Of a stretch of DNA of 64,000 bases, positions 1 to 64,000 are shown one piece after another (the first letter of the stretch is position 1; the number at the start of each line of letters is the position of its first letter). Both the position numbers and the translations under genes were made by a program. The notes below the pieces were generated by a model that was not told where the DNA came from, searched no databases, and worked only from the letters and a program-made list of their open reading frames with translations. The stretch lies in the IMG/VR virus record IMGVR_UViG_3300031825_000008, positions 1 through 64,000 of that record, one strand, 5' to 3'. The stretch is from a virus.

Positions 1-74
1 AAGCGGCTTGCTACGAGCGTTACTCCTTCGGCTGGACTGACTGGCGCGGTCTCTTTGGCTCGGCTGGCGTCTAA
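1..74 (+). CDS. C-terminal end of a window-truncated upstream gene of the late operon
   Basis: Frame 3 is open from the window edge to TAA at 72-74 (...CYERYSFGWTDWRGLFGSAGV*). A strong terminator follows. Confidence 0.35.
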   Translation, partial: AACYERYSFGWTDWRGLFGSAGV

Positions 75-82
75 CGACAACA

Positions 83-113
83 GGGCGGGGCTTCGGCCCC
101 GCCTCTTTTTCTC
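83..113 (+). terminator. Rho-independent terminator
   Basis: GGGCGGGGC-TTCG-GCCCCGCC hairpin followed by TCTTTTTCT. Confidence 0.7.
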
Positions 114-176
114 TAGTGTCACAGGTCTTGTGTAAGCGGACGGTTCGAATCCTCCGGGCACCAACAGGAGACTACC

Positions 177-1094
177 ATGGCCCTTACTAATTTCCCGAAC
201 GGCATTTCCAGCATGGGTATGCCCGTTCCGCTCGTCAACGACGGTTCCTCGGCTTTCAGCACCTATTACTTCGTCAACACCTTCAATGGTGCGGACGGCA
301 ACAAGGGTACGTCCGCGACGTCTGCGTTCCAGACCATGGATCGTGCTTTCGACGTAATTCTGGCGAACAACAAGTCGGGTGCGGTAATCTTCGTCGTGGG
401 TCGAATTACCGAGAACCTGACCGCCCCGGCGGGCATTTTCGACGTGACCATCATCGGCGCGGGTAACGCCCCGCGTAACGCTGATGCCCACACCTCCAAC
501 AACGGCTACTTCGCAGCCTCGTGGCAGGCGTCGGATCAGACCCTCCCGCTGCTTACTTTCCAGCAGCAGGGCTGGCGGGTGCAGAACATTCTGTTCGACT
601 GCCCGACCTCGGCGGCGGCTCTGCGGTTCCCCCGCAACGCCTCGTCCGGCGACGACGAGCGAGACTCGTCTCATACGCAGGTTATCGGTTGCCGTTTTGG
701 CGCAGGCCAGAACGCTATCGAAATTACCGGCACTGAGAACGTGTTCGACGTCCAGCTGATCGGCAACATCTTTAATGACTCGACGGGCGTAGCGATCACG
801 TCGGCGGCGGGTTACGCCTACCGCTGGGTTCTCCAGAACAACGTGTTCCTCAACAACGCCGGTCATATCAACGTTGCCGCCAACCAATGGTCCGTCGTCG
901 GAAACACCTTCGGCAAGACCACCGCCGCCGCGACCTACATCGACTTCACTGGTGGTGCGGATAACAGCGTTTGGGGCAACCAGCTTGCTGGCACCTACTC
1001 CAACCTCGGTGGCTACACGGCGGGCACCAACGACTTCTGGGCGGGCAACTTCAACGTCCTCTCGGGCGGCGTCACGGCCTCCAATCCGGCCTAA
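177..1094 (+). CDS. Right-handed parallel beta-helix repeat virion protein (pectate-lyase-like fold; spike, fibre or surface protein)
   Basis: AGGAG RBS. Successive short rungs (NAIEITGTENVFDVQLIGNIFNDSTGVAITS, VLQNNVFLNNAGHINV, VVGNTFG). Bracketed by two intrinsic terminators. Confidence 0.5.
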   Translation: MALTNFPNGISSMGMPVPLVNDGSSAFSTYYFVNTFNGADGNKGTSATSAFQTMDRAFDVILANNKSGAVIFVVGRITENLTAPAGIFDVTIIGAGNAPRNADAHTSNNGYFAASWQASDQTLPLLTFQQQGWRVQNILFDCPTSAAALRFPRNASSGDDERDSSHTQVIGCRFGAGQNAIEITGTENVFDVQLIGNIFNDSTGVAITSAAGYAYRWVLQNNVFLNNAGHINVAANQWSVVGNTFGKTTAAATYIDFTGGADNSVWGNQLAGTYSNLGGYTAGTNDFWAGNFNVLSGGVTASNPA

Positions 1095-1097
1095 TTG

Positions 1098-1125
1098 GGA
1101 GGGGGCTTCGGCCCCCTTCTCCTTC
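1098..1125 (+). terminator. Rho-independent terminator
   Basis: AGGGGGC-TTCG-GCCCCCT hairpin followed by a T/C-rich run. Confidence 0.55.
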
Positions 1126-1138
1126 TTAGGAGAACAGT

Positions 1139-1549
1139 ATGGCTGACACCGTAACTACTCAGGTCCTCGTTAACAATGCGAGGAACTTGATCATTAAATT
1201 TACCAACGAGTCCGATGGTACGGGCGAGAGTGGCGTCACGAAAGTCGACGCCACCTCGGCCACCTATGCCAATATGGGTGTTGCCCCCGGCATTCACCTT
1301 AAAGTTATGCGTGTTCAGTACGACGTGAATAACGGCGCGGTCCGTATGCGCTGGGATGCCAGCACCGACGTCGACATGTTGATCCTCGGCCAAGGCGTCG
1401 GTAACCACGACTACACCTTCATGGGCGGCCTGACGGTCCCGGTCGTCGCCGGGGCCACTGGTAGCATTCTGTTCACCACGGTCGGGTTCGTCTCGGGTTC
1501 GTCTTATTCAATCACTCTCGAAATGATTAAGGGCGTGCCGCAGTCGTGA
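1139..1549 (+). CDS. Small beta-rich virion-module protein, function unknown
   Basis: AGGAGAA RBS; 136 aa; coding-like GC3. Confidence 0.55.
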   Translation: MADTVTTQVLVNNARNLIIKFTNESDGTGESGVTKVDATSATYANMGVAPGIHLKVMRVQYDVNNGAVRMRWDASTDVDMLILGQGVGNHDYTFMGGLTVPVVAGATGSILFTTVGFVSGSSYSITLEMIKGVPQS

Positions 1550-1728
1550 GAAGCATCCGCAATACTCGTACTTTCCGAAGGGCAGCCGTAGTTATTATGC
1601 GTTCTCTCGGAGACAACACCGGTTCGTCGAGCGGACAGGTCCCGGCTGCTGCGACTCCATACGTCACTGAGACCAACGACAATTACGTGACTGAAGACGG
1701 CCTCCAGAACTATATTACGGAAAGCTAA
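1546..1728 (+). CDS. Hypothetical small protein
   Basis: GTG start in a GTGA overlap with the upstream stop; 60 aa. Confidence 0.35.
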   Translation: MRSIRNTRTFRRAAVVIMRSLGDNTGSSSGQVPAAATPYVTETNDNYVTEDGLQNYITES

Positions 1729-2936
1729 TGTCTGTAAAATTCTCGGCCATCGCAGCGGCGGGTGCTATCACCGGCACAGATAAGGTCCTTGGCGTCCAAG
1801 CCGGTCCGACCGACGTTGTGTACACGATTACCAACCTCGCCACTTTCTTCTGGAATTCTCCCACTCTCGTCACTCCTGTAATTGGAGTTGCGACCGGTAC
1901 GTCACTTGCCCTAGGCGGCGCGACCATCGGCAGCAACGCGCTGGCGGTGACGGGGACGGCAGCGATCAGCGGTATCACAACAACTGGCGGTGTCACAGTT
2001 ACCGGGACCACGGCTGGCGTGGACGGCATGTGGCTTGCCGCCGCCAACCAGTTGGTCTTAGGCACGGCTGGTGTCGAACGACTTCGCATCAATTCGGCTA
2101 ATGCAAGCTATCAGGGGGCCGCGTCAGGCTTTGCGCTTCAGTTTGCAGGATCGTCATCAACCGTTCCAGTGTTCGTCCCGAACCGCGCCGACACGACAAC
2201 CGGCATTGGCGCGCAGGCATCGGGCAATGTCAGCATCATCGCGGGCGGTGCTGAGATTGCGCGCTTTAGCTCAAGCGCGCTTAGCCTTACAACAAAGGAC
2301 TTGAACGGCGTCAATGCACTAACCGCCGGGTTTGAAACCCTTAGCGGAAACGCGACCGCCTCCCTCTCAAATCTGCTTTTCAGCGGCACCCTGTTCACTG
2401 GCGGCACCGGCACCACCACGTTCCCGCAAATCCTCGTGCAGCCGACCGGCACCACGGCGGTCACGACTTGGAATACGTCAGGCACGATACTCGGCGCGAA
2501 CGTGGTCAGCGGCTTCGCTGGCAACTTCCTCGACTTCCACGTTGCGGGCGGCGGAAGTGTATTTTCCGTGTTGGCGGCGGGATCAACGCTGGTTGCTGCT
2601 GGGGCAACTTATGGGTGGTCTGGTCGTGGCGTCATTGGCGCTTCTGCCGATGGCGTTTTTACAATGGTCAACGCAGCGGCGTCTAGTTTCACCCGCCTGA
2701 ACTTTGGCGGTACAACTTCCGCATCTGGTGCAATTGCTCGCGACGGTGCGGGAATTCAAGTAATTGCCGCAGACGGCACGACCGGCGCTTTTCTTTCTGG
2801 TGTCGAACAGACGGCTCCAGCGGCTCCAGCCGCAAACGGTTATCGTATTTTCGCGCAAGACAACGGGGCAGGTAAAACGCAGCTCATGGTAATTTTCTCG
2901 TCGGGAGCAGCGCAGCAAATCGCAATTCAGCCATAA
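1728..2936 (+). CDS. Gly/Thr/Ala-rich fibre-like structural protein
   Basis: TAATG coupling; 402 aa of G/T/A/S-rich, beta-type low-complexity sequence. Confidence 0.55.
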   Translation: MSVKFSAIAAAGAITGTDKVLGVQAGPTDVVYTITNLATFFWNSPTLVTPVIGVATGTSLALGGATIGSNALAVTGTAAISGITTTGGVTVTGTTAGVDGMWLAAANQLVLGTAGVERLRINSANASYQGAASGFALQFAGSSSTVPVFVPNRADTTTGIGAQASGNVSIIAGGAEIARFSSSALSLTTKDLNGVNALTAGFETLSGNATASLSNLLFSGTLFTGGTGTTTFPQILVQPTGTTAVTTWNTSGTILGANVVSGFAGNFLDFHVAGGGSVFSVLAAGSTLVAAGATYGWSGRGVIGASADGVFTMVNAAASSFTRLNFGGTTSASGAIARDGAGIQVIAADGTTGAFLSGVEQTAPAAPAANGYRIFAQDNGAGKTQLMVIFSSGAAQQIAIQP

Positions 2937-2946
2937 GGAGGCTGTC

Positions 2947-3201
2947 ATGGCTGTCCTCACGATCACTATCGGAGCACTCAGCAACACCAAGACGATCTCC
3001 AACGCGGATATCACTCGCGTCCTCAATGCCGCCAAACGTGGGTATGGTCAGGTCCTCGACAATGGCGTCCTGCGGGACCGTACAAATCAGGAATTGCTTG
3101 ACTTAATCGCCGCGGAGTTTCACAGAAAGCTTGACGAAATGGCGAGACAATCGGAGGCGACAGCCGCAATAGAGGCCACACTACCAATTTCTATCACATA
3201 A
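2947..3201 (+). CDS. Hypothetical protein
   Basis: AAGGAGG RBS; 84 aa. Confidence 0.55.
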   Translation: MAVLTITIGALSNTKTISNADITRVLNAAKRGYGQVLDNGVLRDRTNQELLDLIAAEFHRKLDEMARQSEATAAIEATLPISIT

Positions 3202-3212
3202 ACGAGGAAAAC

Positions 3213-3350
3213 ATGTCTACCGTTGAAGAAAAGCTTCAGACTATGCTCGGCTCCCTTGTTCTCCAGAACGCCCAGCTTCAGACTCAGCTAGAAGCGGCCC
3301 TTGAGAAGATCAAGGAATTGGAGCCCAAGAAGGACGAGAAGAAAAAGTGA
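3213..3350 (+). CDS. Small coiled-coil protein (45 aa, below the ORF-track cutoff)
   Basis: GAGGA at 3204-3208, ATG at 3213, TGA at 3348-3350. Translation: MSTVEEKLQTMLGSLVLQNAQLQTQLEAALEKIKELEPKKDEKKK. Confidence 0.45.
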   Translation: MSTVEEKLQTMLGSLVLQNAQLQTQLEAALEKIKELEPKKDEKKK

Positions 3351-3742
3351 GGGAAATTGTACTCGCCACCTCTGGTGGCCCCCACCCCCCTATTAAATGG
3401 GCGGAATGCACCGCCCAGTGTATCGTGGAGGGAGACAGTCCGGAGGCGGATAAGGCGAAAACCCTGATCCGGAACATGCTGGTCGTCAAATATAACGACC
3501 TTCAGCACAAGGAGCGGGAGCGCCTGCAGGCCAAGAACGACCCGGAACCTGACTCTCTGTTGGATCGAGAGTGGGTCGAGAGCACTCTATACGCCCTGTC
3601 CCTCCTGATGAAGGGTGGTCCCCACGAGTTGCATTTCTCTCAGGACCATGTTTTAAATTACTTGTACCGTTTGCTGTCGCACCACTCGGCCACGGTCAAG
3701 GATATCGAAAGAAAGTGGCACGCGGACCGCTTGAGAGGGTAA
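3347..3742 (+). CDS. Hypothetical protein (visibly lower-GC insert in the virion module)
   Basis: GTG start overlapping the upstream TGA (GTGA); 131 aa. Confidence 0.45.
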   Translation: MREIVLATSGGPHPPIKWAECTAQCIVEGDSPEADKAKTLIRNMLVVKYNDLQHKERERLQAKNDPEPDSLLDREWVESTLYALSLLMKGGPHELHFSQDHVLNYLYRLLSHHSATVKDIERKWHADRLRG

Positions 3743-3743
3743 A

Positions 3744-4193
3744 ATGGCTACCACCACCGCAATGTGCACCAGTTTCAAGTCTGAAGTTGCTCAGGCGCTG
3801 CACAACTTTACCGCGTCTACCGGCAACACCTTCAAAGTGGCCCTGATCAAGGTCGGTCCCGCCGGTACTTACGGCGCGGCTTCGACCAACTATTCAAACA
3901 TCACCGGCAACTCGGACGAAGTGTCGGGGACTGGGTATTCGGCGGGAGGTACTGCTCTTACCAACGTTACCCCCACGACCTCTGGCACTACCGCCTATTG
4001 GACGTTTTCGCCCAATCCGTCGTGGACCACGGCCACTTTCTCGGCCACTGCTGCAATGATTTACAACACCTCCAGCAGCAACCGGGCCGTTGCCACTTAC
4101 GATTTCGGCGGCACGCAGACAGTGTCGGTCGGTACTTTCACCTTGGTCATGCCAACAGCGGATGCTTCGAACGCGGTCCTACGCATCGCGTAA
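3744..4193 (+). CDS. Conserved-looking virion-module protein of unknown function
   Basis: 149 aa, T/S/G/A-rich beta protein directly upstream of a fibre-like gene. Family resemblance is recalled only. Confidence 0.5.
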   Translation: MATTTAMCTSFKSEVAQALHNFTASTGNTFKVALIKVGPAGTYGAASTNYSNITGNSDEVSGTGYSAGGTALTNVTPTTSGTTAYWTFSPNPSWTTATFSATAAMIYNTSSSNRAVATYDFGGTQTVSVGTFTLVMPTADASNAVLRIA

Positions 4194-4202
4194 AGGACTG
4201 TC

Positions 4203-5234
4203 ATGGCGATCAGCCTAACTTATCAAACCTCCGCCCAGCAGACTGCTAGCACCACTACATTCACGTATGCAGGCCAATCAATTGGAACTGCGACGACGGA
4301 TCGATATGTTGTAATCGGAACTATGGCTGCGGGTGGTGGTGGAGCGGGAGTCACGGTATCCAGTATTACTGTGGGTGGTATAGCGGCTACAATCGTTGTT
4401 CAGCGCAACGGTAATAGTGGAGCGTCAAATGCCGTAACGGCATTAGCCATTGCGGCAGTACCTACTGGGACTACGGCAACAGTCGTCGTCACCTATTCCG
4501 CTACTCAAGCCCGCTCCGCAATTGGTGTGTGGTCTTGTACGGGGTTAGTGACCCCTGACCCTATCAGCACCAACTCTAGTGTTGCTAATCCGTCCTCGCT
4601 CACTTTGAGTACGTATTCAGGTGGGTTCGCCATTGGTATGGTAGGACAGAACGCCGTAAGCACAGCAGCGTGGACGAACCTAACAGAGAGATTCGACAGC
4701 ACGGTTGATAGTGCCTTGTATTCAGGAGCAGACAGTAACGGTACTACTTCAGGATCGACACTAAGCGCATCCTGTACTATTAGTACCGGGGGTTTGTCCG
4801 AACAATCAGGCGTGGCGGCTGCGTGGGGCAATCTGTCCGCAACAGGTGTCAATGGGACCGGTGCGGCGGGGACCATGGCCCTTGCGGTCTCGGCCAACCC
4901 CGTAGGAGTAGCGGGGACCGGAGCGGCAGGCACTATCGTCGCACAAAGTGACCGGATCGACGTTCCTTTGACCGGCGTGGCTGGAACAGGGCAAGTCCGA
5001 GCTCCTACTCTGTTCATTGATTCTAATATTCCGTTAGTCGGAGTCGCCGGTACGGGTGCTGCTGGTACTATTCGTAATTCTCAATTTTATACCTTGACAG
5101 GAGTGTCCGGAACTGGTGCTGTGGGCGAAATCTTCCCGACCCCACCGGCACCGACGAGGCGGGCACGACTGTACATTCCGCCGCACGACGATTACCCGGC
5201 CACGATCTGGGCGGGCACCGCGAGACAAACATAA
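4203..5234 (+). CDS. Fibre-like protein with five GV(A/S/N)GTGAxG repeats
   Basis: Repeats GVNGTGAAGT, GVAGTGAAGT, GVAGTGQV, GVAGTGAAGT and GVSGTGAVGE are encoded at 4845-5129. Confidence 0.55.
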   Translation: MAISLTYQTSAQQTASTTTFTYAGQSIGTATTDRYVVIGTMAAGGGGAGVTVSSITVGGIAATIVVQRNGNSGASNAVTALAIAAVPTGTTATVVVTYSATQARSAIGVWSCTGLVTPDPISTNSSVANPSSLTLSTYSGGFAIGMVGQNAVSTAAWTNLTERFDSTVDSALYSGADSNGTTSGSTLSASCTISTGGLSEQSGVAAAWGNLSATGVNGTGAAGTMALAVSANPVGVAGTGAAGTIVAQSDRIDVPLTGVAGTGQVRAPTLFIDSNIPLVGVAGTGAAGTIRNSQFYTLTGVSGTGAVGEIFPTPPAPTRRARLYIPPHDDYPATIWAGTARQT

Positions 5235-5725
5235 TGGCCGACGACAAACATTACGTAGGAGGTGAGTTCTATCGCATTTGCGATATGACCGGATTTAAAA
5301 TCCGTGCCCCACATACGCGTAAGCAATGGAACAATATCATAGTTCGCGAACAGTCGTGGGAGCCTCGTCAGCCTCAGGACTTCGTCAAAGGCGTACGCGA
5401 TGAACAGGCGGCACCGGAGCCTCGTCCTCGTCAAGTTAACGTGTTCTTGGGACCGTTGGTTACGACGATTACAGCGTCGCGTTCAATCGGAGCGGTTAGT
5501 ATCCCTGTCGAGAGCACGGGTCGAATGTATGCGGGTGACATTTTGAAGATTATCTTGAACAACGGCGAAACCTTCACAGTAGCGATCGGTTCGGTAGACG
5601 ACAGCCGAACTCTTACGTTGGTGAGCCCGTTGCCTTGGTCGGTGTCCAATGGCAATGAAGTTACCGATACCAGCGTGGTGGCGGCAGCAGATATTAATTC
5701 TGAAGGATCGGCGGGAGACGACTAA
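5234..5725 (+). CDS. Hypothetical virion-module protein
   Basis: TAATG coupling; 163 aa. Confidence 0.5.
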   Translation: MADDKHYVGGEFYRICDMTGFKIRAPHTRKQWNNIIVREQSWEPRQPQDFVKGVRDEQAAPEPRPRQVNVFLGPLVTTITASRSIGAVSIPVESTGRMYAGDILKIILNNGETFTVAIGSVDDSRTLTLVSPLPWSVSNGNEVTDTSVVAAADINSEGSAGDD

Positions 5726-6684
5726 TGGCAGTGTCCACAGACGTTACCTTTAACTACAATCGCAACCAAATCATCAAGGCGGCGGCGCGAAAAGTAGGTG
5801 CATTTCAGGCGGGTGAGACCCCCGATGCGCAGACCGTGCAGGATTTCTCCGACGCCTTGAACATCATGGTCAAACACTGGAATGCCATAGGTATTCACGT
5901 GTGGACCGAGACCGAGGCCACTTTGTTCCTGCAGCCGGGTCAGTATTCTTACGAGGTTGGCCCGAACTCTACGGACCACGCCACGGAAGAGTATTCGTCC
6001 ACCACTTTGGCCTCTGATTACACGGCGGGCGGTCTCACCATTACTGTCGACGACGACACGGGTATTGCGAACGGCGACTACATCGGAGTGGTTCTGGACG
6101 ACGGAACGATTGGTTGGTCGACCGTGAACGGCACCCCCGTAGCTAACGTGGTTACTATAAGTGCGGCGTTGTCGGACGGCGCGACCACGGCGTCGAACGT
6201 GTATTTTTACACCACCAACATCAGCAAGCCCCTGCGTATTCCGTTCGGTCGACGGTATTTCATTTCGTCCGCCATTGCTACGCCGATGACGCCGTTGTCA
6301 CGCCATGACTACTACGATCTGCCCAACAAGGCCAACACCGGCACGATTACGCAATATTTCTACGATCCCAAGCGGGCGAACGGTATTATCAAGCTGTGGC
6401 CCGCGCCGACCGATGCCGAGTCCACGTTTAATTTTACGTGGTACAAGTCCATCGCCAACTTCGACTCGGCGGCGACCGACCCCGACTTTCCACAAGAGTG
6501 GACTAACGCTCTTATCTTCAATCTCGCGTATTACATGGCACCTGAATATGGGGTGCCCGCCGATCAGTACGCAATCATTAAAGACATGGCGATGACCACC
6601 CTCGACGATATGAAGGGTTGGGATCGCGAGCCCGAATCTACTTATCTGGGGGTGGACTTCACAATGATGGGGTATGGTCGTTGA
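5725..6684 (+). CDS. Head-to-tail adaptor candidate (occupies the P22 gp4 position)
   Basis: TAATG coupling; 319 aa immediately upstream of the gp10-like gene. The call is positional only. Confidence 0.4.
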   Translation: MAVSTDVTFNYNRNQIIKAAARKVGAFQAGETPDAQTVQDFSDALNIMVKHWNAIGIHVWTETEATLFLQPGQYSYEVGPNSTDHATEEYSSTTLASDYTAGGLTITVDDDTGIANGDYIGVVLDDGTIGWSTVNGTPVANVVTISAALSDGATTASNVYFYTTNISKPLRIPFGRRYFISSAIATPMTPLSRHDYYDLPNKANTGTITQYFYDPKRANGIIKLWPAPTDAESTFNFTWYKSIANFDSAATDPDFPQEWTNALIFNLAYYMAPEYGVPADQYAIIKDMAMTTLDDMKGWDREPESTYLGVDFTMMGYGR

Positions 6685-8090
6685 TCATTCCTTTCGCTAC
6701 GCAGAGCTACAAGTCTCGTGCATTGCCGGTGTCGTCGCAGCGTTGCCTAAATATGTTCGCAGAGGCGCAGCCTCCTTCGGCCAAGGCCCAAATTCCTATC
6801 TTCGGGGTGCCCGGTCTCACGTTGCTAAACAATGTGGGTGTCGGTCCGATCCGTGGTATGTGGAACATGAACGAGACGCTGTACGTGGTGTCCGGTAATC
6901 GTTTGTATTCGGTGTCCGAGACCGGCACCGTCACTTTGCTCGGGGTTGGTATTTCGGAAACCAACGTCGTCAGCATGTGCGATAACGGCGATCAATTGTG
7001 CATCGTAAACGGCGTGAACGGGTATATCTACAGCACGGCGACTGGGTTTATTCGAATCACCGACTCTAACTTCCACGCCGCAGACGTGGTCACGTTCTTC
7101 GACGGTTATTTTGTGTTCAATTGGGCGGGGACCAACAAGTTCTTCATTTCTAATTTGTTGGACGGCACGACTTACGACGCGCTGGCCTTTGCTTCGGCGG
7201 AGGTTCAACCCGACTACGTATTGTCGGTTGTCAACCAGCAAGAGAACCTTCTGATCTTCGGCACCCGCTCCATTGAGACGTGGTATGATTCGGGCGACAT
7301 TAACTTCCCGTTTGCCCGATACGACGGCGCGACCATTGAGCGCGGCCTCGCCGCCGCCAAGGCTGTCATCAAAGAAGACAATTCGGTGTTCTTCTTGGGC
7401 AACGATCTGATTTTCTATCGCCTGAACGGAGTGGTTCCGGTGCGGGTCAGCACCCATGCTATCGAGACCGCGTGGAACAAATATAACCGTGTCGATGACG
7501 CATATTGCTTCACGGTAACTTATGAAGGTCACAAATGGATTCATGTTACCTTCCCCTCGGCCAACGCTACGTGGGTCTATGATATTGCTACCGATTTGTG
7601 GCACGAACGTATGTCATATAATTCCAATGGAACAGAAATGGGCCGTTGGCGCGGTGCGGTGTTTTGTGCTTGTTATGGAAAGAATTTGTTCGGCGACGCT
7701 TACACGGGTGCAGTCGGGTATTACGACTCCACGACATACACCGAATACGGCAATCCGATCATCGGGGAGCTTATCGCCCCCGTGATCCACGCCGACCGCC
7801 ACCGAGTGTTTATGCGAAGGTTCGAACTGGACGTCGAAACAGGCGTGGGTCTGGTCACTGGTCAAGGTAGCGACCCCCAGATCATGTTCAACATTTCAGT
7901 CGATGGGGGGCGCACGTTCTCGGCGCTGCAACCTTGGCACACGATGGGTCAGATGGGGGCGTACCTGACGCGTCTCCGTTGGTTGCGAATGGGTCAGTTC
8001 CGTCAGGCTGTGGCCAAGATCACGATTTCGGACCCAGTCCCCCGGTGCATTATGTCTAATTCGGTCGACCTTGATGTAGGCACGTCCTAA
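6681..8090 (+). CDS. P22 gp10-like tail hub / packaged-DNA stabilisation protein
   Basis: ORF is open from 6618; the likely start is TTG at 6681, overlapping the upstream TGA. The C-terminal block FMRRFELDVETGVG...GGRTFS...RLRWLRMGQFRQ...ISDPV resembles the recalled P22 gp10 C-terminus. Confidence 0.6.
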   Translation: MIIPFATQSYKSRALPVSSQRCLNMFAEAQPPSAKAQIPIFGVPGLTLLNNVGVGPIRGMWNMNETLYVVSGNRLYSVSETGTVTLLGVGISETNVVSMCDNGDQLCIVNGVNGYIYSTATGFIRITDSNFHAADVVTFFDGYFVFNWAGTNKFFISNLLDGTTYDALAFASAEVQPDYVLSVVNQQENLLIFGTRSIETWYDSGDINFPFARYDGATIERGLAAAKAVIKEDNSVFFLGNDLIFYRLNGVVPVRVSTHAIETAWNKYNRVDDAYCFTVTYEGHKWIHVTFPSANATWVYDIATDLWHERMSYNSNGTEMGRWRGAVFCACYGKNLFGDAYTGAVGYYDSTTYTEYGNPIIGELIAPVIHADRHRVFMRRFELDVETGVGLVTGQGSDPQIMFNISVDGGRTFSALQPWHTMGQMGAYLTRLRWLRMGQFRQAVAKITISDPVPRCIMSNSVDLDVGTS

Positions 8091-8533
8091 TGGTGGACTC
8101 TACTAGAATCGCCCATCCCCTTACGCCTCCCAGCCCACGCTTACAACTGGTGGACAAAAGCGGGCTGCTGTCGAGTCCCGGCCTGTCCCAGATGCAGCAG
8201 ATATACAAATTGCTGAATGGGTTGGTGCCAACAATAGCCTGCGACTGCACGGGTACTAACACTTTGACGCTTACCCCGGTGAACATTTCACCTCAGGTTC
8301 AAAGGTATGTGGCGTTCCTCGGAATAGCGTTCGTGGCCGCAGATACTTCGACCGGCACTGTTAGCGCGTACCTGTCTCTCCCCGCCCCGACCGGCGACCT
8401 CGACACTCTCCCCGTGTACAAAGACAACGGCGGCACCGCTGCAGGGGCGGGCGATATCGTCGCGGGGCGGTTCTACCTTTTATATTTCGTCGACTCAGTA
8501 AATTCAGGCAACGGAGGTTTCGTACTTAAATGA
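8090..8533 (+). CDS. Hypothetical virion-module protein
   Basis: TAATG coupling; 147 aa. Confidence 0.5.
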   Translation: MVDSTRIAHPLTPPSPRLQLVDKSGLLSSPGLSQMQQIYKLLNGLVPTIACDCTGTNTLTLTPVNISPQVQRYVAFLGIAFVAADTSTGTVSAYLSLPAPTGDLDTLPVYKDNGGTAAGAGDIVAGRFYLLYFVDSVNSGNGGFVLK

Positions 8534-9318
8534 AGGCCCAAGCAAAGCTGGCTGACACCGAAGTCAAGATCACACGGCACATTGATGCCAAGTTCGCTAA
8601 TCGAGTGGTCAACGACCCGTCTGTTTATGACTGGGTCCGTGGTCCCCTCCAAGGCGAGATTGACGTGTCCCCCCTCGTAGAGGACATTGGAAATATCTTG
8701 CTGGCGGGTGAACACGGGTGTGTAATTCTGATCCGGCAGCACATCGGAACTTATGACATTCATACACAAATTCTGCCGTCCGGTCGTGGCAAGTGGTGCG
8801 TGGATTTTATGCATCAAGTGTTGCGTTGGATGTTTACCCAGACCTCCGCCGTCGAACTGACTTCCCGCGTACCTAAGGGCAATCTAGGTGCCCTAGCCTT
8901 AGTTCGGTCCTTCAAGCTTAGGCCCGAATTCACGTTGGAGCGGGGGTGGGTGATCCGAGATAAGCCCGTCCCCGCTACTGTGTATTCAATTCAACTCCAA
9001 GACTGGATCAGAAATTTCGGCCCGGTGTCCACTGGCAAGTGGTTCGCCAAGCGCCTCGCCGAAGAATATGCCAAACATGGAGTCAAAACCGAAGTAATGG
9101 CAGGTCTCAGCGACCCCCATTTCGCCCAAGTCGGAGCAGCCATCGAAATGATCTTTGGTGGACAAAGAGAAAAAGGCGTGATATTTTACAACCGGTGGGC
9201 AAGTATGGTAGGAATTACGCCCATCCAGATCGTCACTTTAAATCCCTTGGTCGTTGAATGTCAAGGGGCGCTTATCCGGTTTAGGCCCAACGATTTCTGG
9301 ATTGTCTCATGCCCGTAG
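8530..9318 (+). CDS. Hypothetical virion-module protein
   Basis: ATGA coupling; 262 aa. Confidence 0.5.
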   Translation: MKAQAKLADTEVKITRHIDAKFANRVVNDPSVYDWVRGPLQGEIDVSPLVEDIGNILLAGEHGCVILIRQHIGTYDIHTQILPSGRGKWCVDFMHQVLRWMFTQTSAVELTSRVPKGNLGALALVRSFKLRPEFTLERGWVIRDKPVPATVYSIQLQDWIRNFGPVSTGKWFAKRLAEEYAKHGVKTEVMAGLSDPHFAQVGAAIEMIFGGQREKGVIFYNRWASMVGITPIQIVTLNPLVVECQGALIRFRPNDFWIVSCP

Positions 9319-10094
9319 CTATTCCTCTTCTGGCCGGTGCCACACTCGCTAGTGGTATTCTTGGGTATAGCGCGTCTAAAGATGCTTCTTCGAAGCAATA
9401 CGACGCCGCGATGCAGGGGCTCGGCCAGCAGCGCGAGGCCATGGAGTATCAGAAGCAGATTCGTGGCGAGAATAAGGCCGCGCTCGACCCCTACATGAAT
9501 CTAGGCCAAGGGGCCAGTTCCACTATCTCCAGTCTGTACGGGTTCCAGGGTAGTGGAAACGAAAACCGAACTGCAGACTATAGTTCGTTCTATAATTCTC
9601 CTGATTATCAATTCGCCCAGCAGCAGGGCCTGCGCGCGCTCGATATGTCGGCGGCGTCGAAAGGCTTGCTGCAGTCGGGCGGACAGGGTCGCGCCCTTCA
9701 ACAGTTTGGTCAAGGGTTGGCTGGTCAGCAATTCGGTAATTACTTCCAGCGGATGATGGGTCTCGCCCAATTGGGTAACAGCGCCGCTGGAATGTTCGCC
9801 AACAGCGGCAACCAAGCCGCTGGAAACGTAATCAATGGCGCGAACAACATGGCGCAGTCCTATGGTAACGCCGGTCAGGCACAGGCATCTGGTATCGTGG
9901 GTGGCGCGAACGCTATTACCGGTGCGATGGGATCAGGTATTAACAATCTGATGCTTTATTCGGCTCTTAACAAGAGCCCCAGCGCTTATGCAGGCGGCAG
10001 CCCCATGAACATTACCCCGCCTCAAGTTGGTACATATTCTATGGGTCAAGGTAACATTGGTGGCACGGGTGGCGGGCTCGGAGGTCTGTACTAA
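9309..10094 (+). CDS. Gly/Gln/Ala-rich internal virion (ejection) protein candidate
   Basis: N-terminal hydrophobic segment, then Q/G/A/N-rich sequence ending GGTGGGLGGLY. Sits downstream of the hub gene, as in P22-like phages. Confidence 0.45.
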   Translation: MPVAIPLLAGATLASGILGYSASKDASSKQYDAAMQGLGQQREAMEYQKQIRGENKAALDPYMNLGQGASSTISSLYGFQGSGNENRTADYSSFYNSPDYQFAQQQGLRALDMSAASKGLLQSGGQGRALQQFGQGLAGQQFGNYFQRMMGLAQLGNSAAGMFANSGNQAAGNVINGANNMAQSYGNAGQAQASGIVGGANAITGAMGSGINNLMLYSALNKSPSAYAGGSPMNITPPQVGTYSMGQGNIGGTGGGLGGLY

Positions 10095-11488
10095 TGGCTG
10101 ATTACAACGTAGCACTCGGTGTAAAGCCCATCGAAATGGACTTGGGTAAGACGCTGAAGACGGCGGCTGACATTCAGTCGTCTCAAGCGTACACGACCAA
10201 CACTCTGGCGGAAGCCGAGCGTAAGACCTACGACCAGTCCCGTGAAGAAATTGGTCGCGCGGCCAAGCACCTGCTCATGATGCCGGAAGGCCCCGAGCGG
10301 GAAAAATTGTATCAAGGCTACGTCAACGACTTCACCAAGCGGGGGTTTGTGAAGCCCCACGAGGCCGAATACTTCTCCAAGATGAAGCCCTCCAACATGA
10401 TGTTGCAGCAGTTGGTGGCCAATTCGGTCCCAGTGGCCACGCATTCGCAGATCACTGGCGAGACCGCCGGTAACGAGGCGGCTACACGCTCACCTTATCA
10501 GACACAAGAAGTGGCCCCCACCAGCAGCGTAGTGCGGCCCGCTCAGTTGCCCGGAGCGCCGTCTTCGGTGCCGACTATGGGGGGTAAACCGCTTCCTACG
10601 CCTGTTGCCCCGATCAATGCGCAAGGCGTACCGGCCCCGAAGGGTGTTGGTCGCCCAACTTCGTCTATCGAAGCCGACAACGAACGTCGCAACGACCCAG
10701 TGTATCAGGCAGTTCCTCGTATTGAACCAGTCAAGAAGCCTGAATTGGAGCCGGGCGTCGCGCGTCAAGGTAAGGACCCCGCGCAACTGCTCGCTGATGA
10801 CGCGGCGGTCAAGTTTTATGATGAAAAGATTCGTGTGCCCGCCTCACAGGCGTCGGAGCAACGCGCCAACTACAGCACGCTCAGGACCGCGCTCGAGAAT
10901 GGTATCAACACCAGCAAGGCCGGTCCTGCGTTGGAAACGGTGTCTTCGTGGATGTATGCCGCCGGTATGGACCCGAAGGCTATTAAGGAATGGACGGGAA
11001 CCGATCCCACGTCCGCTGACATTTTGAAGAAGGCGACCGTTCAGGAGTCTATGAAGTTCGTCCGCGACACCATTGGTGCGCGCGAATCCCTGATGGCTAT
11101 TCAAGCGATCACTAGTGCGTTCCCTCATTTGGCCAACACCGCTGAGGGTAACCGCATGATGGTCGACATTATGGATCAGTTGTCTCAATATAAGCAAGAC
11201 ATGGGTAAATATGCGGGGGCGTTCTTCGAGAAGAACAACGACTCCGGCATGTCTGACCGCCTGAACGGTTTCGCTCGCTGGTGGAGCGAGAGCCACCCCG
11301 CCGAGCAGTACGTGTCCCGCGCGATGCCTCGTAATCCACCCCGATACGCAGACGGTGGCATCAACACCCGCGACCTCCAGCCGGGCGTCACTTATATGAT
11401 CCCTACGGGTAAGGAGCCTGACGGCAAACCGATCTGGGGTCGCGCTACGTGGGACGCTAAGGCTGCTATTTTCAAGCCGGTTCGATAA
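10094..11488 (+). CDS. Internal virion / ejection protein candidate
   Basis: TAATG coupling; 464 aa. The call is positional. Confidence 0.4.
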   Translation: MADYNVALGVKPIEMDLGKTLKTAADIQSSQAYTTNTLAEAERKTYDQSREEIGRAAKHLLMMPEGPEREKLYQGYVNDFTKRGFVKPHEAEYFSKMKPSNMMLQQLVANSVPVATHSQITGETAGNEAATRSPYQTQEVAPTSSVVRPAQLPGAPSSVPTMGGKPLPTPVAPINAQGVPAPKGVGRPTSSIEADNERRNDPVYQAVPRIEPVKKPELEPGVARQGKDPAQLLADDAAVKFYDEKIRVPASQASEQRANYSTLRTALENGINTSKAGPALETVSSWMYAAGMDPKAIKEWTGTDPTSADILKKATVQESMKFVRDTIGARESLMAIQAITSAFPHLANTAEGNRMMVDIMDQLSQYKQDMGKYAGAFFEKNNDSGMSDRLNGFARWWSESHPAEQYVSRAMPRNPPRYADGGINTRDLQPGVTYMIPTGKEPDGKPIWGRATWDAKAAIFKPVR

Positions 11489-13500
11489 TGGACGTCACCA
11501 AACTCCCCGCTCCCACCGAAGCGTCTTCGGCCAAGAAGGCTCAGGTTATTGACGCCCGTGGCATTTCCGTGGACGAAGTGAACAACTTGCTTCCTCCTGT
11601 ACCCGGCGCAAAAACGCAGGAGAAGCCCCCTGAGTGGCTCACCCCCGCTCAGGTCGAAGACAATTTCAATGCGGTCGACGACCACAAGGCCAAGGCCGCG
11701 ACTCCTAAGAAGTCGGAAACTACGGTCGGTCAACATATGATGATCGACCTCGATAATACCTATCGAGCCGCTGCTCAAGGGGTGACCCCGATCCTCGCCG
11801 CTCACGCCAAGAACTATCTTGGTGAAGCCGAAGAACGCGATGACGGTCGTTACATGTACAAGAACGAAAAGGGCGAACTGGTCGAGACCAACAATAAGGA
11901 GCACGTGATGCTCCGCGACCCGACCGACCAGAAATACAAAATTTACAAACGCACCAAGGACGTCGAAGTACCCAAGGCGGTCTCTATTGGTCATGCCATC
12001 AGCCCCGGCATGGTTGTGGGAGCGCCACCTATTAATCGCGCTGCTACTGCGGGGTCGAACATCCTCAACGCTACCAAGCGTCTAGAAGAGGCGACTGACG
12101 TTAAGGTTCCTATCGGGCGGGCGGCGGCATCGGACAGCGAAGGAATTCATAGGGCGGCGCGCATGTCGTCTCACTTGCCGGGCGGCGCGGGGGCGTTTGA
12201 ACAGAGCGCCCAAGCTACGGCGGGAAGACTTGGGCAAGCTGCGGACCGCGTCGCTGAAATTCCGCTTGGTGGAGTTGCGAAGGACGCCGAGGGCGCGGGT
12301 AACGCCGCCCGTGAAGGCATTACGCGGACCGCAGAGAAGGGTGGTATCCTCAGCCAGAAGGTCGACGCGGCGTACGCCAAGGTCGATGCATTGATGCCGA
12401 CTTCGGTCACTCCGTTGCCTGTTCCTGAGACTACCAAGACTGCACAGAAGCTTCAGACTGCCTTCGAATCCACCAAGAAAGAAGGCATCGACCCCGCCGT
12501 GAAGGAGGTGCTGGGGGCGGTTACCGATCCCAAGGGTCTGACTTACGAAGGCATCAAGAACCTTCGCACCATGGTGGGTGAAAAAATCGATCCCCGTGTT
12601 GTGGGGGGCGACGTGTCGCAGGGCGCGCTCAAACAACTCTATGGGGCGCTTACCAAGGACCTTCGCGAAGTCATCCTCCAGCGCCGACCGGACGGTTCTA
12701 TTCCTCCGGATGCCATACCACGCCTCAAGGCGTGGGAGCGTGCCAACAAGACGGCGAGCGCTGCGGCGGACCGACGCGAGAAACTGGCCACTCTGCTCGG
12801 TGCAGACACCAAGTCTGACGAGGCCATCTTCCATTCGATCTTGCGGGCCGCGCAAGATAAGTCGTCAGCCAACGCCAAGTTGCTAAATCTGGCACGGCGC
12901 TCGATGGCTCCTGACGAATGGTCGTCGGTAACTTCCGCCGTGATCGGTCGAATGGGGCGGCGCGTGACTGCTGAGGGTCAGCACTTCGACCCCGCCGTGT
13001 TTATTCGAGACTACGGACACATTCCTGAACGCAGCAAGGACGTGCTCTTCGGGGCCAAGGGGTCGACGCTTCGGCAGTCTCTCGACGACATTGAGAGAAT
13101 ATCTAACAAGTGGCCCACTGTTCGAGACATGTCTCACCGCACGTCGGAACTTGGTCATTTGGTGGGGGCGGCAGGCGTATGGCACAAGCCGTTGGAATTC
13201 TTGACGGGCGTAGCCCTGATTAAGAACGTGTCCGGTTGGCTGGCGCGACCCGCGACGGCGCGGTCTGTTGCCAAGTGGTCAGAGCGTTATCGAAACTTTA
13301 CCCTGCGCCCCGATGAAAAGGCGACGCGGCGAGTGCTGCTCGAAGCTACTCAGGAACTAGCCAAGGAGGTTGGCAAAGACCCTGAGACTGCCGCCAAGGC
13401 CCGTCAGGAAATGGAAGCTGCCGGAAAGACCGCCATCACGGGGGCCGCAATAATTGCGCATCTGGCCAAGAGAATTTATGGTGGGATCGAGAGGGAATAA
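11488..13500 (+). CDS. Large internal virion / ejection protein candidate
   Basis: TAATG coupling; 670 aa, helical and charged. The call is positional. Confidence 0.4.
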   Translation: MDVTKLPAPTEASSAKKAQVIDARGISVDEVNNLLPPVPGAKTQEKPPEWLTPAQVEDNFNAVDDHKAKAATPKKSETTVGQHMMIDLDNTYRAAAQGVTPILAAHAKNYLGEAEERDDGRYMYKNEKGELVETNNKEHVMLRDPTDQKYKIYKRTKDVEVPKAVSIGHAISPGMVVGAPPINRAATAGSNILNATKRLEEATDVKVPIGRAAASDSEGIHRAARMSSHLPGGAGAFEQSAQATAGRLGQAADRVAEIPLGGVAKDAEGAGNAAREGITRTAEKGGILSQKVDAAYAKVDALMPTSVTPLPVPETTKTAQKLQTAFESTKKEGIDPAVKEVLGAVTDPKGLTYEGIKNLRTMVGEKIDPRVVGGDVSQGALKQLYGALTKDLREVILQRRPDGSIPPDAIPRLKAWERANKTASAAADRREKLATLLGADTKSDEAIFHSILRAAQDKSSANAKLLNLARRSMAPDEWSSVTSAVIGRMGRRVTAEGQHFDPAVFIRDYGHIPERSKDVLFGAKGSTLRQSLDDIERISNKWPTVRDMSHRTSELGHLVGAAGVWHKPLEFLTGVALIKNVSGWLARPATARSVAKWSERYRNFTLRPDEKATRRVLLEATQELAKEVGKDPETAAKARQEMEAAGKTAITGAAIIAHLAKRIYGGIERE

Positions 13501-14915
13501 TGGTACAGCGCTGGTTTAACCCGGACGAACAGCTTTGTGACGAGACGGGCCTCCCGTATGCGGGCGGGTTCCTCTATTTCTATGTTACTGGAACTAGTAC
13601 CCCACTTGCTGTATATTCAAATTCGGGATTGTCTATTGCCCGTACCAACCCGGTCGTGTTGGACAGCGCGGGCCGCGCGGGGGATATCTTCCTGCAGCAG
13701 GCTGCCTACAAGGTGGTCCTGAAGGACGTCAACGGGGTTGAAATCTGGACCGCCGATCCGGTGTGGTCTTCGGACTACAGCACAGTCGCTCAATTCCAAG
13801 TGTACGCAGGAAACCCCAATGGCAACGTAGCAGGCACCGCCGGTACTCAGGGTGGCCTTCCCTCGAGCGTGATCTGGGACTCCACCAACGAAATTCTGTA
13901 TGTTTGCACCACCACTGGCGTCGCCGCTGCAGCGGTCTGGACAGCGGTAAATGGCACCGCCGCCGACACATTTACCCCTCCGCCGCAAGGTTATCTTACC
14001 CCTACTTCGGGCACTCCTGTTATTACTTCCGACGTGACCGCTGGCACTGCCGTGTACTACACTCCGTATATTGGCAACACAGTACCCCTGTACAACGGCA
14101 CCACTTTTACCGTAACCGAATTCGCGGAGCTTACGCTTACTCTGTCCGCCAGCCATGCGGCCAGCACATTGTATGATGTATTCGCCTTCGATAACAGCGG
14201 CACGATCACTTTGGCGACGGGTCCTGCGTGGACCACCAGCACTGCTGGCGCTGGGGCGCGCGGCACGGGTGCCAGCACTACTCAAATTCAACGTCTGAAT
14301 GGCATCTGGGTAAATTCGGTACAAATGACTGGACGCAATGGTGCGACTACTTACACTATTGCAGCCAATTTCGGCACTTATCTAGGTACGATTCTTATCG
14401 ATGCCACTCCGGGCCAGATCACTTGCACCGTTACATGGGGCCAGAGCCGTGTCTGGGGGGTCTGGAATGCTTATAACCGTCAGACTCTTGAACTGCAGAG
14501 CGGCGATGCCACGGCGACATGGACATACAACAACCTGACTGTTCGACAGTCTAACGGTGCGACTGGTAACAAATGTACTGTGTTGTGTGGTCTAGCTGAA
14601 GAAATCATCGACGCGGTCTTCCTGCAGAAAGTAGATGTGGTGGGCATCACTACAGGCTCCAACGGAGGGATGCAAGTCGGTATCGGTCTGAACTCTACGA
14701 CAGTTATGTCTGGGGTGCCGGGAGAAGTTTTGACTGGTAATGCTGGTGCCACCACCAACGCATCTGCTACGGTGGTGTCTAGATACAAGGCAGTGCCTTT
14801 CCTCGGAATAAATGTGTTCAACATGTTGGAGAATTCCGTCGTGTCCACGGTTGGTTCGAGGACATGGAACGGTACTTCGGCCAATATGATGATGACGACT
14901 AAGTGGAGGGGGTGA
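13500..14915 (+). CDS. Tail fibre / receptor-binding protein
   Basis: The N-terminal block FNPDEQLCDETGLPYAGGFLYFYVTGTSTPLAVYSNSGL...NPVVLDSAGR...YKVVLKDVNGVEIWTADPV matches the recalled N-terminal domain of phage fibres and spikes. The rest is T/G/A-rich. Confidence 0.55.
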   Translation: MVQRWFNPDEQLCDETGLPYAGGFLYFYVTGTSTPLAVYSNSGLSIARTNPVVLDSAGRAGDIFLQQAAYKVVLKDVNGVEIWTADPVWSSDYSTVAQFQVYAGNPNGNVAGTAGTQGGLPSSVIWDSTNEILYVCTTTGVAAAAVWTAVNGTAADTFTPPPQGYLTPTSGTPVITSDVTAGTAVYYTPYIGNTVPLYNGTTFTVTEFAELTLTLSASHAASTLYDVFAFDNSGTITLATGPAWTTSTAGAGARGTGASTTQIQRLNGIWVNSVQMTGRNGATTYTIAANFGTYLGTILIDATPGQITCTVTWGQSRVWGVWNAYNRQTLELQSGDATATWTYNNLTVRQSNGATGNKCTVLCGLAEEIIDAVFLQKVDVVGITTGSNGGMQVGIGLNSTTVMSGVPGEVLTGNAGATTNASATVVSRYKAVPFLGINVFNMLENSVVSTVGSRTWNGTSANMMMTTKWRG

Positions 14916-15124
14916 TGCCTAAGGTCAACACTAATTGGAGACTCATCCTCAGGAAAGCATGGAGCGTCCAGCTTGCCGTCTTCTGGGGTGGGCTGTCCGG
15001 GGCGATGCTTGGCCTCGCCGCATTTTCAGACATTCTGAACCCCCATTGGTTCCTCGCTCTTAACGTAATCGGGTACGCCACTATTGCTGGTGCCCGCCTC
15101 CTCAAACAGCCGGGACTCGATTAA
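14915..15124 (+). CDS. Two-TM holin (pinholin) candidate
   Basis: 69 aa with two hydrophobic helices, directly upstream of and coupled to a SAR endolysin. Confidence 0.5.
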   Translation: MPKVNTNWRLILRKAWSVQLAVFWGGLSGAMLGLAAFSDILNPHWFLALNVIGYATIAGARLLKQPGLD

Positions 15125-15678
15125 TGCCAATCGGCGAAGCTTTTAAGAAACCTAAACCCGCGCCCAGAGCAAGACCCAAGGTCAAACCTGCTGGCGGCAC
15201 GGCCAAAGTAGCCGGGGCAGGTATTGGAGCGACGACCGGCGCGGTGCTCGCGTCCGCCGTGGCTCTCATTCAGCCGTGGGAAGGTCTGTTCACTAAGCCT
15301 TATTTCGATATCGTGGGCGTGAAGACCGTGTGCTACGGGGCGACTGCCGCCGAGGGCGTCGACCTGAACCGCACTTATACCAAACAAGAATGCGCGGACA
15401 TGTTAAAGAAGTCCATCGTCAAATACGACAATGGAATCAAGGCGTGCATCACGCGCGAAATGCCGGACTCCGTTCACGTCGCCATGATTTCGTTCTCGTA
15501 TAACGTCGGCGTCGCCGGAGCATGCAAATCCACTGCTGTTCGACGCATCAACGAAGGCGACTTCCGTGGCGCATGCGACGCGCTCCTTATGTGGAACAAG
15601 GCCGGGGGTCGCGTGGTTAAGGGTCTCGACAACCGCCGCCACGACGAGCGACGTGTCTGTTTGAAGGACGTAACATGA
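15124..15678 (+). CDS. SAR endolysin, GH24 (T4/P21 lysozyme family)
   Basis: Catalytic region PWEGLFTKPYFDIVGVKTVCYG (E-8-D-5-T spacing). N-terminal Gly/Ala-rich weak TM segment GAGIGATTGAVLASAVALI. Confidence 0.85.
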   Translation: MPIGEAFKKPKPAPRARPKVKPAGGTAKVAGAGIGATTGAVLASAVALIQPWEGLFTKPYFDIVGVKTVCYGATAAEGVDLNRTYTKQECADMLKKSIVKYDNGIKACITREMPDSVHVAMISFSYNVGVAGACKSTAVRRINEGDFRGACDALLMWNKAGGRVVKGLDNRRHDERRVCLKDVT

Positions 15679-16022
15679 GCATGTTTTTCGCGGGCCTGTG
15701 GCCCATCATCATGAAGTTTGGTGCTTCCTTTGCCATCATGGCGGGGCTCGGGGCGTTTGCTTGGTTCTCCCCCGTGTTTAAGAAAACGGCCCTATGGCTG
15801 ATGCTGCTGGTCGGCTTGACTACAGCAGCGTACACCGTTGGCGTCATCGACGGTGAGAACCGCGTTAAAACTCAATGGCTTAAGGCCGTAGATCAAGAGG
15901 CTGTAGATGGTGAAGAAGATCATAACGACGCTGTTGTTACTGTCGAGCGCGACACTTCTGACGTCGTGCGGAAAGACCCTTGCAACCGCAACAACTGGAG
16001 GCCCGGTCAGTCAAGCTGCTGA
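15675..16022 (+). CDS. i-spanin candidate with N-terminal membrane anchor
   Basis: ATGA coupling to the endolysin gene. Hydrophobic N-terminus, then a charged periplasmic part. The lipoprotein gene overlaps its 3' end. Confidence 0.55.
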   Translation: MSMFFAGLWPIIMKFGASFAIMAGLGAFAWFSPVFKKTALWLMLLVGLTTAAYTVGVIDGENRVKTQWLKAVDQEAVDGEEDHNDAVVTVERDTSDVVRKDPCNRNNWRPGQSSC

Positions 16023-16146
16023 AAAGCAGGCCCGGTGCGCCCGTTGGCGCAAATTGGATTTCGACGCCAAGGAAGACACTGCCCGGACCGTACACGGTAT
16101 TCGGGTCCACAATCAGACGGGCATTAACGCCAAGTGTTGGAAATAG
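15907..16146 (+). CDS. o-spanin lipoprotein, overlapping the i-spanin gene in the +1 frame
   Basis: Signal peptide plus lipobox (MVKKIITTLLLLSSATLLTSC). AGAGG RBS. Confidence 0.7.
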   Translation: MVKKIITTLLLLSSATLLTSCGKTLATATTGGPVSQAAEKQARCARWRKLDFDAKEDTARTVHGIRVHNQTGINAKCWK

Positions 16147-16150
16147 AAAG

Positions 16151-16309
16151 ATGGACAAGCAGAGCGCCCTTGAAGAACGACTCCGGGAACTGGAACAGTT
16201 CAAGACCAGAGTAGAAACTGGTCAACGATGGTTGCTCTGTGCAGCGGCTGCGGTCGGGTTTATTGTCACCACTGCGGTAAGTATTTGGTCCGGGTTGCAC
16301 GGCAAATAA
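16151..16309 (+). CDS. Small protein with a C-terminal TM segment
   Basis: 52 aa; coiled-coil N-terminus and TM segment LLCAAAAVGFIVTTAVSIW. Confidence 0.4.
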   Translation: MDKQSALEERLRELEQFKTRVETGQRWLLCAAAAVGFIVTTAVSIWSGLHGK

Positions 16310-16345
16310 GACTTTCTTCCTAGGCACCCACGTAGTTTACTGTCT

Positions 16346-16364
16346 CGCCTACGAACCGTAGGCG
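16346..16364. promoter_or_regulatory. 19-bp palindrome upstream of the HTH-phosphoesterase gene
   Basis: CGCCTACG-aac-CGTAGGCG, with perfect 8-bp arms, 18 nt before ATG 16382. Confidence 0.4.
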
Positions 16365-16381
16365 CAAATAGCGGAGAGCGC

Positions 16382-17506
16382 ATGCCTAAGGTTCACACGG
16401 ACGAAGAACTCCTGCAAGCAGTCGAAGTTCGTAATCGCCATCGCACGATGAAGGCCGCCGCCGCTGAATTGGGCGTCAAGTGGCACACCCTCGAACTCAA
16501 ATTGCGCAGGGCCGCTGAACGCGGTCTGGATGGTTCAACCCCCGCGCCTCTCCCAATTGGTCAAGTCGTCTCCGGTATCTCCAGCCTCTACAAGATGAAT
16601 GAGGCGGGAGAATGGGAGGAAAAGCTCCAGTGGGTCAAGACCAAATCGGACAAGCAAACCGAAGACTTCATAGCGGCGATCAAGGCCACCTTCGACCAAT
16701 ACGAGGGTCGCGCGAAGCCAGCACCCGCCCCCAAGACCTCCGACAAGGACCTACTGTCGGTTTATCCAATTGCCGACCAGCACAACGGCCTAATGGCGTG
16801 GGGCGAAGAGACCGGTGAAGACTACGACCTCAAGATCGGCGCGGACAGGTTGCGCGCCTGCGCCTCACGCCTGATTTCTCAGTCTCCCGACGCCAAGCAA
16901 GCCATTATCCTTAATCTGGGCGACTGGCAGCACAACGACGACTCCAAGAACGCGACGCCTGCCTCGGGCAACGTGCTCGACGTCGATGGTCGTTATATGA
17001 AGGTGCTAACGACCGGCGTGCAACTGATGCAGGACGTGATCGAACTGGCGCTCCAGCGTCACGACACGGTCCTTGTTCGAAATCTGCCGGGCAACCACGA
17101 CCCCCATGCGGCGATTGCACTCACCGTGGCGCTGAACGCGTTCTACAGCAAAGAGCCGCGCGTGACCATTAGTGTCGATCCGTCGGAATTCTTCTTCCAT
17201 CGGTTCGGCCAGAACCTACTGGGTGCTAACCACGGCCATCGTATGAAGCCCGCCGACATGGCAATGATGCTGGCCGTTCGGTGCAAGGAAGACTGGGGTG
17301 CGACCAAGTTCAAGCACTTCATGTTTGGCCACATTCACCACGCGACCCTGAAGGAAATCGGAGGGGTGATGGTTGAGAGCTTCCAGACGCTGGCGGCGAA
17401 GGACGGTTGGTCCCACGCGAAAGGCTTCACGTCGGGGCAATCCTTGACGGGGCTGACTTACCACAAAGAGGACGGCCCGGTCGGGCGTCATCAGGTCCAT
17501 ATCTGA
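16382..17506 (+). CDS. N-terminal HTH fused to a calcineurin-like metallophosphoesterase
   Basis: Motifs DQHNG, GDWQH, GNHD, GANHGH and GHIHH. N-terminal HTH-like segment KAAAAELGVKWHTLELKLRRA. Confidence 0.75.
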   Translation: MPKVHTDEELLQAVEVRNRHRTMKAAAAELGVKWHTLELKLRRAAERGLDGSTPAPLPIGQVVSGISSLYKMNEAGEWEEKLQWVKTKSDKQTEDFIAAIKATFDQYEGRAKPAPAPKTSDKDLLSVYPIADQHNGLMAWGEETGEDYDLKIGADRLRACASRLISQSPDAKQAIILNLGDWQHNDDSKNATPASGNVLDVDGRYMKVLTTGVQLMQDVIELALQRHDTVLVRNLPGNHDPHAAIALTVALNAFYSKEPRVTISVDPSEFFFHRFGQNLLGANHGHRMKPADMAMMLAVRCKEDWGATKFKHFMFGHIHHATLKEIGGVMVESFQTLAAKDGWSHAKGFTSGQSLTGLTYHKEDGPVGRHQVHI

Positions 17507-17564
17507 GGGGTGCGACGTCGCCCGGCGCGTGGGGTGCCGGTGCGGTCTGCGGGGGTGGCCCGCT

Positions 17565-17591
17565 ATACCTATAGCCGATCAGGCGTTTGAG
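17565..17591. repeat. 27-bp motif, copy A (exact inverted copy at 58759-58785)
   Basis: ATACCTATAGCCGATCAGGCGTTTGAG. Overlaps the last codons and the stop of the SNF2 helicase gene. Confidence 0.9.
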
Positions 17592-18991
17592 CGCGTCCGT
17601 CGCAGGGCGCGGACGGCATCGACCACAGCGGTCGCTAAATCAGACTTCTTTTCCATAGCGTACAGTTGGGCACGGTCAATGGGAGACATAACCGGGGCAA
17701 AATACATGCACATTCGGTCTTGCTCACCGCGATGGATACGATCTTGGACCTGAAGCATGTCACGTTGGTTGAACGACAAATCATGGAAAAACATGCGATG
17801 GCACCTGTCCCGCCCCTCACCAGCAATCAACGTATGTCCCATTGCAGTCGCACCGATCTGACCGACTAAAATTCGACACGTAGGGTCGTTGTTAAATTTG
17901 TTTTTTTGTTCAGCCAACTCTTCTGGTTTCATCGACCCTTTGATATAAGCTGGATTTAGACCTTCTTTCTTATATAGGCTGAACAAAGCGTCCCCCATGG
18001 CCTTGTAAAAATAGACGGTTATCATCTTCCCGTCTCCTGACTCCATTAAATCAAGAGACGCTATAGCCTTAGGATTTTTCTCAATAGGTTCGATTAACGC
18101 CATCTTATCACCGTCTAACAACAGACCACTAGACACCTGCCTCAATTTGTCGCTTTGGACTAATACGAGGTCCGCTGTAAATTCGTGCTTGTCCAACAAC
18201 GTGTAAAAATCTTCCAGCATTTCTCGATAATGTTTTTCTTGCTTTGTTGTCATCTGTAATGGGAGATTAGGCCACACTTTCTCAGGGGCGTCTGCCCACC
18301 ATTCATCCTTTGTGGCGCGGATCGAACACCGCTCTTGGATAGCATGTAGCTCTTTTTCATTTTTTACACCGACAATCTGTTTACCCATATACCCGCCAAC
18401 CACTGCATAGCGGTTGCGGAACACGTATGGGTTAACCCCGTCCAACTCCCCGATTGCCTTCAACTGCGGGAATAAATCCATAACATTTTGAACCAAAGGT
18501 GTACCATTTAGTAAGCGAACGCCTGCTGCTCGTTTGCTCAAATCGAGAATCGATTTAGCTGTCTGGGACTTATAATTCTTAATGTAAGACGACTCATCGA
18601 CGACCAACAAACACGGTCTGGAGTCCAGTAGTGCCTGCACCCGCTCGCCCCCTGTACTGCGCACAGCTTCAAAATTTATAACATTTAAGCAGGGCTTGTC
18701 AGGTGTTCCATGTTTCAACGCGTCGCGTGGCCACATGGTCGTCTCGATTTGATCCAAACCCCACTCGTAGGGGGCCTCTATCCACGAACTTTTGAATGAA
18801 TTAGGGCAGACCACTACTACAGTGTTTACGTCTCCGAAATTCTCGATCCAGTCGTTCAGTGCCAGCGCGGTCTTCCCCAGTCCTTGGGACAACCACCATC
18901 CATATTTCTTCTTGCCATGACACCGTTTTAGTGCTTCGACCTGAACCGGGTATGGTTTACCTTTGAGGTGCCACGCTGGATTGTAGTTCAT
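17579..18991 (-). CDS. SNF2/RAD54-family helicase
   Basis: Motifs LSQGLGKT (I), LLVVDESS (II), LLNGTPLQN (III) and QVQDRIHR (VI). Confidence 0.85.
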   Translation of the reverse strand: MNYNPAWHLKGKPYPVQVEALKRCHGKKKYGWWLSQGLGKTALALNDWIENFGDVNTVVVVCPNSFKSSWIEAPYEWGLDQIETTMWPRDALKHGTPDKPCLNVINFEAVRSTGGERVQALLDSRPCLLVVDESSYIKNYKSQTAKSILDLSKRAAGVRLLNGTPLVQNVMDLFPQLKAIGELDGVNPYVFRNRYAVVGGYMGKQIVGVKNEKELHAIQERCSIRATKDEWWADAPEKVWPNLPLQMTTKQEKHYREMLEDFYTLLDKHEFTADLVLVQSDKLRQVSSGLLLDGDKMALIEPIEKNPKAIASLDLMESGDGKMITVYFYKAMGDALFSLYKKEGLNPAYIKGSMKPEELAEQKNKFNNDPTCRILVGQIGATAMGHTLIAGEGRDRCHRMFFHDLSFNQRDMLQVQDRIHRGEQDRMCMYFAPVMSPIDRAQLYAMEKKSDLATAVVDAVRALRRTRSNA

Positions 18992-19392
18992 CTAACGTGT
19001 TTCCAATCTTCTCTTTTCAATATTTTATAGATCGTAGTATGTGACACCTTGAACCTCCTAGACAAAGAAAGTCCACTGTCGGTACTAGATCGTATTTGTC
19101 TTATGTCTTCCTCTGTTAATTTGGAGTTCACGTCTTCTTCTCCTTTGGGAGACACTAATCTACCTTTGTCTCTCATATCTCTATTGTTGTCTGCTTGCGT
19201 ACCCAAGAACAGATGCTCAATGTTGTAGCAAGAGGGGTTGTCACATTTGTGCAACACTTTAAGTCCAGTAGGTATAGGCCCTCGGTGTTCATCCCACGTC
19301 GCTCTATGTTTGAGCCACACTTTCTTTTTATACCACACCATTCCGTAACCGTGGGCGTTACGTGCTTTATGCCACTCAACACAATCGGTCAC
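18988..19392 (-). CDS. HNH homing endonuclease
   Basis: CVEWHKARNAHGYG...HRATWDEHRGPIP...VLHKCDNPSCYNIEHLFLGTQADNNRD. AT-richer than its flanks. Probable GTG start in a GTGA overlap (ORF is open to 19428). Confidence 0.85.
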   Translation of the reverse strand: MTDCVEWHKARNAHGYGMVWYKKKVWLKHRATWDEHRGPIPTGLKVLHKCDNPSCYNIEHLFLGTQADNNRDMRDKGRLVSPKGEEDVNSKLTEEDIRQIRSSTDSGLSLSRRFKVSHTTIYKILKREDWKHVR

Positions 19393-19814
19393 TTGAATTC
19401 TTTCCACCAATACAGAGAGTATGGCCACGCCCAGCCGGGCTGCGGGTCGAACATCATGTAGCCTGATTTTATGAAGTTGTTTGCCGATTCGACACTAGAA
19501 GTCGTGTCGGAGATTATGCCGTTCCACCCGTGTCGCTTGGCCCGTCTCTCCATTACCCGCATCAGACGACGCTGGAGCCCGTGCCCCCGAAACACGGGCA
19601 GGACCCCTACGCGGATAAAGTAACCGTAATTATCATACCACGTGGAAGGGATCAGACCTATGAACGCGGCGGGGATACGGCCCTGATAAGCGATCCACCA
19701 ATCCCCCTCTGCGTAGTTAGGGTGAGCAGTACCTTCTTCAAAGGTAGCAATATGTAATTCTCTAAGCAGGTCTTTTTCTTCTTCACCATCAACCTCTTCT
19801 ATTTTAAATTCCAC
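19389..19814 (-). CDS. GNAT-family N-acetyltransferase
   Basis: Acetyl-CoA motif A: RVGVLPVFRGHGLQRRLMRVMERRAKRHGW. Confidence 0.8.
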   Translation of the reverse strand: MEFKIEEVDGEEEKDLLRELHIATFEEGTAHPNYAEGDWWIAYQGRIPAAFIGLIPSTWYDNYGYFIRVGVLPVFRGHGLQRRLMRVMERRAKRHGWNGIISDTTSSVESANNFIKSGYMMFDPQPGWAWPYSLYWWKEFK

Positions 19815-20391
19815 GGCCCCCCTCCGTATAATGGGCCTTGATCGACGGAAGGACGGTCGTCTGCCACAACATCGACAGCTTGCCTTCCTCGGCGGGGAGG
19901 TCGCGCCACGACCCCTCCAACGACGTCATTCCCTTCTCGATGCAATATTCCACGACCCGGTTGCCCATTCTATGTTGTCCGATAAGGAACAATATCGCGT
20001 CGAGTTTGTCGGCGCAATGGACAATACGAATGGCCTCGTCGTGTTGTGCGTCAGTAGCCTCCATACGCTCGGACAGATCGAGAATAGACGGCATCTTTTC
20101 TTCCATCTGCTCGTAGATGAAATTAGCGGCCTTCTCTTCGTCGATCACATGTTTCTTGGCAGGACCGATAACGTCTCCGGTGATAGTCTCGTCGGCGTCG
20201 TGGATCAGGGCTTGCCACATTAGGTAATCCATCGGCCCCTTCCACCCAATCACGTCCGCCATAATTCGTGAATATATGGTCACGTAGAACGAGTGCGCGG
20301 CGACGTTGTCCCTATTTCCAGCCATAAGAATGGCCCAGCGCGGGACGAACGCCATGGTGCGCAGTTCAGGGGAGAAGGGGTTTGTTTTCAT
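19804..20391 (-). CDS. datZ: HD-domain (YfbR-like) phosphohydrolase; DatZ-type dATPase candidate
   Basis: NVAAHSFYV (H) and LIHDADETITGD (HD..D). Lies next to the MazG and PurZ genes. Confidence 0.6.
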   Translation of the reverse strand: MKTNPFSPELRTMAFVPRWAILMAGNRDNVAAHSFYVTIYSRIMADVIGWKGPMDYLMWQALIHDADETITGDVIGPAKKHVIDEEKAANFIYEQMEEKMPSILDLSERMEATDAQHDEAIRIVHCADKLDAILFLIGQHRMGNRVVEYCIEKGMTSLEGSWRDLPAEEGKLSMLWQTTVLPSIKAHYTEGGRGI

Positions 20392-20454
20392 TTAGGACCC
20401 ATATTTATGATAGTTCCAATCATGAACAGCGCAGACCCGATTAGATAACACCAA

Positions 20455-20829
20455 TTAGCCATCTTTTCTACCGAACCTCTCGTCCAGCTTAACGATGTTG
20501 GCGTCCATAATCTCTTCCAGCGTGAAGCCAAACCGCTGCGCGATCCTCACGAAGTAGTGCAACTGATCGCCCAGTTCGAGCAGCAGATCGGCCTTAATGT
20601 CCCGACCGTCCCGGACGTGCTTTTTCAGGAGTTCGACTACCTCGCCGGTCTCGCCCGCGTAGCCGGTCGCCATGATAAACAAACTCTTGAGATCGTTCTC
20701 ATAGTGATCGTCCGTCCAGTTGTTTCGAACATACGCCTGAAACGACAAGCTGTCGGTCTTCATTTTCGGCAGTGCGCCGAAACCTTCCACGATTTCGTAG
20801 TCCAAGTCCGGATTGAAAGGTCCACCCAT
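20455..20829 (-). CDS. mazZ: MazG-like all-alpha NTP pyrophosphohydrolase; MazZ candidate
   Basis: Motifs ETGEVVELLKKH and ELGDQLHY. 124 aa. Confidence 0.65.
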   Translation of the reverse strand: MGGPFNPDLDYEIVEGFGALPKMKTDSLSFQAYVRNNWTDDHYENDLKSLFIMATGYAGETGEVVELLKKHVRDGRDIKADLLLELGDQLHYFVRIAQRFGFTLEEIMDANIVKLDERFGRKDG

Positions 20830-21098
20830 TAATTCCTCCTATACTTCCAATAAAGCGCGAGCCATACGAGGTTCGGGAGTAGCGCTACAATCGTCCCGCC
20901 AAGTGACCACCACTGGTTGAGGTGGGGGAAGTAGTAAAGGTCCCACACGCCCCAAGCTGAGAACGCGGCGCATGGCCAGTAACTCACTCCGCGTACCGAT
21001 TTGTCCTTCCACGCCCGTCGCACGTTCAGCCAATTGAGCAGACCGGCGACGAGCAGAAAGCACGAGTTTATTAAGTCAGGTGACCACGTAATGCTCAC
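20829..21098 (-). CDS. Small 3-TM membrane protein (SemiSWEET/PQ-loop-like by eye)
   Basis: 89 aa with three hydrophobic helices; segment AWKDKSVRGVSYW lies between TM1 and TM2. Coupled at both ends (overlaps purZ by 23 nt; TAATG with mazZ). Confidence 0.4.
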   Translation of the reverse strand: MSITWSPDLINSCFLLVAGLLNWLNVRRAWKDKSVRGVSYWPCAAFSAWGVWDLYYFPHLNQWWSLGGTIVALLPNLVWLALYWKYRRN

Positions 21099-22170
21099 CC
21101 GCGTCCTCCGTGGTCGGCCCCCACTGGTAGATTACCTTGGGCGGCGGTTGCATCAACACTTTGCTGGCCGATTGGATTGAAGCGACGATCTGGTCGAACA
21201 TCGGCTTTTCCTTCACGTAGTTGCAGAAGGTCAGAAATACGTAATCTGGGTCGCAGATATTGAACGTCTCAACGAGTTGCTGCATAGAGAAGGTGAAAAC
21301 TCGACGCACCCGTTTGGTAACGGTCGTAATTTCAGCTTCAACTCCGAGTTCTTCCCATGAGGTTTCACGCTGGTCGTAAAAGTGAGGACCAGATGTTCCG
21401 AGTGTAGCTCCATCTTCCACGATGTTTCCAACTCGGATAGGGAACGTTCGTAGCGTGACCATCGTCCCGTTGTAAAACTGGGGATGGATGTTAGCATCTG
21501 AGAGTCCCTGATTAGGCGTACAGTCTCTAGAAGTTGTGTAAGGGTAAAAACCCGAGTGGTTGAGGCTGAGGGACACACCTTGCGGGACCTCCACGAGTAC
21601 CGAATTGCCAACGCGTAGCTGGCGGTTCAAATCCACCACACCTTTGGTGAACTTCGCGAGGAATGGGTGGTCCTTTGCCACCATACCGGTTCGCAGGACC
21701 TTGCGAGAGAGCGCTTCGCCGACCCCCTTGCGAGTGGACGCAATTTTTGTCTGCCCGCTGTCTGCTCTTCCCTCCGCCTCTTTACACTCGTCAGTGATAA
21801 CTGCGGCGTAGGGATGGATAAAAAGAGGTCCGTTGAACGGGTTGTCATTCAGTTCTTTCTCGAACCCCACCGGATCAATGATCGCACCAGCATTCAGATA
21901 CACGGTGCCCGCTTTGCCTGATCCGAGTTCGTCCTGCGCGATAAGCGACGCAGTAGGCAAATGAAACACAACCCTTCGACGGCCTTTGTGTATGGAAGTG
22001 TGGCCAGCCTGAGCAGCCGCATTAGTAGTGACAATGTCGAACGCGCGACCTTCTTTAGCGAGTTCATACGCGGCCCACGCAGCGGCGCATCCTTTTCCTT
22101 CACTTCCCCACTGACCCCCGATCAGTACGCTCGCGAACCCCTTTACTTCGAACCCCGTCAGTGGACGCAT
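21076..22170 (-). CDS. purZ: PurZ (PurA-family N6-succino-2-amino-2'-deoxyadenylate synthase)
   Basis: GGQWGSEGKG (PurA has GxQWGDEGKGK, so Asp is Ser here), AGHTS, ASTRKGVG, PQGVSLSLNHSGFYPYTTSR, IRVG and TKRVRR. Short form of 364 aa from ATG 22170, which has a GGAGAAG RBS. Confidence 0.78.
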   Translation of the reverse strand: MRPLTGFEVKGFASVLIGGQWGSEGKGCAAAWAAYELAKEGRAFDIVTTNAAAQAGHTSIHKGRRRVVFHLPTASLIAQDELGSGKAGTVYLNAGAIIDPVGFEKELNDNPFNGPLFIHPYAAVITDECKEAEGRADSGQTKIASTRKGVGEALSRKVLRTGMVAKDHPFLAKFTKGVVDLNRQLRVGNSVLVEVPQGVSLSLNHSGFYPYTTSRDCTPNQGLSDANIHPQFYNGTMVTLRTFPIRVGNIVEDGATLGTSGPHFYDQRETSWEELGVEAEITTVTKRVRRVFTFSMQQLVETFNICDPDYVFLTFCNYVKEKPMFDQIVASIQSASKVLMQPPPKVIYQWGPTTEDAGEHYVVT

Positions 22171-22567
22171 TAGACTTCTCCAATCTTTCTCTGATTTTAG
22201 CCAAGATTTGATCGATGGTGGACCCCAATACGCCGGTCTTGGCCCGGTCATCGATTAGGTTCCCGTAGGCTTGGGCGTCGAGTAGGATGGCGCAACAGGC
22301 CATGACGTGGCCGAGGTGATGGGCAAGGCTGTCAGGAGCGTCCTCTTCTCCGTCTGCCCAAAGTTGAAGGTGACGCGCCGCCGCTGCGATATAGACGCTA
22401 GCTTCGACCTTAGTCTCGCGGAATTTGTACGGACCATATTTGATTTCACCATCAAACATTGCGTGCGCCATGTGGGCCATTGCTACCGGGGGCAGTAGGA
22501 AGAGATTTAGCTTCTTCGCCCCCGCTGTGGCCTTAGGATTGGTTGGGAGTGTATTTGCAGATTTCAC
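22100..22567 (-). CDS. dATP/dGTP diphosphohydrolase-like protein (DUF5664-type N-terminal domain)
   Basis: NPKATAGAKKLNLFLLPPVAMAHMAHAMFDGEIKYGPYKFRE...AAARHLQLWADGEEDAPDSLAHHLGHVMACCAILLD matches the recalled family consensus. Confidence 0.55.
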   Translation of the reverse strand: MKSANTLPTNPKATAGAKKLNLFLLPPVAMAHMAHAMFDGEIKYGPYKFRETKVEASVYIAAAARHLQLWADGEEDAPDSLAHHLGHVMACCAILLDAQAYGNLIDDRAKTGVLGSTIDQILAKIRERLEKSNASTDGVRSKGVRERTDRGSVGK

Positions 22568-22958
22568 TGACTATGACCTCTTCTCGTCTTCCACGCGGTA
22601 GTAGTACGTAATCGTCGACAGCAAGCGGGGGCATTGTTTCCTCGTCCCCGACCATGCGGTAAACCTTAATATACAGCCCCTTGTCGCTCCTTACCCCTGA
22701 AATTACACCACCCACCCCATCAGAATTTATGTATTCTCGTAGCCATTTAAGCTGCAGCGGAGTGACGGCTGGCGTGATTTCGGATTTCATCTTCGGCATG
22801 TCGTCAATCTTCACTTCCCACATGCCCGTGTATTTACTGGGCAGCTGTAGTAACAGATCAGGAACCCCCACCAGAAACCGGCTCGACATTTTGTGGGCGA
22901 AACCCCCCACCTCCCGCGCCGCTTTCGCTATCAGACTTTGAAATGCCAGTTCCTTCAT
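22533..22958 (-). CDS. PD-(D/E)xK nuclease (VRR-NUC / resolvase-like)
   Basis: GVPDLLLQLP...GMWEVK core motif. Confidence 0.6.
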   Translation of the reverse strand: MKELAFQSLIAKAAREVGGFAHKMSSRFLVGVPDLLLQLPSKYTGMWEVKIDDMPKMKSEITPAVTPLQLKWLREYINSDGVGGVISGVRSDKGLYIKVYRMVGDEETMPPLAVDDYVLLPRGRREEVIVSEICKYTPNQS

Positions 22959-23124
22959 GTTCCTTGATCCTTACGATCTTAGCGGTCGGCTCCAGCACGT
23001 GCTCCGCAGCGTCCAGTTGTTTGCCCATCCCCGCGTCCACCGCGTCCTGAAAGGCGTCTTCCCAGTTGTCGCGGATCGGGGCGATAGCCACTCCGTTCAC
23101 TCTGAACTGATACATGTAACTCAT
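22858..23124 (-). CDS. Hypothetical protein
   Basis: 88-aa ORF. The first ~55 aa look coding; the tail runs 100 nt into the nuclease gene in another frame. Confidence 0.35.
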   Translation of the reverse strand: MSYMYQFRVNGVAIAPIRDNWEDAFQDAVDAGMGKQLDAAEHVLEPTAKIVRIKEHEGTGISKSDSESGAGGGGFRPQNVEPVSGGGS

Positions 23125-24974
23125 TCTTCAACTCCAAAAGTGGCCTCTGCCCAGTTGCGACCTTCGCCTGCATCGACCGCCATCGGGACGTCCAACTTTA
23201 TCAGGCAGTTGGGTCCAAAGTCAGTCATAATTTGAAGGCAACGGTCGTAATGCTTGCGGTTGTCTTCCGAGAACGAATAGTCGATAGCATCGTGAACGTT
23301 GTTGAGCAGGCTGATCGGTCGCCCCTCTGACGCCAGATAGTCGTCGATTTCGACCATCTTCAACTTGAGCACGTCCGCGTTGCCGCACTGTAGCAGGCGG
23401 TTCACCGCCGTGTAGGCTTTGTTCGGGTCATTAAGTCGTGCACGGCGACCCAATAGGGATAGCACATAACCTCGGGCGCGCATCGTCTGCTCGGCGCGCT
23501 TCTGGAGCGGCTTAATCTCAGGGAGACGTTTGAAATACTCCCTAAGCTGACCATCCACCTTCTCAGGGTCCGCACCGTATTTCTCAACGATCACCTTCTT
23601 CCCGCCGCCCGTAATGAGGGTCTGGTTGATGCGCTTACCGACCTCACGGGCGTCCTTCTGTGCCGCCTTGTCCATCAACTCCCATTCAGGGTTCATGGCC
23701 TTGGCAACCGCCGTGTGGGCGTCTTCGAACGGTTGCTTACGATATCCGTTGAGAAGAACTTCACTGCGGCTGTAATAGGCGAGCAGACGTGGTTCGCACT
23801 GGCTGTAGTCGACCGAACCCCAAATTTCGCCGTCGTCAGGGACGAAAATCGAACGATGGATGCGGCCAATTTCGGCGTTACGCTTGTTGGCCTGCTGCAT
23901 GTTGGGGTTGCTGGACGACAGCCGTCCGGTCACCGTCCCGTATTCGTCTCCCCGCAGCTGGTTGAATTCGGGGTGGACGCGCCCTTTCCACAGATGGGTG
24001 TCGATCATCGGCTCAATGAACGAATTGAGAAGGTTCGACCACTTGCGAACGGCCACTATGTTCTGGCCCGCCGGGTACTTTATAAGCCACGCTTCCGGAA
24101 ACGACGGTGAGCCCTTAGGCGTCGTCGGCCAGTCCGTGTGCCCAGCCTCTTCCATGATCTTACGCACCTGAGAGGGGGCGCGCGAGTTGAAATCATCAGG
24201 CAGCTTGCGAAGGGCGTCCTCGCGTTTGCTCTCGGCCAGCGCCTTGATATTCATTAGGCGCTCTTCGTCGATCTTGATACCGTGCAACATCATTCGTGCC
24301 AGCACCGGGATCATTCGACATTCAATGTCGTGCACCTTGGCCAGTTCTTGGTCCATGATGCTTGTCACTTGTTTGTAGCGCAGCTGCCACGTCGACGTGC
24401 CGTCCGTCTCCGCGTAGTCGACGGCGATAGGGTCATCACCCGCTAGGCACCAATAGTAGCCCATCGCGCCCTTGCCTTTGCCTGCGGCCTCGGGCACGTT
24501 AGCCATAATATGGTCGTAAATGGCGATCTTTTTAGGCTGCACCCCCGCTAGTTGAGAGCAAACGTCCAGACTGAACCCCGACTGCCATTCGTTCAGGAGT
24601 GGAGCGTTAATCGCGGTGTCTTCGAACCGGCCCTCGATCTTGAGACCCTGCCGGTACATGAATTTGATATCGAAGTTGAAGTTGTGGCCGAACTTGAACA
24701 CGTCCTGACGGGACAGGCGCTTGATGATCGCTTGCTCCATCGGGTGGATAGAACCATCCCACCCATCGTTGGTCTGCGGGACGGTCACACCTTCGATGTT
24801 ACCTCCGGGCCTGTGCCGGAACGGCAGGTAATACGAGTCGTCCGGACGCTCGCCAAACGTGAGCACGTACCCGATAATGTGGTTCTTGCGCCAGTCGAGG
24901 CCAGTAGTTTCGACGTCGACACAGACTTCATTAGAGACTTCGAGACGCTTGAGGGCTTCTTCAACTCTGCTCAC
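23121..24974 (-). CDS. dpoZ: Family-A DNA polymerase with 3'-5' exonuclease; DpoZ candidate
   Basis: Exo motifs VDVETTG, HNFNFD and YAETD. Pol motifs VDYSQCEPRLLAY (A), KRINQTLITGGG (B) and NVHDAI (C). GTG start in a GTGA overlap (ORF is open to 25094). Confidence 0.8.
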   Translation of the reverse strand: MSRVEEALKRLEVSNEVCVDVETTGLDWRKNHIIGYVLTFGERPDDSYYLPFRHRPGGNIEGVTVPQTNDGWDGSIHPMEQAIIKRLSRQDVFKFGHNFNFDIKFMYRQGLKIEGRFEDTAINAPLLNEWQSGFSLDVCSQLAGVQPKKIAIYDHIMANVPEAAGKGKGAMGYYWCLAGDDPIAVDYAETDGTSTWQLRYKQVTSIMDQELAKVHDIECRMIPVLARMMLHGIKIDEERLMNIKALAESKREDALRKLPDDFNSRAPSQVRKIMEEAGHTDWPTTPKGSPSFPEAWLIKYPAGQNIVAVRKWSNLLNSFIEPMIDTHLWKGRVHPEFNQLRGDEYGTVTGRLSSSNPNMQQANKRNAEIGRIHRSIFVPDDGEIWGSVDYSQCEPRLLAYYSRSEVLLNGYRKQPFEDAHTAVAKAMNPEWELMDKAAQKDAREVGKRINQTLITGGGKKVIVEKYGADPEKVDGQLREYFKRLPEIKPLQKRAEQTMRARGYVLSLLGRRARLNDPNKAYTAVNRLLQCGNADVLKLKMVEIDDYLASEGRPISLLNNVHDAIDYSFSEDNRKHYDRCLQIMTDFGPNCLIKLDVPMAVDAGEGRNWAEATFGVEE

Positions 24975-25174
24975 GCTTCCGTCACTTTCTCGTACATTCG
25001 GTTCAGAACGGCCCATTGCTTGGGACTGAGGTACATTCGCGCTCCGTATTCCTTGTAGCGCTTCTCTTGGTCCGCGAAGAATCCCGCCTCCCACTCGCTC
25101 AGCTTGGTGCGACGGTCGGCGAGGGTGATCATGTATTCCCGTAGCTTCTGCTCTTCTTCGTCAGTCAACGGCAT
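24971..25174 (-). CDS. Hypothetical protein
   Basis: GAGGAAG RBS; 67 aa. Confidence 0.5.
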   Translation of the reverse strand: MPLTDEEEQKLREYMITLADRRTKLSEWEAGFFADQEKRYKEYGARMYLSPKQWAVLNRMYEKVTEA

Positions 25175-25382
25175 CGAACTTCCTCGAACGGTTAGGGCGC
25201 ACTGGCGGGTGAGACACAACATGAGTGGGGCGAGCACCGGGCCACCACTCAGACCATTTGCCGCGCTCGTCGCGTTTATCTTCCGGTAGTGCCATTCTCT
25301 GGACGCGATAATCATGCAACGCGTCTCTCACGGCATTGCGTCTCGCGCCCCGATAGTCCGAAGACTTGCGTGGTTGCTTCAT
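25161..25382 (-). CDS. Hypothetical basic protein
   Basis: 73-aa ORF. Confidence 0.4.
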   Translation of the reverse strand: MKQPRKSSDYRGARRNAVRDALHDYRVQRMALPEDKRDERGKWSEWWPGARPTHVVSHPPVRPNRSRKFDAVD

Positions 25383-25442
25383 GCTGAATTCCTGAAATGG
25401 TGCGCCCGGCCATTCGCGACCGGGCGCTCTCTCGGGGGATTG

Positions 25443-25664
25443 TTAGGCGATCACCTTACCAACCCAACGGATTGCTCGCCAGTCCGCCGGAATGTAGTGG
25501 GTAACACCTTCAGTATCCACCACTCGGTGGCTCTGCTGCTTAGGCCCGGAGGTAGGGAGAAAGACCGTGACCGGGGAGGTCACTCGGTAGGAGTAACCAT
25601 CCGTGTACACGTACTCTCGGTACTTCTCAACACCTTTAACCTGAAGCTTTTGAAAGTTTTTCAT
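25443..25664 (-). CDS. Hypothetical protein
   Basis: GAGGAAAAC RBS; 73 aa from the internal ATG. Confidence 0.5.
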   Translation of the reverse strand: MKNFQKLQVKGVEKYREYVYTDGYSYRVTSPVTVFLPTSGPKQQSHRVVDTEGVTHYIPADWRAIRWVGKVIA

Positions 25665-25674
25665 GTTTTCCTCG

Positions 25675-26517
25675 TTAAAACGCTGGCTTGTCCTTGGCCT
25701 CGCCAACCGGGGCGGCGTCATCACCAATGCCGTCGTCCTGCGCACTCTCAAGGTCCTTCACCGACACGCCTTGCTTCTCGAAGAACTGGTACATTTCGTA
25801 GTTGCGGTCGTAGATGGCCTTGTCCTCAACCATGCCGTCCGATGCGAAGGCAAAGTTGTAGAACTTACCCGACGGAGACGAGTCCTCCACCGACTTCATG
25901 TTGAAGATCAGACCGAACGACGGGGCGCGAGTGATCTTCAGTTTGCCGATGAACTTGCGAGCGACCTTGATGGCCGCGCGCTGTAGCGTAACCACGGCGG
26001 GCGGCATGTCCGGGTCGTCCGGGAACGCCACCACGATGTTGTACATACGGGTTGCCGCAGGTGGGGAGTTGGGGTCCGCCGGGTTGCTGGAGCCCCACTT
26101 GTCGAGGCCGGACTGCGCAACGGTCGGGGCGGTGCGCCACGTGACGTCTTGACCTGACTTCAGCTTCACGGCAAACTCGCCGCTCGGCGGGTTCCAGTGA
26201 ATGCCGTCTTCCGCACGGGCCAAAATCCCGCCTCCGGTCTCGCGCGGACGCCACAGAATGAACTGCTGGCTCACGAAGATCGGGGTGATGCGAATGCTGT
26301 TACCCATCGGCATTTCGGCGATGCTATGGAAGAAATCACCAGCCTTGACGTCGTTATGGGTCTCCAATTCCGGCGACAGCTTTTGGATCAGCTTCAGGCG
26401 AGGTACTTCAACGTCGGAGCCCGACAGGCGCTCGGTGCCGAGGCCAACGTGCTCCTTCATGAACTCCGGCATCGCGACGGCGTTCTCTTCCTTCTTAGCT
26501 ACTGCGTTCTTAGCCAT
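25675..26517 (-). CDS. Candidate ssDNA-binding / recombination protein
   Basis: 280 aa. Acidic C-terminal tail ending DDGIGDDAAPVGEAKDKPAF, like SSB and T7 gp2.5 tails. Lies in the replication module. The call is weak. Confidence 0.35.
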   Translation of the reverse strand: MAKNAVAKKEENAVAMPEFMKEHVGLGTERLSGSDVEVPRLKLIQKLSPELETHNDVKAGDFFHSIAEMPMGNSIRITPIFVSQQFILWRPRETGGGILARAEDGIHWNPPSGEFAVKLKSGQDVTWRTAPTVAQSGLDKWGSSNPADPNSPPAATRMYNIVVAFPDDPDMPPAVVTLQRAAIKVARKFIGKLKITRAPSFGLIFNMKSVEDSSPSGKFYNFAFASDGMVEDKAIYDRNYEMYQFFEKQGVSVKDLESAQDDGIGDDAAPVGEAKDKPAF

Positions 26518-26528
26518 TTGTGCTCCTA

Positions 26529-26759
26529 TTAAAACACGAATTCATTGTATTTGGTGATGGCGCGGCGGACCCGATCCGCCTCTCCAGTATGGATAATTAC
26601 TGACTTAGCGTGGTAGTCAGCTGCTGCGTTGTGGATTTCTACGCTAGTGTTATGTGCTGACAGCTTCTTCTCCAATTTGGACACGATCTTGGCAATTGGG
26701 GAAGTTATTTGTTCGATTGTCTGATCGGTGTACCTGTTTCTAATCCAATCCTTGATCAT
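26529..26759 (-). CDS. Hypothetical protein
   Basis: ATGA coupling; 76 aa. Confidence 0.5.
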   Translation of the reverse strand: MIKDWIRNRYTDQTIEQITSPIAKIVSKLEKKLSAHNTSVEIHNAAADYHAKSVIIHTGEADRVRRAITKYNEFVF

Positions 26760-27250
26760 TTCTTGGTCCTCGTGACTGAAGTGGTTGGCATGATAGCTAC
26801 CGAAAACAACTCTGCGTCTAGTTCCTTGTTTTCTTCCCCCATCGATCGGGCCAGTGCAGACAAGGTGCTGGAGTTCACGGTGTCGGTGATGATATCACCC
26901 AACCCGTTCTCCCTCAGCCAATCAAACGCCTTGTCCTTCATATCCTTTTTGATGGAAGCACGTACGTTATGTGCCACCGTGACCCGGAACCCTTCTTCCA
27001 GATTGACCGATGGTACACCTGCCGCGTCGAATGCCTGCGGTAGCTTCTGGTCCTTGACCTCAAGGTAAAACTTGTCGAACGGCTTGAGGGCCTCTTCGAT
27101 GTTGTCCTTGACCGCGCGCAATGCCACGAACGCCCGCGTGAACTCAACCACCCCTTGACCCTCTGTCTCTTGCACCGCCTTCGTAAAGTCAGTCAGAGAC
27201 GCAACTAGGTCTGCGAGTTTTTCATCACAGAGGGTTTGTTTGGAAGTCAT
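26756..27250 (-). CDS. Hypothetical protein
   Basis: AGGGAA RBS; 164 aa. Confidence 0.55.
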   Translation of the reverse strand: MTSKQTLCDEKLADLVASLTDFTKAVQETEGQGVVEFTRAFVALRAVKDNIEEALKPFDKFYLEVKDQKLPQAFDAAGVPSVNLEEGFRVTVAHNVRASIKKDMKDKAFDWLRENGLGDIITDTVNSSTLSALARSMGEENKELDAELFSVAIMPTTSVTRTKK

Positions 27251-27578
27251 TGGTGTAGTTCCCTATGGTAATGGTCAACGGGTAGTATCCGCCCGCCTCA
27301 CGGTCGAAACGCAGCACCTTGAAGTCACCCCATCGATTGGCGAGCAGAGCGGCGAACGCGATAAGCTGCAGGTGATCACCCGCGATCAAAACGTAGTCGT
27401 GATCAGGATCAAACTCGTCGACCGCCTTTTCAAGTTTGGTCTGCACGTTGGCCGGGATGCGGTTGTTGACCGTCTCGTCCGGATAAACGTACCGACTGTT
27501 GACATAACGCACCGACCCGTAAGCCTCGGCGGGCGACACGTCCTCTTTCACTCGGTGAACTGCAAAAACTGTGGTCAC
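27225..27578 (-). CDS. Hypothetical protein
   Basis: GTG start; 117 aa. Confidence 0.5.
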   Translation of the reverse strand: MTTVFAVHRVKEDVSPAEAYGSVRYVNSRYVYPDETVNNRIPANVQTKLEKAVDEFDPDHDYVLIAGDHLQLIAFAALLANRWGDFKVLRFDREAGGYYPLTITIGNYTNDFQTNPL

Positions 27579-27808
27579 TGGGTCCGTCCTATTGCGCTCG
27601 CATTAGATCACACGCTACCGCCAAAAGCAACTTGTATTTACGGGCAGGCGTCGCAAACGTTTGGCGACGTAATATTCTAGGAAAGGAACGCCATGTCCGG
27701 GCTTTTTCCGCTGGTTCCAGCTGGAAATGCGAGGGTTTGACCCAACGATAAAACTAGTAAGAGCGGGCATGAAACCCGGCCCATACGCTCGTGGTCCGAA
27801 CGTTCTTC

Positions 27809-28192
27809 TCATTTGTACTTATCTCGAAACACAACGCGCGCCTCGGGCAGAGGCTTGCGGATGACCGGCTCCTGACGCCAGCCTTCGGGCCACGGGACGT
27901 CTTGCTTGAGGTCGCTCACCGTGTACGGCCCGATCCGGACGTGCTCGCCCTTGGCGATACGGGCACGCAGCGCCCCGCCCACGATCATACGAAACTGACC
28001 CGCGTTCTTGGCCTTGTGGGGAATGACATGGTCAAGCGCGTTGGTCTGCAGAACCTTAATCAGCTGATCCTGCGTCATTCCCAGCAGGGCGCGGGCCACC
28101 GCGTCCGCCGAATTGGCGGAGTAGTGGACCTTGCCCTCCGGGTCGCGAAGCTTGATGCGCTCGTACTTGTACTTATCAGAGATAACGTTCAC
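27809..28192 (-). CDS. Member 1 of a three-gene paralog family (GQxRM motif)
   Basis: KYKYERI...NAGQFRMIVGGALRARIAKGEHVRIG aligns with the 28195 and 46725 proteins. Confidence 0.5.
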   Translation of the reverse strand: MNVISDKYKYERIKLRDPEGKVHYSANSADAVARALLGMTQDQLIKVLQTNALDHVIPHKAKNAGQFRMIVGGALRARIAKGEHVRIGPYTVSDLKQDVPWPEGWRQEPVIRKPLPEARVVFRDKYK

Positions 28193-28194
28193 TT

Positions 28195-28770
28195 CTACAC
28201 CTCGAACTGTTGTACCAGAATTGCTCCCCCAATGTTGATTTCGTCACCCATCGCGAACTTGTTGCGCAACAGGTTGCCGATAGTCATCCGCTGCTGGCCG
28301 GGATTGAGACCCGCGTAGCGGTCCTTCCATACGTTGTTCGCGACTGCCACCTCCTTCAACTTGACGAGGCAGATGCGTACCTTGTTGCCATCCACCTTCT
28401 GTATATACGCCCGCAGTTCTTCGGCCATCTGGTCGCCGCACGAGTAGTCGCCGTTTTTCTTGTACTTGTCGCGGTACTTCGTCTTAATGATACTCCCCTT
28501 GATGATCTTCGGGACAGCGACAGGGCGCTCTTCCACTGGGGGCAGTTGCCCAACCACCACGGCGCGGGCGATGACTGGTTCGGTATCGTCGCGAATCGTC
28601 CGGATACGTTCAGCCTCGAGAGTAACGAGCGCCTCGGATAGTGCGGTCTTTGCCTTGATGCCGTGGGCGATGACGCGCTCGCCCTTGCGAGCCTCGATCC
28701 GACCCTCGGCCTCCACCAGCAAAATACCGGCTTCGGTGGCACGCTTGGAAACAGATGCATGGATAGCCAT
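28195..28770 (-). CDS. Member 2 of the GQQRM paralog family
   Basis: KTKYRDKYKKNGDYSCGDQMAEEL...LNPGQQRMTIGNLLRNKF. AGGAGGA RBS. First gene behind a consensus promoter. Confidence 0.55.
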   Translation of the reverse strand: MAIHASVSKRATEAGILLVEAEGRIEARKGERVIAHGIKAKTALSEALVTLEAERIRTIRDDTEPVIARAVVVGQLPPVEERPVAVPKIIKGSIIKTKYRDKYKKNGDYSCGDQMAEELRAYIQKVDGNKVRICLVKLKEVAVANNVWKDRYAGLNPGQQRMTIGNLLRNKFAMGDEINIGGAILVQQFEV

Positions 28771-28827
28771 CGTCTCATTTCCTCCTATTTCGGAGGTCCC
28801 GTGCAGGACCCCTCCACCCAACGACCC

Positions 28828-28856
28828 AGTGTACCATCGCGGCACACCTATGTCAA
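28828..28856 (-). promoter_or_regulatory. Sigma70-type promoter
   Basis: Minus strand reads TTGACA-17 nt-TACACT, with TGg just before the -10. Confidence 0.65.
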
Positions 28857-28875
28857 GCCTACTTGTACGACGCTT

Positions 28876-29157
28876 TTACGCATGTAGCCGCCTGCGCCGA
28901 CGCGGGCGACGGGTGGCGCGGGCATGGGCGGCACGTGCCCACCGGCCCCCATCGTCGGACCGCACGGACGGCCCGCCCCGGACCCGACGCAGCACGTCGG
29001 ACGCCTCAAGGGCGACCCCCGTGACGACGTTTGCCAGCTGATCTTCTGTCAAGCATGTCTGCCCCGCCGCGTGTGCGTGGAGCAGACCGTAAACCGCCAC
29101 CGCCCTATCCAAAGTCGCAACCATATCCAGTGCCTCTTGTTGTGTGATTTTTTTCAC
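28876..29157 (-). CDS. Hypothetical protein
   Basis: GTG start with AAAGGA RBS. The C-terminal Arg-rich tail looks non-native. Confidence 0.35.
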   Translation of the reverse strand: MKKITQQEALDMVATLDRAVAVYGLLHAHAAGQTCLTEDQLANVVTGVALEASDVLRRVRGGPSVRSDDGGRWARAAHARATRRPRRRRRLHA

Positions 29158-29169
29158 TGGCAGTCCTTT

Positions 29170-30429
29170 CTACTGCTTAGTCTTGCTTGCCTCCGTCTTC
29201 GTCGCCAGATAGGGTTCCAGCAGGTCGAGCATGTCGTCCTTGCTGCCTTTCGCCCAGCCCCAGTCCGTGAACAGCGCCGCAATAGCCTCGGCGTGGTCGC
29301 GAATGAACTGCGCCAAGTTCTCGTCATCCTTCTTCTGGTGATGCGCGAGTTGCTTGACATTGTTGGTATTGGCGGCGGCACCTTTCTCCGCAGCCTTCTT
29401 GTCGTCGCGGGCCTTCTTGAGGGCGTCTACTTCCTTCTTACGGTCGGACCAGTCCTTCATGGCGCAATTGATCATTACACCTCCCCTCATGTAGTATCCG
29501 TTGTAACGGTCCGGACAATAATTCTGCCCGCCAATGTCGTACTCGTCGGGGGCGAGCGCATTCATATAGTCTTCGTACTCTTCTCGTCCGTGCCAATGGC
29601 CGTGGCCCCCGTAACTGCCGCCGCCGCTGTAGCTATAGCTCTTATACCGGCTCTCGTTGTCACCGGGCTTGCGCACGATGGGCAGGTCCGAGACGTCAAT
29701 CTCGATCAGCTTCTCGCGCAGCTTGGCCACGTGCACGAGGTCAAGCGTCTCGTTGGACGAGTGCTCGCAGCTGAACCCAACCGACACGTTGGTGCATTCA
29801 GGGATTATGTCGACGTAACTGGCGGTGTCAGTGAACGTCCCGAACTCGTCCGTCTTGAAATTGTCACCTAGTTTCGCGCCCAGCGCCTTGGCAAACACGT
29901 CCGAGCAGCAGCGGGTGCCGCGTTGGAACGTGATGATGGAGTCCGTATTGCGGCGGTCGAAGGCGATGCACATTTGCACCCCCTCCCACGTGGCCTTGAT
30001 GATGTTTTTCGCCGCCCAACGCGACCCGAGCCCGCCGCGTTCTTCGCCACGATGAAAGACGTACAGACCGGGTTGCTTGGCCTTGATCATTTCGATCAGC
30101 AACCAAACGCCCGCCGTGTTGTCTGCGCCCAGACAGTTGGACTTGGACCTCGCGTCCAGCTTGATCTTTCCTCCTTCAGCCTTGATAAGCTGGTAGCCGC
30201 CTTGACGATGGACAGTGTCAGTGTGGGCCGACCACATAGCCAACGGCTTCTGACCGATCCATTTATATAGATTGCCGAAATCGTCTTGCTTGATGCCACC
30301 CAAGGGCATAATCCATTTGTCGATGAATTCACCCTCGGTGCGGGACCCATCAGGGCGCATGGACCTCAGCATTTCGTACAGAGGTTGCATTACCTTGATG
30401 GGGGTCTTCGTCTTGGCTAGGAAGGTCAT
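29170..30429 (-). CDS. M28/M20-like zinc exopeptidase domain with a Gly/Tyr/His-rich and charged C-terminal extension
   Basis: Ligand-like motifs SAHTDTV, GADNTAG, GEERGGLGS and CEH. GGGAGG RBS. Confidence 0.55.
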   Translation of the reverse strand: MTFLAKTKTPIKVMQPLYEMLRSMRPDGSRTEGEFIDKWIMPLGGIKQDDFGNLYKWIGQKPLAMWSAHTDTVHRQGGYQLIKAEGGKIKLDARSKSNCLGADNTAGVWLLIEMIKAKQPGLYVFHRGEERGGLGSRWAAKNIIKATWEGVQMCIAFDRRNTDSIITFQRGTRCCSDVFAKALGAKLGDNFKTDEFGTFTDTASYVDIIPECTNVSVGFSCEHSSNETLDLVHVAKLREKLIEIDVSDLPIVRKPGDNESRYKSYSYSGGGSYGGHGHWHGREEYEDYMNALAPDEYDIGGQNYCPDRYNGYYMRGGVMINCAMKDWSDRKKEVDALKKARDDKKAAEKGAAANTNNVKQLAHHQKKDDENLAQFIRDHAEAIAALFTDWGWAKGSKDDMLDLLEPYLATKTEASKTKQ

Positions 30430-30443
30430 ATGTGTGGCCTCCC

Positions 30444-31865
30444 TTAAAGGCCGGTGCGAATGTAGTAAGTACCGGTAGCAGCAGGGGTCTGAACAGAGCG
30501 CATAGCTTCTTCGGCCTGCTGCCGCGCCATGTCCTTCTCGCCGGGCTTGATCGGCACGTAGTCCTTGCCGTCGCGGCGGATCAGGTGCATGTCGTAATAC
30601 TCGCCGTCATTGGCCATGAACACGTACTTGTTGATGTACGCCTTCCACACCATCTGCGGCTTCGCGCCCATCTGAACGCGCGCCATCACGCCGTGGTCGT
30701 TGTGCACGAAATGGCTCGAGTAGTAGCACTTGAAGCCTTCCTTCTTCACGCAGGTGGCGCAGAAGTAAGCGTGGGTGCCGTCATCCTTGTCGGACGTCTT
30801 GAGCACCGCCATGTTGCGCACGGGCACCGCGCCGCCAGCATCGCACTTCGGGCAGCCGCCGGTCAGCATTTCGGTCACGCCCGACCCACCCGCGAAGTTG
30901 ATGGTCTTGGTGTTGTCCCTGGGATGCGCGCCGATCCGCAGGTAGTCGCCGTCGACGTGAAGGTGATTGTCGGTGTTATCGACGTGCGGGACCGCAAAGG
31001 AGAAATTGGGGTCCTTGGCCTTGGTCTGCTTGGACCGGATTTTGAGCAGTCGCGCACCAATGACGGAGCCCGCTTTGTACCCTTCCTTGTCCAGCAACGG
31101 ACGCAAACGCGCCGTATCGCCGTAGCCCGTCGAATTGTAGATTTTCCTCTCGGGCCAGATGATGAAGCGGGCCGAAGGCCGGTCGTCGCGGATCAGGTAC
31201 GCGACCTGCAAGTCACCCGCCGCATAACCGCGCACCGGGTGCTTTTCGGTCGGATACACACCCTTCTCTTTGCTCATACACGACTGCGGGCCGCGAACGT
31301 ACACGTCCTCGATTTCATCCTCGGTCGTCGCAAAGTGGATGATGTTGCCCTCGTACTGGTTCGAGAACTTGGAGCAGAGGTCCTTGATGACGTGCGGGCT
31401 GAGGATACCTGCCTTGCCGAAAAACTGCTCCAGATAGCGGCCCGGCTTGATCCGGGTCTGAATATCAGCAGCCCCCTTCTCGGCGCTCTCGGTGAAGGCG
31501 ATGAACGCCTCTTTCTGCACCGACGCGTGGGGGTAGTGGTCGGCCCAAATCGGCTTGAGGTCGAGCCACCAACGGTCCTTGGCCCACGGTAGGGCCAGAT
31601 AGTCCTTCTTGGTCATCCGCGCTTCTTCGCGCTCGCGCCACTTGTCGTCGTTGATCGGACGCGGTTGGTACTTGGCGTTGTTGACCTTCGACAGGCGGTC
31701 GGCCTCGGCGGCGGCTTCCTTACCGGAGGCAAACTTCAGGAGTTCGCCATGGTCGTCGTACACGGGCAAGGCCCCGCCGGGGGCCAATTCAACGATCACG
31801 AACTTGGCACCTTCGCCAAGGGTCTGCGCGACCAAACGCGCGGCAGTTGTCTGATTGCGAGCCAC
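30444..31865 (-). CDS. Large hypothetical protein with a Cys4 zinc-ribbon-like segment
   Basis: 473 aa; CPKCDAGG...CATCVKKEGFKC; GTG start. Confidence 0.55.
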   Translation of the reverse strand: MARNQTTAARLVAQTLGEGAKFVIVELAPGGALPVYDDHGELLKFASGKEAAAEADRLSKVNNAKYQPRPINDDKWREREEARMTKKDYLALPWAKDRWWLDLKPIWADHYPHASVQKEAFIAFTESAEKGAADIQTRIKPGRYLEQFFGKAGILSPHVIKDLCSKFSNQYEGNIIHFATTEDEIEDVYVRGPQSCMSKEKGVYPTEKHPVRGYAAGDLQVAYLIRDDRPSARFIIWPERKIYNSTGYGDTARLRPLLDKEGYKAGSVIGARLLKIRSKQTKAKDPNFSFAVPHVDNTDNHLHVDGDYLRIGAHPRDNTKTINFAGGSGVTEMLTGGCPKCDAGGAVPVRNMAVLKTSDKDDGTHAYFCATCVKKEGFKCYYSSHFVHNDHGVMARVQMGAKPQMVWKAYINKYVFMANDGEYYDMHLIRRDGKDYVPIKPGEKDMARQQAEEAMRSVQTPAATGTYYIRTGL

Positions 31866-31892
31866 GATGATAACCCCTATGTTTCAATCTCG

Positions 31893-31931
31893 GAGAAAAG
31901 ACCCGTGGGCTACGCGATACCAGCCCACGGG
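31893..31931 (-). terminator. Rho-independent terminator
   Basis: Minus strand: CCCGTGGGCT-10 nt-AGCCCACGGG, then TCTTTTCTCC. Confidence 0.7.
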
Positions 31932-31962
31932 CAATTCAGGGACGCAGATGCGTCGGGCCGAC

Positions 31963-32226
31963 TTAGGCGAACTGAAGATTGACGGGGTCGTTGTGGACCG
32001 TCATCTTCGCTTCGTTCAGCTTGTCGGTGTGGTAACCGAGCTTGTGACCCGGCTTCTGCGGGCGGCTCGACAGGTACACGATGGTGCCGTGCGAGCGGTC
32101 GCGCTTGCTGGAGGGACCGGAGACAAGCCACACGGAGCCGGACGCGCCGCGCAGGAGCTTCGGGTAGTAACCGTTCGCCGGGACCGAGCGGGCCGGGGCG
32201 GACGTGGTGGAACGAAGAGCGGGCAT
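31963..32226 (-). CDS. Hypothetical small protein with its own RBS and terminator
   Basis: AGGAGG RBS; 87 aa; followed by a strong terminator. Confidence 0.5.
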   Translation of the reverse strand: MPALRSTTSAPARSVPANGYYPKLLRGASGSVWLVSGPSSKRDRSHGTIVYLSSRPQKPGHKLGYHTDKLNEAKMTVHNDPVNLQFA

Positions 32227-32258
32227 ATATAACCTCCTAGGTTCGGTTGCCTGCTGAC

Positions 32259-32888
32259 TTACCCCTGACCCGTATGATCAGGGGATTGGTTACCGCGCGC
32301 CTGCTCAGCGCGACGGTGTAAAAGGTCGGCGGTCTCTTCCGTCGTAGGAAGGCGATACGCGCCGCGATGGATTCGTACCAGCATGCCTTGCTGCGTCATC
32401 CGATTGAGAACGTTGCTGGCGTTGGCTGCCGACAGGCCCGCCGCCGCAAAGGCATCGGCAATGTCGGTAAAGTGAGCGACGGTCCTGTCTCCCGCCAACA
32501 TTTGCTTGATGATCTTACGATATGGATTGGCCTCTTCGAGAATGTGGCCACCAGCCTTGAGTTTGGGGTGCGTCGGCGCGAACCTGCGCACTTGCACGTG
32601 TCCAACCTCCAGCGGGCGATTATCCGCCGCGCCCCGCGCAAACGGCTTGGACTCTTCGTCGTCCGGACGCACAATCAGCCGGTCCACGTTGGCGCTCGTG
32701 ACCAGCGGGATGATCGTCCCCAACTGGTCGTACAGGCACGCAAACGATATGCGGTGCGCGTCGGCGGTTGCAGGCTGAGTGTTGAGTGCTGTCACGTCTT
32801 TCACCAAAAGTCCGATCAGGTCGCCCACTCTGTCCGCTCCAACTTCAAACTGGATGCGGTAGCGTCTTGGGCCTGCAACTTCGGTCAT
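32259..32888 (-). CDS. Protein with a C-terminal winged-HTH (AbiEi/MarR-like)
   Basis: NASNVLNRMTQQGMLVRIHRGAYRL. Confidence 0.45.
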   Translation of the reverse strand: MTEVAGPRRYRIQFEVGADRVGDLIGLLVKDVTALNTQPATADAHRISFACLYDQLGTIIPLVTSANVDRLIVRPDDEESKPFARGAADNRPLEVGHVQVRRFAPTHPKLKAGGHILEEANPYRKIIKQMLAGDRTVAHFTDIADAFAAAGLSAANASNVLNRMTQQGMLVRIHRGAYRLPTTEETADLLHRRAEQARGNQSPDHTGQG

Positions 32889-32959
32889 GTCGACCCCTAT
32901 CTAGTGCGCCACACTACCACGGGGGCAGAGGGCATGCCACGAGCGTTTGATGCCAACTA

Positions 32960-35179
32960 TCAAAATTCCACATGAACTGGGCGCTCGTCCGGTCCCGGTT
33001 CTTGTGGCCATTCAATCTCCTGCCCAATGAACGCGCAGAAGGCCGCACGACATTCGGCCAGATTGGGCATGTTCATGATCGTGTAGTGCTTGGAAGGCAA
33101 CAGTTTGACCTCTCGCGGGGCGTCGTCCGCCATCGGGTTCGTGAAGTACCGCTGCTCACGGTGTAGCTTAACTCCCACCATCTTGTCGAGCAGTGTTGCA
33201 AATCCAATGCGGTCCGGGATGGCCTTGCCTCCGCGTTCTCTCGAGCGGAGCAGCATGGACACGTAAAGCGCATGCGCGCTGACGCGTTCAGGCCATTCTT
33301 TCCCTTGAGGCTTAGTCGCCCATGACATATAATCAGGAAGGACTTGTCCCTGTTTGAGCGTGTCGAGCCACCATGCCTGCACCGGGTCCAAGTTAATCTG
33401 TTTCATGTTACCCAGCGCCTCGTTCTTCACGTTAGTGCGAGGGATCATGGGGTCGTAGTCCATGTGCAACAAATGATGGAACAGTGCCTGTGGACCTTTG
33501 TTGCGCTTCTCTTCCAAGAACGCCTTGATCAGTTCAGGCTTTACCTTTCGCTGTCCCATTTCGATCACAGTGAAGCGTCGGTCGCCCACTTCGGCGGGGG
33601 CGGCATGTGCCTCGTTCGAGGTCAGCGCCAGTCGCATGAAGTTCTTCACATGCTTAGCGTCGATGCCTTTTTGTTCGAAGATGCGGGTCTCATCGGTGAT
33701 CAACGACTTGATGATGCCGCGATGTTTCTTGTCTCCGCCGAACAATGCCTCTTCTGAGTGGAGCATCAACGTCGTCGCCAGATGCTTATTGAAGCGACCG
33801 TAAATGTGCTCTTCATTCGTTACCTTGATGTAGGCCGAACCTAGGATCGCGCCGAAATAATCCATGAGCATAGACTTACCCGCGCCCTGCACCCCGATCA
33901 GGACCGGCGCGGTCATTGACTTTTCCAACGGTTCACGCACGATATTGGCGAACCAGTGAAGCATCCACTGATAAAGCGTGTCGTCCCCACCACATATCGT
34001 GTAATATAGAAGGTCGAGCCACGCCTGACACGAACCACTGGGATCGGGCTCCATCGCCCAGCCGGTCCACAGGTTCAAGATGGGAGACGTGTCTTCCACT
34101 CCGGGGATGAAATCGACCGACCGGTAACTGCGACGGCGCGGGTTCGCCAGCCACACTCGGGCGCGCGGCACCTTCTTCTCGTCTATCGTAATGGTGTCGG
34201 TCGCCATGATGTTCAAGAAGTCTTCCTTCCCGAAGAAGGTCGGGGGCTGACCCTTCTCGATCACGGACGTTTCCGCGATGCGGAACTTTCCTTCCATCGA
34301 CACCACTGCGAATCGTTCGTTGTAATCCTGCAACAGGGCGGCAGACGTATTGCCCGCCCATTCGAGAATGCGGTCGACAAGGCGGTCGTCGCCCAAGAAC
34401 GAACGAAGAGTGTTGGACCCGGTGACCTTACCGCCCTTCTCTCCTTTCCCGTAGGTGATCCCGACGGTGCGAAGTCGAGTGCGGTCAGTGTCGCCCGTGT
34501 ACTCCATGATCGCAGAAATCATGGATTTGGTTTCTTCAATACCCCATTCCAGATAATAGAACATTCCGGAAAGGTGCTTGCAGATTTCGTTGCGCTGACC
34601 GTCCGCCCACATGTGGCGAGTGATAAGCGTGGCGATGGCCACCTTCTTTACCGCAAACTCCAGCAGGCCGACCTCGACACGCGGCACGTCCGGAAACGCG
34701 TGGTCCGACCATTCGATCAACTCTCCGGTTCCTTCGTGGATCGAACCCGGAAACACAGTCTGGTGGCCACCGTCGGCCCGAATTTCAATGATCGTGTCTT
34801 TCGATAGCGGGTCGCCGTACGCCTTCTTCGCTAGTTCTTCAATCTCCGGTCGGTACAGGTAATGACTGCGGGGCTTGGACTTGCGGCCAAAGATGGCACT
34901 AGTCGGAGGGAGAAAACACTTGGCGAAGAACACAGCCTCGTCGCAATCGAGGTCCACGTCAGTCGGCCCACCAGCCTTTGGCCCGGTCACCGCCCCAATG
35001 CCTAGGTCCCGTTTCAGCCACAGGTCGTCGGACGGGTCATATTTCGGATCGACGTAATTACGGTCCACCGATGCCTTGGACGCTTTATGCAGCGCCACCG
35101 GCTTGAAACCCTGCTTGCGCATCCATTTGAGGGTTTGAATTACGGCGTCGGTCGACTTAGGCTGGGTCTCGGCGGACAT
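32960..35179 (-). CDS. Bifunctional primase-polymerase / SF3 (D5/P4-alpha-like) helicase
   Basis: N-terminal prim-pol-like block (GIGAVTG...DVDLDCDE). Walker A GVQGAGKS. Walker B-like LMLHSEEA. Confidence 0.8.
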   Translation of the reverse strand: MSAETQPKSTDAVIQTLKWMRKQGFKPVALHKASKASVDRNYVDPKYDPSDDLWLKRDLGIGAVTGPKAGGPTDVDLDCDEAVFFAKCFLPPTSAIFGRKSKPRSHYLYRPEIEELAKKAYGDPLSKDTIIEIRADGGHQTVFPGSIHEGTGELIEWSDHAFPDVPRVEVGLLEFAVKKVAIATLITRHMWADGQRNEICKHLSGMFYYLEWGIEETKSMISAIMEYTGDTDRTRLRTVGITYGKGEKGGKVTGSNTLRSFLGDDRLVDRILEWAGNTSAALLQDYNERFAVVSMEGKFRIAETSVIEKGQPPTFFGKEDFLNIMATDTITIDEKKVPRARVWLANPRRRSYRSVDFIPGVEDTSPILNLWTGWAMEPDPSGSCQAWLDLLYYTICGGDDTLYQWMLHWFANIVREPLEKSMTAPVLIGVQGAGKSMLMDYFGAILGSAYIKVTNEEHIYGRFNKHLATTLMLHSEEALFGGDKKHRGIIKSLITDETRIFEQKGIDAKHVKNFMRLALTSNEAHAAPAEVGDRRFTVIEMGQRKVKPELIKAFLEEKRNKGPQALFHHLLHMDYDPMIPRTNVKNEALGNMKQINLDPVQAWWLDTLKQGQVLPDYMSWATKPQGKEWPERVSAHALYVSMLLRSRERGGKAIPDRIGFATLLDKMVGVKLHREQRYFTNPMADDAPREVKLLPSKHYTIMNMPNLAECRAAFCAFIGQEIEWPQEPGPDERPVHVEF

Positions 35180-35457
35180 TACATTCCTTGAACTTTGTTG
35201 GCGGCGTCCCGCAGGCTCATTGCGAGCGCGGCCAGCTTCACCCTATTGGGGAGACGGGCGACAACCATGTCGGACGGGGCAATCTTGTTGGCGCGGCGGT
35301 CCACGCGTTCCAAGAACGCCTCCAGCGCGTGGAGCGTGGTTGAAGCATGCCTCGACCACTTTAGCAATTCATTTACCTCATTGACACGACGCAACCGGCG
35401 TACTTGCGCGCGGGTCAGGCGCGTGTATTCGCCCTTCTTCCGGGTGTATAGGCTCAT
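35179..35457 (-). CDS. Hypothetical protein
   Basis: ATGA coupling; 92 aa. Confidence 0.5.
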   Translation of the reverse strand: MSLYTRKKGEYTRLTRAQVRRLRRVNEVNELLKWSRHASTTLHALEAFLERVDRRANKIAPSDMVVARLPNRVKLAALAMSLRDAANKVQGM

Positions 35458-35930
35458 TCCGCAATTCCTATGGTAAGAAGAGTCGCATCGGGGGTCTCGA
35501 TCAGGGATTTCTGTCCCACGACGTTTACCTTCTTTCCGATAACCCGTTCGGCGATACCACACGTATCCAAAGTTTCATATTCCTTCGGGGGGATGCCTGC
35601 CTCGTACGTGAAACCGTCCCGCTGTACCACCCGGATCATCATTTCGCCGGGGTTGCACCCGCCGATTGGGTCGGCCATGGTGTCGTAAAAGTAGAACGAA
35701 TATCCCATCGGGTCGTTCTTTATACGATCCTTCTTGGCTTCCCAGTCCTCCAACAGCACCCCATACATTTCGTACCCGCGACCGGGGACCCAACGCGGGG
35801 GATACATTGGAGTGTCCACGACGACACACTTATTACCCAAATAGCCGCTCAGTCCATGATAACCTCCGCTGTTATCAGCACGGGCCATAACAAACATCTG
35901 CCACGGCTTCAATCTGGGTTTGGTTGCCAT
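35454..35930 (-). CDS. Hypothetical protein
   Basis: AAGGAAG RBS; ATG at 35930. Confidence 0.55.
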   Translation of the reverse strand: MATKPRLKPWQMFVMARADNSGGYHGLSGYLGNKCVVVDTPMYPPRWVPGRGYEMYGVLLEDWEAKKDRIKNDPMGYSFYFYDTMADPIGGCNPGEMMIRVVQRDGFTYEAGIPPKEYETLDTCGIAERVIGKKVNVVGQKSLIETPDATLLTIGIAE

Positions 35931-36071
35931 CACGTCTTCCTTTTATGGGCGAGCCCGACCGTCCCGTCTGCTCGACTTGGCTAGGTGCCTAGCCACACCC
36001 GCCCAGCACGCGCAAGGTGCGCCGCATGGGTGGATCGTAGCACGGACGGGCGGACCGTGCGACGGGGGTTG

Positions 36072-36701
36072 CTAGTCAATCGGTAGGTCCCGCGCCTCAA
36101 GTTCCTCCAAGCACACGAAGCGTGTTCCTCGGATTTCAATGTCGCGGGATTGGTGCCAATGACCGAATACCCACAGCTTGGGTGAGTGCGCCGACCACAT
36201 GGACTGGAACGCCTGCCGGGTACGTGTTCCGCCGGGTTCCAAGTCCTGCTTGTAATGGAGGCCGAACAACTCCACCGCCACGTCCTGCGGACAGTCATGA
36301 GTTACCATTACTCGCGGCTTGGTCTCGACGAACTTATCAGTGAGCGCGTAAAGCTGCTCGGTCGAGCACTCTTCGTCAGGCCACCAGCTGTAACCTTCGA
36401 TTCGCATCGCGCGATCAATGGAAGTCGCGCCACCGATAAACATCATACCCTGTTCGACGTGTCCATCTTCGATCCACTGGCTATGCTTGCGACACGCGCC
36501 GGGGTTATCATGATTACCTCGAATGAAACGGTGACCACCGGGCTCCATGAGATAATAGGGGGGATTTCCTCCTTCCTCACCGTGGGGAAACTTTCGGAAC
36601 CCTACGCCCATGTCGCCCATCTGAATAGTTGGACCCGACGACGAACGTAGAATCCCCTTGTACCTCTTATACTTCCCGTGAACGTCACCAATAAAAATCA
36701 C
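36072..36701 (-). CDS. Calcineurin-like metallophosphoesterase (lambda-PP-like)
   Basis: Motifs IFIGDVHG, GDMG, GNHDN and GHWH. GTG start in a GTGA overlap. Confidence 0.75.
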   Translation of the reverse strand: MIFIGDVHGKYKRYKGILRSSSGPTIQMGDMGVGFRKFPHGEEGGNPPYYLMEPGGHRFIRGNHDNPGACRKHSQWIEDGHVEQGMMFIGGATSIDRAMRIEGYSWWPDEECSTEQLYALTDKFVETKPRVMVTHDCPQDVAVELFGLHYKQDLEPGGTRTRQAFQSMWSAHSPKLWVFGHWHQSRDIEIRGTRFVCLEELEARDLPID

Positions 36702-36946
36702 GACACTGTCTCCAATTGACTGTCCGCCGTGCGGTGCCAGCCCTTGCTCCATTTAACGTTGCCCTTGCGGCGCTTCTTCTGTTCCCATGGCGGGAACACT
36801 TCCTCCCACACTCCGTGCCACGCGACCCAAAACACGCCGGTCGGGACGTTGTCGGCATCAACCTGCACGACGGTCTGCAAGTCACGCTCCGGGCTCACCC
36901 CCGGAGCGTGTTGCGAGGTCGGCCACTTAGGGCGACGGGGTGCCAT
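36698..36946 (-). CDS. Hypothetical protein
   Basis: TGATG coupling; 82 aa. Confidence 0.4.
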   Translation of the reverse strand: MAPRRPKWPTSQHAPGVSPERDLQTVVQVDADNVPTGVFWVAWHGVWEEVFPPWEQKKRRKGNVKWSKGWHRTADSQLETVS

Positions 36947-37662
36947 CAGCGGCGCTTCTTGCCCTTGGGCTTCTTCTCGGTCAGGTGAAGATATTTGGTG
37001 CCCTTGATCTTCATCTTCTTGAGAACAGTGACCATCATTTCAGCGGTCATATGTAGGGACTTAGAATCGTCGAAGCCCATGTCGCGCAGCGATTGAATCA
37101 CATCTTCGGCATTAACGCTGGTATTCACAGAGTCCTCGGACGCGAAATAGTCGTCCTCGACGCGGCGGTAGAAGTCTTCGGCGATTTCCTTCGCCTGCTG
37201 AAGATCAGTGTAGTTCTTGATCTTCATCTTTTGCAATCTAGCGAAGGTGGCGCGGTGGTCCTTCGCTTCTTTCTCGAACTGAGCAGCGCAGATGATGTTC
37301 AGCTGTTCAGCAAGCAGTTTCCTGTATTGGCCGAAATTGAACTTTCCCGCTGATCCAAGTTGGGCAATCGCCACACGGCGAAGCCCCTTGGCGCGATCCT
37401 TGTCGTTCTTCCAGCCGTCCGTGTCGTTCAGACCGATCTTCTCTGAGCGAAGATCGCTATCAACACAGATCGGGTCGTCGCCGTGATCATAACCCATGGC
37501 GAACGACACTGCTGCCTCGACACACATTCTACCGGGTTCAGGGTCTCCGACCCTTCCACCCACAAGACCTTGATCCACCACCGCAAGCACTCGCTTCGCG
37601 GCCATCAAGTCCACAATTTTCACTTCGTGGTCAGGCTTCTTCAACAGGCTGCATTGGGCCAT
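36946..37662 (-). CDS. Hypothetical protein
   Basis: AGGAGGG RBS; 238 aa. Confidence 0.55.
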   Translation of the reverse strand: MAQCSLLKKPDHEVKIVDLMAAKRVLAVVDQGLVGGRVGDPEPGRMCVEAAVSFAMGYDHGDDPICVDSDLRSEKIGLNDTDGWKNDKDRAKGLRRVAIAQLGSAGKFNFGQYRKLLAEQLNIICAAQFEKEAKDHRATFARLQKMKIKNYTDLQQAKEIAEDFYRRVEDDYFASEDSVNTSVNAEDVIQSLRDMGFDDSKSLHMTAEMMVTVLKKMKIKGTKYLHLTEKKPKGKKRR

Positions 37663-37689
37663 GGGAAATTCCCTCCTATGTTGGCCGGT

Positions 37690-37905
37690 TCACCAGTACG
37701 CCAAATATGAATTGGCGGTCTTCTCGCGCTTGTAATTGGCAAGCACGTAGTCGCGTTCCTTGTCGCGCAGCATGCGCCAGTGGCGCTCGACGTGGGCGCG
37801 GACCTCGTCGTCGGAGACGGGGGCACCGCGACGCGCGGCCTGTCGCTCGGACCACGCACGAGCGGCGAGGGTAGCCGACAGGGTGAGGGTGGATGGGGCG
37901 CTCAC
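37690..37905 (-). CDS. Hypothetical protein
   Basis: GTGA coupling; 71 aa. Confidence 0.45.
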   Translation of the reverse strand: MSAPSTLTLSATLAARAWSERQAARRGAPVSDDEVRAHVERHWRMLRDKERDYVLANYKREKTANSYLAYW

Positions 37906-38105
37906 GGCGTCATCCCCTCTTCCTCTCGGTATTTCTTCATATCCTCCGCAATGGCGAGCGCGGCCTGCATAGTCCTAAATTCGGGACCGTGTTCAAAGTG
38001 AGGATTTCCGTGCGACCACGCCTTCTCTTCGACGACTGCCATCGCACGGCGCATGCCTTCTAAGTAGGCGCGTTGCGTCCACTTGAACCATGGTTTGTAT
38101 CTCAC
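37902..38105 (-). CDS. Hypothetical protein
   Basis: GTG start in a GTGA overlap; 67 aa. Confidence 0.45.
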   Translation of the reverse strand: MRYKPWFKWTQRAYLEGMRRAMAVVEEKAWSHGNPHFEHGPEFRTMQAALAIAEDMKKYREEEGMTP

Positions 38106-38209
38106 CGGCCCCTCCACACGATGTAAGTGGCGGGGACCGCCGCGAGCAGGATGCAAACCACCGCCGCGACGTACCAAAACGTATTCGGGTCTGGGGCATA
38201 ACAGGCCAT
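38102..38209 (-). CDS. 35-aa single-TM peptide
   Basis: AGGAGGA RBS. Translation: MACYAPDPNTFWYVAAVVCILLAAVPATYIVWRGR. Confidence 0.45.
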   Translation of the reverse strand: MACYAPDPNTFWYVAAVVCILLAAVPATYIVWRGR

Positions 38210-38234
38210 TCTAAGTCCTCCTATCTACCTGTCA

Positions 38235-38263
38235 AGTATACCACGGACCGGACCCCATGTCAA
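38235..38263 (-). promoter_or_regulatory. Consensus sigma70-type promoter
   Basis: Minus strand reads TTGACA-17 nt-TATACT with TGg extended -10. The upstream gene's TGA lies inside the -35. Confidence 0.75.
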
Positions 38264-38436
38264 GGGTCCTTCTTTTCTTCCTCGACGGCACCGGACTGGT
38301 TCGCCGCGTGCCAGAGGTGACCGATCTTATCCGTGAGGCCCTTGGCGTCCTCGACGCGATTATAGTCATACACGTCGCCGTTACCGGCACGGGCGCGGTT
38401 CAGCAGGTAGTGAATGATGAAAGTGCGCTTGTCCAT
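38260..38436 (-). CDS. Hypothetical 58-aa protein
   Basis: GGAG RBS. Translation begins MDKRTFIIHYLLNRARAGNGDVYDYNRVEDAKGL... Confidence 0.45.
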   Translation of the reverse strand: MDKRTFIIHYLLNRARAGNGDVYDYNRVEDAKGLTDKIGHLWHAANQSGAVEEEKKDP

Positions 38437-38444
38437 AGATGCTC

Positions 38445-38660
38445 CTATTGTTCATTTGCCATTACGTCAGTGGATTTTACCCACCTACCGTGTCGGCAAT
38501 TCTTCCTAACGTCTTGTGGGCAGCCGCAGTAACCCGGCGGCATACAACACCCATAGTAACCAGCTTTTTCTGCCAGCATCTTGTTCTTAGGCGCGTGCTT
38601 GCAGTCGTCTTCGTCGACGCACTTGCGGTCGCATCCGGGGCATGGTCGCCAGCCAATCAT
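38445..38660 (-). CDS. Cys-rich small protein
   Basis: ATGA coupling; 71 aa with 11 Cys. Confidence 0.5.
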   Translation of the reverse strand: MIGWRPCPGCDRKCVDEDDCKHAPKNKMLAEKAGYYGCCMPPGYCGCPQDVRKNCRHGRWVKSTDVMANEQ

Positions 38661-39004
38661 GCGTCCTCCAGCACTTTGTGATTAGCGGGGTTCAGGAGAG
38701 CGGTGAAGATCGAAATGTCGGTCTCGGTGCGCTTGATGGGCGCGAACCACGTACACGGAAAGCCCATTTCCATGATACGTGGGCCAGGGGTAGTGTGCCA
38801 CGCGCACCGGGGGTTCACCACTTCCACCAAACGGACCAGCTGCTCAGGTTGGCCGTCGCTCCAGATGAAGCCGTCTTCCACGTCGCGAACGACGTACTTG
38901 CGTCCCTTACGCGGGCGGTGTGGCACGAACTCTCGCACTTCTTCCCATCTGCGGTGGTCCGAGACCTTCACGCACAGGACCTCTTGGCCGGGAGAAAACA
39001 TCAC
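38657..39004 (-). CDS. Hypothetical protein with an SH3-like N-terminal hook
   Basis: FSPGQEVLCV start; coupled to the upstream gene. Confidence 0.5.
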   Translation of the reverse strand: MMFSPGQEVLCVKVSDHRRWEEVREFVPHRPRKGRKYVVRDVEDGFIWSDGQPEQLVRLVEVVNPRCAWHTTPGPRIMEMGFPCTWFAPIKRTETDISIFTALLNPANHKVLEDA

Positions 39005-39582
39005 GCGACCCCTTCACCCTCGACGAGTTCAATCTCCAGACCAGCTACGATGTTGTGTCCATATTTCTTAAGATTGGCGACGGTTTGCCCCTGATAAAGG
39101 GAAAGTGTGCCATTTTTATTCATAACGACGGCAGCCTTGCGGCGCTTGGGCTCGGGCGGAATGTTCTCTGCGTACCCTTCATTTTCCAACAATGGTGTAC
39201 CATCCTGTTTACATAACTGCGAGCAATAGGCGTTGGGCTCATACTCTAGAGCCAAAAGGACCAAATGCTCTCCCGGAAATCCTTTTGCCTTCCATTCAGT
39301 AGTCATCACCTTGGCTGGTGACACCTTCTTGGTTTTACCAATGAATTGGACCGGCTTCGACCAGTCGATGGGCTTGGGCAGAGGGAGCGGATGGGAGAGG
39401 AGTTCGGCGGTGGACAACCAAACATACTTAGCCGCCCTCCCGTTTGCCCTTATTTTCAGAATGTCAATGTGAGGTGTGACGTCCTCCACCACCCCTTCGT
39501 GTGGGGGCCCCACTCTCCTATTTCCGTCAATCTGTCCACTCCACCCCCGCACTCGGTCACCCACCTTGATCTGTTGCGTCAT
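39001..39582 (-). CDS. Hypothetical protein with an SH3/KOW-like N-terminus
   Basis: IKVGDRVRGW, close to the FRIGQRVRGW of array member 1. TAGGAG RBS. Confidence 0.55.
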   Translation of the reverse strand: MTQQIKVGDRVRGWSGQIDGNRRVGPPHEGVVEDVTPHIDILKIRANGRAAKYVWLSTAELLSHPLPLPKPIDWSKPVQFIGKTKKVSPAKVMTTEWKAKGFPGEHLVLLALEYEPNAYCSQLCKQDGTPLLENEGYAENIPPEPKRRKAAVVMNKNGTLSLYQGQTVANLKKYGHNIVAGLEIELVEGEGVA

Positions 39583-39630
39583 CGCGCGCTCCTATGCCTC
39601 GTCACTGTGGACGCTAGCACGGGGGCGCGA

Positions 39631-39909
39631 TCAGCTCAAGGGGTGGTTGTGCGCCAACGGGTGCCGCCATCCGTTGCAATGGCCTATTTCGTGACGGCGG
39701 AGCCTTAGGAAGGTGTAAAGTGACACGCCGCCCGGTCCAAGTTTGGGGAGGGCAATGATGCAGATTCCATGCTTGATGAACGTGTCCTTCATGCAAGCGT
39801 AGAACTTACCGTGGCAGTACGTCTCCAGTTCGTCCCACCCCAGCCGCAATTCAATGACCTTACCTGCGTAAGGAACATCAAACTGCGGAGGGGGGAGGTC
39901 AACGATCAT
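39631..39909 (-). CDS. Mini-metzincin-like zinc protease candidate (92 aa)
   Basis: HEIGHCNGWRH fits HExxHxxGxxH. Confidence 0.5.
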   Translation of the reverse strand: MIVDLPPPQFDVPYAGKVIELRLGWDELETYCHGKFYACMKDTFIKHGICIIALPKLGPGGVSLYTFLRLRRHEIGHCNGWRHPLAHNHPLS

Positions 39910-40124
39910 TCGCCAATCGCGTCGAGGTACGCGCCTTCGGCGGTGGGGAACGGCCCATGGAAACGAAGACGCGCTTGGGGCGACCCGAACACCCAGTAGT
40001 ATTCGCCCCTAAAGGGGAACACATGGAAGTGAAGGAGCCCAAGCTTGTGTTCACCCAAGAATGTCAGAGTGACACTGTCGACGAGACCCGAAGAACCCTG
40101 TTGCTGCGGAGCCATGTTCTTCAC
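39906..40124 (-). CDS. Hypothetical protein
   Basis: GTGA coupling, or ATG at 40115. Confidence 0.45.
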   Translation of the reverse strand: MKNMAPQQQGSSGLVDSVTLTFLGEHKLGLLHFHVFPFRGEYYWVFGSPQARLRFHGPFPTAEGAYLDAIGE

Positions 40125-40333
40125 TCCTGCGGCACATTCATCAGGAGACAGTGACGCGCCCAGATCAGCTTCTCGCGGTCGATGGTGGCCTGAGAATGAC
40201 CGGCCATCTTCTCGTTGAGAAGCTTACGCGCATTCTCAACGGTTTGGACAAAGCAGGAGACGACTTCGTCCTGACGAGCAATGGCTCGATCCATTGCCTT
40301 CACAGCTGGGTGGTCAGACTGAACTTCGCTCAT
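40121..40333 (-). CDS. Hypothetical protein
   Basis: AGGGGA RBS; first gene after the promoter. Confidence 0.5.
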   Translation of the reverse strand: MSEVQSDHPAVKAMDRAIARQDEVVSCFVQTVENARKLLNEKMAGHSQATIDREKLIWARHCLLMNVPQE

Positions 40334-40382
40334 TGGTATCCCCTATGTCTCGACACGGGCGGACGATCCGCGCGTTATGTCA

Positions 40383-40411
40383 AGTATAGCACAGGGGGTG
40401 GGCCGTGTCTA
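40383..40411 (-). promoter_or_regulatory. Sigma70-type promoter
   Basis: Minus strand reads TAGACA-17 nt-TATACT. The upstream gene's TAG lies inside the -35. Confidence 0.65.
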
Positions 40412-40525
40412 GTCAAATTCGTCGTGCGTCAATACACGAATGAACGCCATAAGAGCTAACAGCCACAGCAGACCCAGCACCCCTACCACCATAAAAGCAA
40501 TTATCACATAATCTGATTTTGTCAT
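40409..40525 (-). CDS. 38-aa single-TM peptide
   Basis: TAATG coupling. Translation: MTKSDYVIIAFMVVGVLGLLWLLALMAFIRVLTHDEFD. Confidence 0.4.
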   Translation of the reverse strand: MTKSDYVIIAFMVVGVLGLLWLLALMAFIRVLTHDEFD

Positions 40526-40647
40526 TATTGCGACCACATATTTACGTACGCCAGCCACTTCCATCGGAATGGGCCGTATTCGTAGATGAAGCCATCACCC
40601 ATCACACGCACCCAATAGGTGTTCTTCTTTTTGATTACGTTGGGCAT
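40525..40647 (-). CDS. 40-aa Trp-rich peptide
   Basis: GGAGGA RBS. Translation begins MPNVIKKKNTYWVRVMGDGFIYEYGPFRWKW... Confidence 0.4.
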   Translation of the reverse strand: MPNVIKKKNTYWVRVMGDGFIYEYGPFRWKWLAYVNMWSQ

Positions 40648-40856
40648 TCGTCCTCCAGACACTTGAGGGTGGGCAACGTGATCTTTTTCTTGCGGTTGGA
40701 GTGGCACTTGACCACCGACCAAAACTGCTGCTCGTCGGTGCGGCGCGAAAGCGCGACCGCCACGTCGTCGAACAGACCGCGCGTATAGCCATGAATGGCA
40801 CGGGCCGACACGGTGTGGTTGCCGTAAGACGGTCGGGTGAATCGAGTGCGTGCCAT
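40635..40856 (-). CDS. Hypothetical protein
   Basis: TAATG coupling; 73 aa. Confidence 0.45.
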   Translation of the reverse strand: MARTRFTRPSYGNHTVSARAIHGYTRGLFDDVAVALSRRTDEQQFWSVVKCHSNRKKKITLPTLKCLEDECPT

Positions 40857-41443
40857 TAGTCGGCGTCTCCGGGGCGGCGAACAGCATCTCGCGCCCATCG
40901 AGCCAGTGCCTCGACTTCGAGTCGGTGCTGTTGCTGCGCGGCGTCGTTGGCATGGTCGTCATGGTTACCAGCGGCCATGCGTCCAATCTGGACGCCAACA
41001 GGATGCCAGTGGTATTCAACCGCTGGTCCAAGCGCAGCCGGATTACCCACCGCCAGATATGGGTCGACTGGATGCTCCACCGCGTTCAGCGCGACGCCGT
41101 CGCCCGCAGGAACGGCTACCTTGTCCTGCGCTTCCTTGGCGATCAGGTAAGCCATCACCGCGAACTCGGCGGGGTCGATGTTAAGATTAGGCTCGGCGGC
41201 AATGAAGCGCGACGCGGCACGAAGCGCCACGGTCACCGCGTTCATCACGGCCAGGGGGCGCTCTTTCAGATTGATGTTGGCCACGGCGGCGAGGGTGTAA
41301 TAAATCTTGTCTTCGTAAGCGACGACATGCCTCTTGTTCTTCTCAGCCCACTTGCCCGCCAGTTCCGTCGCCACGGAGTCCACGTGGGACAACGGCGCGT
41401 TGGCCACGGCCTCTGCGATCTGTTTTAGGTCAACGGCCATCAA
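40856..41443 (-). CDS. Hypothetical protein
   Basis: AGGGAG RBS; 195 aa. Confidence 0.55.
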   Translation of the reverse strand: MMAVDLKQIAEAVANAPLSHVDSVATELAGKWAEKNKRHVVAYEDKIYYTLAAVANINLKERPLAVMNAVTVALRAASRFIAAEPNLNIDPAEFAVMAYLIAKEAQDKVAVPAGDGVALNAVEHPVDPYLAVGNPAALGPAVEYHWHPVGVQIGRMAAGNHDDHANDAAQQQHRLEVEALARWARDAVRRPGDAD

Positions 41444-41615
41444 ACGAACTCCCTGTTATAGGCGGCACGGGCCACTTGGAGGGCGGAACGAGTCGCGTTG
41501 TCGCTCCGTCGGTCTCCGGGGCGGTGGGAACCCAGTTGCCTCCAGCCCCGTTAGCGCAGTGCAGCCCACGTGTGATGCGCCTAGGACTATCAACGACAGC
41601 TTGGCCCGTGCCATC

Positions 41616-41660
41616 GGGGAGACTAGCACGGGCCATCAGCCGGGGGCAGGGGCGTTGAGG
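41616..41660. repeat. 45-bp intergenic element, copy A
   Basis: GGGGAGACTAGCACGGG-9 nt-GGGGGCAGGGGCGTTGAGG, abutting the stop of the 41661 gene. Confidence 0.85.
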
Positions 41661-41927
41661 TCAAACTCTCCAAAGGGGTTCGGTCAAGGTCTGACCGAGA
41701 GCGTAACCTTTGATCCGTTCGGTAAGATCAACCGGCGTACCGCCAATGTCAAAATTCCACTTGTCATGGAGCGCCACACCACTGGCGATGTATTGGTGCT
41801 CGCCTCTGGGCTCTTGCCCAACAGGGAACGACCAAACACCAATAACCATGAAAAGGGTAGTATTGGGCTTGAACTTGATGTAAGGCGTCTTACTTGCCTC
41901 ACGGAAGATTAACTGTCCTGTTATCAT
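41661..41927 (-). CDS. Hypothetical protein
   Basis: ATGA coupling; 88 aa. Confidence 0.5.
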   Translation of the reverse strand: MITGQLIFREASKTPYIKFKPNTTLFMVIGVWSFPVGQEPRGEHQYIASGVALHDKWNFDIGGTPVDLTERIKGYALGQTLTEPLWRV

Positions 41928-42052
41928 TTCACTCTCCTATGTTTGCGGCATGCCAGCCGCGTGGCCTCTTTGCGTTTGTCCTTCACCACGCGCTTGCGGT
42001 ACTTGGGGGTCCGCAAGTCGCGATGAATGGGGGAGCGCGTTACCCTAGCCAT
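41924..42052 (-). CDS. 42-aa highly basic peptide (ArfA-like by eye)
   Basis: Translation: MARVTRSPIHRDLRTPKYRKRVVKDKRKEATRLACRKHRRVK. Confidence 0.35.
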   Translation of the reverse strand: MARVTRSPIHRDLRTPKYRKRVVKDKRKEATRLACRKHRRVK

Positions 42053-42129
42053 ATCAAAACTAGTGTTAATACTCCACCGATGGTCCCACCCACGACCGCT
42101 CCTATAACCGCCGTTAATAAGTAACCCAT
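42040..42129 (-). CDS. 29-aa TM peptide
   Basis: Translation: MGYLLTAVIGAVVGGTIGGVLTLVLIWLG. Confidence 0.3.
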   Translation of the reverse strand: MGYLLTAVIGAVVGGTIGGVLTLVLIWLG

Positions 42130-42130
42130 T

Positions 42131-42415
42131 TCACATCCCTCCATTGCCCACGAGCCACGTGATGTTCTCTTCGTTCTTCGGCCACGCCTTGGGCGTGCGC
42201 GGCCACCAGTAACCGAGCAAGCGCGGGTCGTCCTTGGACTGCACGAGGACCCGGTGCTCGGCCCCGTAGGACGGGCCGGACCGCTCGACGTCGGCCTGAT
42301 AGCCGTGCCCGCGCAGACGGGCCACGACCGCCCGCGCGTGGTCGCGCTTGTTAAACGTGCCGGTCTCGTAGTCGAAACCAGCGACGGGGTCGTTAATGAT
42401 GTTACTGCGCGGCAT
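42131..42415 (-). CDS. Hypothetical protein
   Basis: GGAGGGA RBS; TAATG coupling. Confidence 0.5.
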   Translation of the reverse strand: MPRSNIINDPVAGFDYETGTFNKRDHARAVVARLRGHGYQADVERSGPSYGAEHRVLVQSKDDPRLLGYWWPRTPKAWPKNEENITWLVGNGGM

Positions 42416-42657
42416 TAGTCCCTCCAATCGTGAACTGGGCCACCACGTTGGCCCTTCGTGTATTCGGACACGAGAATGCCATGGCCGTACACTTTCGTGG
42501 CCACGGAGATTGCGTTGTCGGTAACGTCCACGCCCCAGCCGTAATTGGCCATGTCGGCGGCGCGCTCGCCGCAGGACTTGGTAATCAGGTCCACCTGCTC
42601 GCTGTAAATGCGGTCTTCCGCGCGGCGGACCCAGCGGTAGTCATTACCCTTGGCCAT
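42415..42657 (-). CDS. Hypothetical protein
   Basis: 80 aa from the internal ATG. Confidence 0.45.
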   Translation of the reverse strand: MAKGNDYRWVRRAEDRIYSEQVDLITKSCGERAADMANYGWGVDVTDNAISVATKVYGHGILVSEYTKGQRGGPVHDWRD

Positions 42658-42883
42658 CGATCGCTCCCACCAGTTCGAGGTGGTCGACGGCCTCACGGGC
42701 AAGCGTCTCAAAATCGTTGCCAACGATCATGAAACCCTCATGGTCGTCATCAGGGTCCCACACCACCGCCGTCCCGGGGTAGGCTGCCGCGCGTTCAACC
42801 AACTTGGGATTAGCAACCTGTTCGAAGTCTGGTCGCTTATCGATGCGATAGCCAAACTTCTCTAACGTCTGTTTCGGGGTCAC
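42644..42883 (-). CDS. Hypothetical protein
   Basis: GTG start with TAGGAGAGGG RBS. Confidence 0.5.
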   Translation of the reverse strand: MTPKQTLEKFGYRIDKRPDFEQVANPKLVERAAAYPGTAVVWDPDDDHEGFMIVGNDFETLAREAVDHLELVGAIDGQG

Positions 42884-42910
42884 GGCCCTCTCCTATGTCT
42901 GACCATGCCA

Positions 42911-42939
42911 AGTATACCACGACGCGCGGGGCGTGTCTA
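42911..42939 (-). promoter_or_regulatory. Sigma70-type promoter
   Basis: Minus strand reads TAGACA-17 nt-TATACT with TGg. Confidence 0.65.
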
Positions 42940-42950
42940 GTCGAGTTCGA

Positions 42951-43178
42951 TCACGACCTACTCTGGAAGTAAGTTACCTCGTGTCCTAGCTTCTTAAGAA
43001 TCTCCTCATAGACCTCGCCTTGGTCCCAGTTGTCCCCACCAAAGCAATGAGCAACTGGCTTAAGCTCCAATTCGACCTTGCCGTCGATTATGACTCTAGC
43101 GCCTTCGGCGTAGGAAGTTCCGCAGGTCTCGCAGTTGTGACCCGAGTCCCACAGCCATTCAATTTCGATCTTAGCCAT
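42951..43178 (-). CDS. Hypothetical protein with a CxxC pair
   Basis: TAATG coupling; 75 aa. Confidence 0.5.
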   Translation of the reverse strand: MAKIEIEWLWDSGHNCETCGTSYAEGARVIIDGKVELELKPVAHCFGGDNWDQGEVYEEILKKLGHEVTYFQSRS

Positions 43179-43633
43179 TATTCCACCTTATAAATTTCTA
43201 CTGGTACGCCCGCCTTCTTAGCGATACGAACCATGTGCCACGTGCCCTTAGAGTTCTTGGAGGGGAAAGCGACAACTAGGTCCGGTTTGCCCTCGTCCAG
43301 CATTTGCTGGTTCCGAATAGTACCGGCGGCTTTACCGTACAGGTCCCACGCGGCGGGGAACATGCGATGCTGGCAGAAATTGACATGGGCGAAGTCTGCT
43401 GCGGCGGAATCCACGCCTCGCGCGCCACCCTCGATGATCGTAATGTCGGTGGGCAACCAGTTGTCGGTGTCCGAACGCTGTTTGGAGTGTATATAAACGA
43501 GGTCGTGGAGGACCTTGTGAATCCGTTTATACTGCTCGAGTTTCGGTTTAAGGCGCTCGGCCTCTTGTTCGGGAGGGAGCGTAGTTCCAGTCGTGTCGGC
43601 AATATCACGGGAGCCACAGACAAGAATGTTCAT
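43178..43633 (-). CDS. SLOG-superfamily protein (YspA/DUF2493-like)
   Basis: ILVCGSRD...IIEGGARGVDSAAADFA...AAWDLYGKAAGTIRNQQML...DLVVAF. Confidence 0.6.
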   Translation of the reverse strand: MNILVCGSRDIADTTGTTLPPEQEAERLKPKLEQYKRIHKVLHDLVYIHSKQRSDTDNWLPTDITIIEGGARGVDSAAADFAHVNFCQHRMFPAAWDLYGKAAGTIRNQQMLDEGKPDLVVAFPSKNSKGTWHMVRIAKKAGVPVEIYKVE

Positions 43634-43767
43634 GACAGGAAGATCACGATGGGTAGGCACAGCCAGAGCCACCACCAGCTACCCGTGTAAATAAACAGCC
43701 CGATGCCTGCAACGACGGACGTCAAACACGCGGCGACCAGAAGGACTGGCCAGAGTTTGCTCCACAT
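43630..43767 (-). CDS. 45-aa two-TM peptide
   Basis: Translation: MWSKLWPVLLVAACLTSVVAGIGLFIYTGSWWWLWLCLPIVIFLS. ATGA coupling. Confidence 0.4.
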   Translation of the reverse strand: MWSKLWPVLLVAACLTSVVAGIGLFIYTGSWWWLWLCLPIVIFLS

Positions 43768-44025
43768 TTACTTGACCCCGTCGATCTGGTTGCAGCGGTC
43801 AAGAATGGCAAGGGCCACCTGCCGCGCCTGAGTAGAAGTCAGGCTGGCCAGCGTCTCGTATTCGGAATTCTCTACCACGATGCGGTCGGCGGGTTCGTAC
43901 ACGGTGGAGTTCTGACGCGTGAACTTCTTCACCCCGACCGACAGGATCGTCGCCCTACCGTTAGGTAGAACAGTCATCTGCTGATAGGGTCCGGAACTTT
44001 TCTTCCAACCAACTCTGCGCGCCAT
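43768..44025 (-). CDS. Hypothetical protein
   Basis: GAGGA RBS; 85 aa. Confidence 0.5.
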   Translation of the reverse strand: MARRVGWKKSSGPYQQMTVLPNGRATILSVGVKKFTRQNSTVYEPADRIVVENSEYETLASLTSTQARQVALAILDRCNQIDGVK

Positions 44026-44148
44026 GTCAAACGTCCTCGAATAAGGTGTGCCGCGACCTGAACCCGGTAGGATGGAGTAACCCCCGGATTAAGACGGTTC
44101 AAGATATCGTAGTCTTGCACCGGTCCAACCCACAGGCCGCAGCACTAT

Positions 44149-44193
44149 GGGGAGACTAGCACGGGAGGCGCGGTGGGGGCAGGGGCGTTGAGG
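44149..44193. repeat. 45-bp intergenic element, copy B
   Basis: Same 17-nt and 19-nt arms as 41616-41660 with a different 9-nt centre. Abuts the stop of the 44195 gene. Confidence 0.85.
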
Positions 44194-44194
44194 G

Positions 44195-44437
44195 TCAATC
44201 GACGGTGCGGATACTAAACTTGTTCCTGTGGCCGTCGTTGTGGATGCCCGAATACTCGCCACCTTCGCCGTCCTTGACCAGTTCGATCTGGCCGCAGGTC
44301 AGGTAATTACGCTGCTGCAAGTGGCGACCGAGTACTCTCCGAACCACGTCCTCGTGGGTGGCCAAGAAGAATTGTTCGTCGGGAACGTTGACGCGCGCCG
44401 GGGCGGCGGTTCCGTATTTGACCTCGAAATCAGCCAT
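44195..44437 (-). CDS. Hypothetical protein
   Basis: CGGAGG RBS; 80 aa. Confidence 0.5.
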   Translation of the reverse strand: MADFEVKYGTAAPARVNVPDEQFFLATHEDVVRRVLGRHLQQRNYLTCGQIELVKDGEGGEYSGIHNDGHRNKFSIRTVD

Positions 44438-44461
44438 GGTGGCCTCCGTGTGTATGTCAAG

Positions 44462-44490
44462 ACTATAGAACAGGGACGCGCGACGGTCCA
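44462..44490 (-). promoter_or_regulatory. Sigma70-type promoter
   Basis: Minus strand reads TGGACC-17 nt-TATAGT. Confidence 0.5.
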
Positions 44491-44496
44491 GTCAGG

Positions 44497-44874
44497 TTAC
44501 GAGGCATCGCCGGTTCCCTTACAATCTGAACACACTGCGCGATTGAAAATTCCAGTGCCTGAACAGGTCTTACACTGGGGAGGAACTGGGGTGGGTCTAG
44601 CTTCTAGATCGAACTCAGCTTGGAGTGGCGGGCGGCGTTTGGCCGGAAGCTGGTGCCGTGGAGTTTGGGGAATAACCACTCCAACTGACGGCTCCTGAGG
44701 CTCAAATATAAGGTCCTCATAACAATGAGTAGCCGTAAACTTCTGCTTGTCCCAATCCACTAGGACTCGAATCTCACCACCTTTACGTACCTTTCCTGAG
44801 ATAGTCCCAAACATGTAGGGGTTACGAACATGTCCGACGCGCTTGCCCACGGTGTAAAACGAACGATCAGTCAC
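44497..44874 (-). CDS. SH3-like N-terminus plus DnaJ-type zinc finger
   Basis: CKTCSGTGIFNRAVCSDCKGTG. GTG start with AAGGAA RBS. Confidence 0.55.
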   Translation of the reverse strand: MTDRSFYTVGKRVGHVRNPYMFGTISGKVRKGGEIRVLVDWDKQKFTATHCYEDLIFEPQEPSVGVVIPQTPRHQLPAKRRPPLQAEFDLEARPTPVPPQCKTCSGTGIFNRAVCSDCKGTGDAS

Positions 44875-44960
44875 TTGCGTTGTTCCTTATAATCAATGAT
44901 TAGGGTATAGTAGCATAAGGGTGTCTCGACTGGTACTACCGTTCATAGTAAATAAACAGC

Positions 44961-44989
44961 TTGTGGTGGGACGCGAGGCGTGCTATAAA
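44961..44989 (+). promoter_or_regulatory. Plus-strand promoter inside a minus-strand block
   Basis: TTGTGG-17 nt-TATAAA, with TGc extended -10. Confidence 0.45.
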
Positions 44990-44995
44990 GGCAGA

Positions 44996-45103
44996 CGGGC
45001 TTTGCCCGCGAGGTCACCGTAAGGTGGCTGCAGGTTCCTTGTCGGGTTTCTCCGCAAGTGGCATCACCGACCACCCGCTCCGGCTGGGTGGTCGTCCTGT
45101 TTT
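44996..45103 (+). ncRNA. Candidate ~110-nt structured small RNA
   Basis: Three short hairpins (CGGGC-TTT-GCCCG, CACC-GTAA-GGTG, CTTG..CAAG), then terminator CGACCACCC-9 nt-GGGTGGTCG plus TCCTGTTTT. No credible ORF. Confidence 0.45.
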
Positions 45104-45267
45104 CGGGGCAGTTCACTCCTCCCCAATTCCCCTACTGAAAATTCTAAGATCAAGCATAGCATCGAGGCCCGCGAGACGGGGCTCGGGACACCGACTCCTT
45201 ATAGATTCTTCCGCTTGAAAGCTCAGCGCGGGGTCGCGGGACGCGCGGCCAGCGACGCGGACCGTAG

Positions 45268-45306
45268 TTTTTTAATTTTTTTTTTTTTTTAAAGAAAGAA
45301 AAAATT
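45268..45306. other. Extreme AT tract (T6-AA-T15, then an A-rich run)
   Basis: TTTTTTAATTTTTTTTTTTTTTTAAAGAAAGAAAAAATT in an otherwise GC-rich genome. Flanked by an 11-bp inverted repeat (45193-45203 and 45306-45316). Confidence 0.9.
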
Positions 45307-45613
45307 ATAAGGAGTCTTTTTTCGAAGCGCCGTCCGGCGGTGCTTGTCGATATCTTGGCTTCACACTCTTCCCAGAGAGTATAAGGAAGAATGTTCAGAG
45401 CGTTAGGTAGTGTTCGTCATTACTAGGTGACGACACGAAGAAGTCGGCGCAACGAAGAGCTAAGTTAAGGGAATTAACAGACCACATATTCTTTTCACGT
45501 TCCACTTGCCTCGTGACGCTTCCCACACCCTACTTAACACTGCGCCTCCAATTCGTGTCACGGTTCCAGTTCCGCGCATCACGTGGCTCGCGTTCCATTT
45601 CTTATGGCAAGTG

Positions 45614-45769
45614 TTACGAGAACAGGTCGCGGATTATTCGACCAATAACGTGGCACACAGCAGAAATAATTAGGAGCATTACAATGGTTACTGGAAGCCA
45701 CGGGGGGACCAACACGAGGAACGCAACGAAGGCCGCGAGTACTACGGCTCCGATCAGGACGTCAAGCAT
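45614..45769 (-). CDS. 51-aa two-TM membrane peptide
   Basis: Translation: MLDVLIGAVVLAAFVAFLVLVPPWLPVTIVMLLIISAVCHVIGRIIRDLFS. GAGG RBS. Confidence 0.45.
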   Translation of the reverse strand: MLDVLIGAVVLAAFVAFLVLVPPWLPVTIVMLLIISAVCHVIGRIIRDLFS

Positions 45770-45986
45770 GCTTCGCCTCGTGTTAAGTGCCCCGCCCAAC
45801 GCGGCCTCGGTGGCGACGAACGACTCACGTAGCACCGGGGGATGGATGGGGCTACACGAGACAGGTGCCACGTCGAGCGGGACGAGTGCAGCGTAGCACG
45901 GGCGGCAGGTCAGGGCGATCGGTGTTGACTGTCAACGCTAGAACTGGAACGAAGAGGCTCTACAGTTCTGGTTCATGACAAGCATG

Positions 45987-46010
45987 GAAAAGGCCGCACG
46001 AAGGCGGCCA
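45987..46010 (-). terminator. Rho-independent terminator
   Basis: Minus strand: GGCCGCC-TTCGT-GCGGCC, then TTTTCC. Confidence 0.6.
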
Positions 46011-46015
46011 GTTCC

Positions 46016-46366
46016 TCAGAGTGGGGTGATGTAGGTAAACACGATCTGTGCATCAGGTTCGCGCTTGTCGTCTTCTATGTTTTCCGACACGACATAAACG
46101 TCGAGCGTTTCCTCATCTTGCCATTCCCAAATGAAGCAAAACGGGCGAAGGTAGCCGTCTTCTTCGACCGTTCCGTTCACTTCGTCGATGGTGGCGCGTA
46201 GCTCGCGCTCCACAGACCGTTTTAGCTTCTCTATGTCGCCCTTACGCTTGGTACGGATCAAATCGACGTGGGCGATGACGACCATGTCGGTGGCCGCATA
46301 GTCACTTATTCCGTCGTCACGAAGGCAATCGGCGTCAGCTTCGCTGAGCCATCGAGCTAACCACAT
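46016..46366 (-). CDS. Hypothetical acidic protein
   Basis: GGGAGAGGA RBS; 116 aa. Confidence 0.55.
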   Translation of the reverse strand: MWLARWLSEADADCLRDDGISDYAATDMVVIAHVDLIRTKRKGDIEKLKRSVERELRATIDEVNGTVEEDGYLRPFCFIWEWQDEETLDVYVVSENIEDDKREPDAQIVFTYITPL

Positions 46367-46377
46367 TGTTCCTCTCC

Positions 46378-46653
46378 CTACAGTTTTCCACTTAGCTGCA
46401 ACGCGACCGTCACGGCTAGGCACGAAGCCATGAGGCTGACGGCCAGCACCCGGTAGAGCAGGAGGGGTGTCATGGCCTCCCCTTCTCTTCGGTTGGTTGC
46501 ACCAGCACGGGCAGTGGGTAGCGGGTAGCGGGGTTCAATGTCGCCACGAAGGTAGGACCGGTTGATCGGGCCGCCTACGTAGCAGCTAGCGAAGCGATAC
46601 CCGTGTTCCTCGTCGCGATTCCAAGCGATGGTGATGCCTTGTTCCTTAGCCAT
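46378..46653 (-). CDS. Hypothetical protein with a C-terminal TM segment
   Basis: GGAG RBS before ATG 46653. A possible internal start has AGGGGAGG before MTPLLLY. Confidence 0.45.
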   Translation of the reverse strand: MAKEQGITIAWNRDEEHGYRFASCYVGGPINRSYLRGDIEPRYPLPTARAGATNRREGEAMTPLLLYRVLAVSLMASCLAVTVALQLSGKL

Positions 46654-46724
46654 GGTCGTCTCCATTCGCGCCACTAGCGGCACGCTGAGGGGGCCAGCCG
46701 AAGCCAGCCCCCCTACGTGTCGCC

Positions 46725-47300
46725 TTAGGCGGCAGCCTTGGCCTTCGGCTCGGGCTTGGCCCAAGCGCTGGCGTCGACGACCTTGGCCTTTTCCCAGTCA
46801 GCGAACTTCTGGGAGCCGATCACGACCGTCTGTTCGTTCTTGACCATGCCACGCAGGCGGTTGCCGACGTTCATGCGCTGCTGGCCGACGTTGAGCTTGG
46901 CGTAGGCGTCGAAGTCGATGCCGTTCGCCTCGGCGATCCGGCGCAGCGCCGCCACGTCGCACGCGTCGCGACCGTCAGCGTTCTTGGTGGTCGTGGCCTT
47001 CTTCAGCGCCAGCGCCATGCGGTCACCGCAGCTATCGCCCGTGCCCGCGTACTTCGCCTTGAACCGGACCGGCACCAGCGATTTCTGCGGGTTGGTCTCG
47101 GTTGCTTCGACCGTGGACGGCTTGTGCGCGGCCTTGACGACCTTGCCAGCCTTCGGGGTCTTGGCGGCCTTCGGCTCCTTGGGCGTCGCAGCGGCCTTGA
47201 CCGTCGCGGGCTTGGCCGCAGGGGCGGCGCGCTTGGTCGCGTCGAGGAACGCCGGGATGCCTTCGCCTTCGGTGGTGGTCGGGGTGGCTTGGGTGTTCAT
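46725..47300 (-). CDS. Member 3 of the GQQRM paralog family, with a Lys/Ala/Pro-rich N-terminus
   Basis: RFKAKYAGTGDSCGDRMALAL...LNVGQQRMNVGNRLRG. TAGGAGA RBS. First gene behind a promoter. Confidence 0.55.
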   Translation of the reverse strand: MNTQATPTTTEGEGIPAFLDATKRAAPAAKPATVKAAATPKEPKAAKTPKAGKVVKAAHKPSTVEATETNPQKSLVPVRFKAKYAGTGDSCGDRMALALKKATTTKNADGRDACDVAALRRIAEANGIDFDAYAKLNVGQQRMNVGNRLRGMVKNEQTVVIGSQKFADWEKAKVVDASAWAKPEPKAKAAA

Positions 47301-47346
47301 CTGTCGTCTCCTATGTTCGGTGCGGCGGGACGCCGACCGTGCAACA

Positions 47347-47375
47347 ACCCTACCACGGCTCGTGCTCCCCGTCTA
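47347..47375 (-). promoter_or_regulatory. Sigma70-type promoter
   Basis: Minus strand reads TAGACG-17 nt-TAGGGT with TGg. Confidence 0.55.
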
Positions 47376-47415
47376 TACACACGACTGCATGGCTACCCTG
47401 CGTCGGACGCATGGA

Positions 47416-47688
47416 TCAGGACTTGACAGGATCGGCGTCCTGTGGTACGCACGCGCGCACGTTCCTTTGTACCGCGCCCCACCGGCCACCATGCGCCTCA
47501 AGGTGGCAAACCCGGCACAGCCACTCCACGTCGTCCAGCCGTTCGTAGGTCCGGTGGTGAATGTGGACGCTTGGCCTCCTGTTACAGTTCTCGCAGATTC
47601 GTCGCCTTGAAATTAGACCGAGATAAACGTAGAGGCGAGTGGCTTCCCTCACTGCCTCCTTCCACTTGCGTTCTGCTTTACTTGCCAT
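47416..47688 (-). CDS. Small HNH-like zinc-finger protein
   Basis: CENCNRR...HIHHRTY...LCRVCHLEAH. Confidence 0.5.
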   Translation of the reverse strand: MASKAERKWKEAVREATRLYVYLGLISRRRICENCNRRPSVHIHHRTYERLDDVEWLCRVCHLEAHGGRWGAVQRNVRACVPQDADPVKS

Positions 47689-47803
47689 AAGCCGAGCTTA
47701 TCATGGCTCTGATCTGTGGTCTGCGCTTATTGACCATAAACGTTGGAAATAGAACGCTAGTTGTAACTGGAGAGACACGTGGCTCATGAGTAACAATGCA
47801 AGG

Positions 47804-47875
47804 CAGCAACACTGTGGCAAGGAGAACACACTACGCTTCCAGTTCCACCTGTTACTGAACAGCAACACTGTGGCA
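47804..47875. repeat. Two 16-bp direct repeats (47804-47819 and 47860-47875)
   Basis: CAGCAACACTGTGGCA twice, 56 bp apart, in the divergent non-coding region. Confidence 0.85.
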
Positions 47876-47921
47876 GAACTGCAACAATAAACGAGACTTA
47901 TGAACCATAACGGGCGGGGAA

Positions 47922-48083
47922 GGGTCCCCCGAACCGGGACGGAAACCCCTTCGGCGGGTCCTTTCTGGGTCCCATCGGGTCCCGGTCGGGTGAAACTCTC
48001 GCGCGGGGCGAATTTTGGGTCCCTTCTATTCCTACTTGTCACAAAACGCCTCTCGTCGGGTCCCTCTCCCCGTGCTAGGGTCC
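47922..48083. promoter_or_regulatory. Phased array of seven GGGTCC motifs ending on the plus-module promoter
   Basis: Motif starts: 47922, 47956, 47967, 47977, 48017, 48058, 48078. The last overlaps a TGc-TAGGGT -10 at 48075-48080. Confidence 0.6.
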
Positions 48084-48104
48084 TCCTGATATAGGGAGCG
48101 ACTC

Positions 48105-48260
48105 ATGGGCTATGTGCTAATCACCCCCGGTTTCGTATATGGCCCCTTCCTGTCGGAGGAAGGAGCGAAGTGGTACGCCGAATATCGGGGGTTCAGGAAA
48201 TCCGACTGCAATATCAGGAAGCTTTATCAGGCCCCCGATTTCAGCAAAGGTGCAAAGTAA
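48105..48260 (+). CDS. Hypothetical 51-aa protein
   Basis: GGGAG RBS. Translation begins MGYVLITPGFVYGPFLSEEGAKWYAEYRGF... Confidence 0.45.
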   Translation: MGYVLITPGFVYGPFLSEEGAKWYAEYRGFRKSDCNIRKLYQAPDFSKGAK

Positions 48261-48757
48261 TGGTTCCCGCCGAAGCCAAGATGCTCAAGCCCGGTGACAA
48301 AGTTCATCACCGTGGCATGCCCGCCGTGACCGGAACGGTCGTACGTGTTGAGGGTCCCTTCTTTGTTCAGGTCCCCGATTGGGTCCAGAAGTGTGGCCGT
48401 TTCAAGATTTACTGGAAAGGGTGGAACGACGACCGTGACCGCGTCGATTACACTTGGGACTACCTGATGGAGAAGGGCCACGTGCCCCAGCAACACTCCA
48501 CCAAGCGCACTGTCGTCAAGGACGAACCCACCGTGTCTCCCGAATACATCGCCAACAATTATGGGCGCTGCCGCCGCGTTAACTGTCTCTGTCTCGAACC
48601 CGCCAACGGCGGTTGGAAAGGGACCAAGTGTCCCGCGTGGGTCCCTGTTCAAGCCCGCAATCTGAAGGACCTCGAGAAGGAACTGGCGGACGATTTCGTC
48701 GGTACGATCACCGTCAGCCGAGTAGTCAAGGACGGGGCCAGTGCCGGAAAGCCGTGA
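48260..48757 (+). CDS. SH3-like N-terminus plus Cys-rich C-terminal protein
   Basis: TAATG coupling; LKPGDKVHHRG...GTVVRVE; CRRVNCLCLEP...KCPAW. Confidence 0.5.
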   Translation: MVPAEAKMLKPGDKVHHRGMPAVTGTVVRVEGPFFVQVPDWVQKCGRFKIYWKGWNDDRDRVDYTWDYLMEKGHVPQQHSTKRTVVKDEPTVSPEYIANNYGRCRRVNCLCLEPANGGWKGTKCPAWVPVQARNLKDLEKELADDFVGTITVSRVVKDGASAGKP

Positions 48758-48923
48758 ACATTGGCCGCGCGCCCAGACCTGTCTGATCGGGTACTGCCCT
48801 GAGAAGGGACCCGAATGTTGGAGGTGTGATCGCGTCTGCGAAATTCTCGAGGCCGCCGACAAGCGCGAAGAGGAATTCAGCAAGCGCCGCCGCCCCGGAA
48901 TTCCGTTGCTGGCGCGTGATTGA
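48741..48923 (+). CDS. Small Cys-rich (zinc-ribbon-like) protein
   Basis: GTG start; CLIGYCPEKGPECWRC; coding-like GC3. Confidence 0.35.
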   Translation: MPESREHWPRAQTCLIGYCPEKGPECWRCDRVCEILEAADKREEEFSKRRRPGIPLLARD

Positions 48924-48984
48924 CCGGCAACCCACATATCGCGCTCCGCACCACCCGTGTTGTGATCGTCGCTAGAGGTCAGCC

Positions 48985-49551
48985 ATGCATCCATATGAAA
49001 TTCACGTCACCATTCACAACAACGACCGCCCCCTTCTGGAAGAGAAGGCCATCATGGGCAAGCTTCCGGAAGGTCTCAAAATCCTTCGGATCGAAAATTA
49101 CAACATCACCGGCAACTCTTACCCGGAGACGGTGACGAAGCATGTGGAGCGCGGCGAAGACGCGTTCGCGGTGATCCTCAAGGCGAACAAGTTTAAGGAA
49201 CAAGTCAGGGACTGGGCGATTCGTGTCAAGCGCGTCAAGGTCGAGGTCCCACCTTATCACCCGTGGGTGGCCGAGAAGCGCGGTCTATATTTCGAGGCCC
49301 ACATGCGAAGCGGCAGCATCCTAATGGGTGACGCCCGCGAACTGGGAATGTTCGCCTCCGTCCTTCGCGGCAAGACGGGCGCGTATTACACCATGCGCGA
49401 GCGTGACGACACTTTCGAGGACTTCAACGAGCGGCTGCAACTGCGCCTCAAGCATCTGGCGAACCGGGGCCAAGTGCCCGAGCGGTCCCCTGAAGTCGAA
49501 TACTGCATCTATGACGACAACGAGCAACTAGATAACATGTGGATGAAATGA
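48985..49551 (+). CDS. Hypothetical protein
   Basis: 188 aa. A single HxT motif (EIHVTIH) near the N-terminus. No family is assigned. Confidence 0.5.
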   Translation: MHPYEIHVTIHNNDRPLLEEKAIMGKLPEGLKILRIENYNITGNSYPETVTKHVERGEDAFAVILKANKFKEQVRDWAIRVKRVKVEVPPYHPWVAEKRGLYFEAHMRSGSILMGDARELGMFASVLRGKTGAYYTMRERDDTFEDFNERLQLRLKHLANRGQVPERSPEVEYCIYDDNEQLDNMWMK

Positions 49552-49958
49552 TCACCTCTTTTCGCGGCGTGTACCGCTTCTTGTCGAATTTTTACCCGGC
49601 ACCAGTGTTGCTGGATTATCACGTGTACCCAACCGTGGAGCACGCCTATCAGGCGGCGAAGTCACTCGACCCAGATTACCGAGTATTGGTGCAATATGCC
49701 GATACCCCCGGTGATGCTAAGCGTATGGGGCGGCGAGCCGTTCTCCGTTCGGACTGGGACATGGTCAAGTTGGAAGTGATGGAGCGTCTGGTTCGAGAGA
49801 AGTTTAGATGGCCTGAATTTAGCAAAAGGCTAAAAGCTACGGGCGACGAGGAACTGATAGAAGACAACACATGGGGTGACACGTATTGGGGCGTGAGTGG
49901 CGGTAAAGGCGAGAATCATCTAGGCAAAATTCTAATGAAGGTGCGAAGCGAACTATGA
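49548..49958 (+). CDS. NADAR (YbiA/DUF1768) domain protein
   Basis: FRGVYRFLSNFYP...YPTVEHAYQAAK...WGDTYWG. ATGA coupling. Confidence 0.8.
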   Translation: MITSFRGVYRFLSNFYPAPVLLDYHVYPTVEHAYQAAKSLDPDYRVLVQYADTPGDAKRMGRRAVLRSDWDMVKLEVMERLVREKFRWPEFSKRLKATGDEELIEDNTWGDTYWGVSGGKGENHLGKILMKVRSEL

Positions 49959-50248
49959 CCTACATCAAAGGTATTCCTCACCATAAGCCTTTCCGCAAAG
50001 TGTCCCTAGACATGGACGACGAATTCCGGTGGGGCGCGCACAAGAATCGCACCGTCCGTTGGGTGCTGGCGAACCACCCCAGCTACATCGAGTGGCTGAC
50101 CAAACTGGGTGCTACTGCCGGAATCCGTTTCACTCCCGCCGTTCTCGCCCAGTTCGAACTGGAGCGCAACAAGCCCACCTACAACCCCGACCTTAAGCCC
50201 TACGACGTTTACAAGGAACGTTGGGGCATGTCGTTTGTGCCCAAATAG
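49955..50248 (+). CDS. Hypothetical protein (DUF3820-like segment by eye)
   Basis: WGAHKNRTVRWVLANHPSYIEWL. ATGA coupling. Confidence 0.45.
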   Translation: MTYIKGIPHHKPFRKVSLDMDDEFRWGAHKNRTVRWVLANHPSYIEWLTKLGATAGIRFTPAVLAQFELERNKPTYNPDLKPYDVYKERWGMSFVPK

Positions 50249-50303
50249 ACCTACCCGCGACCGGCACCCCGCGCTATGGTAGGCCCGACATAGGAGACGA
50301 GGG

Positions 50304-50768
50304 ATGGCCCTTATTACCAAAGGTTCGTGGACGCGCCCCAGTGACGGCAAAGTGTTTCGCATCGGCCAGCGCGTGCGGGGGTGGAGTTCTCTTGGCAGCA
50401 TCGGCAAGACCAAGGAAGGGTACACCGGCACGGTCGTCCATTTCGACCCTGACTGGTCGGTCAGTCATGGGGCGATAGTACAGTTGAGACTATTCGGGCT
50501 GAACCCCTATGGCTATCCAGAGGGTCGGTTGGTATCCGTGTGGTGCAAGGGATTGGAGCCGCTAGCCGCCCCTCTCACCATTGATTCCCGCCTCACCTGT
50601 CGCGACCCTTCCATCAAGGTCCTCTCCGTTAGCGCGACAGGCGACAAGGACCGCCCAATCGGCGCGACCGTGCGCGTCCAAGGCCGCGAGTTGGCTCTAA
50701 CCTACCCGGAGCACGGGCAGTTCTATGAGGGCTTCGAGCAGGCCATCGACCTCATAGGTGCGCAATGA
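50304..50768 (+). CDS. Tandem paralog 1 of 8
   Basis: TAGGAGA RBS; FRIGQRVRGW; C-terminal ...GRELALTYPEHGQFYEGFEQAIDLIGAQ. Confidence 0.6.
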   Translation: MALITKGSWTRPSDGKVFRIGQRVRGWSSLGSIGKTKEGYTGTVVHFDPDWSVSHGAIVQLRLFGLNPYGYPEGRLVSVWCKGLEPLAAPLTIDSRLTCRDPSIKVLSVSATGDKDRPIGATVRVQGRELALTYPEHGQFYEGFEQAIDLIGAQ

Positions 50769-51190
50769 CCGAGCGAAGGTTCAAGCCCGGCGACCGCGTC
50801 ATCATGAAGAGGCCCGGAAGTTTTGCTTCCCATATACCGAATCTGCAAGACGCCATTGCTGTCATCCAGAAACAGATAGATGGGACGGTGTGGTTCAAAT
50901 TTGTGGACCCTAAAGCGGCTGCGGCGTGGAAGAGAGAGTATCCACAAGACACCGCCAACAACTGCTACGCCCACCGGTTCGACTTGTTATCGGTTGACAT
51001 TAGGATCGACACCGTCCGCACCACCCGTTCGGGACTCGCCGTCTCCAACGTCGCCCGTGACGGCGACCTGATCCGCGCGGACGTTGCGGTCGACGGGCGA
51101 ACCATGACTCTGCGCTACGACCTGTCGGGGTCGTTTTATCCGGGCCACGAGTGTCCAATCGACCTGATCGGGGAGACTGCAAATGTTTAA
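50765..51190 (+). CDS. Tandem paralog 2 of 8
   Basis: ATGA coupling; FKPGDRVIM; ...GRTMTLRYDLSGSFYPGHECPIDLIGETANV. Confidence 0.6.
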   Translation: MTERRFKPGDRVIMKRPGSFASHIPNLQDAIAVIQKQIDGTVWFKFVDPKAAAAWKREYPQDTANNCYAHRFDLLSVDIRIDTVRTTRSGLAVSNVARDGDLIRADVAVDGRTMTLRYDLSGSFYPGHECPIDLIGETANV

Positions 51191-51599
51191 GATGCCACAA
51201 GTGGGCGACCACATTGAATTAGTTGATCCGGGCGTGGGTACGTCTTACGTCAGTTTCAAAGGACAACGCGCCGTGGTGGAGAGGATAAAGGAGCCCGGCC
51301 ACAAGGACACGGCCATTGTCGAGCCCAAGTTTGACGACCCGGCGGTGAACGACAGGTGGTGGAGAAGCGTGCAGGGGGGTTGTTATGCCCGGCGTTGGAA
51401 AGTTATTGACGAGTCCTTCAAGGACGTCTCCCGTCTCGTGACCCGCAACGGGTATAAAATCCTCGCCATTCACCGGCACCCGGACTGTATCGAGGCGACG
51501 ATCAAGTTGCGCAACCGGGAACTGACGCTCCATTACGGACTGACGGGCCGGTTCTACAAGGGCATGGAGTGCCCGGTCGACCTCGTGGAGGCAAAATGA
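51183..51599 (+). CDS. Tandem paralog 3 of 8
   Basis: 8-nt overlap; PQVGDHIELV; ...NRELTLHYGLTGRFYKGMECPVDLVEAK. Confidence 0.6.
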   Translation: MFKMPQVGDHIELVDPGVGTSYVSFKGQRAVVERIKEPGHKDTAIVEPKFDDPAVNDRWWRSVQGGCYARRWKVIDESFKDVSRLVTRNGYKILAIHRHPDCIEATIKLRNRELTLHYGLTGRFYKGMECPVDLVEAK

Positions 51600-52018
51600 A
51601 GAAGTTCAAGGTAGGGGACAAGGTAAAGCTTCGCTATCTGAGTTATCATCGCGTCGGCATTACGCATGAAATGCTCAGCATGATGAAGGATAAGAAGAGA
51701 GGGGTCTATGTTATCCGCCAGTTGGATAAGACGGGTCTCGGGGACGAATTTGCTAAGTTAGAAGGAGATTTGTGGAATTGGTCGTGGCCGCTGGAGGCGC
51801 TGGAACTTGGCGACAGACCCCTCAACATCGACAAGGTCAAGGGTGTGCGCGACCCCAAGCGTATCGACTTCAAAGGCGTGAAGAAGACTAGGTCCGAGGC
51901 CCGCCCGTTCAGCGGCACCGTCGTCGTGGCCGGGCGCAAGCTGCAACTGACTTGGGGCGCGGATGGCCGGTTCTATGAAGGCTTCAATTCGCCCGTCGAC
52001 CTCGTGGAGGCAAAATGA
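51596..52018 (+). CDS. Tandem paralog 4 of 8
   Basis: ATGA coupling; FKVGDKVKL; ...GRKLQLTWGADGRFYEGFNSPVDLVEAK. Confidence 0.6.
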   Translation: MKKFKVGDKVKLRYLSYHRVGITHEMLSMMKDKKRGVYVIRQLDKTGLGDEFAKLEGDLWNWSWPLEALELGDRPLNIDKVKGVRDPKRIDFKGVKKTRSEARPFSGTVVVAGRKLQLTWGADGRFYEGFNSPVDLVEAK

Positions 52019-52416
52019 AATACCCCAGACTTCAGCCCGGAGACCGGGTACGCTATGTCGGTCATAACCGAAATTGGGTGAAGGACGGAGTAACCGGTGT
52101 AATTATAGAGGATGCGCTGGACGATAGCAATGATTCCAAGGGCTATCGCAAAGTCTCAATCAAGCTGAGCAACCGCGTGCACGTTTGTCGTTTGGAGCGG
52201 TACAAGCTTGAGGTTATCGACGTCCCTATCAACCCTTCGCGCGTACGCTCCACCCGCTCCGGTCTCCCTGTCGCTAACGTGGAGAAGACCGACGGTGATC
52301 GCCCGCTCCGCGCCGAAGTGTTCGTCGACCGGCAGTGGCTCACGCTGACTTTCGCGGCGAGCGGCCACTTCTATGGTCACGTTGACCAACCCATCGACCT
52401 CGTGGAGGCCAAATGA
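52015..52416 (+). CDS. Tandem paralog 5 of 8
   Basis: ATGA coupling; LQPGDRVRY; ...DRQWLTLTFAASGHFYGHVDQPIDLVEAK. Confidence 0.6.
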   Translation: MKYPRLQPGDRVRYVGHNRNWVKDGVTGVIIEDALDDSNDSKGYRKVSIKLSNRVHVCRLERYKLEVIDVPINPSRVRSTRSGLPVANVEKTDGDRPLRAEVFVDRQWLTLTFAASGHFYGHVDQPIDLVEAK

Positions 52417-52811
52417 CTAGGTTCCAAGTAGGGGATCGCGTGGTGGTGGTCGACACTCGTTATGACGATGGTCATTCCGCAGAGTTATTGAAGGGTTTGC
52501 TTGGTAAAAAGGGAACGGTGTCTAGTCCTTATCCTTATGACCATCTTGATTATTGTCTTAGTGTTAAATGGGATGACCCGTCTATTCATTGTGGGGATTG
52601 TTATGCGTGGCGCTTTGAAATAGATAAAGGATCGCTGCTTGCTGTGGATCGTCCCATCACCACTCGCGACGGCCAACCCGTGACCGTCGAGGCCACCGGA
52701 GACCCTGCGCGCCCCTACGCCGCGACCGTGCGCGGCCAGCGTCTCACTTTTGAGCCGACTGGGCGCTTCTACCCCACCATGGACCAACCGATCGATCTGG
52801 TGAACACATGA
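52413..52811 (+). CDS. Tandem paralog 6 of 8
   Basis: ATGA coupling; FQVGDRVVV; ...GQRLTFEPTGRFYPTMDQPIDLVNT. Confidence 0.6.
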   Translation: MTRFQVGDRVVVVDTRYDDGHSAELLKGLLGKKGTVSSPYPYDHLDYCLSVKWDDPSIHCGDCYAWRFEIDKGSLLAVDRPITTRDGQPVTVEATGDPARPYAATVRGQRLTFEPTGRFYPTMDQPIDLVNT

Positions 52812-53224
52812 GCACGCAAGGCGGTTTTAAAATCGGGCAACGGGTGCGTTGTAAATATTCGGGCAACGTATTTGATGCTTATGGATTCAAAGTTTACGGG
52901 GAAACCGGCGTGGTAGGGTTTGGAGGTGTTCCAGAGTATGTGTATGTAATGTGGGACAACCCCAGACTGCGTGAGCATTTCAACAAGGGTGGAAATATCA
53001 GCCACGGTGGCGGATGGCACCCTGATGACTTTGAGAGCGCTGGAATACCGGTAGACCTTACTCGACCCGTGAAGTGCCGTAACGGCGGGACGGTCACCGT
53101 CACTCGCGTCGACGACAAGGACCGACCGTATCGCGCCACCGTCAAAGGTATCGAACTGTCGTTCGACGAATATGGCAATTTCGTCCCCGGCCAAGAGTGC
53201 CCAATCGATCTGGTGAACACATGA
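52808..53224 (+). CDS. Tandem paralog 7 of 8
   Basis: ATGA coupling; FKIGQRVRC; ...GIELSFDEYGNFVPGQECPIDLVNT. Confidence 0.6.
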   Translation: MSTQGGFKIGQRVRCKYSGNVFDAYGFKVYGETGVVGFGGVPEYVYVMWDNPRLREHFNKGGNISHGGGWHPDDFESAGIPVDLTRPVKCRNGGTVTVTRVDDKDRPYRATVKGIELSFDEYGNFVPGQECPIDLVNT

Positions 53225-53664
53225 AAATGATGACCAATCCCAAAGTGGGCGACCGTGGCATTTGCCGATGGGGCAGTCCGCACACTAACCTGTCGGGTGT
53301 GTATCCATGGGGCAAAACGGCGACTGTTATCGAGGTTGAGGTGGGTGCCAATTATGTGAGGGTCCGATTCGATGACCCCGAGGTTCAACGAGCGTGCGAG
53401 CGAGCGTGCGGCCACCTTGGTTTCCGATGGGCGAGGGGGTATTGGGAAGCGACAAAAGGTGGTGGTCTTCTCCTTCCAGCTGACAAGGTTGCCAAGTTCC
53501 AGACCCGTGACGGTCGGCCAGCGTCAGTAATTCGCCATGTCGGCGGCGAGCGTCCGTTTCAGGCGTATATCGAGTTCAGTGGTCGACGGCTGGACTTGTC
53601 ATTCGACCAATTTGGCCGGTTCTATCCCGACGTGGATTCTCCATTCGATCTGGTGTGCAAATGA
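53221..53664 (+). CDS. Tandem paralog 8 of 8
   Basis: ATGA coupling; PKVGDRGIC; ...GRRLDLSFDQFGRFYPDVDSPFDLVCK. Confidence 0.6.
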   Translation: MKMMTNPKVGDRGICRWGSPHTNLSGVYPWGKTATVIEVEVGANYVRVRFDDPEVQRACERACGHLGFRWARGYWEATKGGGLLLPADKVAKFQTRDGRPASVIRHVGGERPFQAYIEFSGRRLDLSFDQFGRFYPDVDSPFDLVCK

Positions 53665-54212
53665 AAGACATATGGTTTACTTCCGACACCCACCTTGGCC
53701 ATGCCAACATTTTGAAATTTACCGGCGACGACGGTAAACTGATACGGCCCGGCTTCTCATGCGTCGAGGAAATGGACGAACGCATCATTGACAATTGGAA
53801 TAAGGTCGTTAAGCCGGGCGACCACGTTTGGCACTTAGGTGACTTTTCGTTCGGAGGCAAGGACAAGATCGCGGGGTACGTTGGGCGTCTCCATGGTCGC
53901 AAGCGCCTCTGCGTCGGCAACCACGATCCTGTCAAGAAGATTGCCCCTTTCTTCGACAAGGTGGTCCTGTGGCGCATCTTCAAAGAGTTCAATTTCACCT
54001 GCACTCATATCCCTTTGATGCCGGGTCAGATGCGCAAGACCGCCTATAACGTCCATGGCCATATTCACCAGAACTTGATGCAGGAATATTACACGTCCAC
54101 CTTGACCGGGAACGAACTACACAAAGACGACCGTCGTTACGTCAACATCTGCGTGGAACATACCAATTATACTCCGGTCCATCTGGACGAGATAATCGCC
54201 CGCTGCAAATAA
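53661..54212 (+). CDS. Calcineurin-like metallophosphoesterase
   Basis: Motifs FTSDTHLGH, GDF, GNHD and GHIH. ATGA coupling to paralog 8. Confidence 0.75.
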   Translation: MKDIWFTSDTHLGHANILKFTGDDGKLIRPGFSCVEEMDERIIDNWNKVVKPGDHVWHLGDFSFGGKDKIAGYVGRLHGRKRLCVGNHDPVKKIAPFFDKVVLWRIFKEFNFTCTHIPLMPGQMRKTAYNVHGHIHQNLMQEYYTSTLTGNELHKDDRRYVNICVEHTNYTPVHLDEIIARCK

Positions 54213-54220
54213 AACTTGCC

Positions 54221-54250
54221 TTGTCAGGACCGGCCCGGTCGTGGTACAGT
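54221..54250 (+). promoter_or_regulatory. Promoter placed for a leaderless transcript
   Basis: TTGTCA-18 nt-TGg-TACAGT. The ATG at 54257 lies 6 nt after the -10. Confidence 0.45.
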
Positions 54251-54256
54251 GGCGGC

Positions 54257-54481
54257 ATGGCCAAGCACGACGTATATTCACACCGATATGTGGTCACCGA
54301 CGCTACCTCAGGTAAGCGTCGCAAAAGCCAGTCCATAAATCAGGCGTCCGACCGCGCCGGTTTGGATTCTAATGACGCTGCGTGGGCTATTGAGGAACAT
54401 GGTCGCGCGGACAGCGATACCCACTCCATTGTGCCGCAGTCTCGCGGCAAGCCCAGCCCTAAGTTCGCATTTCGGGATTGA
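54257..54481 (+). CDS. Small hydrophilic protein ending KFAFRD
   Basis: 74 aa from ATG 54257. Confidence 0.45.
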   Translation: MAKHDVYSHRYVVTDATSGKRRKSQSINQASDRAGLDSNDAAWAIEEHGRADSDTHSIVPQSRGKPSPKFAFRD

Positions 54482-54484
54482 ACC

Positions 54485-54745
54485 ATGCCTAAGGACAAAG
54501 AACTCGCTGACCACGAGCGCGCGCACAACGGCCAGCCCGGCTCGGACGTAAAGCATGGGGCAAGCGCCACGCAGACTCGTTATAGCCGTACTGGCCCGTC
54601 CAAAGGGGATAAAAAGAAAATGTACCCGTCTGGGGACCCTGAGAACGGACCTGCCGAATCGCATACTTTTAACGGTAAACGATGGGTGAGCGACAGGGCT
54701 GTCAAGTCCGGGTACGATCGTTTCGATCATGATAATGGTGATTAA
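54485..54745 (+). CDS. Small hydrophilic protein
   Basis: 86 aa, Gly/Asp/Lys/His-rich. Confidence 0.45.
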   Translation: MPKDKELADHERAHNGQPGSDVKHGASATQTRYSRTGPSKGDKKKMYPSGDPENGPAESHTFNGKRWVSDRAVKSGYDRFDHDNGD

Positions 54746-55026
54746 TGGCCAAGGATTGGAAGAGTTTCACCCCTAATCAGTCGGACCGCGACGAAATGGC
54801 CAGCGACCTTCACAAGAAGGCCGACTGGCATAAGCGTAACGCGGGCTCTGGCAAGTCGGCCAGCCTCGAAGGGGCCGCGCAGCACGTCTATCGCGCCGAA
54901 TTGGCCCGCGAAGGTGTTCCGCATCCTGATCTGCCTAAGGTTCGCCACATGGGCGGGCGCGCGGTTGAACCGGAGTCCAAACCCCGGTCGTCCCGCCCGG
55001 ACCCCAAGGAGTTTGCCTTCCGATGA
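54745..55026 (+). CDS. Small hydrophilic protein ending EFAFR
   Basis: TAATG coupling; 93 aa. Confidence 0.45.
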   Translation: MAKDWKSFTPNQSDRDEMASDLHKKADWHKRNAGSGKSASLEGAAQHVYRAELAREGVPHPDLPKVRHMGGRAVEPESKPRSSRPDPKEFAFR

Positions 55027-55199
55027 TCTGCCCCAAGTGTGACGGGAAAGGTCGTCTTCGGTACAGTGACAGAGAAGACGTGGCCTGCATCGGGCCTTGC
55101 CCTCACTGCGGCGGTTGCGGTGTATCCTACTGCTGCGAAGGTCCAGACGCGGAGGTCGAATGTTCAAAATCATCGCAATCGTCTTCATCGCCCAACTGA
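55023..55199 (+). CDS. 58-aa DnaJ-type zinc-finger peptide
   Basis: ATGA coupling. Translation begins MICPKCDGKGRLRYSDREDVACIGPCPHCGGCG... Confidence 0.4.
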   Translation: MICPKCDGKGRLRYSDREDVACIGPCPHCGGCGVSYCCEGPDAEVECSKSSQSSSSPN

Positions 55200-55384
55200 A
55201 CTACACGGCCATGCTTGAAAGCAGAGAAGGATACGTGACCAAGGATGGTTGTGAAGCAGCCCTGTCGGACCGCCTGATACCCCTCAAGAAGTATTACGAT
55301 GATCAAGGTCTAAAGGATCAAGAAGACGAACCGGTGGTCGTCGAGGTCGGCGGCAAGTGCGAGACTCCGGGCCAGCCTTCCTGA
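55160..55384 (+). CDS. Small protein with an N-terminal hydrophobic segment
   Basis: GGAGG RBS; MFKIIAIVFIAQ... Confidence 0.45.
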   Translation: MFKIIAIVFIAQLNYTAMLESREGYVTKDGCEAALSDRLIPLKKYYDDQGLKDQEDEPVVVEVGGKCETPGQPS

Positions 55385-55435
55385 TTGGTATGTCAACGGG
55401 GGTATGGCGCACCCCCGGCCTGTGGTACGATACGA

Positions 55436-55534
55436 GTGAGACCGAGGCCACCCGTTCGCCGCACCCCACTCCTCCCCGAGCGCGCAGCGAACACCCCGGT
55501 CGTCTCCAAACTGACCCGGTGGCCTCGGTCTCAC
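55436..55534. repeat. 17-bp perfect inverted repeat closing a 65-nt insert
   Basis: Arms at 55436-55452 and 55518-55534 (GTGAGACCGAGGCCACC / GGTGGCCTCGGTCTCAC). Inner GTTCGC..GCGAAC stem. Confidence 0.85.
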
Positions 55535-55623
55535 CCTTGACATACAAACACCCGCTGACCTAGCACCCCCGTCCGTGGTATCCTGTGCGTAGAGCGCTTG
55601 TGCTCTGGCATAGGAGAACGACC

Positions 55624-56265
55624 ATGAAGACCAGCACCATCGTGTGCCTCGTAATCGGGGCGGGCCTGCTCGTCACGAGTTGCGCCTCTTACAACAACCT
55701 CGTCAACCTGCGCGAAGACGTCAACAACGGCGCGGCCCAGACGCAGAACGTCCTTCAGCGGCAGGCCGACCTGATCCCCAACATGGCCAACACCGTGAAG
55801 GGCGCGGCGGGGTTCGAGACCAAGGCCCTCACCGACGTTATCGACGCGCGCTCGCGCGCCACTCACCCAATCGTGATCGCGGACGGCAAGCAGTGCGCCG
55901 CCGTCACCGCGCCGGAACGGCCCGACGTGCCGAAGTGCAACCCGTCGCAGCTGAACGACGACCAGCTTCGCCAGTTCACCGAGAACTCGCGGGCGCTCAT
56001 GTCGTTCAACGTGAACGCGCTGCGCGAGGCGTACCCGAACCTCAAGTCGGTCGGCCTGTTTGCGAACCTCATGGTTACGCTCGAGGGTTCGCAGAACCGC
56101 ATCACGGTCGAGCGCATGAAGTGGCAGCGCAGCATCGCCTCTTACAACAAGTCGGTGCAACGCATCCCCGGCAGCATCGTCGCCAACGTCGGCGGCTTCA
56201 AGACACTCCCGTACTTCGAGGCCGATGCGTCCGCGCAGCGCGCCCCCGAGGTCAAGTTCAACTAA
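55624..56265 (+). CDS. LemA-family lipoprotein
   Basis: Lipobox LLVTSC. YNNLVNLREDVNNGAAQTQNVLQRQADLIPNMANTVKG fits the LemA consensus. AGGAGAA RBS. Confidence 0.8.
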   Translation: MKTSTIVCLVIGAGLLVTSCASYNNLVNLREDVNNGAAQTQNVLQRQADLIPNMANTVKGAAGFETKALTDVIDARSRATHPIVIADGKQCAAVTAPERPDVPKCNPSQLNDDQLRQFTENSRALMSFNVNALREAYPNLKSVGLFANLMVTLEGSQNRITVERMKWQRSIASYNKSVQRIPGSIVANVGGFKTLPYFEADASAQRAPEVKFN

Positions 56266-56296
56266 GGCCGTAGCGCCTTCATAGGAGGATAGAAAC

Positions 56297-57388
56297 ATGG
56301 ATTGGGTCCTTTTGTTTGCTGCGTGCTGTATGGCCATCCTTGGCCTATTGGCACATTGGAATAACGACCGCCTGTTCAGGGGGACGTTTGTGATTGCGGC
56401 GATTTTGTTGTTTTTCTTCTCGCTGCCGGTAATCCGTCCCCGCGCCGCTGAAGTTCCCCCGGTCGCCCGCGTAACCGACCTCGTCGGCAAGCTGTCCAAG
56501 GGCGAGCGCGACAAGTTGTCGGCCCGCATTCAGCAGATCGAGAAGTTGCCCGGCTCGCCTCAGGTGGCGATCCTGATCCAGAATATGCTCGACGTCCCGA
56601 TTGCGGACCACGCGCAGCGGGTGTTTGTGACGTGGAAGCTGGGGTCGAAGGACCGGGACAACGGCATCCTGATCCTTATTGCACCCGAGCAGCGACAACT
56701 GCGCATTCACACCGGCTACGGGGTCGAACCGGTGCTGCCCGACGTGAAGACGGCCTATATTTCGTCGACCATCCTCATACCGAACATCGTGAAGAACCGG
56801 TATTACGACGCGCTCGACGGAACGCTGAACGTGATTGCGTCGTCGCTTGCGGCGGAGAGTAGCGTTCAACCGGCGAGGGCCGACATGGGAGCCGTCTTCC
56901 TTGTGGTGTTGATCGCGTTGGGTATTCCGGTGTTGATCATTTGGGCGGTCACGCGAAAACCCCAAAGAACCGCAGATGCCACACGCCGGGACGCCACCGG
57001 CAACAGCGAGAAATACCGCGACCGTGGGCGGACCTACGCCACGACTGCGGCGGGCGGCATGGTCGGGGCTGCAGCAGCGGCCCGCGCGGCGCGGCGTCGG
57101 CCCGTCGAGGACCCGCCTCGTCGTGACAGCGGCGGCGTCGGTGACGCCATCTTGGGTGCGGCGGTCGGCTATGCCGTGGGGTCGGCGTTGAGTGGCTCGT
57201 CGTCTCCGTCCGAGCCCTCCGAACCGTCCTTCTCGGGTGGCGGCGGCGATTCCGGCGGCGGCGGGTCGACCAGTTCATGGGGCGACAGTTCGTCCTCTTC
57301 CGACAGCAGCAGTTCGTCGTCCTCTTACGATAGTGGTTCGTCGGGTGGTGGCGATTCTGGCGGCGGGGGTGGTGGAGGCGGTGAGTAA
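56297..57388 (+). CDS. TPM-domain (YgcG-like) membrane protein with a Ser/Gly-rich tail
   Basis: VTDLVGKLSKGERDKL...QVAILI...DNGILILIAPEQRQLRIHTGYG; TM segment; C-terminal S/G low complexity. Confidence 0.75.
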   Translation: MDWVLLFAACCMAILGLLAHWNNDRLFRGTFVIAAILLFFFSLPVIRPRAAEVPPVARVTDLVGKLSKGERDKLSARIQQIEKLPGSPQVAILIQNMLDVPIADHAQRVFVTWKLGSKDRDNGILILIAPEQRQLRIHTGYGVEPVLPDVKTAYISSTILIPNIVKNRYYDALDGTLNVIASSLAAESSVQPARADMGAVFLVVLIALGIPVLIIWAVTRKPQRTADATRRDATGNSEKYRDRGRTYATTAAGGMVGAAAAARAARRRPVEDPPRRDSGGVGDAILGAAVGYAVGSALSGSSSPSEPSEPSFSGGGGDSGGGGSTSSWGDSSSSSDSSSSSSSYDSGSSGGGDSGGGGGGGGE

Positions 57389-57410
57389 CCTGGTTGGCAT
57401 CAAACCACGG

Positions 57411-57439
57411 GTGACGCCACCCGTCGCCCGTGGTACTAT
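57411..57439 (+). promoter_or_regulatory. Promoter for the tRNA
   Basis: GTGACG-17 nt-TGg-TACTAT, about 20 nt before tRNA position 1. Confidence 0.45.
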
Positions 57440-57460
57440 CCGTCATCGATCAAGAGACAC

Positions 57461-57537
57461 GTGGCCATCGTCTAACGGCTTAGGACGATCCCTCTCTCGG
57501 GGGGTAAATGTTGGTTCGACTCCAGCTGGCCACGCCA
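57461..57537 (+). tRNA. tRNA with encoded CCA; isotype uncertain (Arg-UCU or Glu-CUC register)
   Basis: Acceptor GTGGCCA/TGGCCAC; D-arm GTCT-AACGGCTTA-GGAC; T-arm GTTGG-TTCGACT-CCAGC; discriminator G plus CCA. The anticodon arm ATCCC-TCTCTCG(G)-GGGG(G/T) does not fold canonically. Confidence 0.75.
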
Positions 57538-57613
57538 ACTCTTCAAATAAGACCTACCCTCTTCGCCCGGCCTGTGATACAGTACCCACTTCGCGGATAG
57601 CGGAGTGGGTACA

Positions 57614-57814
57614 ATGATTAAAGAAGTCCAATGCTGGAAAGCGGAGCCCAACGGCATCCAGCTTGTCTTTCTCGACAACGACGACATGGCCGACGTCTAC
57701 GAGTTCCACAATCAGGCCGACATTGACTACCTCATGAACCTTATCCGCCTCCAAGTCTCTTCGGAAACCCTATTGGTCGAAGCCAGAGACCGGACCCAAA
57801 CGACGGTGCACTGA
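57614..57814 (+). CDS. Hypothetical acidic protein
   Basis: ATG 57614 lies just 3' of a 9-bp hairpin that contains the GGAG. Confidence 0.5.
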   Translation: MIKEVQCWKAEPNGIQLVFLDNDDMADVYEFHNQADIDYLMNLIRLQVSSETLLVEARDRTQTTVH

Positions 57815-58059
57815 TGGCAAATATCAAAGCTATACTGGACAATACTCGCCCAGCGGATGCGCTCAAGGCGTGGAAGAACTCACCGGAGTTTATCAAGATG
57901 ATCGACCAGTTGGACTTTTTCAAGAGTCTTCCAGACAAGGAGCTAATCGATGCCGTGGACGGCAAAGGACGCCAAGGCGTCGACCAAGAAAGCCAAGAGC
58001 CCAGCCGCGAAGCGCCAGTGGTCCAAGGTGGCGAACGCGGTCCTGAAAAAGACCGGTGA
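57814..58059 (+). CDS. Hypothetical protein (3' part overlaps the next gene out of frame)
   Basis: TGATG coupling. GC3 drops after about 57950. Confidence 0.4.
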   Translation: MANIKAILDNTRPADALKAWKNSPEFIKMIDQLDFFKSLPDKELIDAVDGKGRQGVDQESQEPSREAPVVQGGERGPEKDR

Positions 58060-58114
58060 CGAAGGGAAAGCCAAGATGTACGCCAACGCGGCGGTGAAAA
58101 AGAGGACCAAGTAG
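57950..58114 (+). CDS. 54-aa ChaB-like basic protein
   Basis: AAGGAG RBS. Translation: MPWTAKDAKASTKKAKSPAAKRQWSKVANAVLKKTGDEGKAKMYANAAVKKRTK. Strong GC3. Confidence 0.5.
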   Translation: MPWTAKDAKASTKKAKSPAAKRQWSKVANAVLKKTGDEGKAKMYANAAVKKRTK

Positions 58115-58140
58115 TTTCAATCACCCGGTGAGGGAACCCC

Positions 58141-58170
58141 TTGCCGGGTGCACTGTATTTGTGATATTTT
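58141..58170 (+). promoter_or_regulatory. Promoter placed for a leaderless transcript
   Basis: TTGCCG-18 nt-TGa-TATTTT. The ATG at 58177 lies 6 nt after the -10. Preceded by hairpin CACCCGG..CCGGGTG (58122-58150). Confidence 0.4.
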
Positions 58171-58176
58171 CGCCCT

Positions 58177-58365
58177 ATGGCACAAGTCGTAGCAGGAAAG
58201 CCGGGTATTTTTCCGACGGAGGCCCTGCCGACCGGCGCGCATGCCGCGCTCCGTTCGGCGTCTAAACACAAACAGATGGTCTCTGCCGTCCTCCACCTTA
58301 AGAAAGAGTCTGTAGGCAAGGGCAATCCCACCGCTTACCCCAAAAAGAAGATGGCATTCAAATGA
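58177..58365 (+). CDS. Small basic protein
   Basis: 62 aa. Confidence 0.45.
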   Translation: MAQVVAGKPGIFPTEALPTGAHAALRSASKHKQMVSAVLHLKKESVGKGNPTAYPKKKMAFK

Positions 58366-58556
58366 GCGAAAAAGCGATTAACGGTCACAAATTACTTGCC
58401 ATGGGCGAGGAATACCCGTCCGGCGACTTCGGTATCGAGAAGCTGGCCTCGGTTGAGGGCAAGGTCTCTCCGGAGCGTCACCTCAAGGACGACGAGCGTG
58501 GTGCCCGTTCGCCCATCAAGGGCAATCAGGCCAATCCCGATCACGGCTGGAAATAA
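58362..58556 (+). CDS. Small hydrophilic protein ending NPDHGWK
   Basis: ATGA coupling; 64 aa. Confidence 0.45.
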   Translation: MSEKAINGHKLLAMGEEYPSGDFGIEKLASVEGKVSPERHLKDDERGARSPIKGNQANPDHGWK

Positions 58557-58568
58557 GGAGCACTTACT

Positions 58569-58745
58569 ATGGACGATTGTTGCGACGACCACCACACCAA
58601 GTTCGCCCCCAAGGTCCACCCGGATGCAAAGAAGGACACCGGCAAGCACCTGCACGAAGGTGCTCGCGCGGCGGGCCATCCTGCCAAGCATTCCTCGGGC
58701 AAGATGCCGTCCCAGCTTCAGCCGGACCACGGGCCTCACAAGTGA
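58569..58745 (+). CDS. 58-aa His/Lys-rich protein ending QPDHGPHK
   Basis: AAGGAG RBS. Translation begins MDDCCDDHHTKFAPKVHPDAKKDTGKHLHEG... Confidence 0.45.
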   Translation: MDDCCDDHHTKFAPKVHPDAKKDTGKHLHEGARAAGHPAKHSSGKMPSQLQPDHGPHK

Positions 58746-58758
58746 GCCGCCCGTGCGC

Positions 58759-58785
58759 CTCAAACGCCTGATCGGCTATAGGTAT
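58759..58785. repeat. 27-bp motif, copy B (inverted copy of 17565-17591)
   Basis: CTCAAACGCCTGATCGGCTATAGGTAT, 14 nt after the last stop codon of the plus-strand accessory module. Confidence 0.9.
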
Positions 58786-58952
58786 GGCGGGTAGGGCACG
58801 ACCGGCCCCTCGACGGGGCGCGGGCGGGCAGGACGGCCCCCCGCAGACGTACGCTGGCACCATGTCGGGGTACGGACCTACGAGGAAGGACTCGGTGGGG
58901 TATAACCCACCCAGCCCCAAACCTGCTTACAAGTCAAGGGACCCGCTAGCTT

Positions 58953-59513
58953 ATGGCAAAGAAAGCACTCGATCTTCAACTGACTGAAGAGGGTAAGGTA
59001 TTTGTCTATGAATACCTTAACAACGGAAAAAACGCCAGCGCGGCCTTCAGGGCGGCTTTCCCTAATAACATTCCTCCTGACCGCCATGAACTGGTCTCCC
59101 GCGCTGCCAAGTATAAGCGCACTGGCGCTGTTGCTGCTGCTCTCCAGATAGCTGAAGCCAAGGAACTCGCCAAGATCGAGCGGGTGATGGATAAGTATTC
59201 CGTTACCAAGGAAAAAATTACTGAGGAAATGGCCAAGATCGCCTTTTCGAATCCCGAAGACGTAATGTCGTGGGGACCGGACGGCGTGGAAATTCGCCCC
59301 AGTTCGGAGCTTACCCCCGAGCAGAAGGCGTCGGTGGCCGAAGTCAGCGAGACTAGGAATGAGAAAACAGGTACTACTGTTAAGATTAAACAGTATGATA
59401 AATTCCAAGCTCTGATGGGGCTTGCCAAGACTCTCGGAATGCTCCAAGAGCGCGTCCAACATGAACATAAGCACGTCGCCGTGTCTTTTGTCATTGAAGG
59501 GAAGGACGATTGA
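58953..59513 (+). CDS. terS: Terminase small subunit
   Basis: Terminase_2-like pattern: N-terminal HTH-like segment; ...ITEEMAKIAFSNPEDVMSW...IKQYDKFQALMGLAKTLGML. Confidence 0.75.
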   Translation: MAKKALDLQLTEEGKVFVYEYLNNGKNASAAFRAAFPNNIPPDRHELVSRAAKYKRTGAVAAALQIAEAKELAKIERVMDKYSVTKEKITEEMAKIAFSNPEDVMSWGPDGVEIRPSSELTPEQKASVAEVSETRNEKTGTTVKIKQYDKFQALMGLAKTLGMLQERVQHEHKHVAVSFVIEGKDD

Positions 59514-59545
59514 CAAATAACAATGCTTAATGATACAACGTCTCT

Positions 59546-59941
59546 ATGGCTAGAGACTTGGAGAAACAACGAGCTTGGGCTCGCGGACCTAAGCGCAGAG
59601 CTTATCTTAAGAAATGGCGCGCGGAGAACCGCGACAAAATGCTGGCGTCCAGCCGCAAGTCTTATTATAAGCACAGAGAATTACAAGTTCGACGAGTCGT
59701 AGAAGGTGTCCGCAAACGTCGTGTTAAACTAGCTGGTCGTCCACGTTCCCCGACTTGCGAAATCTGCGGTGATCCGGCGGAGACAGTGTTCGACCATTGC
59801 CACGACACTGGATTGTTTCGTGGTTGGTTGTGCACTCACTGCAACAGGCATCTAGGATGGGTAGAACGTCATTTAGACTTAGTCGAAAAAATGAAAGTGT
59901 ACCTTAGTGACAACGACTCCACCCGCCGCACCCGCACTTAA
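59546..59941 (+). CDS. Endonuclease VII-family (HNH-like) nuclease between terS and terL
   Basis: CEICGDPAETVFDHCHDTGLFRGWLCTHCNRHLG. Confidence 0.8.
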   Translation: MARDLEKQRAWARGPKRRAYLKKWRAENRDKMLASSRKSYYKHRELQVRRVVEGVRKRRVKLAGRPRSPTCEICGDPAETVFDHCHDTGLFRGWLCTHCNRHLGWVERHLDLVEKMKVYLSDNDSTRRTRT

Positions 59942-61352
59942 TATCAAATTTAGCTACAAAGGCGTTCCTACAATTAAACAATTCGCTAAAAGCGATGCGT
60001 TTATTAGAGGACTTATGGGACCTTTCGGGTCGGGTAAATCTTCCGGGTGTGTGGTAGAACTAATTTCCAGATCATTGGCACAGAAGCCGGGGCCGGACGG
60101 AATTCGTCGTACTCGGTGGGCTACGATCCGCAACACGTACCGACAACTCAACGACACCACGATTAAGACGTTTAATCAGTGGCTCCCCCCTCAACATTTT
60201 GGTCAATTCAAGTATTCAGATAACAGCTACGTTATCACAGCATTTGAGAATACGGAAATCGAAGTTCTTTTTAGAGCCTTGGATAGGCCCGATCATGTCA
60301 GCAACCTCTTGTCATTTGAACTCACGGGCGCATGGGTGAACGAAGCTCGTGAGGTCCCTTGGCCTATTATCGAAGCCCTCCAAGGCCGTGTTGGTCGCTA
60401 TCCAGCCAAGCGAGACGGTGGCCCCACATGGCACGGCATTATACTTGATACTAACCCGCCTGATGTTGACAGTAAGTTTTATAAGTTTTTCGAAGAAACT
60501 AAGCACGACCCGTCTTTTGCTCAGATTTTTAAGCAACCTTCTGGGTTGTCTCCGGAAGCAGAAAACATTACCAATCTGCCCGAAGGTTATTACACGCGTC
60601 TCGCGATGGGTAAAGACCCAGAGTGGATTAAAGTGTACGTCGCGGGCGAATATGGGTTCGTCATTGACGGTCGACCTGTTTATCCAGAGTATAAAGACAA
60701 CGTACATTGTACCGACGCCATTCGTTACATTCCGGACTCCCCCATCTACCGAGGTTGGGACTTCGGCCTGACCCCGGCTTGTGCCTTTGCCCAGTTGTCG
60801 GCCAATGGCCAGCTTATTGTGATCGACGAAATGGTGTCCGAGAGTATGGGCATCGATAAGTTCTCGGATGACGTGATCGAATACAGTTCACGTACCTATC
60901 CCGACGCCGAATTCATCGATATTGGCGACCCGGCGGGCGACCAGCGGGCGCAGACCGACGAGAAGACATGCTTCCAGATCATGCGTTCCAAGAATATCAT
61001 GGTCGAGGGCGGCGGCAAGACCATTTCATTGCGGCTGGAGTCGGTCCGAAAGCCCCTCCAGCGCTTCATTGCCGGTAAGCCGGGCTTTGCGATGCATCCC
61101 CGATGCAAAATGCTTCGCAAGGGGTTTCAGGGCGCGTATCAATTCCGCAGGCTCCAGACCTCCGCCGAACGCTACACCGAGACTCCCGACAAGAACGTTT
61201 ACTCTCACGTTCACGACGCGCTGCAATATCTGTGCACCCGCCTATTCGGCGGCGGGTTGACCACTATGCGCGCCCCGCCCGGCTATGAAGAAGGGGCCGA
61301 AGTCGACGAATTTGCGAACGCCACTGGCCGTTCTGAAGTGACGGGGTACTAA
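59907..61352 (+). CDS. terL: Terminase large subunit
   Basis: Walker A GPFGSGKS. 481 aa, with a nuclease-type acidic C-terminal half. GTG start overlaps the Endo VII gene. Confidence 0.85.
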   Translation: MTTTPPAAPALNIKFSYKGVPTIKQFAKSDAFIRGLMGPFGSGKSSGCVVELISRSLAQKPGPDGIRRTRWATIRNTYRQLNDTTIKTFNQWLPPQHFGQFKYSDNSYVITAFENTEIEVLFRALDRPDHVSNLLSFELTGAWVNEAREVPWPIIEALQGRVGRYPAKRDGGPTWHGIILDTNPPDVDSKFYKFFEETKHDPSFAQIFKQPSGLSPEAENITNLPEGYYTRLAMGKDPEWIKVYVAGEYGFVIDGRPVYPEYKDNVHCTDAIRYIPDSPIYRGWDFGLTPACAFAQLSANGQLIVIDEMVSESMGIDKFSDDVIEYSSRTYPDAEFIDIGDPAGDQRAQTDEKTCFQIMRSKNIMVEGGGKTISLRLESVRKPLQRFIAGKPGFAMHPRCKMLRKGFQGAYQFRRLQTSAERYTETPDKNVYSHVHDALQYLCTRLFGGGLTTMRAPPGYEEGAEVDEFANATGRSEVTGY

Positions 61353-61693
61353 TGGACCTCGTCGCCGCTACTCGAGAATTCGAATCTAAGTTCGACACCG
61401 TGGAATCCACGAAATTGACCGATACCTCCCACTTGGACGTTGTTTGCTCAGGTGGGACTTGCGCTGAGAACGCACCTGTGCCCATTTTGTATTTAGAAAA
61501 GGAACAGGCGGTTAAGGACTGGTTGACGACCGCCACGGAAAAAGCAGGCACGGCTAAAGTGTTGAAGTGGGTCACTAAACCCGAACTCGTTAAATTCCAG
61601 ATCACCATGGCCGACAACAAGCGCGGACATCGGGTGGTCTCCGACCGTTACGCGGTCCGCTCCAAATTCATCGCCGAGGGTGGTAATGGCTGA
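61352..61693 (+). CDS. Hypothetical protein
   Basis: TAATG coupling; 113 aa. Confidence 0.5.
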   Translation: MDLVAATREFESKFDTVESTKLTDTSHLDVVCSGGTCAENAPVPILYLEKEQAVKDWLTTATEKAGTAKVLKWVTKPELVKFQITMADNKRGHRVVSDRYAVRSKFIAEGGNG

Positions 61694-63818
61694 CGAATCG
61701 ACCAACACTGTCCTGCCCGAAGCGGAAACCACCGTCGAATACAAGGCGATTGACCTCGATCAGCTGCGCGACTGGATGGTCAAGCCTAATCTCGTCGACG
61801 ACGTCGATCAGGACATGTTGGACGCGCTGGGCTTCAAATGTAAGCAAGAATACGACTTGGACGTGACCTCCCGTGCGAAGTGGGTTGAGGACTCCAAGAA
61901 GGCCATGGAATTGGCCATGCAGATTTCAGAGGTGAAACAGTACCCGTGGCCGCGCGCCTCGAACGTCATTTACCCTCTGATGACGACCGCCTCTATTCAA
62001 TTCGCCGCCCGTGCCTATCCGGCCATTATCGCCGGTCGCAACGTAGTTAAGGGCGTAGTTGTCGGCCCAGATAAGGGCATTCCCCTCGTTCAGAACGGCC
62101 AGTTCGTCCCCGATCCGCAGACTGGTGGTATTCAATGGCAGGTTCCTCCCGGTGCCAAGCGCATCCGCGCCAACCGTATCGGCGAACATATGTCCTATCA
62201 GTTGCTTACCGAGCAACCCGAATGGGAACCAGAGACGGATAAGCTGCTGCACTTGCTGCCGATCATCGGGTGCGCCTTCCGTAAGACTTATCACGATCCG
62301 TCCAAGATGCGGAACGTTTCGATCTTGGTGCCTGCACTCAACGTCGTTATTCAATATCATGCGAAAAGCTTAGAGACGGCCCCCCGCATCACCGAAGAAG
62401 TGAGCCTATACCCTCTGGAAATTGAAGAGGCGGAGCGCGCGGGACTATTCCGTAAGATACAATACACTGCCCCGTCTGATTCGAAGGATGCAGTCGCGGG
62501 CGACGACGACGCTCCGCAAGTGTTCTTGGAGCAGCACCGCTACGTCGATTTCGACGGTGACGGCTATGCCGAACCTTACGTGGTCACGCTCCACCGCGAC
62601 ACACAGAAGATCGTGCGTATCGTTGCGCGATACGACGACGAGTCTATTCAATTGGATGGCCAGCAGGTCATTCGTAAGATCAAGCCTATTCACTATTACA
62701 CCAAATACGACTTCCTCCCCAATCCGGATGGCGGCATTTACGGCGTCGGCTTCGGCCAGTTGCTCCGCCCGATCAACGAGGCGGCGAACACCACGCTGAA
62801 CATGCTGATCGACTCCGGCCATCTTGCCAACACGGGTGGCGGCTTCGTCGGTAAGGGCCTTTCGATGCACACCGGCACGATGCGCTTCGTTCCGGGCGAA
62901 TACAAGGCCATCAACGTTCCGGGCGGTACGATTAAAGAGAACGTCGTCCCACTGGACTTCCCCGGCCCGTCCGCCACTTTGTTCAATCTGTTGGGCACCC
63001 TGATCGAAGCTGGCAAAGACATTGCCGCCGTGAAGGACGTGCTGACCGGCGAACAGAAGGACGCTAACATTCCGGCGACCACCACGCTGGCCCTCATTGA
63101 GCAGGGCCTCAAGGTGTTCACCGCCATCTACAAGCGCATCCATCGGTCCCTCAAGGCAGAACTTGAGAAGTTGTACCGCCTGAACCGCATCCATCTGGAC
63201 GATATTACAGGTTATCAGGTCGGCGACGAATGGCACATGGTTGGTCGCGAAGACTACGTGAAGGGATCGGGTGTGGAGCCCATTTCGGACCCGACCATGG
63301 TGTCCGACATGCAGAAACTGGGCCGCGCTCAGTTCTTGCTCACCTTTGCTCAAGACCCGATGTTCAACGGAATGGAAATCCGCAAGCGCGTGCTCGACGC
63401 CGCCGCCATTGAACGACCGGACGACTTGCTCAATCTCAATCCGCCGCCTGATCCTAAGATCGTCAAGGACGCGATGGACATGGAGATTAAGGCTGAACGC
63501 GTCAAGGCGGAGGCCATTAAGGACTTCGCGCAGGCCGTGCTGTTCTTGGCGCAGGCGGCGGCGGTTGAAGGCAGCGCGGACCTCGGTTGGGTCAACGCCA
63601 ATCTGGACTACCTCAAGTTGAAACTAGATGGACTGACAAATGAGCATGAAGGAAATCAACAAGCTCCAATACCAGGAATGGCGGAACAACCCGGTAACGC
63701 TGGCGTTCCGGCAGTTCCTACTGGACTACCGGGAGGCCCTCAAGGGGGAGGCTTGGGAGCGCTTGCATCAGGCGGCAATGACGCCGCTGGAGCAGGGGGA
63801 AATCAAGGGACGTTCTAG
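61686..63818 (+). CDS. Portal protein
   Basis: 710 aa directly after terL. GAGGGTGG RBS before ATG 61686. The last ~60 codons overlap the next ORF and have poor GC3. Confidence 0.7.
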   Translation: MADESTNTVLPEAETTVEYKAIDLDQLRDWMVKPNLVDDVDQDMLDALGFKCKQEYDLDVTSRAKWVEDSKKAMELAMQISEVKQYPWPRASNVIYPLMTTASIQFAARAYPAIIAGRNVVKGVVVGPDKGIPLVQNGQFVPDPQTGGIQWQVPPGAKRIRANRIGEHMSYQLLTEQPEWEPETDKLLHLLPIIGCAFRKTYHDPSKMRNVSILVPALNVVIQYHAKSLETAPRITEEVSLYPLEIEEAERAGLFRKIQYTAPSDSKDAVAGDDDAPQVFLEQHRYVDFDGDGYAEPYVVTLHRDTQKIVRIVARYDDESIQLDGQQVIRKIKPIHYYTKYDFLPNPDGGIYGVGFGQLLRPINEAANTTLNMLIDSGHLANTGGGFVGKGLSMHTGTMRFVPGEYKAINVPGGTIKENVVPLDFPGPSATLFNLLGTLIEAGKDIAAVKDVLTGEQKDANIPATTTLALIEQGLKVFTAIYKRIHRSLKAELEKLYRLNRIHLDDITGYQVGDEWHMVGREDYVKGSGVEPISDPTMVSDMQKLGRAQFLLTFAQDPMFNGMEIRKRVLDAAAIERPDDLLNLNPPPDPKIVKDAMDMEIKAERVKAEAIKDFAQAVLFLAQAAAVEGSADLGWVNANLDYLKLKLDGLTNEHEGNQQAPIPGMAEQPGNAGVPAVPTGLPGGPQGGGLGALASGGNDAAGAGGNQGTF

Positions 63819-63915
63819 CACTCTGGAGGAAGTTTCTGACCTGCCGTACGAAGCCATCGCACGGTTTTACATGAAGGAAGAGGAAGAAAATGCAGCCGAA
63901 GCTAATCAAGATTAA
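63640..63915 (+). CDS. Hypothetical head-assembly-module protein
   Basis: 91 aa. GC3 is much higher than in the overlapping portal frame. Confidence 0.5.
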   Translation: MSMKEINKLQYQEWRNNPVTLAFRQFLLDYREALKGEAWERLHQAAMTPLEQGEIKGRSSTLEEVSDLPYEAIARFYMKEEEENAAEANQD

Positions 63916-64000
63916 CTCGTTCGACTTCGTTCAGGCCGAGTGGTCTGGTAAGAACACGTCTGGATACGCCCCGTTCGGGGACCGCGTCCTTATTCAAGTC
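63890..64000 (+). CDS. 5' end of a window-truncated gene
   Basis: GAGGAAGA RBS. Translation: MQPKLIKINSFDFVQAEWSGKNTSGYAPFGDRVLIQV... Confidence 0.45.
   Translation, partial: MQPKLIKINSFDFVQAEWSGKNTSGYAPFGDRVLIQV

Follow-up and report, generated by a model that had tools for sequence, protein, structure and literature searches.

What does it mean when a phage genome carries the same short sequence, in inverted orientation, at two distant gene junctions? The window, i.e., the whole stretch of 64,000 nt analysed here, contains the 27-mer ATACCTATAGCCGATCAGGCGTTTGAG exactly at positions 17565-17591 (plus strand) and 58759-58785 (minus strand). A sequence-only reading of the window had reported this reverse-complementary pair and had taken it as a mark of the 3' ends of both non-late transcription units. 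The pair was found as described, and it extends to an inverted repeat of 33 nt with 97% identity, i.e., one mismatch (32/33), whose arms are 41,167 nt apart. We denote by M the 33-mer read as CTCAAACGCCTGATCGGCTATAGGTAT(A/G)GCGGG, which lies on the minus strand at site A (copy A) and on the plus strand at site B (copy B). Given the evidence below, the repeat appears to stem from a single copy-and-paste from one gene junction to another and does not look like a conserved transcription-end signal.

The repeat and its two sites

When up to three mismatches are allowed, the 27-mer matches at these two sites only, and 100 dinucleotide shuffles gave no match. The 33-nt pair is the best inverted repeat of the window by a wide margin, with the next pairs at 72-81%, i.e., of chance quality. 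The genome was assembled as a circle, of which the window covers 64 kb, and is available in two assemblies of 67,120 and 67,231 bp. We rebuilt a circle of 67,090 bp from the window and the 3,090 bp missing from it, taken from L058. Here, exactly two copies of M are present even at 8/27 mismatches, the third-best site showing 9/27, and half-motif searches match at the places of copies A and B only. The 33-bp repeat is real and not a matter of chance. All genome copies that we fetched are identical to the window, so that effectively one genome is available for study.

The plus strand from 1 to 17506 encodes virion genes, a lysozyme and lastly a DNA-repair exonuclease. The minus strand carries, from about 47.3 kb down to 17579, small early genes, a primase/helicase, PolA, a PurZ/MazG/HD set and, as the last gene, an SNF2 helicase. 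From 48.1 kb on, the plus strand encodes accessory genes, a tRNA-Glu (anticodon CUC, 57461-57537) just upstream of a strong terminator and the terS cluster, and then small genes (58178-58984) that run into terS, an EndoVII-type endonuclease, terL and the portal gene. With regard to this map (Table 1), the copies do flank the late module geometrically, i.e., the block from terS to the exonuclease. The earlier statement that both share one orientation relative to local transcription also holds: each reads CTCAAAC..GGTAT along the local gene direction, which for two sites has a 50% chance of occurring by accident.

Table 1. Positions of the repeat, of its associated patches and of genes and signals discussed in the text (window coordinates unless a relative is named)
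Feature	Position	Strand	Remarks
Copy A of M	17559-17591	-	CTCAAACGCCTGATCGGCTATAGGTATAGCGGG on minus strand
Copy B of M	58759-58791	+	CTCAAACGCCTGATCGGCTATAGGTATGGCGGG; 58784-58786 is the small-ORF ATG
Perfect 14-bp palindrome GCTATAGGTATAGC	17562-17575		within copy A
Copy B counterpart of palindrome, GCTATAGGTATGGC	58775-58788		one change; still a G.U pair on the CTCAAAC strand
Element E, CCGCCCGTGCGC	58747-58758	+	directly upstream of copy B; reverse complement of GCGCACGGGCGG
Degenerate E-like stretch GTCGCCCGGCGC	17517-17528	+	just past exonuclease stop; by eye and alignment, weak
(A)GCGCACGGG[CT]GG element	L006 11736-11748; L007 11445-11457; L059 11400-11412; window 58747-58758		
11-mer CCCCCGCAGAC	17545-17555	-	3 nt beyond copy A
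Second CCCCCGCAGAC 11-mer	58838-58848		46 nt beyond copy B, within small ORF; encodes PPQT
DNA-repair exonuclease (phrog_704)	16382-17506	+	last plus-strand gene, convergent with helicase
SNF2-type helicase	17579-18991	-	last gene of minus-strand replication unit
HD/YfbR-like dATPase candidate	19804-20391	-	
MazG	20455-20829	-	
PurZ-like adenylosuccinate synthetase	21076-22251	-	
Family A polymerase	23121-25094	-	
Sigma-70 promoters	38208-38263; 40383-40411; 42911-42939	-	three of the four promoters make up the 45-nt repeat family D3
Canonical intrinsic terminator	58122-58160	+	13-bp stem and T-run; directly upstream of small-gene cluster
Conserved 58-aa gene (..MPSQLQPDHGPHK*)	58569-58745	+	upstream of copy B
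Conserved 66-aa ORF (MAGR..QTY.GT.SGYGPTR.DSVGYNP..)	58784-58984	+	begins in copy B, overlaps terS start
Terminase small subunit (terS)	58953-59513	+	
EndoVII/HNH-type genes	window 59546-59941; L007 11469-11852; L059 1674-2090, 9570-10004; L054 13696-14394		

At site A, the last 13 nt of the helicase gene (end ..RRTRSNA-TGA) are the first 13 nt of M, and the stop codon at 17579-17581 falls within the copy. The reading as a gene-end motif stands here, i.e., copy A closes the last minus-strand gene. No terminator or promoter consensus is present in the 72-nt gap between the helicase and the stop of the convergent exonuclease. On the minus strand, the stretch beyond the helicase (17480-17558) is C-rich and G-poor; its C/G ratio of 1.9 is in the top 2.6% of genomic windows, compared to 0.88 downstream of copy B. 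It thus resembles a loading site for Rho that would not depend on M.

Copy B, in contrast, lies inside a cluster of co-directional genes. It does begin 14 nt past a gene stop (that of the 58-aa gene, 58743-58745), as the sequence-only reading had it, but that reading had missed a start codon: the last two bases of the 27-nt copy B and the next base form the ATG of a 66-aa ORF. Its homologues in three relatives show 18 invariant residues and nucleotide differences at third codon positions; by this pattern of conservation, the ORF is a real gene. The gene caller missed it in this genome and called it in three relatives. It belongs to a group of four small conserved genes ahead of terS (62, 64, 58 and 66 aa), which always precede terS in relatives and two of whose products end in ..NPDHGW and ..QPDHGPH(K/R).

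In the relatives L054, L057 and L114, the homologues of the 66-aa and the 58-aa gene overlap as TGATG or TAATG with no spacer, whereas in the window 38 nt separate the TGA from the ATG. These 38 nt are therefore a derived insertion into a translationally coupled pair and not the end of a module. A better candidate for the unit boundary is the intrinsic terminator 600 nt upstream of copy B, the sole canonical one of this region, since the small-gene cluster starts right after it; we consider it more likely to be the boundary than copy B.

Make-up of the insertion and its counterparts in relatives

The 38-nt insertion consists of a G, the 12-mer CCGCCCGTGCGC (element E) and the first 25 nt of M. 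In the genome and about 0.9 Mb of fetched loci, site B and the helicase-3' junction of L007 are the only places with an exact match to the 12-mer of E. The helicase/exonuclease junction of L006 contains an exact stretch of 11 nt and that of L059 an 11/12 match; the shuffle p-values for L007, L006 and L059 are <0.0005, 0.0035 and 0.014, respectively. The 10-mer AGCGCACGGG is found in the same material at these three junctions and nowhere else, while one-mismatch matches of E at other places are scattered and compatible with chance. In all cases, the orientation of E relative to the late genes is identical. What is left of E at site A of the window is a degenerate stretch. Site B is shown to hold a derived insertion of 38-39 nt that is patched from two pieces, E in direct and M in inverted orientation, each with a counterpart at site A.

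With regard to the relatives themselves, the late-operon end of all three carries a conserved non-coding element, i.e., (A)GCGCACGGG[CT]GG plus about 20 conserved bases (GTC[GC]TGACCAGACG..). RNAalifold on the site-A junctions of four genomes yields no conserved structure.

The flanks of copies A and B share a further exact word, the 11-mer CCCCCGCAGAC (p about 0.007 compared to genomic windows), and a gapped alignment of the two downstream flanks has p-values of 0.003-0.03 against the same type of background. The 11-mer is possibly a patchy extension of the repeat. Since it is part of the ORF at site B and recurs beside copy A, exchange in both directions is suggested. The direction of copying is ambiguous, as E points from A to B and the 11-mer from B to A; taken together, the junctions seem to have exchanged short patches, perhaps more than once. 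At the joins of the patches, TGAG, GCGC and (A/G)GCGGG are common, i.e., the shared words are short and GC-rich, and one base is off at the E|M join. These microhomologies are imperfect; they fit template switching and are not decisive.

Absence of the motif from relatives had been named as grounds against the sequence-only reading. As far as testable, the motif is indeed absent from the closest relatives at each junction: neither site A of L006, L007 and L059 (helicase 69-71% identical) nor site B of L054 (TerL 78%) contains M. In SRR6986819_1933 and in JAWVHA010001454.1 of GCA_040384245.1, for which both junctions were recovered, no word of at least 13 nt links one junction to the other. Their helicase gene overlaps the convergent gene, so there is no spacer that could hold a signal. 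The convergence of helicase and late genes and the order of small genes and terS are conserved in relatives. Two resemblances were discarded. Motif-like stretches at site A of L006 (CTTAAACGCCTG, opposite orientation) and L007 (GCTATACC) are marginal, with p-values of 0.026 and 0.061 in sliding-window nulls (L059: 0.89), and a 15-nt exact match CTCAAACGCCTGATC in a tail gene of L007, which codes for LKRLI in common codons, is regarded as chance.

Database searches agree with this picture of restricted occurrence. The exact 27-mer has no match in IMG/VR and the 23-nt core none in JGI metagenome contigs and GTDB genomes, which also speaks against an att or REP sequence taken from a host. Among 50,697 phage records, nucleotide searches with the surroundings of copies A and B found nothing, and tblastn gave distant matches only (for the helicase 33%, in an Ochrobactrum phage; for TerL no more than 46%, in BcepC6B-like and other podophages). 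Judged by such similarity, no cultured phage is close, while metagenomic relatives exist. Scans of IMG/VR with the helicase or TerS as single proteins returned nothing useful, and a scan with an alignment of the 58-aa protein no confirmed loci; an alignment of TerS retrieved relatives of at most 40% identity only, on contigs that do not pair with helicase loci.

Given these observations, we tentatively favour, with doubt slightly outweighing conviction, that sequence was copied between both junctions in this lineage only and that any regulatory effect is incidental. The repeat would then be the footprint of one or a few ectopic copying events private to this phage lineage, in which short stretches passed between the helicase/exonuclease junction and the stop/start overlap of the small genes ahead of terS. 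The exchange probably went through a template switch in the course of replication or break repair, or through illegitimate recombination with later gene conversion. The identity over 27 nt would reflect recency or homogenisation of the copies and no dedicated function. As side effects, M would now supply the final codons and the stop of the helicase gene, the small ORF would have lost its coupling to the upstream neighbour and have its start codon inside a weak hairpin, and a 33-bp inverted repeat would have arisen that could occasionally recombine, or pair as RNA.

We prefer the copying account because the small genes overlap with no spacer in L054, L057 and L114, because E matches site A of relatives while the rest of the spacer is inverted M, and because the 11-mer points to exchange. 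It is further preferred because M is missing from the closest relatives as well as from the IMG/VR, JGI and GTDB searches, because relatives with both junctions show no repeat that links them, and because neither a third copy nor an RNA structure beyond chance, an Rfam match or a promoter or terminator consensus was found. Other observations count against it. The core is identical at 27/27 (32/33) positions, i.e., more than the pair of E and the E-like stretch (about 10/12 plus an indel); on very small numbers, this higher identity could mean that selection has kept the core. The two copies share their polarity to incoming transcription and occupy non-coding or gene-end positions, and the sole mismatch preserves a G.U pair in a small hairpin on the transcribed strand. 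The ambiguous direction of copying and the imperfect microhomologies count on this side too, and the nearest relatives are only 70-78% identical in protein.

Among known processes, templated insertions (template switching or microhomology-mediated break repair) resemble site B, as a short derived insertion of two patches, one direct and one inverted, is found with donors less than 80 nt apart elsewhere in the genome and with short GC-rich stretches of possible microhomology at the joins. The likeness is incomplete: the microhomologies are imperfect, E fits the relatives' site A better than the window's own, and the 11-mer suggests two-way exchange and not one clean event. If the copying account is true, the locus is a clean example of how ectopic copying makes intergenic spacers, gene ends and dispersed inverted repeats. 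This would not be surprising, and it cautions against inferring function from one exact repeat. If, on the other hand, selection has kept the core, M would represent either a new minimal two-site form of orientation-dependent transcription insulation or a genome flip without an invertase.

Signals at the repeat and competing readings

Neither copy is followed by a T-run, and the earlier conclusion that M is not an intrinsic terminator is borne out by our scans, which yield no terminator at 16500-18500 and, within 57500-59500, three sites of which none is at the motif. A scan for sigma-70 promoters (-35/-10, spacing 16-18 nt) finds none at either copy region, while the same scan yields four at 38-43 kb. 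These lie on the minus strand (38.2-42.9 kb), are near-consensus with 10-11/12 matches and include three with an extended -10 element. The leftward early and replication genes are under their control, so host RNA polymerase clearly serves the phage at the early stage of infection.

RNA folding of both strands of both copies is no better than for shuffled sequences (z +0.6 to -1.1). The only shared fold is an A/U-rich hairpin of 5-6 bp, GCUAU-AGGU-AU(A/G)GC, with -5.5 kcal/mol. That the sole difference between the copies keeps a G.U pair in this hairpin is suggestive, as one substitution of one base goes. At copy B, the AGG and AUG of the small ORF fall within the hairpin, which could thus damp translation of this ORF. 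Rfam 15 gives no match at gathering score in the window; around copy A no match with E<=1 is found and near copy B an unrelated one with E=0.23.

The main rival explanation takes M for a functional, orientation-dependent signal on the transcribed strand or RNA, i.e., a two-copy system of stoperator or Nun/nut type, by which a phage or host factor halts or modulates RNA polymerase and keeps early and middle transcription off the late block. We regard this as unlikely. It would account for the shared polarity of both copies to local transcription, for the exact position of copy A at the end of a leftward unit of about 30 kb driven by the sigma-70 promoters at 38-43 kb, for a convergent junction that has no intrinsic terminator, and for a perfect 27-nt core made of a linear box and a small hairpin whose only change is G.U-compatible. 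Site B fits this poorly. Copy B is part of a conserved, otherwise translationally coupled cluster upstream of terS, such that a halt at this point would cut off terS as well, except where a late promoter lies beyond it; the next ORF begins in the motif, and a canonical terminator already stands 600 nt upstream. In addition, the contexts downstream differ, with a C-rich, rut-like stretch after copy A only, and there are just two copies, no conservation of motif or arrangement in relatives and no candidate factor. No DNA-binding regulator or homologue of the L5-type repressor was recognised, and a GcrA-like regulator, present in L057 and L114, is missing from the window.

Two known systems are close to this rival. 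The nutL/nutR sites of lambda and the put sites of HK022 are near-identical sites of a linear box plus a hairpin, one per oppositely oriented operon and with the same polarity to transcription. The copies of M are likewise inverted in the genome and of one polarity to transcription. The nut and put sites, however, are promoter-proximal and act before terminators, whereas the copies of M are at or near distal ends: copy A is the last feature of an operon of about 30 kb, and copy B is 10 kb into a plus-strand unit and downstream of a terminator. Neither an N-, Q- or Nun-like factor nor a boxA or boxB is recognisable here. Stoperators of cluster A mycobacteriophages, i.e., sites of L5 gp71-type repressors, are asymmetric, lie in short intergenic spaces with an orientation that follows transcription, and halt elongation; each genome has more than 20 of these 13-mers, which depend on a dedicated repressor (PMC9283540). 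The orientation of M follows transcription as well (at two sites), but M has two copies of 27-33 nt, one of which overlaps a start codon, and no repressor homologue is seen.

Recombination was another role proposed for the pair. Here, homologous recombination between the copies would turn round the 41-kb early/replication half with respect to the 26-kb late half, giving genome isomers and homogenising the copies. A near-perfect inverted repeat of 33 bp is what this needs, and patches appear to have moved between the sites in both directions. The native junctions read exonuclease-M'-helicase and 58-aa gene-E-M-small ORF, the flipped ones would read helicase-M-small ORF and 58-aa gene-E-M-CCACCCCC-exonuclease. 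A flip would leave the four flanking genes unbroken, since the helicase stop and the small-ORF start fall within M or at its edge. We nevertheless consider this quite unlikely, as the available assemblies and the relatives all show one arrangement at both junctions and no benefit is evident. None of 10 loci has the flipped order, i.e., terS after the helicase on the same strand. As to a programmed inversion, for which recombination sites had been suggested, no serine or tyrosine recombinase was found: resolvase, recombinase and integrase Pfam families are absent from the called genes of L004, L058 and L060 and from the scans, with many small ORFs matching nothing. A length of 27-33 bp is also at the lower limit for homologous recombination, i.e., the repeat is near the minimum.

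A stronger version is that the junctions recombine repeatedly via the 33-bp repeat, with no dedicated invertase, thereby flipping the 41-kb half and moving patches of the flanks. We hold this to be very unlikely. If true, the replication operon of one isomer would read into the small ORF and terS, while in the other isomer this operon would be walled off by convergent transcription, which would amount to a genome-scale switch of the input to the late genes.

In the invertible segments of Mu (G/gix), P1 (C/cix) and e14 (P/pix), the inverted crossover sites measure about 26-34 bp; these segments of 1-4 kb carry alternative tail-fibre ends and lie beside a serine invertase gene. With 33 nt and 97% identity, M has the length of such sites. 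In contrast, the repeats are 41 kb (or 26 kb) apart, no invertase was found and a flip alters no coding sequence. The PeSL cassettes of T4-like phages are short, regulatory-looking repeats at borders of genes and modules that promote recombination. M is also a short repeat at such borders, while PeSL cassettes are multi-copy, direct and equipped with recognisable early promoters, compared to two copies and no promoter consensus for M.

The inverted orientation of the copies makes transcripts from the same strand complementary, which allows for a reading at the RNA level. Late plus-strand transcripts that pass the exonuclease stop would carry the complement of M and could form a 33-nt duplex with M where translation of the small ORF starts; pairing of this anti-M with the 3' end of the helicase mRNA could provide antisense control or an RNase III site. 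On the plus strand, the scan showed no terminator from the exonuclease stop to copy A, and the AGG and AUG of the small ORF are part of M at site B. We judge such pairing highly improbable, as the argument is purely inferential, the arrangement is absent in relatives and no structure or family signal was found.

Finally, M could serve a phage-type RNA polymerase, or a sigma factor that escaped recognition, as a promoter, with both copies firing into the late block. The conserved block of 27-33 nt has a promoter-like length, copy B faces terS and the late genes, CTATAGG occurs in T7-type promoters and TCAAAC-N15/16-GGTAT is loosely ECF-like. Still, this is scarcely credible. No RNA polymerase family was detected by Pfam/PHROG scans or in precomputed Pfam lists covering about 90% of the 67,090-bp genome, i.e., no single-subunit enzyme, and the same scans found no sigma factor in the full genome. 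The largest proteins are the primase/helicase, the portal protein, a tail protein and PolA. A T7-like polymerase split over adjacent ORFs of 419 and 473 aa was considered and dismissed, with the first belonging to a peptidase family and the second without match. Furthermore, a start at TATA|GG leaves a leader of 3 nt, copy A would produce only RNA antisense to the exonuclease and lysis genes, and M has neither further copies nor a match to sigma-70. T7-type promoters, by comparison, occur as many copies of a consensus of roughly 23 bp ahead of genes.

Further features of the genome

The phage group concerned is uncultured and carries the PurZ/DatZ/MazZ gene set for 2-aminoadenine DNA. In the window, the minus strand at 19804-25094 holds the genes typical of phages that replace adenine with 2-aminoadenine (Z-genome), and the order PolA-PurZ-helicase is conserved in more than 10 metagenomic relatives. 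Free-standing EndoVII/HNH-type endonuclease genes are located at a different place in each relative; the copy of L007 is at the helicase/exonuclease junction. These varying positions suggest active homing and frequent double-strand breaks at these junctions.

Between the small early genes, 1.58 kb (44437-46016) are free of called genes and show terminator-like hairpins on both strands (45068-45094 on the plus strand, 46009-45992 on the minus strand); this region may hold an origin or a non-coding RNA. The plus strand at 50304-54212 carries a tandem array of eight or nine paralogues, each about 133-154 aa long. They match no family, apart from a weak metallophosphatase signal in the last one, and their 3' ends and ribosome-binding regions make up the repeat families D1 and D2. 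A LemA-family gene beside a TPM-domain gene (55585-57388, plus strand) forms a pairing that is common in bacteria, and the accessory module also contains a NADAR-domain gene (49539-49958, plus strand).

Follow-up and report, generated by a model that had tools for sequence, protein, structure and literature searches.

Known phages with 2-aminoadenine clusters

The 2-aminoadenine (Z) pathway of phages was described in 2021 and has since been predicted in >2000 viruses (PMC13128860). In E. coli, the three genes datZ, mazZ, and purZ are enough by themselves for Z to be incorporated (PMC8342488). Cyanophage S-2L, a siphovirus, carries this triad as datZ-mazZ-purZ together with a PrimPol, and has neither PolA nor DUF5664. 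Vibrio phage phiVC8 and Acinetobacter phages of the SH-Ab 15497 type encode PurZ, DatZ, either MazZ-2 or a DUF5664-DUF550 protein, and the polymerase DpoZ. The phages Wayne (Arthrobacter) and Ghobes (Gordonia) have PurZ0, DutZ/DmtZ, DUF5664-1, and a Wayne-like DpoZ, and the stand-alone DUF5664 of Wayne was measured to convert dATP, dGTP, and dUTP to dNMPs (PMC12884076). The Ochrobactrum podovirus vB_OspP_OH (Wolominvirus OH) also already figures among the Z-cluster phages in the literature (PMC8342488). Restriction-resistant (dZ) viral contigs are enriched for the Pfam domains Adenylsucc_synt, HD_3/YfbR-like, dGTP_diPhyd_N, and DNA_pol_A (bioRxiv 10.1101/2025.10.22.683976).

The locus considered here lies in a 64,000-nt stretch of DNA (the window) from an uncultured tailed phage of ~67 kb. 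The original prediction placed a PurZ-centred 2-aminoadenine cluster in it, a reading borne out by residues, phylogeny, and the gene order of vB_OspP_OH, with Z-DNA as the probable outcome. Taken together, the block is best explained as the replication and nucleotide module of a podovirus-like phage that probably makes ZTGC-DNA.

Gene content and layout

All the genes first described at 19804-24974 are present there on the minus strand (Table 1). The order of transcription is family-A polymerase, PD-(D/E)xK-like nuclease, DUF5664, PurA homologue, membrane protein, MazG-like protein, and HD hydrolase. Most junctions overlap or abut (1-71 nt), except that the HD gene is preceded by a gap of 63 nt, and several gene starts have Shine-Dalgarno-like sequences. 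The polymerase ORF runs on to 25094, with its GTG start forming the end coordinate of the cluster.

Table 1. Predicted features of the cluster and its downstream neighbour
Feature	Position	Strand	Evidence
SNF2-family helicase	17579..18991	-	PHROG 62 2.5e-76; downstream neighbour of the cluster, conserved
DatZ-like HD phosphohydrolase, predicted dATP triphosphohydrolase	19804..20391	-	PHROG 7076 'dATP triphosphohydrolase' 1.3e-15
MazG-like NTP pyrophosphohydrolase (predicted), MazZ position	20455..20829	-	Pfam MazG 7e-6; PHROG 229 1.5e-19
89-aa protein, three predicted membrane-spanning segments	20829..21098	-	hydrophobic segments read from translation
PurZ, 364 aa, N6-succino-2-amino-2'-deoxyadenylate synthase, ATP type (predicted)	21076..22170	-	PHROG 1211 1.3e-58
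Stand-alone DUF5664-type dNTP diphosphohydrolase	22100..22567	-	Pfam PF18909 7.7e-25 (above cut-off); PHROG 801 9e-23
141-aa PD-(D/E)xK / VRR-NUC-like nuclease candidate	22533..22958	-	PHROG 93 'endonuclease' 1.7e-7
Possible 88-aa ORF, doubtful	22858..23124	-	weak 30-bit match, one relative only
Family-A DNA polymerase with 3'-5' exonuclease, 617 aa, GTG start	23121..24974	-	Pfam DNA_pol_A 2e-52, exo1 2.5e-6

The cluster is modular. Its conserved core consists of PurZ, DatZ, PolA, and the SNF2 helicase, which is found in all 30 sister loci, and the order PolA-nuclease-PurZ-HD-SNF2 recurs in >50 IMG/VR loci. The two slots either side of PurZ hold interchangeable dNTP pyrophosphohydrolases. Most sister loci also have a weak homologue of the nuclease candidate, in which a GVPD...EVK motif can be read; its homologue in a relative (85 bits) has a weak VRR_NUC match (E = 0.07). 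The 89-aa membrane protein has GGAGGA upstream of its GTG start and a homologue (104 bits) between PurZ and the HD gene on the related contig 3300043777, and gave no match in family searches (Pfam, PHROG). The same searches returned nothing for the 88-aa ORF, which is not called on the source contig.

A P22-gp10-like podovirus backbone, as originally proposed, is confirmed by PHROG 578 (1.8e-124) and Pfam Phage_stabilise, and an SU10-like portal and adaptor also occur in the window. Dut, NDT, thymidylate synthase, and dCMP deaminase, which would point to another modification, are all absent from the window.

PurZ

The 364-aa PurA homologue is also recorded, in identical form, from a contig of 67,231 bp. 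Its P-loop reads GGQWGSEGKG, with the catalytic Asp replaced by Ser as noted from the outset, and this substitution is invariant in 36 relatives. Alignment to characterised PurZ shows that T262, F295, and Y298 (phiVC8 numbering) are also kept; the roles of these residues are taken from section 8 of bioRxiv 10.1101/2025.10.22.683976. The statement that every PurA signature block is retained does not hold, as LTFCNY stands in place of the E. coli guanine-specificity block LTKLDV and the GTP base motif is lost.

Profile searches and phylogeny, the checks suggested at the start, place the protein with phage PurZ rather than bacterial PurA. The top NCBIfam model is PurZ at 187.7, below its curated cut-off of 300, and bacterial PurA models score far lower. 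A sequence search of the PDB ranks phiVC8 PurZ first (8e-43), followed by S-2L PurZ (1e-30), archaeal PurA (4e-23), and E. coli PurA (1e-10). In the tree, it is nested with phage PurZ, apart from PurZ0 and PurA. These sequence criteria identify the protein as a PurZ of the ATP type.

Helper hydrolases

Reading the HD hydrolase as DatZ is upheld by its residues. R19, W20, I22, P79, and K81 of S-2L DatZ and the HD metal ligands are conserved, with His at the position of K116, so that the protein carries the DatZ specificity residues (R-W-x-I, P, K). RWxI is common to 54 of 71 PurZ-linked HD proteins; E. coli YfbR has R-W-x-L, like phiVC8 DatZ, and the R-W-x-I signature is therefore not fully discriminating. 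Phmmer relates the protein to phiVC8 DatZ (3e-9), and Pfam to YfbR-like (1.5e-16) and HD_3 (8e-12). PDB sequence and fold searches returned YfbR and OxsA and did not return DatZ, and the protein lies nearer to these structures than to S-2L DatZ both on sequence and in a low-confidence model.

The MazG-like protein had been equated with MazZ. It keeps the four acidic metal ligands, but phmmer detects no relation to MazZ-1 or MazZ-2 and its closest homologues are in phages without PurZ, so orthology to either was rejected. Its AF2 model (pLDDT 85) has YpjD, SSO MazG, iMazG, and DCTPP1 as best folds. The protein is assigned to a generic phage MazG lineage on sequence, whereas MazZ-2 is found in 27 of 30 sister loci.

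The extra hydrolase of the original prediction is indeed present as the DUF5664 protein, its activity class being already known from Wayne (PMC12884076). By analogy, it is predicted to convert dATP and dGTP (and dUTP) to dNMP and PPi. It shares 27% identity with the N-terminal domain of the Acinetobacter DUF5664-DUF550 enzyme, and the cultured phages that carry its nearest homologues are non-Z phages.

Family-A polymerase

Exo I, II, and III and motifs A and C of the polymerase are intact. NCBIfam gives DpoZ 284.5 bits, short of the cut-off of 500, versus 239 bits for Pol I, while the PDB search gives Klenow 146 bits and phiVC8 DpoZ 121 bits. Helix O reads GKRINQTLITG, so that two positions occupied in other PolAs by Phe/Tyr/Leu and Tyr/Phe are here Gln and Thr, respectively. 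Leu at B3, Phe at B4, and the insertion after motif B, which mark characterised DpoZ, are all missing. In trees, the polymerase falls in a clade of its own, whose members are always linked to PurZ and share the helix-O motif KRINQTLITG. The assignment as DpoZ, whether phiVC8-like or Wayne-like, was thus rejected, since every DpoZ signature is absent and the PolA clade is a different one.

Proposed pathway and alternative explanations

In the proposed pathway, dGTP would be converted to dGMP by DUF5664 and/or the MazG-like enzyme, with dATP probably also converted to dAMP by DUF5664. As judged from its conserved residues, PurZ would then use ATP to join dGMP and aspartate into N6-succino-2-amino-2'-deoxyadenylate, which host PurB and host kinases would carry to dZTP. 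Known Z phages encode no gene for these PurB and kinase steps, and there is likewise none in the window. The DatZ-like HD enzyme would strip dATP of its triphosphate, which would exclude A. Finally, the linked proofreading PolA would copy the genome with Z opposite T, whether or not it prefers dZTP.

It is possible, though rather unlikely, that Z is made and the genome only partly substituted, with a non-selective PolA leaving A exclusion entirely to the efficiency of dATP removal by the HD and DUF5664 enzymes. The missing DpoZ marks would fit, as would a MazG-like enzyme of unassigned specificity in place of MazZ and the His at K116 of DatZ. However, S-2L is fully substituted with a non-selective PrimPol and DatZ (PMC8065100), the window encodes two predicted dATP-removing enzymes, and the strict linkage of the PolA clade to PurZ suggests co-adaptation.

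Far less probable is that the PurA homologue shares the function of chromosomal bacterial genes, perhaps in nucleotide poisoning or counter-defence, and not in genome substitution. Bacterial chromosomes also carry PurA-like genes whose P-loop has the Ser, in contexts that have nothing to do with Z clusters, hence Asp-to-Ser alone is no proof of Z synthesis. Of the 80 best bacterial loci, about 65 have GGQ[YFW]GSEGKG and a similar C-terminal motif, and none of these has DatZ or PolA neighbours. Their operons instead contain a kinase, an RNase-H-like domain, and a dCTP-deaminase-like protein, whereas the neighbours in the window are Z-cluster genes. The bacterial proteins also show only 30-36% identity and 100-130 bits to the window PurZ, compared with 207 bits for PurZ of vB_OspP_OH and 150 bits for that of phiVC8.

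An ordinary nucleotide-pool or auxiliary-metabolism module in a phage with canonical DNA, with the PurA homologue boosting AMP/dAMP synthesis and the hydrolases clearing non-canonical dNTPs, is just as improbable: homologues of the MazG, HD, and DUF5664 proteins are widespread in canonical-DNA phages and the PurZ and DpoZ scores fall short of the curated cut-offs, but the Ser at the catalytic Asp, the PurZ ATP motif in place of the guanine-binding motif, the nesting among phage PurZ with far lower bacterial PurA scores, and the matching gene order of known Z clusters all argue against it.

Comparison with known systems

With Z synthesis as the preferred reading, the pathway itself is known, as was stated at the start, and what is modestly new is the clade of the polymerase and the exchange of hydrolases. 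On sequence grounds, the two helper hydrolases and the DNA polymerase are of lineages different from those of the Z phages studied so far.

Like S-2L, the window has a co-oriented PurZ-(MazG-type)-HD triad, with the five DatZ residues R19, W20, I22, P79, and K81 and four MazZ acidic ligands in common, although its MazG has no detectable homology to S-2L MazZ-1. The phages of the phiVC8 and SH-Ab 15497 type share with it an ATP-type PurZ with Ser, T262, F295, and Y298, and a PolA with active exonuclease adjoining the cluster. Their DpoZ sequences form their own clade (100/100 support) and differ at B3 (Leu), at B4 (Phe), and by an insertion that follows motif B; the Acinetobacter DUF5664 is fused to DUF550, whereas that of the window stands alone. 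A stand-alone DUF5664 pyrophosphohydrolase beside a PurZ-family enzyme is also found in Wayne (PMC12884076). However, Wayne and Ghobes have PurZ0 where the window has PurZ and lacks Dut and NDT, and Ghobes DpoZ, with Phe at both B3 and B4, matches the window PolA at only 47 bits.

The closest cultured relative is vB_OspP_OH, at 43% identity for PurZ and 30% (261 bits) for PolA, with no nucleotide-level similarity found between the window and this phage. Its genome is 41 kb, compared with ~67 kb, and MazZ-2 and a DUF6378 protein fill the slots that the generic MazG and DUF5664 occupy in the window. Its motif B reads KRMAMGMLSM versus KRINQTLITG, but the B4 position is likewise non-aromatic (Ser). 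The two share the order PolA, small ORF, nuclease, DUF-type hydrolase, PurZ, MazG-type protein, small ORF, DatZ, and helicase, the last in a position matching the SNF2 helicase of the window.

Gene organisation and phage background

The predicted 2-aminoadenine (Z) genes form a co-oriented block on the minus strand, with families assigned using Pfam, PHROGs and NCBIfam. They are transcribed in the order polymerase, a doubtful 88-aa ORF, nuclease-like protein, DUF5664 protein, PurA homologue, membrane protein, MazG-like protein, and HD hydrolase, followed downstream by genes for a GNAT acetyltransferase, an HNH endonuclease, and an SNF2 helicase. Most junctions within the block overlap by 1–71 nt, Shine-Dalgarno-like sequences lie ahead of several starts, and a 63-nt gap before the HD gene is the only gap preceding a gene.

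Features of the Z-cluster and other loci noted in the window
Feature	Coordinates	Strand	Details
Co-oriented gene block	19804-25094	-	
Family-A polymerase	23121-24974	-	617 aa from a GTG start; ORF reaches 25094
ORF, doubtful	between polymerase and nuclease-like genes	-	88 aa
Nuclease-like protein	22533-22958	-	141 aa
DUF5664 protein	22100-22567	-	Pfam
PurA homologue (PurZ)	21076-22170	-	364 aa; NCBIfam, PDB, alignment
Membrane protein	20829-21098	-	89 aa; 104-bit homologue in a related contig
MazG-like protein	20455-20829	-	
HD hydrolase	19804-20391	-	
GNAT acetyltransferase	19389-19814		separates the HNH gene from the Z-cluster
HNH_3 endonuclease	18988-19428		probable homing-endonuclease insertion
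Region of lower G+C	17600-19400		0.42-0.49 vs about 0.57 elsewhere
Seven tandem paralogous genes	50304-53224		about 132-154 aa each
tRNA-Glu(CTC), single gene	57461-57537		between early-gene region and packaging genes

A metagenomic contig of 67,231 bp carries the exact 364-aa PurA homologue together with the MazG-like and HD proteins. The genes for the DUF5664 and membrane proteins, which overlap their neighbours, were missed by the gene caller on L003 and L004, the public source contigs, despite protein-level support from Pfam (E = 8e-25) and the homologue in a related contig, respectively. Automated annotation would hence miss one dNTP hydrolase of this phage. No match to the 5.3-kb block emerged from a megablast search of 50,697 phage records, indicating that there is no close cultured relative at the nucleotide level.

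The window also encodes a terminase, an SU10-like portal and adaptor, a lysozyme, a primase-helicase, Pam3 gp32-34-like proteins, and a head-closure protein of P22-gp10 type, in agreement with the backbone originally proposed. A prophage within a bacterial chromosome was ruled out as the entire window is phage-like, including the terminase, portal, head-closure protein and lysozyme. A different base modification was likewise rejected, with genes for Dut, NDT, ThyX, and dCMP deaminase all absent from the window.

The region of lower G+C spans the SNF2 helicase and HNH_3 endonuclease genes, and the latter is probably a homing-endonuclease insertion. Elsewhere, the seven paralogues share 22–35% mutual identity and a conserved C-terminal motif, G-x-F-Y...P-[IV]-D-L-[IV], and the conserved 55 nt at their gene ends were picked up as a family of direct repeats. 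A whole-window Pfam survey also identified NADAR, YAcAr/SLOG, TPM-phosphatase, AbiEi_4-like, Endonuclease VII, and two calcineurin-like phosphoesterase domains. Of these, NADAR and SLOG point to counter-defence functions acting on ADP-ribose or nucleotide signals.

PurZ

The original prediction described a PurA homologue in which the P-loop Asp is replaced by Ser, and alignment confirms this. The window P-loop reads GGQWGSEGKG, compared with QWGDEGKG in E. coli and QFGSTGKG in phiVC8, such that the catalytic Asp13 of PurA becomes Ser (S14 in phiVC8 PurZ). This Ser is invariant in 36 relatives. Other residues with roles described for PurZ (bioRxiv 10.1101/2025.10.22.683976, section 8) are also retained. 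T262 (phiVC8 numbering) is present as the Thr of EITTVTK, and F295 and Y298 are kept within LTFCNY; the corresponding motif is the guanine-specific LTKLDV in E. coli and LSFADQ in PurZ0 of phage Ghobes. The position of phiVC8 F12 is Trp, as in PurA.

Similarity searches point in the same direction. PDB matches rank phiVC8 PurZ first (8e-43), followed by S-2L PurZ (1e-30), archaeal PurA (4e-23), and E. coli PurA (1e-10). The NCBIfam PurZ model NF038379 is the top profile, though at 187.7 bits it falls below the curated cut-off of 300 bits, marking the protein as a divergent member of PurZ; bacterial PurA models score at most 84 bits. The family is large, with 1544 homologues at E <= 1e-5 and 350 clusters (50% identity) at E <= 1e-30.

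Phylogeny places the protein where the original prediction expected it. In a neighbour-joining (NJ) tree it falls within the PurZ sequences of phages and metagenomes, in a subclade recovered in 198/200 replicates. Ghobes PurZ0 and E. coli PurA, which were the only outgroup sequences, split off outside in 160/200. As with the polymerase tree below, this is a numpy-based distance and NJ bootstrap analysis in which deep branches are indicative only. The possibility that the protein is a PurZ0 was ruled out by its ATP-type motif and its grouping with PurZ.

Chromosomal PurA-like genes with a Ser P-loop

The Ser substitution extends beyond phages. When 185,579 species genomes were scanned with the PurZ profile, at least 548 relatives were returned. 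Of the best 80, about 65 are chromosomal PurA-like genes that share the Ser P-loop, GGQ[YFW]GSE[GA]KG (bacterial genome contigs L198-L267, e.g. L212:2971-6979, L218:3130-6095, L236:2962-6086, and L220:4278-6074). These genes are widespread across bacterial phyla, and among the best 80 they have no Z-cluster neighbours, with neither DatZ nor PolA nearby. The Asp-to-Ser change is weakened as a stand-alone diagnostic as a result, and the P-loop alone is an unreliable marker of Z phages.

Two arrangements recur among the best 80. In 33, an RNase-H-like (RNase_H_2), DUF429, and kinase protein is followed by the PurA-like protein and a dCTP-deaminase-like protein. In 21, the kinase and PurA-like parts are fused, often beside a Peptidase_M78 and Macro protein (PADLOC capP/DarG-like). 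The kinase part resembles that of an anti-phage dCTP-deaminase protein in PADLOC. These operons may be uncharacterised nucleotide-targeting defence operons, and literature searches found no description of them.

Three further contigs in the scan (L195, L196, L210) are phage-like sequences binned into bacterial MAGs of Gracilibacteria, Gaiellales, and Bacteroidales. Each carries PurZ, a DatZ-like protein, and a PolA scoring best against the phiVC8/Acinetobacter DpoZ references, and they may offer host hints for other Z-phage lineages.

The DatZ-like HD protein

Identification of the HD phosphohydrolase as DatZ-like is supported by its residues. All of the S-2L DatZ positions R19, W20, I22, P79, and K81 are kept (RWAI..GPAK), along with the HD metal ligands. 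W20 is responsible for (deoxyribo)sugar selection and I22 excludes the 2-amino group (PMC8065100). In the window protein and those closest to it, His takes the place of K116, which contacts the triphosphate; Lys is present in S-2L, phiVC8, the Ochrobactrum phage vB_OspP_OH, and retrieved locus L005. Across an alignment of 71 distinct PurZ-linked HD proteins, R-W is nearly invariant, and Ile is the commonest residue at position 22 (54 proteins), followed by Val (11), Thr (4), Leu (1, phiVC8), and Met (1).

PHROG 7076, annotated as dATP triphosphohydrolase, is the best PHROG for this protein, and phmmer matches it to phiVC8 DatZ at 3e-9. A PDB sequence search returned only YfbR, PH0347, and OxsA, with no DatZ. 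The AF2 model, built from a six-sequence alignment, is poor (pLDDT 65, with low confidence at the substrate-binding N-terminus and loop) and gives YfbR-like fold matches rather than DatZ; a search with it does not discriminate between DatZ and YfbR. E. coli YfbR itself has an R-W-x-L motif. Given these caveats, the predicted DatZ function rests on context and the R-W-x-I-type signature.

Two exchangeable hydrolase slots beside purZ

Assignment of the MazG-like protein as MazZ did not hold up. The alignment shows no variation at its acidic ligands E63, E66, E85, and D88, which correspond to E35, E38, E50, and D53 of S-2L MazZ, whose ligand roles have been described (PMC8342488), but it shows no detectable homology to MazZ-1 (S-2L-like) or MazZ-2 (phiVC8-like) and its nearest relatives occur in phages lacking PurZ. 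No MazZ-1 or MazZ-2 reference was matched by phmmer, and a PDB sequence search found nothing at E <= 0.01. A confident structure model (pLDDT 85) matches the small MazG enzymes YpjD, SSO MazG, iMazG, and DCTPP1, with S-2L MazZ absent among the top 50 fold matches. The 18 database relatives are 45–66% identical and include genes from a temperate phage with integrase and reverse transcriptase, a Mu-like phage, and a T4-like phage; PurZ is not nearby in any of these three.

Comparison with 30 sister loci, which carry the same polymerase type, places this gene in context. The slot holds a MazZ-2 of vB_OspP_OH type in 27 loci and no MazG-type gene in 2, and this MazG is found only in the window. 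In the window, the MazZ slot has undergone non-orthologous displacement. Base composition offers no clear indication of recent insertion of the MazG gene.

The slot upstream of purZ is also variable, containing DUF6378 proteins in 20/30 relatives and DUF5664 in 8/30. In the window it is occupied by DUF5664, as first proposed, with Pfam PF18909 (dGTP_diPhyd_N) matched over the full profile length at 87.2 bits (cut-off 27, E = 7.7e-25). The closest genes to this DUF5664 are from non-Z phages. The stand-alone DUF5664 of phage Wayne converts dATP, dUTP, and dGTP to dNMPs, with preference in that order (PMC12884076).

A PolA clade with Gln/Thr in helix O

The polymerase was expected to be a DpoZ, an assignment that its sequence does not support. 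Its gene is linked to purZ, lying about 1 kb upstream, and proofreading motifs Exo I (DxE), Exo II (NxxxFD), and Exo III (YAxxD) are invariant, with motifs A and C intact. Motif B reads REVGKRINQTLITG, with helix O KRINQTLITG, placing Gln at B3 (Klenow F762) and Thr at B4 (Y766). The usual residues at these positions are Phe, Tyr, or Leu (B3) and a nearly universal Tyr (B4). In known DpoZ enzymes, Phe at B4 (F459 in phiVC8) is the sole substitution common to both clades, and phiVC8-like members also have Leu at B3 and an insertion in or after motif B (PMC8599892, PMC10201439). The window polymerase has no Phe at B4, no Leu at B3, and no motif-B insertion. It scores 284.5 bits against the NCBIfam DpoZ model, below the cut-off of 500, and is matched by Klenow at 146 bits vs 121 bits for phiVC8 DpoZ and 47 bits for Ghobes DpoZ. 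Its best cultured relative is the PolA of vB_OspP_OH (261 bits).

IMG/VR loci retrieved with PurZ or PolA as bait yielded 95 distinct PolAs, a sample that is partly PurZ-biased and for which trees are NJ only.

Residues at B3 and B4 in the surveyed PolAs and presence of PurZ on the same locus
B3/B4	Distinct PolAs	PurZ on same locus
Q/T	31	all
M/T, M/S, M/N	20	all
L/F (phiVC8-like)	3	all
L/Y	30	10 yes, 9 no, 11 flank too short
F/Y	9	2 yes, 6 no, 1 flank too short
F/T	2 (L024, L025)	only a weaker PurA/PurZ homologue (77-89 bits) on both

The Q/T clade is monophyletic (93/100) and separate from the phiVC8-like clade (100/100), which groups with PurZ-negative F/Y enzymes. PurZ-negative sister PolAs retain Tyr at B4. 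Counting the Phe of the two known DpoZ clades, this pattern suggests that the Tyr hydroxyl has been lost repeatedly in Z-linked polymerases. A tentative reading, which we consider possible rather than likely, is that the Q/T clade represents a third, independently recruited Z-DNA replicase lineage. Loss of the Tyr hydroxyl, through Phe in the two known DpoZ clades and through Thr, Ser, or Asn in those described here, would on that reading be a convergent adaptation to copying Z:T pairs.

All PolAs in the survey with a non-aromatic B4 residue (Thr, Ser, or Asn) lie on loci with a PurZ-family gene (n = 95 PolAs; loci L012-L181).

Proposed pathway and comparison with known systems

The block most likely serves the established route, in which dGTP would be hydrolysed to dGMP, from which PurZ is predicted to form the succino intermediate dSMP using Asp and ATP. 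Host PurB and host kinases would then convert this intermediate to dZTP. The DatZ-like enzyme, and probably also DUF5664, would destroy dATP based on their predicted activities, leaving the linked proofreading PolA to replicate the genome. Taken as a whole, a Z-genome in this phage is likely.

The cluster adds one more predicted ZTGC-DNA phage, from a large uncultured podovirus-like lineage. Dozens of metagenomic relatives share its stable core of PurZ, DatZ-like HD protein, PolA, and SNF2 helicase. The slots on either side of purZ exchange dNTP pyrophosphohydrolases that are unrelated to each other: one takes MazZ-2 or generic MazG, the other DUF6378 or DUF5664. Such exchange provides a concrete example of 'functional convergence', a concept put forward in 2026. 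The PurZ-exclusive PolA clade, with its unprecedented Gln/Thr helix O, is a testable candidate for a third type of Z-DNA polymerase and a natural experiment on the role of the conserved Tyr. The cluster enzymes are also candidates for Z-DNA production in vitro and in vivo.

The datZ-mazZ-purZ triad is enough for Z incorporation in E. coli (PMC8342488), and the set of Pfam domains seen here is also the one that distinguishes restriction-resistant dZ contigs of aquatic viromes (bioRxiv 10.1101/2025.10.22.683976). More than 2000 viruses have already been predicted as Z-phages through PurZ homology (PMC13128860), hence the pathway itself is not new, as was anticipated from the outset. The window shares its gene order with the closest known system, that of vB_OspP_OH, a phage that the literature already counts among those with a Z-cluster (PMC8342488). 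Novelty lies in the swapped hydrolase and in the polymerase clade with Gln/Thr, for which no description was found.

Follow-up and report, generated by a model that had tools for sequence, protein, structure and literature searches.

Eight consecutive genes at positions 50304-53664 of a 64-kb stretch of DNA from a metagenomic phage (the window) encode a family of small, predicted two-domain β-barrel proteins that, judging from searches of sequence databases, is previously undescribed and whose C-terminal domain would be new to phage annotation. The array genes are whole-gene duplicates in which the N-terminal domain is diverging faster, and we tentatively favor, at somewhat short of an even chance, a reading in which an accessory operon supplies them as a repertoire of binders of host or defence components. 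The array consists of eight + strand genes coding for 132-154 aa each, as established from the ORF list and a read-out of the gene junctions, and it takes up 3361 nt, or 5.3% of the window, bearing out an earlier estimate of about 5 percent and the view that phages do not usually invest so heavily in one such family. The genes and the features that surround them are as follows.

48985..50248, + strand, upstream ATGA-chained trio encoding a 188-aa protein, NADAR (49548-49958) and a 97-aa protein
50304..50768, + strand, g1, 154 aa, the first gene of the array
50765..51190, + strand, g2, 141 aa, overlaps g1 by ATGA
51183..51599, + strand, g3, 138 aa, overlaps g2 by 8 nt (ATGTTTAA)
51576..51599, + strand, example of a dual-use junction, ...GTG GAG GCA AAA TGA, read as V-E-A-K-stop
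51596..52018, + strand, g4, 140 aa, overlaps g3 by ATGA
52015..52416, + strand, g5, 133 aa, 'RAEVFVDRQWLTLTF' subtype
52413..52811, + strand, g6, 132 aa, the protein chosen for the structure model
52808..53224, + strand, g7, 138 aa
53221..53664, + strand, g8, 147 aa, true start at ATG 53221 (ATGA overlap with g7)
53661..54212, + strand, metallophosphoesterase, 183 aa, ATGA-coupled to g8
58122..58150, + strand, terminator-like hairpin with a 13-bp stem between the array's accessory block and the terminase genes (consensus match only)

The ATGA junctions are located at 50765, 51596, 52015, 52413, 52808, 53221 and 53661, with the 8-nt g2/g3 overlap at 51183-51190, so that the ORF list and junction read-out agree exactly with the first-pass annotation's description of eight tandem, translationally chained genes running into a metallophosphoesterase. 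The true start of g4 is the ATG at 51596 and not the GTG at 51569 of the ORF list, based on the ATGA overlap and on a gene call (11293-11715) in L001. All eight reading frames are intact and the window is free of pseudogenes. At the junction spanning 51576..51599 a GGAGG Shine-Dalgarno sequence and the ATG of the next gene both lie inside the terminal codons, with a Shine-Dalgarno duplex energy of -9.3 kcal/mol as compared to a background mean of -2.8, and the 20 bases upstream of the g4 start recur before g5 and, with one base different, before g6. The recurrence of the protein ends is thus due in part to coupling signals (Shine-Dalgarno, start and stop) that occupy conserved C-terminal codons, making the array a clear case of translational coupling signals embedded in conserved C-terminal coding. 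Repeats at the DNA level among the copies show 60-82% identity and are confined to the last 55-70 nt; recent homogenisation is not seen beyond the junctions, and we have rejected gene conversion on this basis.

A C-terminal module of ∼60 aa is common to all eight proteins, as had been noticed by eye. Using an HMM built from seven of the copies to detect the eighth we obtained scores of 52-66 bits in each case (E 1e-16 to 2.5e-12 at Z=1e6), BLASTP gives mutual matches for 28/28 pairs of array proteins, and a six-frame scan establishes that the window contains exactly eight copies and no others. The proteins end as originally listed, shortly after DLV or DLI (DLIGAQ, DLIGETANV, DLVEAK in three cases, DLVNT in two and DLVCK), and all copies retain the residues R, G, F, D and L that are invariant across an alignment of 58 sequences. 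The conserved P-I-D-L-V prompted us to consider a sliding-clamp-binding C-terminal peptide of the QL[SD]LF type, but the Q/L/F consensus is absent, and we discarded a clamp-binding or other docking peptide once the 58-sequence structure model had placed DLV in the last β strand with a pLDDT of ∼95. An origin through internal duplication, with the N half related to the C half, was rejected as well (hhalign probability of 0.1%).

The N-terminal halves were said to open with a common SH3/KOW-like hook, F(K/Q)(V/I/P)G(D/Q)(R/K)V, and to be otherwise unalignable. A hook is indeed present in all eight, in a form looser than this exact pattern in g3 (PQVGDHI), g5 (LQPGDRV) and g8 (PKVGDRG). The second claim is not supported, since BLASTP finds full-length alignments for five pairs (g2/g3, g2/g5, g1/g4, g4/g5 and g7/g8) and the match between the family profile and its relatives extends from position 3 to about 145. 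The N halves are nevertheless highly divergent, with leave-one-out detection successful in only 4/8 cases. The AT-richer stretch pointed out in g6 is readily confirmed, with a GC content of 0.447 (GC3 of 0.38) in the N half versus 0.667 (GC3 of 0.75) in the C half, and GC3 values pooled over the eight genes are 0.59 and 0.755 for the N and C halves, respectively. However, the N half lies below the C half in GC and GC3 in all five of the related arrays that we have checked, arguing that the lower N-half GC is a property of the family and not a mark of foreign origin, and we have therefore abandoned the proposal that the N modules are horizontally acquired. Shuffling of the modules is not supported either, as the N halves appear, on the modeled structure, to be one diverged SH3-like domain, of the type that also occurs in multi-repeat proteins of phages.

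In order to obtain a structure we have used AlphaFold with the 58-sequence alignment, choosing g6 as the protein to be modeled. The resulting model (pLDDT of 92.4) has residues 1-70 as a probable SH3-like barrel and residues 82-131 as a five-strand β C module whose last strand is DLV. The low confidence for DLV in a model computed from 8 sequences, as compared to the value given above for 58, reflects the depth of the alignment. A Foldseek search of the PDB with the whole g6 model returned no match at E<1e-3. The N domain by itself aligns to PetP (TMt of 0.62-0.66, rmsd of 2.6-3.3 Å) and also to the C-terminal domain of nitrile hydratase β and the KOW domain of eS4, with Foldseek probabilities of about 1.0 but E values of 0.02-0.2, and its BFVD neighbours are phage proteins of ∼70 aa, one of which is annotated as DUF4314. 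According to the model the fold is two small β domains without a match to a catalytic family. SH3-like barrels are typical modules for binding protein or nucleic acid. Values of pI range from 5.2 to 9.8 among the paralogs, with g6 and g7 acidic and the others basic, indicating that surfaces have diversified and that a uniform nucleic-acid-binding charge is absent.

A profile search of 1.84 billion representative proteins produced 117 matches at E<=1e-3, 109 of them non-self and the remaining 8 the window proteins; we estimate that about 75 of the 109 carry the C module, and the others match in the N domain only. It was this exhaustive search of representatives that recovered the family, a word-indexed protein search having given almost only window proteins. 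Domain fusions offer no clue to function, as longer relatives have nothing beyond additional SH3-like repeats or coiled coil. The first-pass annotation could not assign the C module to a named family, and searches of Pfam, PHROG, NCBIfam and the PDB are in accord with this. None of the eight proteins matches Pfam DUF4314 (PF14192), SH3_15 (PF18346) or MIB_HERC2 (PF06701) at E<=1, and among 58 family members none matches DUF4314 or SH3_15 and one matches MIB_HERC2 (E of 0.093); only distant multi-repeat relatives pass threshold, such as P0063 on DUF4314 with 38 bits. For SH3_12 (PF18129) g5 reaches 13.2 bits (E of 0.093) against a threshold of 26.2 bits, and weak matches are found in 5/58 members (best E of 5.8e-4). 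The best PHROG profile match for the eight proteins has an E of 0.041, where E<=1e-3 was needed, there is no NCBIfam family at E<=0.1, and the best match in a PDB sequence search (HERC2, E of 0.023) covers the N domain only. A tblastn search of GenBank phages with g6 and the C-module consensus found nothing at E<=1, and the sole match in a DNA search of the same phages was the metallophosphoesterase gene. A degenerate DNA pattern for G-R-F-Y-x5-P-x-D-L-[VI], which fits some family members only, yielded 2 loci in IMG/VR, 30 in GTDB and 55 in JGI metagenomes, all chance matches in that none contains the C module by HMM. Our literature search on DUF4314 or comparable arrays returned nothing relevant.

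The similarity to the DUF4314, Mind-bomb/HERC2 (MIB_HERC2, SH3_15) and Xrn1 SH3-like (SH3_12) barrels, which include small single-domain proteins and multi-repeat proteins of phages, lies in the N-terminal ∼70 aa, which begin with the F-K-V-G-D-R-V strand and are predicted to adopt an SH3-like fold, and threshold-passing multi-repeat proteins of DUF4314, SH3_12 and SH3_15 match the N part of the array family profile. These families lack the C-terminal module, however, and coupled arrays of such genes are not known.

The relatives that could be traced sit in syntenic arrays within related metagenomic phages, at the same genomic position as in the window. The array would also be a marker for a rare phage lineage known from metagenomes alone. 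Copy number, for which the first-pass annotation had proposed a comparison, lies between 2 and 8 or more (7 genes in L004, 5 modules in L009, at least 8 in L010, at least 4 in L011, 4 in L097 and 2 in L099). Identities between the window and L009 are 82% for the portal, 60% and 57% for the large and small terminases, 69% for the metallophosphoesterase and 59% for the 97-aa gene, as opposed to 30-46% for the best array pairs; to judge by these comparisons, the array genes evolve much faster than their neighbours. Reciprocal best matches with L004 pair g1 with the first gene of that array, g2-g3-g4 with the fourth to sixth and g5 with the second, and most of these orthologue pairs score above within-array paralogs, while gene order differs between the two arrays. 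Such partial colinear orthology argues that the paralogs are old and have been individually retained. The distinct N-terminal type of g1 (..DGKVFRIGQRVRGW..) is also present in the first gene of the L004 and L009 arrays, and the 'RAEVFVDRQWLTLTF' subtype of g5 has orthologues in L004 (L004_2), P0020 and P0023. No aligned pair within the array exceeds 42% identity, and hence there have been no recent duplications. The paralogs, 30-40% identical, are saturated for dN/dS, and identity within the available strain pairs is 99.9-100%.

We have asked what these patterns imply for function. A reading in which the copies are for the most part redundant and drift without distinct roles would accord with the highly divergent N halves and with the variable copy number among phages, but all copies are intact, the invariant residues persist across 58 sequences, recent duplications are lacking and orthologues have been kept across phages; the size of phage genomes is, moreover, strongly constrained, and we regard drift as very improbable. 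A second alternative is that the paralogs are subunits of one hetero-oligomer, such as a ring or a filament built from SH3-/Sm-like barrels and held together by the C module, for which ATGA coupling would secure matched stoichiometry. Coupling at every junction, old and individually conserved paralogs with a colinear block of three, and a constant plus a variable module suited to a common oligomerisation interface all speak for it, and colinear retention together with strict coupling would fit complex subunits equally well. A copy number of between 2 and at least 8 is hard to square with a fixed multi-subunit machine, gene order is rearranged between arrays, and we consider such an assembly possible, if on the whole unlikely; were it correct, the array would encode an unusual multi-paralog phage machine.

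The gene at 53661-54212 is, by profile matching, a calcineurin-like metallophosphoesterase (Pfam Metallophos, 27.4 bits versus a 21.5-bit cut-off; phrog_547, E of 1.5e-53), and its orthologue adjoins the 3' end of the array in L009 and L010. A 55-nt spacer separates g1 from the upstream trio, of which the 188-aa and 97-aa genes occupy the same position in L009. A by-eye HVTI motif had raised a 2H-phosphoesterase assignment for the 188-aa protein, which we dropped as Pfam, PHROG, NCBIfam and the PDB lend no support. The NADAR gene is located two genes upstream of the array, and phage NADAR enzymes are reported to act in counter-defence against DarTG1 (PMC11257639). The same phage carries a PurZ/MazG/HD gene cluster, and the lineage appears to make 2-aminoadenine DNA. 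Scans for promoters and terminators gave results near background.

The array lies upstream of, and is co-oriented with, the genes for terminase, portal and structural proteins, and might encode virion-associated or assembly accessory proteins, such as ejected internal proteins or decoration proteins, from a site directly ahead of the packaging genes. A parallel is offered by the internal proteins of T4-type phages, which are small, paralogous virion proteins. Against this, accessory genes (metallophosphoesterase, LemA, TPM) that span ∼5 kb and the terminator-like hairpin intervene before the small terminase gene, the array proteins have no PHROG structural match and a common N-terminal targeting sequence is absent, so that a virion role seems to us highly unlikely.

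The explanation that we favor is that an old multigene family of small soluble two-domain β proteins, tandemly duplicated and with a C module specific to the family, would be expressed as a single translationally coupled operon in an accessory block of a lytic-type phage, a block that also contains a NADAR ADP-ribosylhydrolase and the metallophosphoesterase and is situated upstream of the packaging genes. Activity would be stoichiometric binding rather than catalysis, with the fast-diverging surfaces, chiefly of the N barrel, giving each paralog its own target among host proteins or defence components, and with the conserved C module as a common scaffold or partner-docking surface; the size of such a repertoire of binders or inhibitors would differ (2 to 8 or more) between related phages. 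Expression timing, binding activity and host or defence targets are what we infer here. A host-interaction or anti-defence arsenal, as first suggested, is consistent with the faster-than-flank divergence, the copy-number variation and the NADAR neighbour, although fast divergence could reflect relaxed constraint instead of an arms race. With anti-CRISPR loci and host-takeover clusters the array shares small soluble proteins in an accessory block, content that varies among relatives, turnover faster than that of core genes and a NADAR neighbour; such clusters, however, usually mix unrelated families, whereas here there are eight paralogs of one. Among the matches obtained we found no homology to known anti-defence or host-takeover proteins. 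A loose precedent is a small phage protein of two domains, the N-terminal one SH3-like, that acts as an inhibitor of a type IV restriction enzyme (PMC11322646). Should the paralogs be target-specific binders they would constitute a compact natural library of small β-barrel inhibitors or adaptors.

Binders of another kind, KOW- or Tudor-like proteins that attach to nucleic acid or to the transcription/translation machinery and either redirect the RNA polymerase, ribosomes or helicases of the host or handle the phage's modified DNA, are distinctly unlikely. The best, though weak, structural neighbours, namely Spt5 tandem KOW, tandem Tudor and the barrels of eS4 and eL21, do point this way, as do weak Pfam matches of relatives to the RNA-polymerase-binding barrels CarD_TRCF_RID, PcrA_UvrD_tudor and RapA Tudor, and the PurZ/MazG/HD cluster. 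All of these matches are sub-significant, however (Foldseek E>=0.005, TMq of about 0.3-0.4; Pfam below cut-offs), charge is not uniform, and the need for eight versions of one binder is not obvious. Spt5 KOW and the tandem Tudors of 53BP1, UHRF1 and Crb2 likewise have two small β domains per ∼130-aa unit and are the sole whole-length structural neighbours, non-significant at E>=0.005, TMq of 0.25-0.39 and rmsd of 7-14 Å; unlike in these readers, the N and C halves of the array proteins are not detectably homologous, and neither an aromatic cage nor a KOW motif has been noticed in them. A more specific and doubtful variant of the repertoire that we favor would make the proteins a previously unrecognised class and the array a modular adaptor system, with the five-strand C module docking all paralogs on one common partner, the hypervariable N barrel picking host or defence targets and copy number setting target breadth. 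The common partner could be a hub of the host or an effector of the phage, for which the co-translated metallophosphoesterase is one candidate.

The array comprises eight + strand genes, g1 to g8, that span 50304-53664 and run directly into a gene for a metallophosphoesterase.

Genes of the array and the gene that follows it (g1-g8 from ORF list and junction read-out)
50304-50768, + strand, g1, 154 aa
50765-51190, + strand, g2, 141 aa
51183-51599, + strand, g3, 138 aa
51596-52018, + strand, g4, 140 aa
52015-52416, + strand, g5, 133 aa
52413-52811, + strand, g6, 132 aa
52808-53224, + strand, g7, 138 aa
53221-53664, + strand, g8, 147 aa
53661-54212, directly after g8, metallophosphoesterase gene (Pfam Metallophos, phrog_547)

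As the first-pass annotation had accurately described, seven junctions of this chain are ATGA overlaps and one, g2/g3, is an 8-nt overlap (ATGTTTAA). The product of the metallophosphoesterase gene scores 27.4 bits with Pfam Metallophos (cut-off 21.5 bits) and matches phrog_547 at 1.5e-53. Gene calls on the window's public contig (ENA ERZ27250632 k141_570006, 67,231 bp) match our read-out of g1-g8. Two antisense ORFs of 141 and 173 aa (52769-53415, - strand) overlap g7 and g8; because they lack homologues, and conservation lies with the genes of the + strand, we treat them as spurious. The ATGA chain begins earlier than had been noted, at a trio (48985-50248, + strand) of a 188-aa gene, a NADAR gene (49548-49958) and a 97-aa gene, separated from g1 by a 55-nt spacer.

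Repeats at the DNA level are limited to the last 55-70 nt of the array genes. Three of these, g3, g4 and g5, end in GTG GAG GCA AAA TGA (V-E-A-K-stop), which places GGAGG six bases 5' of the next ATG, so that the last codons are used three times over, as protein end, as Shine-Dalgarno sequence and as overlap with that ATG. The anti-Shine-Dalgarno duplex energy at the GGAGG junctions is -9.3 kcal/mol, against a background mean of -2.8 in the window. Where g7, g8 and the phosphoesterase gene start there is only GGTG (-2.8 kcal/mol), and these genes presumably rely on termination-reinitiation at ATGA. Such translational coupling is one argument for a hetero-oligomeric assembly of the paralogs, the main rival to the reading that we favor below, if an unlikely one.

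The module of about 60 aa that had been reported at the C terminus of all eight proteins (the C module) is real and beyond chance: an HMM trained on any seven copies recovers the remaining one with 52-66 bits (E 1e-16 to 2.5e-12 at a nominal database size of 1e6), and 28 of 28 protein pairs match in BLASTP. A six-frame scan of the 64-kb window returned exactly eight copies and none beyond g1-g8. In the same leave-one-out procedure four of the eight N halves are found with 13-23 bits and the other four give no match. Since several pairs align from end to end in BLASTP (g2/g3, g2/g5, g1/g4, g4/g5 and g7/g8), the N halves have diverged rather than being unrelated, and their earlier description as unalignable is not supported. 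No homology is detectable between the N and C halves.

The AT-rich patch that had been pointed out in g6 does exist (GC3 of 0.38 in the N half vs 0.75 in the C half). The asymmetry, however, extends to the pooled genes (0.59 vs 0.755) and has the same direction in five related metagenomic arrays (L004, L009, L010, L011 and L097), which makes it a property of the family and not a sign of foreign N modules; shuffling or horizontal acquisition of these modules, as had been proposed, is thus not supported.

Searches of g1-g8 against named families gave nothing with E below 0.09 in Pfam, below 0.04 in PHROGs or at E<=0.1 in NCBIfam, and the best match of the family profile among all PDB sequences (E 0.023) covers the N domain only. 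In tblastn against 50,697 GenBank phage records g6 had no match and the C-module consensus none at E<=1. With the eight paralogs alone AlphaFold gave a pLDDT of 73 and a low-confidence C-terminal tail, and with a 58-sequence family alignment the g6 model reached pLDDT 92.4 and pTM 0.69. In this model residues 1-70 form an SH3-like barrel and residues 82-131 five strands (ITT, VEA, YAATV, QRLTF and DLV), in which the conserved G-x-F-Y-x5-P makes up a long loop and D-L-V, also conserved, is the closing strand; every protein ends just past DLV because the domain ends there. Foldseek found nothing in the PDB at E<1e-3; the barrel resembles PetP, the nitrile hydratase beta C-terminal domain, KOW barrels and the Mind-bomb repeat, and the whole-length neighbors, Spt5 tandem KOW and tandem Tudor, are poor (TMq about 0.3). 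Binding to machinery or nucleic acid is a reading of the paralogs that we hold to be somewhat less probable than a hetero-oligomer. A BFVD search with the weaker model returned uncharacterized phage proteins of ~70 aa, one annotated DUF4314.

When 1.84 billion representative proteins were scanned exhaustively in HMMER, the eight-sequence profile yielded 117 matches at E<=1e-3, 47 of them at <=1e-10, the eight at <=1e-30 being the window's own proteins. About 75 non-self matches, counted from the HMMER table, cover the C module; these relatives have 120-165 aa and are likewise built in two parts, and of those that were aligned nearly all stop a few residues past D-L-V. About 30 others are long proteins matched in the N part alone, several times each, where Pfam finds SH3-like repeats of the DUF4314, SH3_12, SH3_15 and NHase_beta_C types. 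Each of the 20 clusters that we looked up is an unnamed singleton; Logan assemblies account for 19 and ENA for one. The proteins constitute a new family, with a new C-terminal module on an N-terminal barrel that probably belongs to a known class, and no comparable coupled array of many paralogs was found described in the literature searched.

Arrays in related metagenomic loci
L004 (56.7-kb contig): 7 coupled genes
L009 (16.8 kb): 5 modules, of which a frameshift fuses the first two
L010 (3.8 kb): at least 8 copies
L011: at least 4 copies
L097 and L098: 4 copies
L099: 2 copies, one with N-N-C layout

Eight copies are at the top of the observed range. Synteny is conserved: in L009 the 188-aa and 97-aa genes precede the array, in this order, and the metallophosphoesterase, small genes, terminase and portal follow it; the L010 array leads into the metallophosphoesterase; and in L011 these small genes and LemA come after the array. 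The loci therefore belong to relatives of the window phage. The 294-aa 'fused' member of L009 (P0024, 1789-2673) consists of two array genes that a frameshift has united, with the last part of the first C module running on in another frame (1982-2236); this could reflect an assembly error or real pseudogenization or fusion. At L009 3833-4396 an orthologue of the window metallophosphoesterase, 69% identical to it, is encoded on the + strand, so the public call there, a 140-aa minus-strand ORF (3926-4348), is probably a mis-call.

Flanking genes of the window and L009 are 57-82% identical overall (portal 82%, large terminase 60%, small terminase 57%, metallophosphoesterase 69%, 97-aa gene 59%, 93-aa gene 68%); best matches between array genes are only 30-46% identical. 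Within the aligned arrays no pair exceeds 42%, so that no duplication is recent. Reciprocal best hits pair g1 with L004_1 (the first array gene of L004), g2-g3-g4 with L004_4-5-6 and g5 with L004_2, most of them outscoring within-array paralogs. Orthology is partial and partly colinear, and the paralogs are therefore older than the split of these phages. Each has been kept, their divergence outpaces that of core genes, and the arrays change in copy number and order. Age and colinearity would again suit a hetero-oligomer, against which stands a copy number that ranges among phages from 2 to 8 or more. That the copies are redundant and drifting is improbable in our estimate, and a virion-associated role equally so.

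Ranking these readings from anatomy and comparative data, we tentatively prefer, at somewhat less than even odds, a repertoire of non-enzymatic proteins that would bind host or defense components without catalysis. Small, predicted binding-type folds, diversified surfaces (pI 5.2-9.8), faster evolution than the neighbors, a copy number that varies and a location among accessory genes all favor such a repertoire, and the host-interaction or anti-defense arsenal suggested at first pass is plausible.

The array belongs to an accessory block on the + strand that also contains NADAR, the metallophosphoesterase, small genes and a LemA/TPM pair; one report describes phage NADAR enzymes as counter-defense against DarTG1 (PMC11257639). 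The LemA-like gene (55585-56265, +), with a homologue also downstream of the array in L011, is followed by the TPM-domain gene (56297-57388, +; Pfam TPM_phosphatase, E 3e-25). A terminator-like hairpin, by consensus match only, lies between this block and the terminase genes (58122-58150). Among isolated phages the closest in portal protein, Alcaligenes phage vB_Af_QDWS535, is only 40% identical. Replication genes (PolA-type polymerase, primase, helicase) lie in a minus-strand block at 17.5-47.3 kb, which also holds a second, unrelated metallophosphoesterase (36072-36752, -; phrog_1649, E 2.4e-34) with a homologue of about 60% identity in L004. Adjoining the polymerase is a Z-genome-like (2-aminoadenine) cluster of adjacent genes (19804-22251 and 23121-25094, both -). 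The gene at 21076-22251 (-) encodes a PurZ-like homologue of adenylosuccinate synthetase (phrog_1211, E 1.3e-58; Pfam Adenylsucc_synt), and those at 20455-20829 (-) and 19804-20391 (-) are MazG-like and HD/YfbR-like; in this phage diaminopurine may take the place of A. At 18988-19428 (-), between the genes for the helicase and the HD-domain protein, an HNH_3 endonuclease is encoded that has a helix-turn-helix region and is possibly a homing endonuclease.
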